Part shown: positions 1 through 28,628 of the stretch, piece after piece
How positions within the stretch are numbered: the first letter of the stretch is position 1
Layout of the letters: each line of letters opens with the position of its first letter
Virus record (IMG/VR): IMGVR_UViG_3300042486_001809
Span: 1 to 28,628 of that record
Length of the DNA: 28,628 nucleotides
Origin: a virus
Taxonomy: Duplodnaviria > Caudoviricetes
Direction: 5' to 3' (one strand)
Position numbers and translations under genes: made by a program
Notes under the pieces: model-generated
What the model saw: only the letters and a program-made list of their open reading frames with translations
Databases searched by the model: none
Told to the model about the DNA's origin: nothing

Positions 1-32
1 ATTATAAAGTAATGGGTTGCTCTAGATTTCAT
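1..32 (-). CDS. 5' end of a gene running off the left edge (MKSRATHYFI...)
   Basis: The ATG at 32-30 overlaps the TAA of the upstream gene (TAATG coupling) and the frame is open to the window edge. Confidence 0.5.
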   Translation of the reverse strand, partial: MKSRATHYFI

Positions 33-307
33 TATTTTGCTCCAAGTTTTTTCAATTCAGCATCAATATCAGATTGACGTTGAACGTCTAACATTTTGCG
101 GTCAGTCGCTTGAATCATGCGTTTTTCAGCTTTAAGACCTTCAATCTCAAGATCCTTTTTTGTTGCTAGAGAGTCTAGAGAAATTAATTGCTTTTTAACT
201 TTAGTAACTTCACGATCTACTCCGCAAGATTTCATATAGGTTAAAACTAATAAAAAGATTACTAATTTTAAGCCGTGTTTTTGTAAAAATTGTTCGAATT
301 TGTTCAT
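32..307 (-). CDS. Small membrane-anchored or lipoprotein-like coiled-coil protein (possibly spanin-like)
   Basis: N-terminal hydrophobic stretch LVIFLLVLTY, then KSC and a charged helical tail. Preceded by the AATAAATA motif. Confidence 0.6.
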   Translation of the reverse strand: MNKFEQFLQKHGLKLVIFLLVLTYMKSCGVDREVTKVKKQLISLDSLATKKDLEIEGLKAEKRMIQATDRKMLDVQRQSDIDAELKKLGAK

Positions 308-333
308 AATTTAAGATTATTTGATACTGTTAT

Positions 334-831
334 TTATTTGGAATTTAGACTATTCCAAATATGGAACCACTCAATGTGTCCAATTGCAGGAATTAAGAAA
401 TATACTGTCAATAAAGTTACTGCCATTGGATAAAACAATACATATAGAATTCTTTCTAAATTAACTTGTTTAAAATCAAAATCCATCCATACTAAATAAC
501 CATATACTTCTTGTGTTTTAATTCGGCGAAAGCCAGTTTTAAGAAAATCAATTATTCCTAATCTTGTCATTGGATCATTATATTCAGCAAGAGATTCTTT
601 AACTTGCATTATCTCAAATCCCTTTAGATCGTCAGTATTTAGCAATACTTCGGGCTGAAGATTTTTAACATAATATAATCTGCCAAGTCGAGTTCTTCGT
701 AAGTTAATTTTCCCCAACTCACCGTTTTTCTCAAGTTCAGAGATTATCGATAAGTATTTTCTAAATATGAATAACTCTTTGATTAAGTCAATCAGTTTAG
801 TAATAAAAACTATTGGATTAAAATATTTCAT
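334..831 (-). CDS. Hypothetical membrane protein
   Basis: 165-aa ORF coupled to the sigma gene (TAATG). C-terminal hydrophobic segment ILYVLFYPMAVTLLTVYFLIPAI. Confidence 0.7.
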   Translation of the reverse strand: MKYFNPIVFITKLIDLIKELFIFRKYLSIISELEKNGELGKINLRRTRLGRLYYVKNLQPEVLLNTDDLKGFEIMQVKESLAEYNDPMTRLGIIDFLKTGFRRIKTQEVYGYLVWMDFDFKQVNLERILYVLFYPMAVTLLTVYFLIPAIGHIEWFHIWNSLNSK

Positions 832-1475
832 TAGAAAAGGTCCTTTATTTTTTCAACCAGCTCTGGATTACTTTCCAAAACTGAATCTTTTAATATTTTA
901 CGTGCTTTTCTGATTTTAGTTTTAACTGTATTGAGATTCATATCGTATTTGTCTGCAATATCAGCGCCTTTCATCTTGTTTAACTCTTTATCTATAAGTA
1001 TAGATTTTTCCAACGATTCTGGCATTTCTTCAATTGCTAGGATAGTTGCCGTATATAGAGTTTCAAGAGAAGTTTCCTTTTCATAATTATCTCGACTATC
1101 ATCGACTAGAAATAGAGAATTTCCAATTTTATCAATATCAGTTGTCATTTGCTGTTTAAGTTTGTGCAAATGTAGAAGAGATTCATTTCTTGCAATCGTA
1201 TAAATCCAAGTTGTAAATCGATATTTTGGATTGTAGCTATCTACAGATTTAAAGATTTTAAAGAACGTATTATGAAGAACTTCTTCAGTTTCATCTTTAT
1301 CATTGAAGAATTTCCAAATAAAGTATTTAAGTTTTGGTTCCATGATACGAACGAGTCTATTTCTATCTCTTTCAGTAAACCTTTTTTCAACAATAGCTTC
1401 TGCTAATTGCTGCATTTCGTCATTAAGCCGACGGTTTAAGTCTTCGTAACCTGTTACCTTTTTGATTCCTGCCAT
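831..1475 (-). CDS. ECF-type (RpoE-like) sigma-70 family RNA polymerase sigma factor
   Basis: Region 2 EEVLHNTFFKIF...YNPKYRFTTWIYTIARN and region 4 HTH GADIADKYDMNLNTVKTKIRKAR. Confidence 0.9.
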   Translation of the reverse strand: MAGIKKVTGYEDLNRRLNDEMQQLAEAIVEKRFTERDRNRLVRIMEPKLKYFIWKFFNDKDETEEVLHNTFFKIFKSVDSYNPKYRFTTWIYTIARNESLLHLHKLKQQMTTDIDKIGNSLFLVDDSRDNYEKETSLETLYTATILAIEEMPESLEKSILIDKELNKMKGADIADKYDMNLNTVKTKIRKARKILKDSVLESNPELVEKIKDLF

Positions 1476-1515
1476 AAAAAATATTTTCTAGATGTAGTTA
1501 TTGTACTTGTCTAAT

Positions 1516-2217
1516 TTACCAATTAACTTTGTTATTTGCCTTCCATGTGTCATATCTTTCTGTAATTTCAATTAATATTTTATTACGGACGATATCTGAA
1601 TCGCCAAAAGTATGAATTCCCATTCCTCTGATCCCATCCATCATTTCTATAAATTTAGGAAGTGCCACTTTGTCTCTTGATATGTCATATTGACTTACGT
1701 CTCCGCAAATTAAGACCTTTGAGTTTTTACCCATACGAGTAATAAAGAGCATTAGCTGACGAAAATCTGCATTTTGTGCCTCGTCCAATACCATTAGACA
1801 ATTATCAAATGTTGCTCCACGCATATATGCAAGTGGTCTAAATTCAATAAGACCGTCTCCTTCTAATTTAATTAAGTTGTCCCAACCAATAATTTTTTCA
1901 AGATTGGTTCTATAACTTTCCATAAATGGATCGATCTTTTCTTTAATATCTCCAGGTAAAAATCCAAGTTTTTCACCAGATTCTTGAATTGGCTTAGATA
2001 AGATTATTCGTTGAATTTTATCTTCAGTATACAATTTCATTGAAGCATAACATGCAACAAAAGTTTTACTTGTTCCAGCTGGTCCATGACATAAAGTTAT
2101 ATCGTTATTCATAATTTTATCACAATATTCTTTTTGTGATGGTTTTAATGAAACCTGTTTTAATAAATCCGGAACAGACTGTACCGATTGACCACGTTTT
2201 CTAGCTGATTTTTGCAT
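1516..2217 (-). CDS. phoH: PhoH-family ATPase
   Basis: Motifs GPAGTSKT, LGFLPGDIKEK, YMRGATF, DEAQN, GDVSQYD. Confidence 0.97.
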   Translation of the reverse strand: MQKSARKRGQSVQSVPDLLKQVSLKPSQKEYCDKIMNNDITLCHGPAGTSKTFVACYASMKLYTEDKIQRIILSKPIQESGEKLGFLPGDIKEKIDPFMESYRTNLEKIIGWDNLIKLEGDGLIEFRPLAYMRGATFDNCLMVLDEAQNADFRQLMLFITRMGKNSKVLICGDVSQYDISRDKVALPKFIEMMDGIRGMGIHTFGDSDIVRNKILIEITERYDTWKANNKVNW

Positions 2218-2220
2218 GTA

Positions 2221-2484
2221 TTAGTTTAATTTTTTAATTTCTTCGATCAGTGACATACAAGTATGACACATTTCGTAATCTTCAATTTTTTCAAAGTGCT
2301 TTTTTGCTTTTTCGATTGCTTCAACCCATCCGTCTTTTAAAACAAACGCATCAAGCTCAGCTTCAGCAACTTTAACTTTTGGTAATTCCGCAATATCAAT
2401 ATCGTTTTTAATTGCATGTTGAATTGCGGCAATAGTTCGCCTAAAAATGGCATCTCTATCTTTGGTTAAATCAAAATTAATCAT
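2221..2484 (-). CDS. Hypothetical protein with UVR-like C-terminal helix motif (likely start MINFDL at 2484)
   Basis: AKKHFEKIEDYEMCHTCMSLIEEI resembles the UvrB/C (UVR) EDYExA pattern. The internal ATG avoids overlap with terminase. Confidence 0.65.
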   Translation of the reverse strand: MINFDLTKDRDAIFRRTIAAIQHAIKNDIDIAELPKVKVAEAELDAFVLKDGWVEAIEKAKKHFEKIEDYEMCHTCMSLIEEIKKLN

Positions 2485-2491
2485 TAATATA

Positions 2492-4450
2492 CTACTTTTT
2501 TTGATCTCCATAAAATCCAGATAAAACTCCTTTGTATGAATCTAAGTAATTTTCATCAAAGATCTGCCGCTGTCCTGGTCTTTTTAGTTGTGGAGTGTCA
2601 TTTAAATAACCTACTAAATCTGAGGTAATTTTTGTTGAGCCCTCGCCCTGTACAGAGTTTAGTATTTTCTCATTTACATCCTTTTTATATTGTTCGCTAG
2701 TATTATCCCAAACCTCTGTTCCAAGTTCTAAGAAACTTGGAGATTCAAAGAAGGCTGCCGTGTTGACGCAAGTCATAGCCAAGTCATCATTTCCGCTTTG
2801 GCTTCTATATGTACCATTAGTAGATCGACCAAATGATCCTAATTCCATTACAGTTTTACTTTCATTTGGCAATATTTTATTTACGTTAACGTGGTATTTA
2901 AAACGTTCACAAAATTTAATTTTATTGGTAACACTTAATTTAAGGCCAGGTTTAAGTAATTTGGTGGCTTCAGTGTGCTTAGAATGAATTAACTGACCTG
3001 GCCAATATTGTTCATTATTACTTAATTTGTCCAGGATAAAATCTCCCTTATGGTTTAATTCGACTAAGACTTTAAGATTTTCAAAATTGAATAACCTATA
3101 TACTAAGTACTCTAATACTTGAGCGTATTCATTAATTGTTTGTTTATTACTTCTCCAGGTTCCAACCTGAACTAGTGAAAGACAATCTAATTCATTTTTA
3201 ACTAGATTCTTAATTGGTTCAAGTGCTTTAATTGGAAGCGGCGCTACTTTAAATATATTAATAACTGAAAAATCCTTTCCAGTACCATCTGCAGTATCGA
3301 CTGAAAATACGTATTGATCTGGCGAATTTCTAAAATCTTGTTCGTCCCAATCCTTTAGATTAGGGTGGACTGTAAAATTACCTTCCATTAAGGCAAGTAC
3401 TTCTGGATCCCAATTAATTTTAAGAGGCTCTTCGTATTTAGTTGCAATACTAAAGATTTTCTTAAGATCCTTTGAAGAAAGTAGTAATCGATCTGATGAA
3501 AAGAATTGTAGTCCATATTCCTGATTGAAATCCTCTTCAGATCCCATATTGGCAATAGTTTCAGCTTTCCATTTGTCATCTCTTCCTGGTACTTGCCACC
3601 AGTCAACTCTAAGCGGTGAATATGTATTTAGTCCATTTAGTGCATCCATATAGATTTCATAGAATCGGTTCATTCCATTTGGTGTTGATGTAATAATAAT
3701 TTTGGAAGTAGTTGATGCAGAAATTGTAGGATAGATTGCTCGATAAAAGAAATCTAAATATGCTGGAGAAATGTGGGCAAACTCATCAATGTATAGTAAG
3801 TGAATAGTAAAACCGATACCTGTATTTTTAGTTGTAGTACGCCCAATCAATCGACATCCATTATCAAACTTCATCGACATTACGTTATTGGAAATACATC
3901 CAGGTTTTAAGAAAAATGGTAGATTTTCAAAAATAGATTTAATTTTATCTACAACCTCTTTGGTAGTAGATGCAATATTGGCAACTGCTAGTACATTTTT
4001 ATCTGTATGGAAAATAAGATACCAGGCAACAAAAACTCCAGACATTACAGTTTTACCAATTTGGCGACTTGCCATTAAGATATTAAAACGGTTTGCACCA
4101 AATGCTCGAATAATTTCCTCTTGGTAATCACGTAAGATAATTTGTTCAACACCGTATTCAGTTAAAACCTGAGCATACTTATTTGCAAAATATCCAACAT
4201 CAGATTTACACTTTTTAATTTCTTCAAGTTCCTCTGGCGTATATTCAAATACAAGATTTGGTTTTTTCCAAGCAGGATCGTTATCTTTAAATGGAGAGTT
4301 TTTGATAGTTTTAATATCAATTAATCCATTTTCAAAATCTGCTAGAAGCTGATCAATCTTTTTAGTAGTCCAAACTGCGCTATTTTCAGTATCATCCATT
4401 TTGGATATCTGTACGCTGGTCCTACCTCCTTTTGATAGAAAGTCTTTCAT
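2492..4450 (-). CDS. terL: Terminase large subunit (T4 gp17-like)
   Basis: LRDYQ, Walker A SRQIGKT, Walker B YIDEFAH, STPNG, nuclease motifs VDTADGTGKDFS and DDLAM. Confidence 0.97.
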   Translation of the reverse strand: MKDFLSKGGRTSVQISKMDDTENSAVWTTKKIDQLLADFENGLIDIKTIKNSPFKDNDPAWKKPNLVFEYTPEELEEIKKCKSDVGYFANKYAQVLTEYGVEQIILRDYQEEIIRAFGANRFNILMASRQIGKTVMSGVFVAWYLIFHTDKNVLAVANIASTTKEVVDKIKSIFENLPFFLKPGCISNNVMSMKFDNGCRLIGRTTTKNTGIGFTIHLLYIDEFAHISPAYLDFFYRAIYPTISASTTSKIIITSTPNGMNRFYEIYMDALNGLNTYSPLRVDWWQVPGRDDKWKAETIANMGSEEDFNQEYGLQFFSSDRLLLSSKDLKKIFSIATKYEEPLKINWDPEVLALMEGNFTVHPNLKDWDEQDFRNSPDQYVFSVDTADGTGKDFSVINIFKVAPLPIKALEPIKNLVKNELDCLSLVQVGTWRSNKQTINEYAQVLEYLVYRLFNFENLKVLVELNHKGDFILDKLSNNEQYWPGQLIHSKHTEATKLLKPGLKLSVTNKIKFCERFKYHVNVNKILPNESKTVMELGSFGRSTNGTYRSQSGNDDLAMTCVNTAAFFESPSFLELGTEVWDNTSEQYKKDVNEKILNSVQGEGSTKITSDLVGYLNDTPQLKRPGQRQIFDENYLDSYKGVLSGFYGDQKK

Positions 4451-4452
4451 AA

Positions 4453-5178
4453 TTAGATAATTTCAAAAATGGTTGAGTTTAGATCTTCATCGTCTTCATC
4501 ACGTTGAATTAAATGCTCTAATCCGCGCTCAGTCATTAGTGAATTTTTTTCATTTGGATTAGTTAACCTATTATTGAAATCTTGATCAAGCTTTTCTCCT
4601 TCAATTTCTTTCATGATATTCTTGGTTCCGGCTGTGACATAATATTCACCGGATTGAAGTGCATTTACGGAAGAGGCAGGGAGGCCAGCTTGGTCTCCCC
4701 TTGAATCAACTTCACTACGCATTTTCTTATACGTATCCTCCAGAAAAAGCATATAATTAGCTTGGGTTTTAGTAACAGTAGTAAGACGATCCTGCAATTG
4801 CGACATTACTTCAAACAAACGCGGATGGGCTGCACCCTGGTTTATCTCTTCCATAATTCTTTCAATTGCCATCTTAATAGTTTTATGCTGAAAGAACATG
4901 GTCTCGATATTCATATTATCGAGTTCTTTCTTTTGTTTTAGGTAATCATGCTGTGTAATTAAACCTAAATCTACATAAAACTTAAATAGGGAATCTGTGA
5001 TCTCAAGAGCTTTCTTCTTGAAACCTGAACTCATTTCATCAAAATCAATAGGTGGATTTTGTTCAAGTTCATTAAAACGATCATCGACTATATCATTTTC
5101 TGAAGTATCTCCAGAATAGGTACTTAAAAAACTCTCGAGTTCGTTTTTTATTTGTGTTTTCTTCTCTTTGCTGATCAC
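4453..5178 (-). CDS. terS: Probable terminase small subunit (T4 gp16-like)
   Basis: Helical protein with HPRLFEV (cf. the HPRxYEV motif of T4-like small terminases), immediately upstream of terL. GTG start. Confidence 0.7.
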   Translation of the reverse strand: MISKEKKTQIKNELESFLSTYSGDTSENDIVDDRFNELEQNPPIDFDEMSSGFKKKALEITDSLFKFYVDLGLITQHDYLKQKKELDNMNIETMFFQHKTIKMAIERIMEEINQGAAHPRLFEVMSQLQDRLTTVTKTQANYMLFLEDTYKKMRSEVDSRGDQAGLPASSVNALQSGEYYVTAGTKNIMKEIEGEKLDQDFNNRLTNPNEKNSLMTERGLEHLIQRDEDDEDLNSTIFEII

Positions 5179-5184
5179 TGGACC

Positions 5185-5430
5185 TTAGTTTATTTTAGTC
5201 TCGTTCTTATCCAGAGCTGGGTTAGCAAATATTTTAATTTTTTTGACCGCTTCAATATTGTTAAAAACCATTGCATCCAATTTTAATAGGAATTTATCCA
5301 TAAAGGAAGATATTCCAAGTAAATATGGTGAAACTGTTTTTTCTATAATTTTATCTCTATATTTGAATCCAATGTACAGACGTTGTTCTTTACGTTCAAT
5401 GGCTTTTCTAAAAATTGAATCTCTGTGCAT
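5185..5430 (-). CDS. Hypothetical basic protein
   Basis: 81-aa ORF filling the gap between the wedge gene and terS on the operon strand. Confidence 0.65.
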   Translation of the reverse strand: MHRDSIFRKAIERKEQRLYIGFKYRDKIIEKTVSPYLLGISSFMDKFLLKLDAMVFNNIEAVKKIKIFANPALDKNETKIN

Positions 5431-5435
5431 AGTAA

Positions 5436-7100
5436 TTAAATTTTTGTTTGTGATCTGAAGTTTATGTTAATTGCACATAATTTATCATCAGAAATTCCTG
5501 CTTCATAAGTATTTCCAGCTCTATCTTTAAAACCTCCTCTAATAATTGCAAATTCGTGTGGCTCAATTATAATATCATTAAATTGGTCTAATCCATTCAA
5601 TGGTGGATTTAGTGCCTTTGGGTTATCCATTGCAGATTTTTCATTTGCAGAACCAACTATTTGAATACTAACTGAGTCAACTCCATCAATACCTTCTACT
5701 AATTTAATTAAATCACTTTTTGGAATACGATCTTTACGAGTGTTATTAATAAAATACGATCCTATTTGATCAATGACTTGACCCTTTATTGAATCTGTGT
5801 CGAAATCTACAAATGTAACTAAACTAATATTTAGTACATATTTTCTAGGAGTAGGGTCCAATAGTCTAACTGTAGTTGAAACTAGTTCCGTTCCAGATTT
5901 CTTAATATATTTTAAAAGTTCATTTTTTTGAAAATCCGTTAACTTAAACTTATCTTCAATCAAATTAAAATAATCAACTCCTCTGGCAAAAATTTTAGTA
6001 ATATCAGGCACAAGGAAAATATTAATTACCCGGTTATCCAATTCATCTAGTGTAACTCTAACTGAAGAAAACATTTGCATTTTTTTCATTAATACTTCAT
6101 AATTATCAATATTAACTAAGGCAAAATTCTTACTGGCTTTTGGCGCAATCAATCTAGTTAAAGCAATTGATTCTGGGTCAGTTCCAAAGTTTGGCGCATT
6201 TATACAAGTCACAGTAACCATATCAGATAAAGTTACCTCTTCTCCTAATATGTTAAGAGCAGTATCAGTAAAGTTAAACACTAATTCAGATAAAGCATCA
6301 GTATTAATATTTCCAACGCTACCTTCCGTCATAAGATATTCAACAATAATTTCTGAACCATTGTCTGGAATTTTACCAAATGAACCATTTCCAAAATATA
6401 TGTCTAACCCATTAGTAACACCAGTTCTACAAATATAACCAGTTGCATTTCTTGGTAAATCTAACATAGATTCGTATTTTGTCCATTTATCACCATTGAC
6501 ATAGACATTTACTAAAAAATTATCAATTAGGAAATTATTAGGAAACCCTACCTGAAGACTTTGAAATTGAGCGCCCGATGAACCAAATACTTGTTGTTGA
6601 AGTCTACCTTGTCTAATTGTAAAGTTTAGACCAGTTGTGCCTTTCATATCTAATCTAGATTCGTCGCCGGCCATTTCTAATACATAATTCAATCCATTAC
6701 TTTCACAGTTTAAATTCATGTATTTGGTAAAAATTAACTTATTGCCTGGTACCTTAGTAAAATCAACTTTAGGTCCTGGTTTAACATTAATTGTTCCAAC
6801 TGCTGAAATCGCTCGACTTGGATTATGTCCAGCAAGTGAAGCAAGCGAATAGATTGACGAAGGTCGGTTTGCCTCATAGATATTAAGCTCAGTAATAGAG
6901 TCTTCAATATAAAAAAGGATAAGTTCAGTTAAGTTATGTAAAACTACTAATAACTGACCAAATGGTGAAGCTAGGGTAAAAATATCCCCCTTAGTCTTAA
7001 ATTTTTGCTGTAAAAATTGAGTTGACTCTCTATAAAGATCTCCAGCATTTACGCTGAGTCCTTTAAAAAGTTTGTATGTTGGTGAAAGTGTTTCAGCCAT
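5436..7100 (-). CDS. Baseplate wedge subunit (T4 gp6-like)
   Basis: SSIYSLASLAGHNP, IYFGNGSFGKIP, IIVEYL, DPESIA...AP, LVNIDNY and IDGVDSV are typical of gp6/baseplate J-like proteins. Confidence 0.88.
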   Translation of the reverse strand: MAETLSPTYKLFKGLSVNAGDLYRESTQFLQQKFKTKGDIFTLASPFGQLLVVLHNLTELILFYIEDSITELNIYEANRPSSIYSLASLAGHNPSRAISAVGTINVKPGPKVDFTKVPGNKLIFTKYMNLNCESNGLNYVLEMAGDESRLDMKGTTGLNFTIRQGRLQQQVFGSSGAQFQSLQVGFPNNFLIDNFLVNVYVNGDKWTKYESMLDLPRNATGYICRTGVTNGLDIYFGNGSFGKIPDNGSEIIVEYLMTEGSVGNINTDALSELVFNFTDTALNILGEEVTLSDMVTVTCINAPNFGTDPESIALTRLIAPKASKNFALVNIDNYEVLMKKMQMFSSVRVTLDELDNRVINIFLVPDITKIFARGVDYFNLIEDKFKLTDFQKNELLKYIKKSGTELVSTTVRLLDPTPRKYVLNISLVTFVDFDTDSIKGQVIDQIGSYFINNTRKDRIPKSDLIKLVEGIDGVDSVSIQIVGSANEKSAMDNPKALNPPLNGLDQFNDIIIEPHEFAIIRGGFKDRAGNTYEAGISDDKLCAININFRSQTKI

Positions 7101-7120
7101 CTTGGCGAATTCTTTTTTGT

Positions 7121-7128
7121 TATTTATT
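7121..7128 (-). promoter_or_regulatory. Late-promoter-like AATAAATA upstream of baseplate wedge/terminase operon
   Basis: Recurrent motif, 20 nt upstream of the ATG. Confidence 0.6.
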
Positions 7129-7186
7129 AGGGATAATTCAACTTTGGAAAAGTTTTTCCTTCGCTCAAGACCAAATAGATAATTTG

Positions 7187-7203
7187 TATAGTATTATACT
7201 ATA
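7187..7203. repeat. Perfect inverted repeat TATAGTAT-T-ATACTATA in the divergent intergenic region
   Basis: Read directly; lies 6 nt upstream of the tmRNA 5' end. Confidence 0.7.
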
Positions 7204-7209
7204 AAATAT

Positions 7210-7676
7210 GGGGCTGTTTTGGCGTTTGACAAGCGGTCGTAGTTCTTTGAATGCAGGCGGAGTTAGTATTGGAAACTCCTTAATAACCTATACGAATAAT
7301 AACTGACAATAAGTCAACTTGGACTTTCGAAGACGCAATGTCTTTCGTAGGTGCAGATTTAGCAGTAGCTGCCTAATCTCTCCCGTATCACTCATGGGAC
7401 TTTAAGAAGAAGTGAAAGCCAAATCCAGGTGGCTCCCTTAATAGTCAAGGCTGACCTTGAGCATCTGATCGTAGTCGATCTATACAGGGGGCGAAAGAGT
7501 TGGAGTAACAGGTCGGAGCTCTACTAAATAATTTCGAGACCAGGTTGTTTTTCTGATGGGTTTCCCACATACATCAAATCAGATATTTTGTCCAATTTAG
7601 AAAAAATGGACTAAGCCTGTGAATGAATTCATTGAAGTAGCCGGATTGGACACGGGTTCGACTCCCGTCAGCTCCA
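7210..7676 (+). ncRNA. ssrA: tmRNA (transfer-messenger RNA)
   Basis: Acceptor stem GGGGCTG (7210-7216)/CAGCTCC (7669-7675) with the G3-U70 wobble and discriminator A. T-arm ACGGG-TTCGACT-CCCGT, D-loop ending TTTGAC, and an internal tag ORF ending LAVAA-stop. Confidence 0.95.
7305..7376 (+). other. tmRNA tag reading frame: (A)DNKSTWTFEDAMSFVGADLAVAA*
   Basis: Resume codon GAC inferred after the ATAACT context. 23 codons to TAA, with a C-terminal AA degron. Confidence 0.8.
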
Positions 7677-7696
7677 CTACTGTATTTTTCTAGGTG

Positions 7697-7704
7697 AATA
7701 AATA
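7697..7704 (+). promoter_or_regulatory. Late-promoter-like AATAAATA upstream of gp15-like gene
   Basis: Recurrent motif; its orientation follows the plus-strand gene. Confidence 0.6.
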
Positions 7705-7710
7705 ACCTAT

Positions 7711-8466
7711 ATGAAGAATACAAACACACAGGATATATTCCTTCGTAACCTTACAATTTCGCTATTAGATCTTCTAAATAGACAATTGGAGGTTGAGCTT
7801 TGGCGAGACGATCGTCTAGAAACACATACTATTCCATTCTACTTTAATCAAGGAACGGATGAGGGATTTATGCAAGATTTTTTTGTAGGAATTCCATCTA
7901 GTTGTAAAATTTCTCAAATGGCAGAGGGTAATTACGATCCTATTCCAAGAGGAATTATTACCTTAAGCTCATTTAATGTAAAATCTTCAGATCTTGTAAA
8001 CAAATATGTTAGAGGAACTTTTCAACGAGATGAGTTTGATGAAAATGATGCAAAGAAAAGTAAAGCCTATTCAGCTAGACTCTATTCGCTTCCGCTTAAA
8101 GTAAATTTTGATGCAAAAATTATTGTTGATAATCTTAATAAAACATTTAAAGCAACCGAAAAACTATTTGATCTCTTCTATAGTAATCGTGTAATGTATT
8201 TTCAATATAGAGGAATCCGAATTCCTGCGCTATTTGTTTTTCCAGATCAGGCGACAAATGATAAAGCCTATAAATTTTCCTATACTGACAATAATAAAAT
8301 TACAATAACTTTTCAAATTGAAATTGAAACCTACTTTCCAAGCTTTGATAAAACTACGGAAATGTTTAGAGGAAATGTTATTGATCAAATTTTAATAAAA
8401 ACTATTGATCAAGATTCTGGCCAGCTTGACGGTAAAGCTTGGATTGATAACAATAACCCACTATAA
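7711..8466 (+). CDS. Tail completion/sheath stabilizer protein (T4 gp15-like)
   Basis: IPFYF...PRGIITL...LPLKVNFDAKI...ITFQIEIETYFP pattern, AATAAATA upstream, structural gene context. Confidence 0.65.
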   Translation: MKNTNTQDIFLRNLTISLLDLLNRQLEVELWRDDRLETHTIPFYFNQGTDEGFMQDFFVGIPSSCKISQMAEGNYDPIPRGIITLSSFNVKSSDLVNKYVRGTFQRDEFDENDAKKSKAYSARLYSLPLKVNFDAKIIVDNLNKTFKATEKLFDLFYSNRVMYFQYRGIRIPALFVFPDQATNDKAYKFSYTDNNKITITFQIEIETYFPSFDKTTEMFRGNVIDQILIKTIDQDSGQLDGKAWIDNNNPL

Positions 8467-9269
8467 TGAAATACCTATTAGAATATACCAGTTTTATCAT
8501 ATCAGAAGGCGGTAATGCTTTTCCAGAAACGGTTTCTGTTAAAAGAGAAGATATTCAAAGAATCGTTGCAGAGTTTAACGATAAGGTAGTCCAGGGAATA
8601 CTCGGAAGCCAGCCTGGTGAACCGATTGGTAGCTGGAAACAGAAACCTATTTCAGGAGATATTGATTGCCTGGTATACACAGATTTAGAACTTCCTAAAA
8701 TCGTTGAGCTGTGTAAAGCTCAAGGAATTGATGCAAAAGCATTTTATGGTTTTAATATTGTTTCAACTAATTTTACTCCAACCAATCACGAGCCTGTTCA
8801 AATTGATATTTTTGTAAGACCGGAAACTGCAAATAAAGAGGCTACTGATGTTTTCTATAAAAATATAGAAGAAGATCCTGATACAACTAAACACCGTGTA
8901 TATTTCCTATTTACAATTCTTGATTCCAGAAAAGAAGATATCGAAGGCGATCCTACACAACCTTCTAAATTTACAGGTTATATGTTAAGACCAGACGGTC
9001 TCTATAAGATTGTTAAAGAGATGAAAAAGGTAAATTACAAAATCATGGATCGTCAATTAATTGCTGAGTCTGCCGAAGATATGGCAAAAGCGATTTTTGG
9101 AGAAGCCTTACCTTTTAACGAATGGAATACATTTAAGAAAACATTTGATCTGTTCATGAAGTCTCCGCTCTATCCAAATAAACAGGATATTGTTATGGCT
9201 TATATTGAAAAATTAAAGGACGAAGGCTTACCTTTTCCAAAGAGTGTTACGTTAGACTCTTACGTTTAA
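8466..9269 (+). CDS. Pol-beta superfamily nucleotidyltransferase with capsid-targeting-like leader
   Basis: IGSWKQKPISGDIDCLV fits hGS..DxD and VQIDIF supplies the third Asp. N-terminus MKYLLEYTSFIISE. Confidence 0.75.
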   Translation: MKYLLEYTSFIISEGGNAFPETVSVKREDIQRIVAEFNDKVVQGILGSQPGEPIGSWKQKPISGDIDCLVYTDLELPKIVELCKAQGIDAKAFYGFNIVSTNFTPTNHEPVQIDIFVRPETANKEATDVFYKNIEEDPDTTKHRVYFLFTILDSRKEDIEGDPTQPSKFTGYMLRPDGLYKIVKEMKKVNYKIMDRQLIAESAEDMAKAIFGEALPFNEWNTFKKTFDLFMKSPLYPNKQDIVMAYIEKLKDEGLPFPKSVTLDSYV

Positions 9270-9898
9270 CCAATATAGTTAAGACCCTCACCAAAATCTA
9301 GGGCAATATCAAAGTTATAGAATTGGAATGATACTTCAAATGTATTAAACTTTGGAGCATTTTCATTATATGAAAGCGAGATTTGTGTCATTCCTGACAA
9401 AATTGGGTGATTAAACACAATAGACGAAACTGCATAACCCTCATTATTTAAGAGAGTTAACCTGATTGGATCCATTGTAATTCCTTGTGGATCCTTAACA
9501 AAAGGCTTGCCTTCGCCACTTAGCGATCTACGTAGGTTAGTTGGTTCCAAGTTTCCTTGATCTAAATAGTTAAGAGCATTATCTAAAAAGATAAAATAGT
9601 TAAGGTAAGCATCACTCAATTTAAATTTAATTGTAAACTTACGCTCAAACATTTCTGCAATCGGTTTTGCACTATGAAACTCTTGCATTTTACCAAGAGG
9701 TCGAACTTGACTTACCATAGGCACGGTAAAGCCATTAAATGTTACTGACTGAATAGTAGATGCCATAAAATCTTCAATCGTCTCGTATGGCATAATAAGA
9801 CTATTGTAGTATTTCTCGTATTTCTTACTTATCTCCTTTGAGAAGAAAGTCTCTGGGAAACTGATTAGGAATCCATTTTGTCTTGCGCTTAGTATCAT
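9266..9898 (-). CDS. Tail tube-fold protein (T4 gp3/gp54-like)
   Basis: IQSVTFNG, FTIKFKLSDAYLNY, IRLTLLNNEG, FNTFEVSFQF pattern of tail-tube family proteins, with the late motif upstream. Confidence 0.6.
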   Translation of the reverse strand: MILSARQNGFLISFPETFFSKEISKKYEKYYNSLIMPYETIEDFMASTIQSVTFNGFTVPMVSQVRPLGKMQEFHSAKPIAEMFERKFTIKFKLSDAYLNYFIFLDNALNYLDQGNLEPTNLRRSLSGEGKPFVKDPQGITMDPIRLTLLNNEGYAVSSIVFNHPILSGMTQISLSYNENAPKFNTFEVSFQFYNFDIALDFGEGLNYIG

Positions 9899-9904
9899 AT
9901 AGAT

Positions 9905-9912
9905 TATTTATT
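9905..9912 (-). promoter_or_regulatory. Late-promoter-like AATAAATA upstream of tail-tube-like gene
   Basis: Recurrent motif immediately after a terminator. Confidence 0.6.
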
Positions 9913-9918
9913 CCACCT

Positions 9919-9949
9919 AAAAAACAAAGGCTGCACTCGCGTACAGCCT
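9919..9949 (-). terminator. Rho-independent terminator
   Basis: Minus strand AGGCTGTAC-GCGA-GTGCAGCCT-TTGTTTTTT: 9-bp stem, GNRA loop, U tract. Confidence 0.85.
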
Positions 9950-9976
9950 CGGTCTTTCATAGTAGGTATTATTAGA

Positions 9977-10426
9977 TTAAGCCTCTACAAACTTAAAGAA
10001 TGTAGGGTAGTTATTACCGCTCTTTACATCTTTAAGCGTTTCTAACTTAATTGGGTGATACGATAATTCTTTCTCTTGACTCAATAATTCATTAAATTCC
10101 TTATTGAATTCTGCAAAGTTAGGATTCATCTTAGAAACTTCTTTACCATCTTTGTCCATTTCTTTGATAACCATTTGGAGAGAAACTCCACCTTGCTCGT
10201 CAGCCGTACCATATTTTTTGATCAATTCTTCACGTTGTGAATCTAAGGTTTTAGCCTCAGCATTTACCACATCGTTTAACTGGTTAATCCAGTATTTAGC
10301 AACTAGACCAATTTCTTCGTCTAGAATACCTGATTTTACCTTCTCTCCATTCTGCTGGTTGATCAAGCCATTAAGTTCGCTTTGTAGAGAGTAGATTTCA
10401 AAAAGTTTTACTGTTAAGTTCTTCAT
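9977..10426 (-). CDS. Hypothetical helical protein (DUF1617-like); likely start MKNLTV at 10426
   Basis: AKYWINQL...REELIKKYG...FNKEFNELL pattern. The longer ORF start lies inside a terminator. Confidence 0.7.
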   Translation of the reverse strand: MKNLTVKLFEIYSLQSELNGLINQQNGEKVKSGILDEEIGLVAKYWINQLNDVVNAEAKTLDSQREELIKKYGTADEQGGVSLQMVIKEMDKDGKEVSKMNPNFAEFNKEFNELLSQEKELSYHPIKLETLKDVKSGNNYPTFFKFVEA

Positions 10427-10483
10427 GAAGTTATTACTTTTTTGTTTTCTTATACTATGGGTCAAACTCTGGTTTTGCTGCAT

Positions 10484-10513
10484 AAAAAAAGGGAACATAA
10501 AATATTCCCTTTT
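10484..10513 (-). terminator. Rho-independent terminator
   Basis: Minus strand AAAAGGGAA-TATTTTATG-TTCCCTTTTTTT, directly after the 10533 gene. Confidence 0.8.
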
Positions 10514-10532
10514 AACTAATTTAAAATTTAAA

Positions 10533-10868
10533 TTATGGTAATTCTGGTTCAGCCGGAGGCGTAACTGGAGTCGGTTCTGGTTGAACCCATTCAGTATCTC
10601 TAACTAAACCCGCTTTTTCCAATACTACATCAACGAATACCATATCATCGGTACCCCAATTAGCAGTATCTTCTGCTGTGCAGTTAATGTGCTTAGTCAT
10701 AATTTGAACAACTGGAGTTGATGGTGTTCCTGGATTAGGATCAGCTTCATATAAGTTAACAGAAGCAGTCGCGCTGCCTGATGCTAAATCATAGTGCATT
10801 AAGTGGATAATAGCAAATTCTGCAGTTTTGCCAAATCCTGTAATCGATTCGATTTTTACTTTTAACAT
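10533..10868 (-). CDS. Small tail-fibre-associated hypothetical protein (likely start MLKVKI)
   Basis: WGTDD motif and Pro-rich tail, with an exact TATAAATA upstream. Confidence 0.7.
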   Translation of the reverse strand: MLKVKIESITGFGKTAEFAIIHLMHYDLASGSATASVNLYEADPNPGTPSTPVVQIMTKHINCTAEDTANWGTDDMVFVDVVLEKAGLVRDTEWVQPEPTPVTPPAEPELP

Positions 10869-10887
10869 TGTAAACAATATTTTTTAT

Positions 10888-10895
10888 TATTTATA
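10888..10895 (-). promoter_or_regulatory. T4-type late promoter TATAAATA
   Basis: Exact T4 late consensus about 20 nt before the ATG. The variant AATAAATA occurs at six other gene starts. Confidence 0.65.
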
Positions 10896-11234
10896 TTAGA
10901 CTTCAGCTAAAGGTTCTGACCAAGCTTCAGTGGAAAGAAGAGTAATAATCTCTTCATGAGTTAATTCTGGATAAGATTCGCTCCAAATAGAAGGTCTTCC
11001 ATATATCCCAGCTGGAGTAGTAAAAGTTTCTTCGACCATTGATTCTGGGTTAAGCAGAGTTTGTACAATATCTTCTTCTACTATGTTAATATCGTATTTA
11101 ACAAATGTTTGAGAACCGTCCAGGGAATATCTTAGAGAACTTTCATTAAACTCGTGAACCTGATCAAAATTAATTGACTCAACAATAGTTGATGGAATAA
11201 CTAGCCATCTTCTATTTTCAAATGGGTTTGCCAT
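10896..11234 (-). CDS. Small acidic hypothetical protein associated with LamG genes
   Basis: Coupled (TAATG) to the LamG gene. INFDQV..SLRYSLDGSQTFVKY. Confidence 0.75.
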   Translation of the reverse strand: MANPFENRRWLVIPSTIVESINFDQVHEFNESSLRYSLDGSQTFVKYDINIVEEDIVQTLLNPESMVEETFTTPAGIYGRPSIWSESYPELTHEEIITLLSTEAWSEPLAEV

Positions 11235-12790
11235 TATAAATTAAATCTTTTTTTGTATGCATTAAAGTTTTGAGATACTTCATTATCTGATAAAACTCTA
11301 TTGTATATTTTAACAATTGGAATTTTTCCAATAAACCATCGTTCACTACTTGTGGAAAAACCTTTTCCGAAAACTAAATTTGAAAATGCTCCATACCAAT
11401 TACTAAAAGAGGCTGTACTTACAAGAGCACCATTATAATAGGTCTTAAAGGTTGATCCGGTTCGGGTAATTGCAGTATAGTGGTATGGTGTGCCACTTAA
11501 CCCAGAAGAAACTACGGGTATTCCAGTATAACTACCGGATGAGTCTCCAACTATCCATACTAAATTTCCAGAAGAGTTTTGTTCAAGCCTCGGTCCAATA
11601 TTACTATAAGCTCCGCTATAAACTAACCAATTACAATCAATTGGATTTCTATAATTAGAAACGTTATCTGATTTAAAAACTATTTCAACGGTAAAATCAG
11701 AAATTGATCCTAAATTACCTACGCTACCGTAATCGTCGGTTCCATCAAATTGAAACATTCCAGTATTATCATAACTCATAACTGGTAAATCTATTGTTCG
11801 GTTACCTGTTGCATCAAGTAGAGCAGTCGTTGTACTTCTTGACCCTGCAACAAATGGAGTAGGGTGAGATTTTTGTTCTACTTGAATGTTTGCTATATCA
11901 TACTTATCAAGGGCTCCTGGCCAAAAGTAGGAAATTACATATTCATTAATTGGTGTAAATTGAAAAGACTGTCTGGTCCAAACACCAAGAGGACCATGTG
12001 TATAACTGTGACCCCAGCTAGTTGGACTAACACTTCCATAATTATAATTAGACATGCTTCCGCCAGCATTTGCAGTCTGTTGGTTTAAAGCTCTTGTCCA
12101 AAATGAATATGTATGAACTTGTCCTGGTACAACTACTGCGTCTGGCCCGTATGCCATTCCATCTGCGCTTTCTGGACGATGCGCATGTAGACGCATACAA
12201 TCAGTTTTTTGAGAAGGATATAGATCAAATCCTCCAGTGATTATTTCTTTAACAAGACCTGAATTTGGAAGGTGCGGTGCTCCCCACCATTTAGTAGGAA
12301 ATCCGCTGGCGCTTACTGAAACTCTTTGATCTAACCAAAAGGAATCGTGAACTTTATGACCACCGGTTGCTGGATTAATATAACCCTGATCCCCACCTTG
12401 TGAACCATTGTACGCATGTAGTGAAAACTGAGTATCTGAAATTTTCTTTGCAAAATAGTCTGTGCCTGCACTAACTCCACCTCCACTAGTTTCTGGTCGA
12501 ATTACATCAAATGAGTATATTCCATGCGAGCTAACTGTAGTAATTATATTATTGGATACGCTTGAAATTGCGGGAATATCCCAATAAACAGCACAGCCAT
12601 TATTTCCACAATACTTATTTGTATTATAAGTGGCCCAACCATTACCTAAGGTCGGATAGCTGTTTACTTGTGGTGACGGTATAGTATTTACAGTTGGTGC
12701 TCCTTTATAACTATTAAAAAAATCGGCAGAGTCAAATGCAAAAATTAACCCAGTCGAAACTTGTCCATTATATCCAATACGAATTGCCAT
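11234..12790 (-). CDS. LamG/concanavalin-A-like virion protein with inserted carbohydrate-binding-like domain
   Basis: GLIFAFD, FQFDGTDDY, FTVEIVFK, TYYNG, VKIYNRVLSDNEVSQNFNA. Confidence 0.85.
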   Translation of the reverse strand: MAIRIGYNGQVSTGLIFAFDSADFFNSYKGAPTVNTIPSPQVNSYPTLGNGWATYNTNKYCGNNGCAVYWDIPAISSVSNNIITTVSSHGIYSFDVIRPETSGGGVSAGTDYFAKKISDTQFSLHAYNGSQGGDQGYINPATGGHKVHDSFWLDQRVSVSASGFPTKWWGAPHLPNSGLVKEIITGGFDLYPSQKTDCMRLHAHRPESADGMAYGPDAVVVPGQVHTYSFWTRALNQQTANAGGSMSNYNYGSVSPTSWGHSYTHGPLGVWTRQSFQFTPINEYVISYFWPGALDKYDIANIQVEQKSHPTPFVAGSRSTTTALLDATGNRTIDLPVMSYDNTGMFQFDGTDDYGSVGNLGSISDFTVEIVFKSDNVSNYRNPIDCNWLVYSGAYSNIGPRLEQNSSGNLVWIVGDSSGSYTGIPVVSSGLSGTPYHYTAITRTGSTFKTYYNGALVSTASFSNWYGAFSNLVFGKGFSTSSERWFIGKIPIVKIYNRVLSDNEVSQNFNAYKKRFNL

Positions 12791-12803
12791 ATCTTAAATT
12801 ATT

Positions 12804-14024
12804 TTAACAAAGGTAACAACCCCTATTTTCATATCTACTTCGGGTTCTATTATAAATTTCTAATATTTCAGGCTGACCTAAAACTCGATTATATGCAAGA
12901 GCCATTGGAATTTCACCTAAATATTTAGAATGATATTCGCCGCCGATCATTGGCGCCGATCCTAAATAGGTTCCTCCATAAAATCCAGTATTTGCACTAG
13001 CTACTTGTGAACCATTTAAATATAATTTAAGTTGACCATCGGTTGATCGTGTACAAGCCAGCATATTCCAGCCAGTTGGAGTTCCACCCCCACCTAGGAG
13101 ATAGTCGGCAGATCCGGTATTATTACCAACCCATGCTGCAATTGAACCGTGGTAGTAACTCATTAGTTTAAGACCTGCTCGATAATCTGGTGAAGTACAA
13201 ATTAGGGTTCGGTGCGGAGCGCCTGTGTCTCCCCACCATTCAAACCATGAAATTAGAGTTTGATTTTGCGAAAGATTTGCGTTAGATATACCGCTTACCG
13301 TTAACCAATTATTTGTACCATCAAAATAGAGAGTGCCATCATTTAGATAACCAGCTCGGGTTAAATCTATTGTGCCAGTTCCGGTTACATCAAGTAAACC
13401 GCCAGTTATACTTCTTGATCCAAGCACCAATGGAGTTGCAAAATCTCTTTGTTCAAGCTGAAAACCAAAATATGCCAGTTTTTCACCAACAAAGTCTCCG
13501 GTATAGCTAGTCATATAGAGGCCATTTTCATTAGCTGGAGTAGTTACCGTAGCAGAAATTCTAATCCACTTATGCCGAGGCCAATTTAGGTAATTAGTAT
13601 CTCCATTATAGGCAAAGGGCGCAATAAACGTATTATTGACTGCAGTTCTAACATGCGGCTGTATTCCAATAGTGGTTCCGGTAAAATAAAAATAGATTGA
13701 GAATGTATAGACTGTACTTGGGCTTACTGGAACAATTGAGCTTCCTATATGCTGACTCCCAACTTCAGTTACGGTTGAACTAAAAATCTTAAGACCAGAC
13801 GTATCAACATTTGCGATTACCGGTTTAGCAATTGATGTGTCATTATCATTAAATGTGGTTGATCCACTGTTAGTCCACCAATTTGAGTTGGAGTTTAGGG
13901 AAGGATTTGACAAATATGCTAGGTTTGTAGTAGGTGCCCCTAAATATGAAGTATTTCTGTCATTTGTATCAAATGCAAAAATTAATCCATTTTCATTATA
14001 ATCTAATCCGCTTTTAATTGACAT
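12804..14024 (-). CDS. LamG/concanavalin-A-like virion protein with inserted carbohydrate-binding-like domain
   Basis: GLIFAFD, YTFSIYF...WIRIS...FQLEQ insert, FDGTNNW, KLYLNG, YNRVLG. Confidence 0.85.
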   Translation of the reverse strand: MSIKSGLDYNENGLIFAFDTNDRNTSYLGAPTTNLAYLSNPSLNSNSNWWTNSGSTTFNDNDTSIAKPVIANVDTSGLKIFSSTVTEVGSQHIGSSIVPVSPSTVYTFSIYFYFTGTTIGIQPHVRTAVNNTFIAPFAYNGDTNYLNWPRHKWIRISATVTTPANENGLYMTSYTGDFVGEKLAYFGFQLEQRDFATPLVLGSRSITGGLLDVTGTGTIDLTRAGYLNDGTLYFDGTNNWLTVSGISNANLSQNQTLISWFEWWGDTGAPHRTLICTSPDYRAGLKLMSYYHGSIAAWVGNNTGSADYLLGGGGTPTGWNMLACTRSTDGQLKLYLNGSQVASANTGFYGGTYLGSAPMIGGEYHSKYLGEIPMALAYNRVLGQPEILEIYNRTRSRYENRGCYLC

Positions 14025-14026
14025 AA

Positions 14027-14149
14027 TTATTCCTGTGCGGCAGAGTTTGCCTCGGCTTCAGAATAGTAAATACCAATTAGGTCAGCTCCTTCTAGAACAA
14101 ACCAACATGGAGTTCCATCTAAGTCAATTCCAGTTTCTACGTATTTCAT
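14027..14149 (-). CDS. 40-aa acidic protein missed by the ORF track (MKYVETGIDLDGTPCWFVLEGADLIGIYYSEAEANSAAQE)
   Basis: The ATG overlaps the upstream TGA (ATGA) and the TAA ends 2 nt before the next ATG, exactly filling the gap. Confidence 0.75.
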   Translation of the reverse strand: MKYVETGIDLDGTPCWFVLEGADLIGIYYSEAEANSAAQE

Positions 14150-14823
14150 CGACCGTGTCTATTTTTTTGTGCATTGTAATTTGCTAAAACTTCTTCACTG
14201 GATAGGGCGCTATTATAAACCCGTAATACAGAAATTCCACCAGAAAATTGACGGCCGTCTGCTTCCCATCCAACATTACAATCACTGTATACATAGCCAG
14301 CGGTTGCATAAGTTGAAACAGTATTAACCAAGGATCCATTTACATACTGCTTTAGAGTATTTGTACCTCGGTCCCATACTGAAGTAAGGTGGTGCCAAGC
14401 TTGTCTGTCCATGGTTACTCCAGGCTCGTGATATCCCTGATTTGTGGTTGCATACCAATAGTTACTTAACTGCTGGTTACCTTTATTCCAACTAAGATAC
14501 GCCCATCCCTGAAAAATACACCCACGGTCTCCTCCACTTAATTCATTAGCCTCTGGGTAAATCCAAGCCTCAAGCGTAAGTGAATTCATATATTGCGCAC
14601 TGCCGAATCTAATTACAAACCTGTCTCCAATATCATCTAAATAGAAACATTTGGCTCCGCCTACTGTAATATTACGAGGACTTCCGATAACATCTGCATA
14701 GAATCCATTTCCACTAATATCAGACCAAATTGCACCGGATCCAGGGTAACTATTAACGTCACCTGCATCCAGGGCTAGGAGTAAATTTCGGGTAGTTATT
14801 CTTGGATTATAGTGTAGAGCCAT
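14146..14823 (-). CDS. Single-domain LamG/concanavalin-A-like protein
   Basis: LLLALDAGDVNSYPGSG.WSDISGNG, TLEAWIYP, WHHL, YVNG, RVYNSALS. Confidence 0.9.
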   Translation of the reverse strand: MALHYNPRITTRNLLLALDAGDVNSYPGSGAIWSDISGNGFYADVIGSPRNITVGGAKCFYLDDIGDRFVIRFGSAQYMNSLTLEAWIYPEANELSGGDRGCIFQGWAYLSWNKGNQQLSNYWYATTNQGYHEPGVTMDRQAWHHLTSVWDRGTNTLKQYVNGSLVNTVSTYATAGYVYSDCNVGWEADGRQFSGGISVLRVYNSALSSEEVLANYNAQKNRHGR

Positions 14824-14849
14824 TATTCTTGAAAAGTTTATTCTAAAGA

Positions 14850-14857
14850 TATTTATT
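14850..14857 (-). promoter_or_regulatory. Late-promoter-like AATAAATA upstream of LamG cluster
   Basis: Recurrent motif in an intergenic gap. Confidence 0.55.
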
Positions 14858-14901
14858 CGAACTTGTCTATTTCTACCGGAAATACTGGCTGCTACTACCG
14901 A

Positions 14902-15906
14902 TTAAAGAATTGTTAGCAGCGCATAGGCAATCATTAATGAAATCCAAATGACTAGGGCCTTTAGATATGTTAAAAACCCAGTATGAAAATATTTTTGCCC
15001 AATTGGTAAACACTTGTGAGATGGAGAAATTAGGTATGCTGAATATTCAAGTGTAAAGAACAGCACAAAATAGTGCATGCCAAAGATACTTGTTAATAAA
15101 CTTACAATACTTGCGTATTTGGCCGAAGATCCCAATAGGAATGACGATAGAAACGCTACCATAGAGACTAGAATGATGCTCTGTGATGTGGAATAGGTTT
15201 TGATATAAGATTCAATTAGTGGATAATATGATGCGACTAGGTTACCTAAAATAATAACTAGCGCAACTATCCAAACAATCTCCCAATTGATATACGATAT
15301 AAGATTCTTCCAACTCTTTGAATACCAAACTAGATAAGTGGTAAATGCCGTAAAAATAGCAAAGTAGTGATCGCTAAAACAGCTTGCTAAGATTGCTGCA
15401 AAAAATGGTAGAACCACTAATGTGATATTTTTCCAGTTAACTGGTTCGTCATGCATAATTATATCAATTTCATCGTCCTTTAATGAAAGAATATAGTAAC
15501 TAATATAGAGACCACTAATAAGTAACAGAGGCCAAATATATGACATAAATTGCATATAAGTAAGACCCAACACTGCCATTGGAATAATTGTAGTTTTTTC
15601 CAAAGGCGACCATAGATAATAATGGTGAGTTGCTAAATAATCGATGATGCCAAATTTCTGTCTCTTTTTATCATTAACTGGTGCAATGCTATTTAGCATA
15701 CTCGCTGAGAGTGCAACTCTACCTGGAATGGGTAGGATTCCACCAAACAGTGAGACAAAAAAGACCACCATCTTTTTGGACTTAACTCGTTGGGTTAAGA
15801 CTCTAAAAATGTCCATCAGGTATCCCCGGTCCTTGAGGATACCTGTGATAAACATAATAAAAATTAAATAGACAAGAAATTCTTGTCCTTTTATTAAAAT
15901 CTCCAT
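14902..15906 (-). CDS. Multi-pass inner-membrane transporter, IT superfamily (DUF401/CitMHS-like)
   Basis: About 9-10 hydrophobic segments, with FGGILPIPGRVALSA, HHYYLWSPLE and ISPSHKCL. Confidence 0.8.
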   Translation of the reverse strand: MEILIKGQEFLVYLIFIMFITGILKDRGYLMDIFRVLTQRVKSKKMVVFFVSLFGGILPIPGRVALSASMLNSIAPVNDKKRQKFGIIDYLATHHYYLWSPLEKTTIIPMAVLGLTYMQFMSYIWPLLLISGLYISYYILSLKDDEIDIIMHDEPVNWKNITLVVLPFFAAILASCFSDHYFAIFTAFTTYLVWYSKSWKNLISYINWEIVWIVALVIILGNLVASYYPLIESYIKTYSTSQSIILVSMVAFLSSFLLGSSAKYASIVSLLTSIFGMHYFVLFFTLEYSAYLISPSHKCLPIGQKYFHTGFLTYLKALVIWISLMIAYALLTIL

Positions 15907-16865
15907 GCAAAAATGATTGTGCTACGTGATGCTTTTGATTCTTTTGTTAAACCGGGCATTACCTCAACACTGAGGTATGCGTGTCCATTGAAACGATATT
16001 GAAATAATGGTCCAAGATAAATCTCTTGACTACTACCTCCATAATCATTATAACGATACATACTACTTACACCGATTGTAACATCGTTATTAATAATGTG
16101 ACCATACGATGCAGTTGACGCGTATTCCCGTTCTTGTAATTCTTTAGTTGGGGCAATGTTACCCTCATAAATTAAATTTAATCCCCAAATGCCATTATTA
16201 CCAATTCTATCACCAAGTAATAATTTTGGTTCAATACCCATACGACCATCCAATAACTTATGTTCTAAATAAATGGTTGGGTTACCCCAAATCTTACCCC
16301 AATCGGCAAGTGCATAACGTATTTCCCATGAGAAACCTCTCCATTTGAATTCTTTACTACCGTCTTCACCATCATATACTGTGTGTGAATATAAGTCAAG
16401 TTGTAGTCGGTTACCTAAGCCAAATGTAAATTCATCACGCATTCTGACTTGAGCTGGACCGTTCCGACGGTCACGAATGTCAAACCATTTTTCATACATC
16501 ACTGAGCCCGGTGGATTCATGACATAGACTCTGGTCGATGGAAACATTCGCATAGTACTCCAAAGTGGTTGATTATAAGGACCAACCTTTGTTTGTAGCG
16601 GATATTTTTTCGCAGTAACAATAACTTCGGCGATCTCGGTTGGACCCATGATTGAGTCGCCTGGACCGGGCTTAATTATTGTGTCGCTAGTTTTTCTAGC
16701 TTCAGCAGAACCATTCTTAATTGCAGTATTGCTATACTGTGCCTGGGCTACAGTCGTAGTCAACATAACAAGTAATACAAGGATCCAACTCTTACTCCCT
16801 CTAACAAGCGCATTGAATGTTGAGAGAAAACGGGCCGCATTTGACCCAATTGAAGTTTTCTTCAT
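15894..16865 (-). CDS. Secreted outer-membrane beta-barrel-like protein
   Basis: Signal peptide ending AQA|Q, EVIVTA motif, alternating aromatic/hydrophobic strands, C-terminal IIFAWRF. Confidence 0.75.
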   Translation of the reverse strand: MKKTSIGSNAARFLSTFNALVRGSKSWILVLLVMLTTTVAQAQYSNTAIKNGSAEARKTSDTIIKPGPGDSIMGPTEIAEVIVTAKKYPLQTKVGPYNQPLWSTMRMFPSTRVYVMNPPGSVMYEKWFDIRDRRNGPAQVRMRDEFTFGLGNRLQLDLYSHTVYDGEDGSKEFKWRGFSWEIRYALADWGKIWGNPTIYLEHKLLDGRMGIEPKLLLGDRIGNNGIWGLNLIYEGNIAPTKELQEREYASTASYGHIINNDVTIGVSSMYRYNDYGGSSQEIYLGPLFQYRFNGHAYLSVEVMPGLTKESKASRSTIIFAWRF

Positions 16866-16959
16866 ACTAATTGTTTTATTTTTAACTGAACTTGTTTGTG
16901 TAATTGGACCACACAGAAAAGTTCATACAATTAGTTATACTATTTTCAATTAGGCAGTT

Positions 16960-17211
16960 TTAAGGTTGGGTTGCTGCATTTTTTGCTTTATTGTGAAATA
17001 AGAGGGCATAGTACATAAAGGTATGAGTATAGATTCCATACTCTGGGGAACCAATATGAATTGCCCCATTTTCTCGTTCACAAATAAAGAATACAGTTGA
17101 ATTTACATCAACTATTCCAACAATTTTAAATCTGGAAACTGCTCCAATGTTGTAGTATGTGTCTAATTCATAGACAGCATCTTCGATTTGATATGTTTGT
17201 AAGTTTTGCAT
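16960..17211 (-). CDS. Hypothetical protein
   Basis: 83 aa, translationally coupled (TAATG) to the Hint-domain gene. Confidence 0.7.
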   Translation of the reverse strand: MQNLQTYQIEDAVYELDTYYNIGAVSRFKIVGIVDVNSTVFFICERENGAIHIGSPEYGIYTHTFMYYALLFHNKAKNAATQP

Positions 17212-18533
17212 TATACGATTCCTTCGTCTTTTCTATTATGTGATACAACTTCACCAATAACATAGGTGTGAGCTTGATCAACTTCAATTTGAACTACTTC
17301 CATCACTCCAATTGATTCAATAGATTCAATTTCGGCAAGTCCATTTACTGTTTGTACCTTAGCACCAACCCATAGTTCTGATAATGGAACAAATCCCATG
17401 CTTTCAGTTAAGAATTTATGATTGCTTGATACTTTTATTTCTTGGCCTCCAATTATAGTACGACTAACAATATTTGTTCCTGAGTTTGCTGAGGTCACCT
17501 GGTATGATCCCCATTCACCAGTTGTTTCGTGTTTAGTGTAAACATAATCTCCAACTTTAAGGTCTCCTGCCATCACCCAAGTATTAGGATTAATTAGAAT
17601 AGGCATATCTGGAGTAGGGCATTGGCTGGTTCCGCACACTTGGTTAAGGTCTCCATATCCACCATATGAAATACTAGTCCCACAAAATAGGTATTCGCCA
17701 TAACAGCAAGACCAGCCTTCGACTATATTTCCATCACAGTCACGGCCTGACCAGCTACCACTTCCATCTCCAAAGTAGACGTAACAATTTATGGATGGCT
17801 CTTGATATCCACATGTTGTAGAATTACTTTCAATTAGAGAAGAATAGGTTCCATTACAACCATTTGAATACGTATAGTAAAGATCATAGCCGGAACAATA
17901 TTGACTTAAATAGGTTCCATACCCAGGCGAACAACAACATCCACCACATGCAGTAGTACAGTCTGAATAAACTTGATCGTAAGTTCCACAGCTACCATTC
18001 GCGTATCGATAATAAAGTGCACAGCCTGAACAAAATTGACTCAGATAAGTTCCATATGCTGGGCATCCGGCGCTAGTTGTCATTGTAATTGTATTTGAAT
18101 ATCCAGAATAACCATTAGTTGAAGTACAAGTTATTCGCACTCTAACTTGGTATGCTGTATTTGAAGCAAGACCAGATACTGTTGAAGTTGTACTACACCC
18201 ACCGGTATTAGTACTCCAAGTAGATCCACCATTTGAACTATATTCAACGTGCATGGCTGAACAGTTTGTGTAACTTACATTAATAGTAAAGGAGCTTGAA
18301 GAAACTGAATTTGATGAAATGCTTGGAGCATTACAGCAGGCAAAGGAGTGGTTATAGCCTCGCCACTCAGACATTGCCGCAGAATTGGCTGAACTAGGAC
18401 GGCTCGGCGAACACGAGTTTATTGCAGCGTACGAACCATTTTCTGCTGAATCTAAACTGATTTGAGCATTAGATGAACGACCTAATTCTAAGTTAATAGC
18501 GGTCATTGAAACTGTGCCAGTTCCGATTGCCAT
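17211..18533 (-). CDS. Putative fibre-tip/adhesin protein: FN3 domain, Cys-rich repeats, C-terminal Hint domain
   Basis: FN3-like VSGLASNTAYQVRVR, two P.YGTYLSQ.CSG..LYY.Y.NG repeats, Hint blocks A, B, F and G. Confidence 0.85.
   Translation of the reverse strand: MAIGTGTVSMTAINLELGRSSNAQISLDSAENGSYAAINSCSPSRPSSANSAAMSEWRGYNHSFACCNAPSISSNSVSSSSFTINVSYTNCSAMHVEYSSNGGSTWSTNTGGCSTTSTVSGLASNTAYQVRVRITCTSTNGYSGYSNTITMTTSAGCPAYGTYLSQFCSGCALYYRYANGSCGTYDQVYSDCTTACGGCCCSPGYGTYLSQYCSGYDLYYTYSNGCNGTYSSLIESNSTTCGYQEPSINCYVYFGDGSGSWSGRDCDGNIVEGWSCCYGEYLFCGTSISYGGYGDLNQVCGTSQCPTPDMPILINPNTWVMAGDLKVGDYVYTKHETTGEWGSYQVTSANSGTNIVSRTIIGGQEIKVSSNHKFLTESMGFVPLSELWVGAKVQTVNGLAEIESIESIGVMEVVQIEVDQAHTYVIGEVVSHNRKDEGIV
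17235..17621 (-). other. Hint (intein-like/BIL) auto-processing domain, residues C305-N433
   Basis: CPTPDMPI (block A), DLKVGDYV, VSSNHKF (block B), VVQIEVDQAHTYVIGEVVSHN (blocks F/G). The +1 residue is Arg. Confidence 0.85.
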
Positions 18534-18534
18534 A

Positions 18535-20070
18535 TTATTCGCCTTTTAATTTTTTAACTTCAAATCTAAGTTCTTCGATTTGAAGTTGCTGTTCCTTAAT
18601 AGATTCAATTAAGAGAGGCACTAATTTATCATAGCTAACTGTTAAATATGATTCTCCACTCTTGGATCCAATTACTTGATTGTTTTCATTGAACTCTGTA
18701 TCAAATGGCGCAAGTGTAACAACTTCTGGTAAAACTGACTGTACCTCTTGTGCAGAAAGACCTACCTGAATTTTTTCGTCTTTATATCCAAATGACTTAG
18801 CTAAGTCGTTATTTACGTAATAGAAACCTGTTAACTGCTTAATTTTATCTAGTGCATTTTCAATAGTGCCGACTCTAGTTTTTAACCGTTCGTCAGAATA
18901 AAATGCAATGACATCGCCTTCAGCATATACCCAATTGTATGAATAAACATAATCATAGTTAGTTCGATTTAATCTAGAAGTACCATTTGGATCTAGGTAA
19001 TAACCAGAGTTATTTGAATCATAGAGGATTGTACAGTAAACATCACCACCAGTTCCTAAGTAAACATTTCCATGCCAAGTATTATGAAGATAAATTCCAG
19101 GTTTGCTTGTAACACTGTCCCATGCAACAGATCCTGCGCTACTTGCATATCCCGCATATCCTACATAACATGGAGCATGGTAGGTATCATTAAGATAACC
19201 ACGAAGAGACCAATATCCACTTACATCTGCACTCCAAGTAGTTTGAACGTTGTATGCAGAGTTATCTTCATTTCGGTAAAGTCTATATGGACCAGGTCTA
19301 GCGGCACTCGTCCACATACCTGTTTGACCAGTAATACCCGAAGCTGCGACGTTGGTTGCAGTAGCGGCATTACCCGAAATATTAGTTTGGTCGCCAGTGT
19401 TTGTTCCCGATAAGTTACTTCCGGTTATAGTACCGCCTACTGATAAATTATTAGAAACTCTAACATCTGAACTTCCGTTACCGACTGAGAAAAGTTCAGT
19501 TACCATAGTAGAATCATCATAGAATCTGATACCGCCATATCCTGTATTTGCTCCAATCTTAATACCAGTATGATAACCTATATGTAGATCTGGATAAGGA
19601 TGACTCCATCCTCCGCCACCTTGATAAATTGCATAGGAGTGATTACTTGTGTTACCAGAATCTCCACCGACTCCAGTAAATCGTAGAACTTTTAGAGTTC
19701 GGTCTTCATTATCTCTAAAATATGAAAAATTATTAATTTCTGTTTCTGTGTAGTATCGATCATCGTGGTTGTGTGATGGGAGAGATGTTAAATAGCCTGC
19801 ACTTGCATGGTTACCCCAATCATAAGCAGACTTCCAGTTTGCAGAAGTGCCGTGTGAAGACGTCGTAATTTCACCAGCATCATAAATGCCTGATCCATTT
19901 TTATACATGGCTCCATATAACCATTGTGTACTGCCGACATAAATACCACTTGGGTGCCAAGTTGCAGCACCAGTTCCGCCAACGTTTGCATTACCAGTAA
20001 AACCAGCGGCTGTCATATTGCCAGTTGAGTTAACTGTACCTGTGACACTAGTTGATAATAAATTTGCCAT
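18535..20070 (-). CDS. Tail fibre protein with C-terminal intramolecular chaperone (peptidase S74)
   Basis: YSDERLK, VGLSAQEVQSVLPEVV, YDKLVPLLIESIKEQQ, and a Gly/Ser/Thr-rich shaft. Confidence 0.92.
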   Translation of the reverse strand: MANLLSTSVTGTVNSTGNMTAAGFTGNANVGGTGAATWHPSGIYVGSTQWLYGAMYKNGSGIYDAGEITTSSHGTSANWKSAYDWGNHASAGYLTSLPSHNHDDRYYTETEINNFSYFRDNEDRTLKVLRFTGVGGDSGNTSNHSYAIYQGGGGWSHPYPDLHIGYHTGIKIGANTGYGGIRFYDDSTMVTELFSVGNGSSDVRVSNNLSVGGTITGSNLSGTNTGDQTNISGNAATATNVAASGITGQTGMWTSAARPGPYRLYRNEDNSAYNVQTTWSADVSGYWSLRGYLNDTYHAPCYVGYAGYASSAGSVAWDSVTSKPGIYLHNTWHGNVYLGTGGDVYCTILYDSNNSGYYLDPNGTSRLNRTNYDYVYSYNWVYAEGDVIAFYSDERLKTRVGTIENALDKIKQLTGFYYVNNDLAKSFGYKDEKIQVGLSAQEVQSVLPEVVTLAPFDTEFNENNQVIGSKSGESYLTVSYDKLVPLLIESIKEQQLQIEELRFEVKKLKGE

Positions 20071-20081
20071 TTCCTAAGAAG

Positions 20082-21734
20082 TTAATTTTTTGTAGCTGGT
20101 GCCAAGTCGTTGTAACTAGCTTTATGTTTATTTACCAATGCGATGAACACTCCGTTCCACCACATGTTTTTATCTTCAATATTATTCAGTATTTTTTTAT
20201 CATACTGAACAGTTAAGCCAGCTGATTCGATACCAGCAAGCGCACCATCGATTACACCATCCCAATTTGCATCATCAAATACTAAAATACACTCATCTGC
20301 AAAAGTTGATGCAAAATATTCAACCGCCAATTTAGTACTTTCATAAGAGTGGTCACCATCGTATAAGAAAAGATCAATATCCTTAATTGATTCTTTATTT
20401 ACATCAATGAAATCACAATTAAAGACCTTTATTTGATTTTCACCCTTATATGGCGAAATATTTTTAACAAAATCATCTTTTGTAACAGACATACCAATTT
20501 CTTCATTCTCGGCTGAGACGCCTTCTTTCCAATTGTCTACTGCATAGGCCCTGAGAGAATTACCGGCTAATACGCTCGAAAAGGTTCTACCACCGAGACA
20601 ACCGACTTCAAGATATGAGGTTGAAATTTTACCTAATTCATTTAGAAGTTTATCTACCCTTGGGCTAGATATACCGGGTACAGCTGTTTCAAAGCTAGAG
20701 TTAACGCTTGTTACTAATAGATTTGCAATTTGAGTAGCCTTTGAATTTAGACTGTCTGTTGCCACTCTGTCACAAAAATTACAGTTCCAACATTCAAATT
20801 TACAGGTCTTAATGATCTTTCTCCATTTACTCTCGACTTGCTCGTTTATACCTAGATTAATACTGTACAACTTCTCTTTACCCTCTGCATAATTGCGAAC
20901 AATTTCCATAGTCTCATAAATCTTCTTGACGTTTTCTCGGCCATGCATTTTAAAAATGTCAACTCCAAGTTCAAGAAATTCGTCCCAATCCTCTTTCCAT
21001 GCAGGAATATCTGCAGTTTTTAGCACGACTGCCGGATTAGTAAAATCCCATTTTGGGCAAGAAACTCGGCTAATTGCATTATTGAAATATTGACTATCTG
21101 TTGTTCTAGTATTATTGTAATGATAATGCTCCGCCATTACTGGACATTTACCTAAACAGCCTTCATTTGCTAAAAGAACCAGCTTAAATGGATTTTTTCT
21201 TTTTATTTTGGCAATTGTCTTTATTGTATCATGATCTCGCATTAGGGCTCTATCAATACAAACTGAGTTAAACCCACTGGTTACTACATTATAGACGTCG
21301 GTCGCTGTCTTCGTATCCATTAGGATGGAACTTCGTACCTCTAATTCTGGAAATTCCTTTTGAATTTGCCCAGTTAAGAGCCAATGATTAAATGGTAGTG
21401 TACATAGTCGAATGCCAGCCTCATACAATGGCCTAAATGACTCTATCCATAGGTCTAGATTTTCTTGAGTAGGTCTAACTGATATATTATTAAATGTTGC
21501 AGATGCAGTAATACCTGTCTTGTCTTGAATAAATTTTGCCATATCAATCATGTATTGCGCAGAATCATCTGCAACAAACACATCACCCATTGCATCTTGC
21601 GTAAATGGAGTAATTCTACAAGTAAAATATAGATCTGAGATATAGTCTTTATAGGTATCGCAGAACTGAACGAATTCTATAAATTGTGTCTCAGATAATT
21701 TAGGGTTAATTGGTATACTAAATATCTTCGCCAT
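20082..21734 (-). CDS. U32-family (Fe-S, TIM-barrel) protein fused to class I SAM methyltransferase (Methyltransf_24-like); likely start MAKIF
   Basis: U32 part: ISDLYF, ATFNN, IDRALMRD, LANEGCLGKCP, SCPKW, GVDIFKMHGRE, CKFECWNCNFC. MTase part: YLEVGCLGGRT, AVDNW, IDLFLYDGDHSYE, LVFDDANW. Confidence 0.85.
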   Translation of the reverse strand: MAKIFSIPINPKLSETQFIEFVQFCDTYKDYISDLYFTCRITPFTQDAMGDVFVADDSAQYMIDMAKFIQDKTGITASATFNNISVRPTQENLDLWIESFRPLYEAGIRLCTLPFNHWLLTGQIQKEFPELEVRSSILMDTKTATDVYNVVTSGFNSVCIDRALMRDHDTIKTIAKIKRKNPFKLVLLANEGCLGKCPVMAEHYHYNNTRTTDSQYFNNAISRVSCPKWDFTNPAVVLKTADIPAWKEDWDEFLELGVDIFKMHGRENVKKIYETMEIVRNYAEGKEKLYSINLGINEQVESKWRKIIKTCKFECWNCNFCDRVATDSLNSKATQIANLLVTSVNSSFETAVPGISSPRVDKLLNELGKISTSYLEVGCLGGRTFSSVLAGNSLRAYAVDNWKEGVSAENEEIGMSVTKDDFVKNISPYKGENQIKVFNCDFIDVNKESIKDIDLFLYDGDHSYESTKLAVEYFASTFADECILVFDDANWDGVIDGALAGIESAGLTVQYDKKILNNIEDKNMWWNGVFIALVNKHKASYNDLAPATKN

Positions 21735-22431
21735 CAATCTTTTCATTATTACCTGCTAATAATTTCAGCAGCTCAGTGTTTTCAAACAAGCCAGTAAAGT
21801 TGCTATTTAACAAATTAGTATTTGTACTAATTGCTTCTTCTAGTTTATTAATACCAGATGTTAACTTTTTAGAATTAAGTAAAGCTGAACCAATTGTAAA
21901 AGCTTGATCGTTTGGTGTCATCATTGCAATTGAATCAAGGTTACCTGCTCCAATGCGACCAGTCGTTACCATATCGACGCTAGCCTGCTTTGCCATACGA
22001 TAAATCCAATATTCTCTTTCTAACTCTTCGTCATGTTGAGTATACTTTTGCAAGTCCTCAGCGGTTGGCACAATTTCTACCACTAATTTAGAAAATTGAT
22101 CAAGTTCTTCTTCAACGATTCTCAGCTTTTTTGCATATACTGATAAATCATAATTATATTGATCGATATCTAATAAGATTAATTCCTTTTCAAGATCACG
22201 GCTTTCATTTTCTAAATCGCGCTGCTTAATCTTAATATTTACTTCTGTTTTCTTAGAATCACGAATTATTTGTTTTTTAGCAGCAAGCCGAGTTTCTATT
22301 TCAAGCAGGGCTTGCCTAACTCGACGATAATCTGTAACTTGTGAGTTTACTACAAAATACCGACTTTGAAAATCGCTCATGCTCCAGCCACCATGGCTTT
22401 CCGCTAATTGTAAAACATCGTTTTTATTCAT
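21718..22431 (-). CDS. Coiled-coil hypothetical protein (likely start MNKNDV)
   Basis: Heptad-rich middle flanked by SDFQSRYFVV...YRRVRQALLE and YWIYRMAKQA..D..TTGRIGAGN. Overlaps the U32 gene. Confidence 0.8.
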   Translation of the reverse strand: MNKNDVLQLAESHGGWSMSDFQSRYFVVNSQVTDYRRVRQALLEIETRLAAKKQIIRDSKKTEVNIKIKQRDLENESRDLEKELILLDIDQYNYDLSVYAKKLRIVEEELDQFSKLVVEIVPTAEDLQKYTQHDEELEREYWIYRMAKQASVDMVTTGRIGAGNLDSIAMMTPNDQAFTIGSALLNSKKLTSGINKLEEAISTNTNLLNSNFTGLFENTELLKLLAGNNEKIDGEDI

Positions 22432-22450
22432 ATAGTTTTGTTTAATTTGT

Positions 22451-22993
22451 TTAGAATCCTTTACTGTAATCAACTGGTACAATACGTAGTCCTCTTTCAT
22501 CCAGCAGACCCATTTCTTGAGCTTGATATACGGGCATCTCTACACCAAGTAGATCTTCTCTAAGAATATTTAGATCCCAAATAGTAGTAGCTGCATCAAC
22601 TGAGGTAATCAAACTTTCTTCACCAGTTCTATCTTCTCTTCGATTGAATTCATCTACGATTCTACGTTTAGTAATCTTTTTCATTAGACTAAGTGTAACT
22701 GACCTTGTGTGATCGGTATGATAGACTTTAGTTTTAGAACCACCTTCTTCATCGGGTTCCAAACCTTCTACCACTGAATAGGCTTTACGATAATCTCTAG
22801 AGATACCATAGAACTTAGAACCGGTGATAGCTTCATCTTCGGTAATTTCTTCTTTACTAACATCTAGCGCAAGAAGTGCAGATTCTGCCTCAACCGTAAC
22901 CGAGAAAATACCGTATGAATCAAGCCAACCAATCGAAGTCATTCCATTAATTTGAGGAACTGATTTATAAAATCTTACAATAAAATGTTTCAT
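22451..22993 (-). CDS. Hypothetical protein
   Basis: 180-aa ORF with the AATAAATA motif upstream. Confidence 0.8.
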   Translation of the reverse strand: MKHFIVRFYKSVPQINGMTSIGWLDSYGIFSVTVEAESALLALDVSKEEITEDEAITGSKFYGISRDYRKAYSVVEGLEPDEEGGSKTKVYHTDHTRSVTLSLMKKITKRRIVDEFNRREDRTGEESLITSVDAATTIWDLNILREDLLGVEMPVYQAQEMGLLDERGLRIVPVDYSKGF

Positions 22994-23019
22994 AGTTTTT
23001 GAATTTTAGTTATAAAAAA

Positions 23020-23027
23020 TATTTATT
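23020..23027 (-). promoter_or_regulatory. Late-promoter-like AATAAATA upstream of the 180-aa/coiled-coil/U32 genes
   Basis: Recurrent motif overlapping the upstream stop codon. Confidence 0.5.
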
Positions 23028-24063
23028 AATATCCAACAAATACGGCAGATCCCGTAGCGCATGATCCTGAGGAACATCCATCGTGACCTTTTGGTGCAGT
23101 ATCACTTCCCATAGCTACTGTCGTGTCAGTTAGATAATTTACTTTTTCTGTATCGTTATTTTGGCCAAGAGGACCTCCATCATATGCGCCAAGCATGTAA
23201 CCCCAGTTCTGACCAATTTGCCAATTTTCTTCGCCATTATTTTTAGGTCTAGTAATTGTAGCAAGGTTTGAACCAGTTGCTTCGCTAAACTTAAAAAGAT
23301 TAATACTGCCTGGATAAGAGCCGGTACTGCCATAGCCATGTCCATGTTTGCTAGATAGCCCCTTCGGCTGACCATCAGTTGCCCAGCTCATTCCACCAGT
23401 TGCCCATGTTTCTGTTACCCAAGTAAATGAAGAGCCTGCTCCTTGAGAGATCCAGGCTTTATATTCACCAAACAGTGCACCAAGTCCACCGCTAGTACCA
23501 CCGGATAATGGCGATGCTGGAGCAGTGCCTGCTGAAAACATAATATCTGTTGTAAAGTTGTGCCTATCAACGGCAGTCGTACCGCCGCCAACAATGTATG
23601 CTGAAGTTAATGACGGAGTCATTAATGCTTCACAGTCACTTCGTGTACTCTTTAAATACCTAGCAGCATCTAGTGAAAACATGGTTTCGGTAGTCATACT
23701 CATAGATTCTACAATGGTACCCGATCCTCCAACCGATCCTGTACTAGGATAGATATAACTATTATAATCGCTAAATCCTCCACCGACATAACTACTATTA
23801 TAGACAAGTTTATCACCTAAGTTAGTTGTCATGTCTGTCGCGTGGATTGTTTTATTTACGTTTCTCCATGGTGAGCTACTCTTATATCCACCATTCATAT
23901 AGCCCTTTGTATAGATGCTCCTATACAGGAAGCTATTAGCAAAAGGATTAGTTGTTTGTGTATCACCAGTGGTAGTCCATGAACCGTCCCATAAGTATAT
24001 TATGCCAGTTGGTGCAACAAACTGAGATCCTGTAGTTGGTGATGATGGAAATGAAAATGCCAT
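23026..24063 (-). CDS. Gly-rich beta-propeller-like (Kelch-like) virion protein, paralog 2 (likely start MAFSFP)
   Basis: N-terminal FPSSP..G.QF....G..Y.WDGSW module, with periodic GY/AY-x-x-GG blades. Confidence 0.75.
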   Translation of the reverse strand: MAFSFPSSPTTGSQFVAPTGIIYLWDGSWTTTGDTQTTNPFANSFLYRSIYTKGYMNGGYKSSSPWRNVNKTIHATDMTTNLGDKLVYNSSYVGGGFSDYNSYIYPSTGSVGGSGTIVESMSMTTETMFSLDAARYLKSTRSDCEALMTPSLTSAYIVGGGTTAVDRHNFTTDIMFSAGTAPASPLSGGTSGGLGALFGEYKAWISQGAGSSFTWVTETWATGGMSWATDGQPKGLSSKHGHGYGSTGSYPGSINLFKFSEATGSNLATITRPKNNGEENWQIGQNWGYMLGAYDGGPLGQNNDTEKVNYLTDTTVAMGSDTAPKGHDGCSSGSCATGSAVFVGY

Positions 24064-24065
24064 AG

Positions 24066-25100
24066 TTAAAGTCCTCCTATAATTAATGCACTTGCTGATG
24101 CGCATGCACCGGACGAACAGCCATCATGACCTTTCGGTTGAGAGTCTGAGCCTAGTACAGTGTATACATCGGTAATTGAGTGCACCTTGTATGTGTTATT
24201 ATTTTGAGCGCCATTATAGTGACCTATACAATATCCCCAGTTTTGACCAGTTTGATAGTTCTCCTCACCAGAATTATCAAAGTTTAAATCTGTTCTGATT
24301 TGAGCGCCAGTTGTATCATCTAATTTGTATGCACCAGTTACGATATTACCGCCATTCTTAACATAGGCATGACCGTGTTTTGTTGGTAGAGCTTTACCCC
24401 AACCATCAGTTGCAACAGTTGTTCCACCGGATGCCCAAGTTTCTGTGGCAAAAGTAAAGTTTCCACCTGATCCAGTTTTCCAAATCCAACCTTTAAACTC
24501 CCCTTGCCAAGCTGCTACGTTACCATATGCGTCGCCGACAGTTGGTCCAGCTGGAGCAGATCCTAGTACATACATTATTTCAGTAACATAGTTATGTTTA
24601 TCAGTAGCAGTCGATCCACCCGCAGTAATGTAAGCCATAGTTAGAGTTGAATTCAGTATACAGCCGACATCGTCTCGGGTAGTTTTAGTATTCCAATTAG
24701 AATCATGTGTACGTTTTACTTCACTACTCATATTAAAAGAAGACGTATGTGTACTGGCTCCAGAAAATGAATCTTGAAGTCCATAAATGTATGCATAATA
24801 ATCACTATAACCGCCGTCTACATACGCGCCACCATAATCTAAATGATCACCCAAATTTGTAGTAATATCAGTAGAGTGTACTGTTCGATTAGCATTCTTC
24901 CATGGTGATGCATTCTTATAACCACCAAACATATAGCCTCTAGTATAGATTGATCTAAACTTAAATGGCTTTTCCACAAATGGATTAGGTGAAGTTGTGT
25001 CACCTTTAGTTGTCCAAGAACCATCCCAGATATAAAGTCTACCAGTTGATGCTGGAAATTGATCGCCTAATGCTGGAGAAGAAGGAAAGTCTATTGCCAT
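24066..25100 (-). CDS. Gly-rich beta-propeller-like (Kelch-like) virion protein, paralog 1 (likely start MAIDFP)
   Basis: Colinear with the neighbour: RSIYT.GYM.GGYK..SPW.N.N, GEEN.Q.GQNWGY, PKGHDGCSSG.CA. Confidence 0.75.
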   Translation of the reverse strand: MAIDFPSSPALGDQFPASTGRLYIWDGSWTTKGDTTSPNPFVEKPFKFRSIYTRGYMFGGYKNASPWKNANRTVHSTDITTNLGDHLDYGGAYVDGGYSDYYAYIYGLQDSFSGASTHTSSFNMSSEVKRTHDSNWNTKTTRDDVGCILNSTLTMAYITAGGSTATDKHNYVTEIMYVLGSAPAGPTVGDAYGNVAAWQGEFKGWIWKTGSGGNFTFATETWASGGTTVATDGWGKALPTKHGHAYVKNGGNIVTGAYKLDDTTGAQIRTDLNFDNSGEENYQTGQNWGYCIGHYNGAQNNNTYKVHSITDVYTVLGSDSQPKGHDGCSSGACASASALIIGGL

Positions 25101-25101
25101 C

Positions 25102-28100
25102 TTATAGATTATCAAGTTTTTTAGTTAGGCTATTTACCATATCTGTTAGTGCATTAATCTGAGCTTGTTGCTCCTTAATTGTTTCAACTAAAACCGCAGT
25201 TACTCTAGAATAAGATACTGTCTTGATTCCTTCGCCTGTTTCTGTAACTAGATCTGGGATAATTGCCTCAACTTCTTGTGCAATAAAACCAACTTCTTTC
25301 ATATTTGGTGTGGTTTTCTTATTAAAAGATACACCATTCAGCTTCATTATTTTATCCAAAGAATTCTCAAGTGGAAGAATGTTTTCTTTCAGCGAGATAT
25401 CTGAAGTCTCAGTAAGAACACCTTGAATAAGAGTGTTACCTACCACAGTAAGAGTTTGTCTAACTGTTACATCGCCATTAATTGAACCACCGGCTTTGGA
25501 ATAGTAAAGCGACATATCAGGAACTGGTGTAGCATCAACCCAAGCACTACCGTAATATACTTTAAGTTTACCGGTATCGGATTCCCACCATAATTTACCA
25601 GCGGCTCCTGCTGGAGGAGAGTCCTGAATAGTAACGGCGGCTCCACCAAGACCCAAGTCATTTGTAAATTGAGATAAGGCAGTAGGTCTTCCTGAAACGT
25701 TTGTCCAAGCAACAGAACCAGCAGAAGCAGCATAGTTTACTGAGAAATTTGATGGATTGTAAACATACATGTTTGTACCATCGGTTCCACCCCATAACCA
25801 AGTAGGCTGTCCACTTTGTCCAGACCAATAGAAATTTATATCCCCGCCGCTTGCATTTCTAGGATAGGCTCGGCCCGAAGATGTAATATAAGCAGAGTCG
25901 TTTGTAAATCTAGAAATGTTCATGTTAAACAAATCAGTAGCGTAGTCTGCTCTATACGCGGTGTTTACCAATACAGCAGTAGAATCTGTTCTACCAACTG
26001 CCCATCCTCCTAGGTGCAAATATGCACCATAATCATTTTCAACCATTTGATCAACACCACTAATACTAGTAAGTGTTAATCTTCCAGTCATTGTATCGCC
26101 AGATGCATTTATAAATCTTGAGTCAGACTCAGATTCTGTGTAATATCGGTCATCGTGGTTATGCGAAGCTGCTGCATATAGTCCAGCATGGTTACCCCAA
26201 CCGTATGCGGTATTCCAATTAGACGAGCTTGCAATTTTATTATCAGCAATCGATACACCTACCCATCTACCAGAAGAATCGATTACTTGGGTCGTATCAT
26301 ACACTCCAGGTATTGATCCATATTCAATTACACCAACATAATATCCATCACTTGAGTTAACATGTCCATCATATGCATTAAGGTGTCGAGATTGTAAAAA
26401 ACCACCAGTTAAGTTATCGCCATCTGCTCCAAATCTCTGGCCTCCTCCTACATATTTACCATTAATAGTTGGATTATTGTCTGCATACGACCAAGCGGGT
26501 CCGTCTCCATCTGGATTAATAGGTACATAAACTCCATCATGATTGTGAGAGGGTAATGATGTTAAGAATCCGCCATAGTTACCTAAGTCGTTTGTAAACT
26601 GCGACAAAGCAGTTGGCCTACCAGTTACTCCTGTCCATGCTACGTTAGTAGCAGTTGCGGCGTTACCGCTAATGTTTGTTTGGTCTCCTGTGTTTGTACC
26701 AGAAGAACTTCCACTAAAGTTAGTAGCACTTATTTGACCATATACTTGAACATTATAGTTATTATCCATTCTTAATCCCCAGTTACCGCCAGAATTTAAG
26801 AAACCAATTTCATTGGATGTATTAGCATAAACATAACCTCTTATTGAACTTACGTGACCGCCTGTATAAAATCTAATTGCAGACACACTAGTCGTAGATG
26901 AAGCATCCCAATAACCATTTGTGTTTGACGACCAGTGTTGAGTTGTTACCTGGTTATAGAGACCTTCATTGCTGTTATTATTTCGGAACCAACTATTATT
27001 GTAAATATTCGTAAAGGTTGGTGCAGATGAAGTTAGGAGAGCTTGGTTTAGATAACTAGATAACCAAGTTCCTCTAGTTCCAAAGTAGATATCACCCTCT
27101 GCGCCAAAATTACCGTTTGTCCAAGTTCCAGAGTTAGCTGAATAAAATCTGTAAGTTTGACCTCCTAAGTAGAGAGAATCATCAAATCTAGCCGAACCTC
27201 CACTATAAACCATTTTATTTCCATGTACTCTTAGGTAAGTAGCATCTTCCATGAACCAACCGCCGCCCCAACCAAATGCAAGTTTTTCATCCCTAAGTAC
27301 AGTAGCAGTTCCACGACCAAACACAAGCGCATCGTTGGCTCCTAATAGTTGAATTGATCCATTTACAAATAGTCTATTATTAGTTGGTGATGTTTGATCG
27401 GCGGCTGTATAAGAAAAGTCAGTTGTTCCAAATCCAACCCGGCCGTCTTGACCTACATAGATTGCATTTGTTCCAAACTTACCAATTTGTACAATATTGT
27501 TTGCAAATACTTCGAGTACAGGTAAACCTGCAAGGGTATTTACGCTATATAGTGAATCGGTTAGATCATCAGTTACAGTAAATAATCGACCGTTAACTCC
27601 ATTTACTGCAAATAATTCTTGTCCACTTGTTACTCCGCTAATTGCTAACGGTCCAGTCATTGTATCTCCGCTTACATTAACGTAAAGTGAGTCTGCTGTG
27701 CCTTGTGATATTCCTCCACTTGGAAGAGTAACCGAGTTACCTCCGCTAATTGTAAGGGTCGATCCGCTAATACTTAGAGTTTGGCCGTCAGTATTTGTAT
27801 CTGTATCAATATCATTAAATGTAGCAGTTAAGGTTGAACCGTCACCTTGAGTTAAGGTTAATGTTTTTGTACCAGTGCCACTAAATGAAATTGCAGTAGG
27901 TCTCTTATTATAAGCAGCATCCCAATTTGATTTGTTATAACCTGTAATTGCAGTTGCACCACTAAAGAAATTATTAACCTCACTTTCAGTGTAATATCTG
28001 TCATCATGGTTATGGCTCGGCAAAGACGTTAAGTAACCTTGAGAAGTTACCCAAGGTCTAGTTGCTAAAATATCGCCATTCCAAGTAGCAGTACCTTGAG

Positions 28101-28628
28101 TACTTAATCGAATTTCACCACTTCCATTGTGTTGAATATAGATTGCGCCGCTATTAGTATGAATACCACCGACATCAGTTGCTCCTCTAAATGCATGAAT
28201 TAACCAGGTTCCCTCTGGGTTATCTACAACAATACTTTCATTTGACGCTGGGGCTTTTGAAATTCCTAATCTAGCATTAATTTGCAAATTACCAGTCATA
28301 GTATCACCAGTAGTATTAACCCATACATCAGATACAGAGGTTAAGTAACCTTGACTTTGTACCCATGATTGAGTTGCAAGTAAATTACCTGCCGCATATG
28401 GAACATATTTAAAATATGCAACATTGGCCGTTGTTATTTCAAGAGCAACCGATGTAGGTTCATAGATATCGCCATATGCAATTTTAAAGCTATCTGTATT
28501 ATTGTTATTGGTCATTCCCATTGACCACATCGGAACTCCAGTATAGTCCCATGCAGTACCCTGAAAAACATTCATTCCAGTAGTAAACATTAGGGTTGCT
28601 TGATTACCAGAAGCTTGTCGATTAATGA
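25102..28628 (-). CDS. Long tail fibre protein with C-terminal S74 chaperone, 5'-truncated by window edge
   Basis: TSDISLKENI, VGFIAQEVEAIIPDLV, YSRVTAVLVETIKEQQ and GDTMTG repeats. The frame stays open upstream of 28590 (...INRQASGNQATLMF). Confidence 0.92.
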   Translation of the reverse strand, partial: INRQASGNQATLMFTTGMNVFQGTAWDYTGVPMWSMGMTNNNNTDSFKIAYGDIYEPTSVALEITTANVAYFKYVPYAAGNLLATQSWVQSQGYLTSVSDVWVNTTGDTMTGNLQINARLGISKAPASNESIVVDNPEGTWLIHAFRGATDVGGIHTNSGAIYIQHNGSGEIRLSTQGTATWNGDILATRPWVTSQGYLTSLPSHNHDDRYYTESEVNNFFSGATAITGYNKSNWDAAYNKRPTAISFSGTGTKTLTLTQGDGSTLTATFNDIDTDTNTDGQTLSISGSTLTISGGNSVTLPSGGISQGTADSLYVNVSGDTMTGPLAISGVTSGQELFAVNGVNGRLFTVTDDLTDSLYSVNTLAGLPVLEVFANNIVQIGKFGTNAIYVGQDGRVGFGTTDFSYTAADQTSPTNNRLFVNGSIQLLGANDALVFGRGTATVLRDEKLAFGWGGGWFMEDATYLRVHGNKMVYSGGSARFDDSLYLGGQTYRFYSANSGTWTNGNFGAEGDIYFGTRGTWLSSYLNQALLTSSAPTFTNIYNNSWFRNNNSNEGLYNQVTTQHWSSNTNGYWDASSTTSVSAIRFYTGGHVSSIRGYVYANTSNEIGFLNSGGNWGLRMDNNYNVQVYGQISATNFSGSSSGTNTGDQTNISGNAATATNVAWTGVTGRPTALSQFTNDLGNYGGFLTSLPSHNHDGVYVPINPDGDGPAWSYADNNPTINGKYVGGGQRFGADGDNLTGGFLQSRHLNAYDGHVNSSDGYYVGVIEYGSIPGVYDTTQVIDSSGRWVGVSIADNKIASSSNWNTAYGWGNHAGLYAAASHNHDDRYYTESESDSRFINASGDTMTGRLTLTSISGVDQMVENDYGAYLHLGGWAVGRTDSTAVLVNTAYRADYATDLFNMNISRFTNDSAYITSSGRAYPRNASGGDINFYWSGQSGQPTWLWGGTDGTNMYVYNPSNFSVNYAASAGSVAWTNVSGRPTALSQFTNDLGLGGAAVTIQDSPPAGAAGKLWWESDTGKLKVYYGSAWVDATPVPDMSLYYSKAGGSINGDVTVRQTLTVVGNTLIQGVLTETSDISLKENILPLENSLDKIMKLNGVSFNKKTTPNMKEVGFIAQEVEAIIPDLVTETGEGIKTVSYSRVTAVLVETIKEQQAQINALTDMVNSLTKKLDNL

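Follow-up and report, generated by a model that had tools for sequence, protein, structure and literature searches.

Four protein families, namely a predicted propeller, a 180-aa protein, a coiled-coil protein, and a U32-like enzyme, make up a conserved phage module, kept intact across many unrelated phages. We describe it from a window of 28,628 nucleotides (the whole stretch of DNA analysed here, virus record IMGVR_UViG_3300042486_001809), in which it lies between two tail fibre genes. Our preferred reading, which we hold tentatively, is that this cassette serves assembly of the fibre tip late in infection and includes a tailoring enzyme, whose substrate and activity are predicted.

Layout and conservation of the module

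Open reading frame calls on the window placed five minus-strand genes head to tail at 20082-25100, and the genes flanking them on either side matched Peptidase_S74 above cut-off (E 1e-15 and 2e-12). An earlier note on this DNA had described exactly such a packed, co-oriented set between two S74 fibre genes. The overlap that it reported between the coiled-coil and enzyme genes was borne out as well, and measures 29 nt, or 17 nt if the enzyme starts at its second ATG (21734). The five genes are real, but the unit comprises the four families and, as accessory members, two membrane genes (14902-16865), which the note had missed and which lie outside the five-gene stretch. The features are as follows.

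25102..28590, minus strand: upstream long tail fibre with S74 chaperone, running off the window
24066..25100, minus strand: propeller A, 344 aa from ATG, six Kelch-like repeats behind a short N-terminal piece for attachment
23026..24063, minus strand: propeller B, 345 aa, paralogue of propeller A (51% identical), phrog_1417 E 8e-64
23020..23026, minus strand: ATAAATA, probably the core of a late promoter, 27 nt ahead of the 180-aa gene
22451..22993, minus strand: 180-aa protein, a short member of the T4-GC352 family, phrog_1604 E 4e-15
21718..22431, minus strand: coiled-coil protein, 237 aa, phrog_1409 E 2e-57
20082..21746, minus strand: enzyme, U32 fold plus methyltransferase, 554 aa, second in-frame ATG at 21734, phrog_1458 E 8e-133
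18535..20070, minus strand: downstream fibre with S74 chaperone (Peptidase_S74 domain match)
15894..16865, minus strand: predicted outer-membrane beta-barrel, Atlas look-alikes Phenol_MetA_deg/DUF6662/HAEPLYID (score 0.95-0.96)
14902..15906, minus strand: DUF401-like inner-membrane permease (DUF401 E 1e-7)

The proposal of a dedicated module, kept together and in fibre regions, was supported by gene neighbourhoods, with the families co-occurring in 70-79 of 74-80 loci; these counts refer to the best-scoring loci of each query, redundant ones included. Starting from the coiled coil (80 loci), the 180-aa family was present in 79, U32 in 79, and the propeller in 73. The propeller query (74 loci) recovered the other three families in 74, 73, and 73 loci, and the U32 query (80 loci) in 75, 72, and 70. 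Ten of eleven more distant loci also carried U32, while the eleventh breaks off inside the coiled-coil gene. The entire cassette is duplicated as one unit in four loci (L074, L075, L082, and L083), and the module was also found in phiKZ-like jumbo phages. Because the linkage holds from four starting families, chance clustering was ruled out. On plasmids, neither the U32 domain nor the coiled coil had a match, and a GTDB scan yielded four loci: two that were U32-only, one fragment, and one phage-like contig that carried the coiled coil. One bacterial U32-only relative has an RTX-repeat protein on one side and the type I exporter of that protein on the other.

Clusters T4-GC351-354 and PHROGs 1417, 1604, 1409, 1458, and 14035 represent these genes, with gene order unchanged. 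The clusters were catalogued in cyanophages as hypothetical or 'sericin-like' (Sullivan et al., 2010; PMC3037559), and the text passages and supplement rows consulted on them give neither function nor module status, with the proteomics column of those rows left blank. We found no description of the cassette in a literature search that did not reach subscription papers or bioRxiv supplements. Searches for U32 with phage or cyanophage, or with methyltransferase and tail fiber, returned nothing relevant, those for kelch, fibre, and modification returned only unrelated work, no virion mass spectrometry of S-CAM4 was found, and the sections consulted of PMC12801897 contain nothing on the cassette genes.

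Predicted propellers and their putative helper proteins

Propeller A matches phrog_1417 (E 4e-90) and T4-GC351. The label of propeller, given in the earlier note, is based on six GG-Y/W repeats read from the alignment rather than on a fold search. The alignment also contains the invariant residues Y61, W67, H75, Y93, K236, E279, E280, and Q299-N301. The propeller had no match in Pfam and no sequence match in the PDB, and PDB sequence searches with all four family alignments returned nothing significant. The domain lies at the C-terminus in 382 of 391 relatives, 27 of them with extensions of at least 250 aa, and it terminates open frames of at least 2,160 and 2,404 aa, which are fibres. Residues 998-1019 of the upstream fibre match the N-terminal module of propeller orthologues (E 1.4e-5 among the 13 window proteins). 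The propellers thus behave like fibre-tip domains, in line with the earlier view of them as possible virion receptor-binding proteins, and from sequence they are likely fibre-tip heads. In RP31, ORF135-139 are orthologues of all five cassette genes. Counting against the fibre-tip reading, a gel-band proteome of RP31 virions with 32 proteins included ORF133 and ORF140, near either end of this block, and none of ORF135-139 was seen in it, propeller-like ORF139 included.

Tail fibres paired with assembly chaperones, such as Tfa and T4 gp38, are well known. The cassette, too, has a small protein directly behind a fibre-tip gene, with weak matches to tail-protein PHROGs, whereas the Kelch-like tip, second helical helper, enzyme, and transport pair do not belong to such pairs. 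Those matches came from one of four long relatives of the 180-aa protein (phrog_29076 'tail protein', E 9e-5; phrog_2624 'tail assembly chaperone', E 0.011). The window protein is without the internal helical segment of ~57 aa found in long T4-GC352 relatives and itself had no chaperone-family match in Pfam or PHROG; no Pfam family is common to the family members. It is likely a tail-fibre assembly chaperone.

The AlphaFold model of the coiled coil (pLDDT 87.8) consists of a small helical head on a long hairpin of helices, and no PDB or Atlas match was found for the protein; a structural look-alike from PaBG (E 0.08) gained no confirmation by profile. The family comprises 1,283 clusters at 50% identity. 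In the siphovirus MW202657.1, whose complete genome has no U32, a Kelch-like gene and the coiled coil lie between DUF2460 and the baseplate-hub gene; no relatives of this siphovirus-type coiled coil were found in IMG/VR. In S-SKS1, where no U32 gene was found, Kelch genes flank the coiled coil, and a sulfotransferase and a 2OG oxygenase come next; the neighbour of the coiled coil matches Kelch_3 and need not belong to the window propeller family. The earlier note had cast the coiled-coil and 180-aa proteins as partners of the enzyme. Instead, they look like propeller partners, because they are kept beside propellers at loci with no U32 gene found and because the coiled coil is missing from bacterial U32-only relatives. 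We rejected the coiled coil as an obligate enzyme subunit, and gene context makes it look like a partner of Kelch propellers. A complex prediction for propeller A, the 180-aa protein, and the coiled coil scored 0.00, which is no verdict either way.

The cassette is likely expressed late, as suggested by the motif ATAAATA, a variant of TATAAATA that we presume to act as a promoter from its likeness to the T4 late promoter. It is rarer in the window than expected (8 observed vs. 17.4), and seven of the eight matches are on the coding strand, 7-27 nt ahead of a gene start (binomial P ~1e-11, or ~1e-6 with five-fold AT enrichment allowed). It stands ahead of 65 of 316 propeller genes vs. 0 of 293 U32, U32-methyltransferase, or methyltransferase genes. 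The late-type motif noted before the last three genes is present ahead of the 180-aa gene, but as the variant; exact TATAAATA occurs once in the window, at 10888.

The enzyme and its slot

In its AlphaFold model (pLDDT 90.8), the enzyme has a Cys-rich U32-fold domain (~residues 5-330) and a class I O-methyltransferase (~350-541). By Foldseek, the U32 domain resembled U32 protein Mk0906 (5d88; TM 0.65 by target length, E 2e-6), at rank 19 of the enzyme list behind two-domain pyruvate kinase matches, and the methyltransferase resembled O-methyltransferase 3dul (TM 0.60 by target length). The latter domain also matched Methyltransf_24 (PF13578; E 2e-9, 39 bits vs. a cut-off of 26.3), with invariant motif I and acidic residues (G382, G386, D404, D463, D491, D492, and N494). 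The label U32 is therefore supported by fold, and by a profile that reaches bacterial U32-like proteins in 13 of 400 other genomes (E 1e-14 to 1e-5), but not by Pfam or NCBIfam, where neither the window enzyme nor its relatives matched Peptidase_U32.

Like the U32 Fe-S oxidases (UbiU/UbiV, TrhP, RlhA, and Mk0906, 5D88), the enzyme has a TIM-barrel fold, and its invariant Glu followed by cysteines may likewise have a counterpart in them. It differs from them in being phage-encoded and tied to fibre genes, in having KMHGR where canonical neighbours have KIEGR, and in adding a four-Cys motif. The CX6CX15CX3C motif, given for U32 oxidases as the cluster motif in the part of PMC11574389 consulted, occurs in 0 of 277 distinct relatives, while ExCxGxC and CxFxCWxCxxC occur in all 277, part of this set having been retrieved with patterns taken from the U32 domain. 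The ligand set consists of ExCxGxC, one more Cys, a His, and the separate four-Cys motif (invariant E195, C197, C201, H207, C230, C315, C319, C322, and C325). E195, two residues before C197, is a putative counterpart of RlhA E161, the Glu that a passage of PMC5727448 describes as conserved before the first Cys. The characterised U32 enzymes treated in the same part of PMC11574389 have quinone precursors and RNA bases as substrates rather than proteins. We infer binding of a [4Fe-4S]-type cluster and hydroxylation, which in U32 oxidases depends on prephenate and not on O2; for the phage enzyme this chemistry is an extrapolation because CX6CX15CX3C is absent.

In Bacillus subtilis, TrhP1/TrhP2 and TrmR (YrrM) convert tRNA U34 to mo5U. 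A U32 protein is coupled to an O-methyltransferase in both systems, the two-step logic is alike, and the only PDB sequence match of the enzyme profile was YrrM, at a non-significant E of 0.17. Even so, it is very improbable that the fusion produces 5-methoxyuridine, or a base like it, in tRNA or rRNA and is located among fibre genes incidentally. Linkage with fibre-tip and helper genes is near-complete despite gene-order shuffles, the 554 aa include no accessory RNA-binding domain, and neither TrhP nor RlhA families matched, leaving the RNA target once suggested for this enzyme with little support. Moreover, the phage enzyme is a single fusion with a methyltransferase dispensable in some loci, has DDAN in register with the DN metal motif of TrmR, and has a structural rather than translational gene context.

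The enzyme slot is exchanged between loci. Among 259 distinct coiled-coil sequences, 192 were accompanied by a fused U32-methyltransferase, 44 by split genes (often with a radical SAM gene), 19 by U32 only or a cut gene, and four by none. Three of these four have Trp_halogenase and Asp/Asn hydroxylase genes in the slot; U32 may lie elsewhere in these phages, since the records are only 8-25% complete. The halogenase-like protein resembles QhpG only in its FAD-binding start (E 3e-5, 23 bits vs. a cut-off of 240). Oxygenases and halogenases are common in such hypervariable regions, so some of this variation may be ordinary turnover. The methyltransferase is absent in RP12-type loci and L434, and therefore a methoxy product is not universal.

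This loss, together with the non-canonical ligand set in 277 of 277 relatives, would also suit a U32 domain that acts in tip assembly as a metal or cluster insertase or maturation protease, with the methyltransferase as an optional add-on. The permease has invariant His/Cys motifs, the window fibres carry HxHD motifs (3 and 1), and some U32 proteins are reported as collagenases in the portion of PMC5727448 consulted, where the protease claims come without mechanism. We regard this reading as improbable, as at least 236 of 259 loci have the methyltransferase and its Asp motifs are invariant, implying that a new group arises to accept the methyl.

Accessory membrane genes

The permease and barrel genes lie 3-5 kb downstream of the cassette in the window and are accessory members of the module, the barrel being replaceable by a TonB-dependent receptor. 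The cassette was held by 68 of the 80 loci found with the permease, a barrel by 52 of them, and all 12 INPHARED permease records came from phages carrying the U32 gene. In L097 the barrel is fused to the permease, and in L438 and L439 the barrel slot holds a TonB-dependent receptor (PF00593 above cut-off); 13 of the 80 loci carry a 600-aa protein similar to such receptors. The permease residues H94, H95, H297, and C299 are invariant. A permease paired with a TonB-dependent receptor suits a small molecule no less well than a protein as the target.

The enzyme might thus make or modify a small molecule, such as a metal chelator, signal, or cofactor, that the receptor and permease move and the propeller pocket binds. 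Besides the transport pair travelling with the cassette and the receptor in the barrel slot, this is favoured by the likeness of radical SAM, U32, and methyltransferase genes to a biosynthetic series, by bacterial copies adjoining sulfate-activation genes, and by invariant polar propeller residues that, in very different phages, suit a constant ligand. We find it doubtful, however: the loci share no recurring gene for precursor supply, NRPS, or precursor peptides, only 12-28 of the 74-80 loci found with core genes have the transport pair nearby, and the constant company of two structural helpers with the enzyme is left unexplained. The phage-encoded inner- and outer-membrane proteins and likely late timing would also fit alteration of the infected cell's receptor, blocking rival phages or stopping progeny from sticking to debris. 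This is the least probable reading, as the enzyme N-terminus has no signal-peptide-like stretch and the phages that carry the module infect very different hosts with differing surfaces.

Proposed function and significance

In the fibre-tip assembly reading that we favour, the two propellers would be heads at the fibre tip, which the 180-aa and coiled-coil proteins would fold or mount. The enzyme is predicted to decorate this tip chemically: its U32-fold domain would hydroxylate an aromatic ring without oxygen and its methyltransferase half would methylate the hydroxylated ring, which may belong to a propeller residue (Tyr or Trp) or to a ligand bound in the conserved propeller pocket. A metal for the enzyme clusters or the fibres would enter through the permease and outer-membrane channel, iron being the simplest candidate. 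In the quinohemoprotein amine dehydrogenase (qhp) operon, a propeller protein is encoded with radical SAM and aromatic-hydroxylating enzymes; the likeness of the cassette to such protein-cofactor maturation operons is by analogy only.

The novelty lies in the gene organisation, the enzyme alone being a new variant of a known fold. Even under the rival readings, a phage transport pair tied to a Fe-S-type enzyme and fibre genes stands without a characterised counterpart in the literature searched. Cultured cyanophages carry these genes, listed as hypothetical clusters since 2010, so that the module is open to testing at once. A quite improbable extension is that these phages import iron through the TonB-dependent receptor or barrel and the His/Cys permease and write a modified, metal-binding aromatic residue on the tip propellers, giving a siderophore-like tip with chemistry switchable by enzyme swap with the U32-fold enzyme as the first such enzyme to act on a protein. 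If the fibre-tip assembly reading is true, phage receptor-binding tips would bear enzyme-made modifications invisible in sequence alone, and the U32 fold would gain a new ligand set and substrate class.

Conservation of the module

The module is real and widespread, and no description of it was found in searches of openly accessible literature. The earlier note described five ORFs, a gene overlap between two of them and two S74 fibres, all confirmed by ORF and domain analysis. It also called for a gene-neighbourhood search in IMG/VR, in which the cassette families indeed stayed together (70–79 co-finds per 74–80 best-scoring loci), counts that are not independent events because these loci are best-scoring and mutually related. 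The U32 query (best 80 of 114 confirmed loci) recovered the coiled coil in 75, the 180-aa family in 72 and the propeller in 70; the coiled-coil query (best 80 of 539) recovered the 180-aa family in 79, U32 in 79 and the propeller in 73; and the propeller query (best 80 of 602, yielding 74 loci) recovered the 180-aa family in 74, with U32 and coiled coil in 73 each. The sole U32 miss in each of the latter two sets was at a contig end. Among metagenome loci (best 80 of 563), the methyltransferase (MT) occurred in 76, the coiled coil in 72, the propeller in 61 and the 180-aa family in 43. The block persists through gene-order shuffles and duplication; four loci (L074, L075, L082, L083) carry two complete, divergent copies in tandem.

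Each of the four families corresponds to a PHROG without an assigned function. Across 50,697 INPHARED records, enzyme (126 matches), coiled coil (123) and propeller (123) gave identical organism tallies, largely redundant cyanophage isolates; the short 180-aa form in the window had just 6 matches. The families correspond to T4-GC351–354 in cyanophages P-SSM4 and P-HM2, whose gene order is shared by S-CAM4, while in S-ShM2 the enzyme gene is displaced by 6 kb. GC353 and GC354 are tabulated as hypothetical in five genomes in a 2010 table (PMC3037559). In the Ralstonia jumbo phages RP12 and RP31 the set comprises a divergent propeller-like gene, a 158-aa gene, the coiled coil, the permease and a U32 gene that lacks the methyltransferase.

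The enzyme and its slot

The AlphaFold model of the enzyme was confident and had two domains. Its Foldseek matches included the U32 protein Mk0906 (TM 0.65) and, at TM up to 0.60, O-methyltransferases; pyruvate kinases ranked first but superposed poorly (rmsd about 24). The enzyme is not a canonical U32 member and is best kept apart from TrhP, RlhA and UbiU/V: a domain-family scan gave no U32 match, and CX6CX15CX3C, which PMC11574389 describes as the U32 oxidase motif, occurred in 0 of 277 relatives. ExCxGxC and CxFxCWxCxxC were kept in all 277, and the enzyme's mechanism probably resembles that of Fe-S U32 enzymes. A putative hydroxylate-then-methylate chemistry and a likeness to TrhP/TrmR are our reading of the fold and the motifs, together with a YrrM match that was not significant.

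Run against 400 other genomes of one phylum, the enzyme profile found bacterial U32-like proteins in 13. The closest of these (L242–L245, L251, L254) adjoin molybdoenzyme-like subunits or a canonical U32 gene, names read from the sequences. In a Syntrophaceae MAG (L087 1–7238), two tandem U32-only relatives and a third, short TIM-barrel-like gene share the locus with GNAT, TauE and sulfate adenylyltransferase genes. A Desulfocapsa MAG has a U32-only relative (L088 839–1999) with an RTX-repeat protein on one side and a type I secretion ATPase on the other, a frequent place for a modifying enzyme.

The distinct coiled-coil sequences (n = 259) were accompanied by a fused U32-MT in 192 cases, split genes in 44, U32 only or cut in 19, and none in 4. 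Three of these last four had a tryptophan-halogenase-family gene and an Asp/Asn hydroxylase instead, with propeller, helper and transport genes otherwise complete. Replacement of the U32 enzyme is likely, but not proven, because these records are 8–25% complete. Split genes often come with a radical SAM gene, which was added in 57 of the 80 best-scoring permease loci.

Propeller, 180-aa protein and coiled coil

The propeller domain lay at the C-terminus of 382 of 391 proteins and closed two long open frames (2,160 and 2,404 aa). A module found in 118 of 288 short propeller N-termini is also present in the window's own fibre. Long forms of the 180-aa family matched tail and chaperone PHROGs weakly. 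The coiled-coil family is wide (1,283 clusters) and includes:

L421 (MW202657.1, a complete siphovirus genome) 8308–8961: unannotated coiled-coil gene in the tail-tip operon, after a Kelch-like gene

In S-SKS1 the coiled coil is flanked by Kelch genes, with a sulfotransferase and a 2OG oxygenase nearby. A U32 match was absent from both records (two positive controls matched), and no coiled coil was found in two bacterial MAGs, incomplete genomes, with U32-only relatives. The coiled coil had been proposed as the enzyme's partner, which these arrangements do not bear out; by its genomic company, it follows the propeller instead.

Directly behind the second fibre, a 440-aa protein (17211–18533, minus strand) has Cys-rich repeats, a weak similarity to fn3 and, at its C-terminus, a Hint-like domain whose last residues are His-Asn, all below Pfam cut-offs.

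Probable late expression

The window, which is the entire 28.6-kb record and is matched at 100% by an IMG/VR contig (L006), is the late region of a myovirus, with terminase, baseplate wedge, tail tube and PhoH genes and its own sigma-70 (831–1475).

331, 7121, 7698, 9905, 10888, 14850, 23020; both strands: ATAAATA upstream of seven genes
23020–23026, minus strand: the cassette copy, one of these

ATAAATA is rarer than chance (8 copies observed versus 17.4 expected), yet 7 of the 8 lie just 5' of gene starts, so the cassette copy is likely a late promoter, by analogy to T4. Across related loci the motif stood in front of the propeller gene in 65 of 316 cases, against 10 of 196 for the 180-aa family, 8 of 228 for the coiled coil and 0 of 293 for the enzyme.

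Predicted transport genes and proposed function

Two further module members lie just downstream of the cassette:

14902–15906, minus strand: DUF401-like permease
15894–16865, minus strand: predicted outer-membrane barrel

Behind the permease stand three tandem laminin-G (lectin-like) genes (11234–14823, minus strand). The permease query (best 80 of 588) recovered U32, the coiled coil and the 180-aa family in 68 loci each, the propeller in 67 and the barrel in 52; the cassette was not found in four long loci of this set. In INPHARED the permease occurs in 12 records, all of them from phages carrying U32, which in S-CAM4 lies 58 kb away. The barrel gene shifts position within the cassette between loci, and a TonB-dependent receptor can stand in for it. 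Phage-encoded genes resembling such receptors adjoin the permease at L438 9737–11467, L439 9695–11425 and L339 8197–9999, and another locus (L097 6236–7858) has permease and barrel in a single frame of 540 aa, whose topology, if genuine, would be unusual.

The permease alignment shows invariant His-His and His-x-Cys motifs, suggesting that the permease may transport metal. The pair of permease and outer-membrane protein suits a small molecule equally well. The chief rival explanation, which we consider rather unlikely, is that such a molecule is synthesised and taken up. The accessible parts of PMC11574389 and PMC5727448 report none of their U32 enzymes as modifying a protein. The gel-band list of the RP31 virion proteome, as available in PMC5468394, includes the nearby ORF133 and ORF140 and none of ORF135–139; this shallow list is the sole direct datum on virion presence, a negative one, and fibre tips are low-copy. 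Our preferred reading, tentative and somewhat short of an even chance, is that these phages encode a late fibre-tip assembly module in which a putative tailoring enzyme would be exchangeable and metal import optional.
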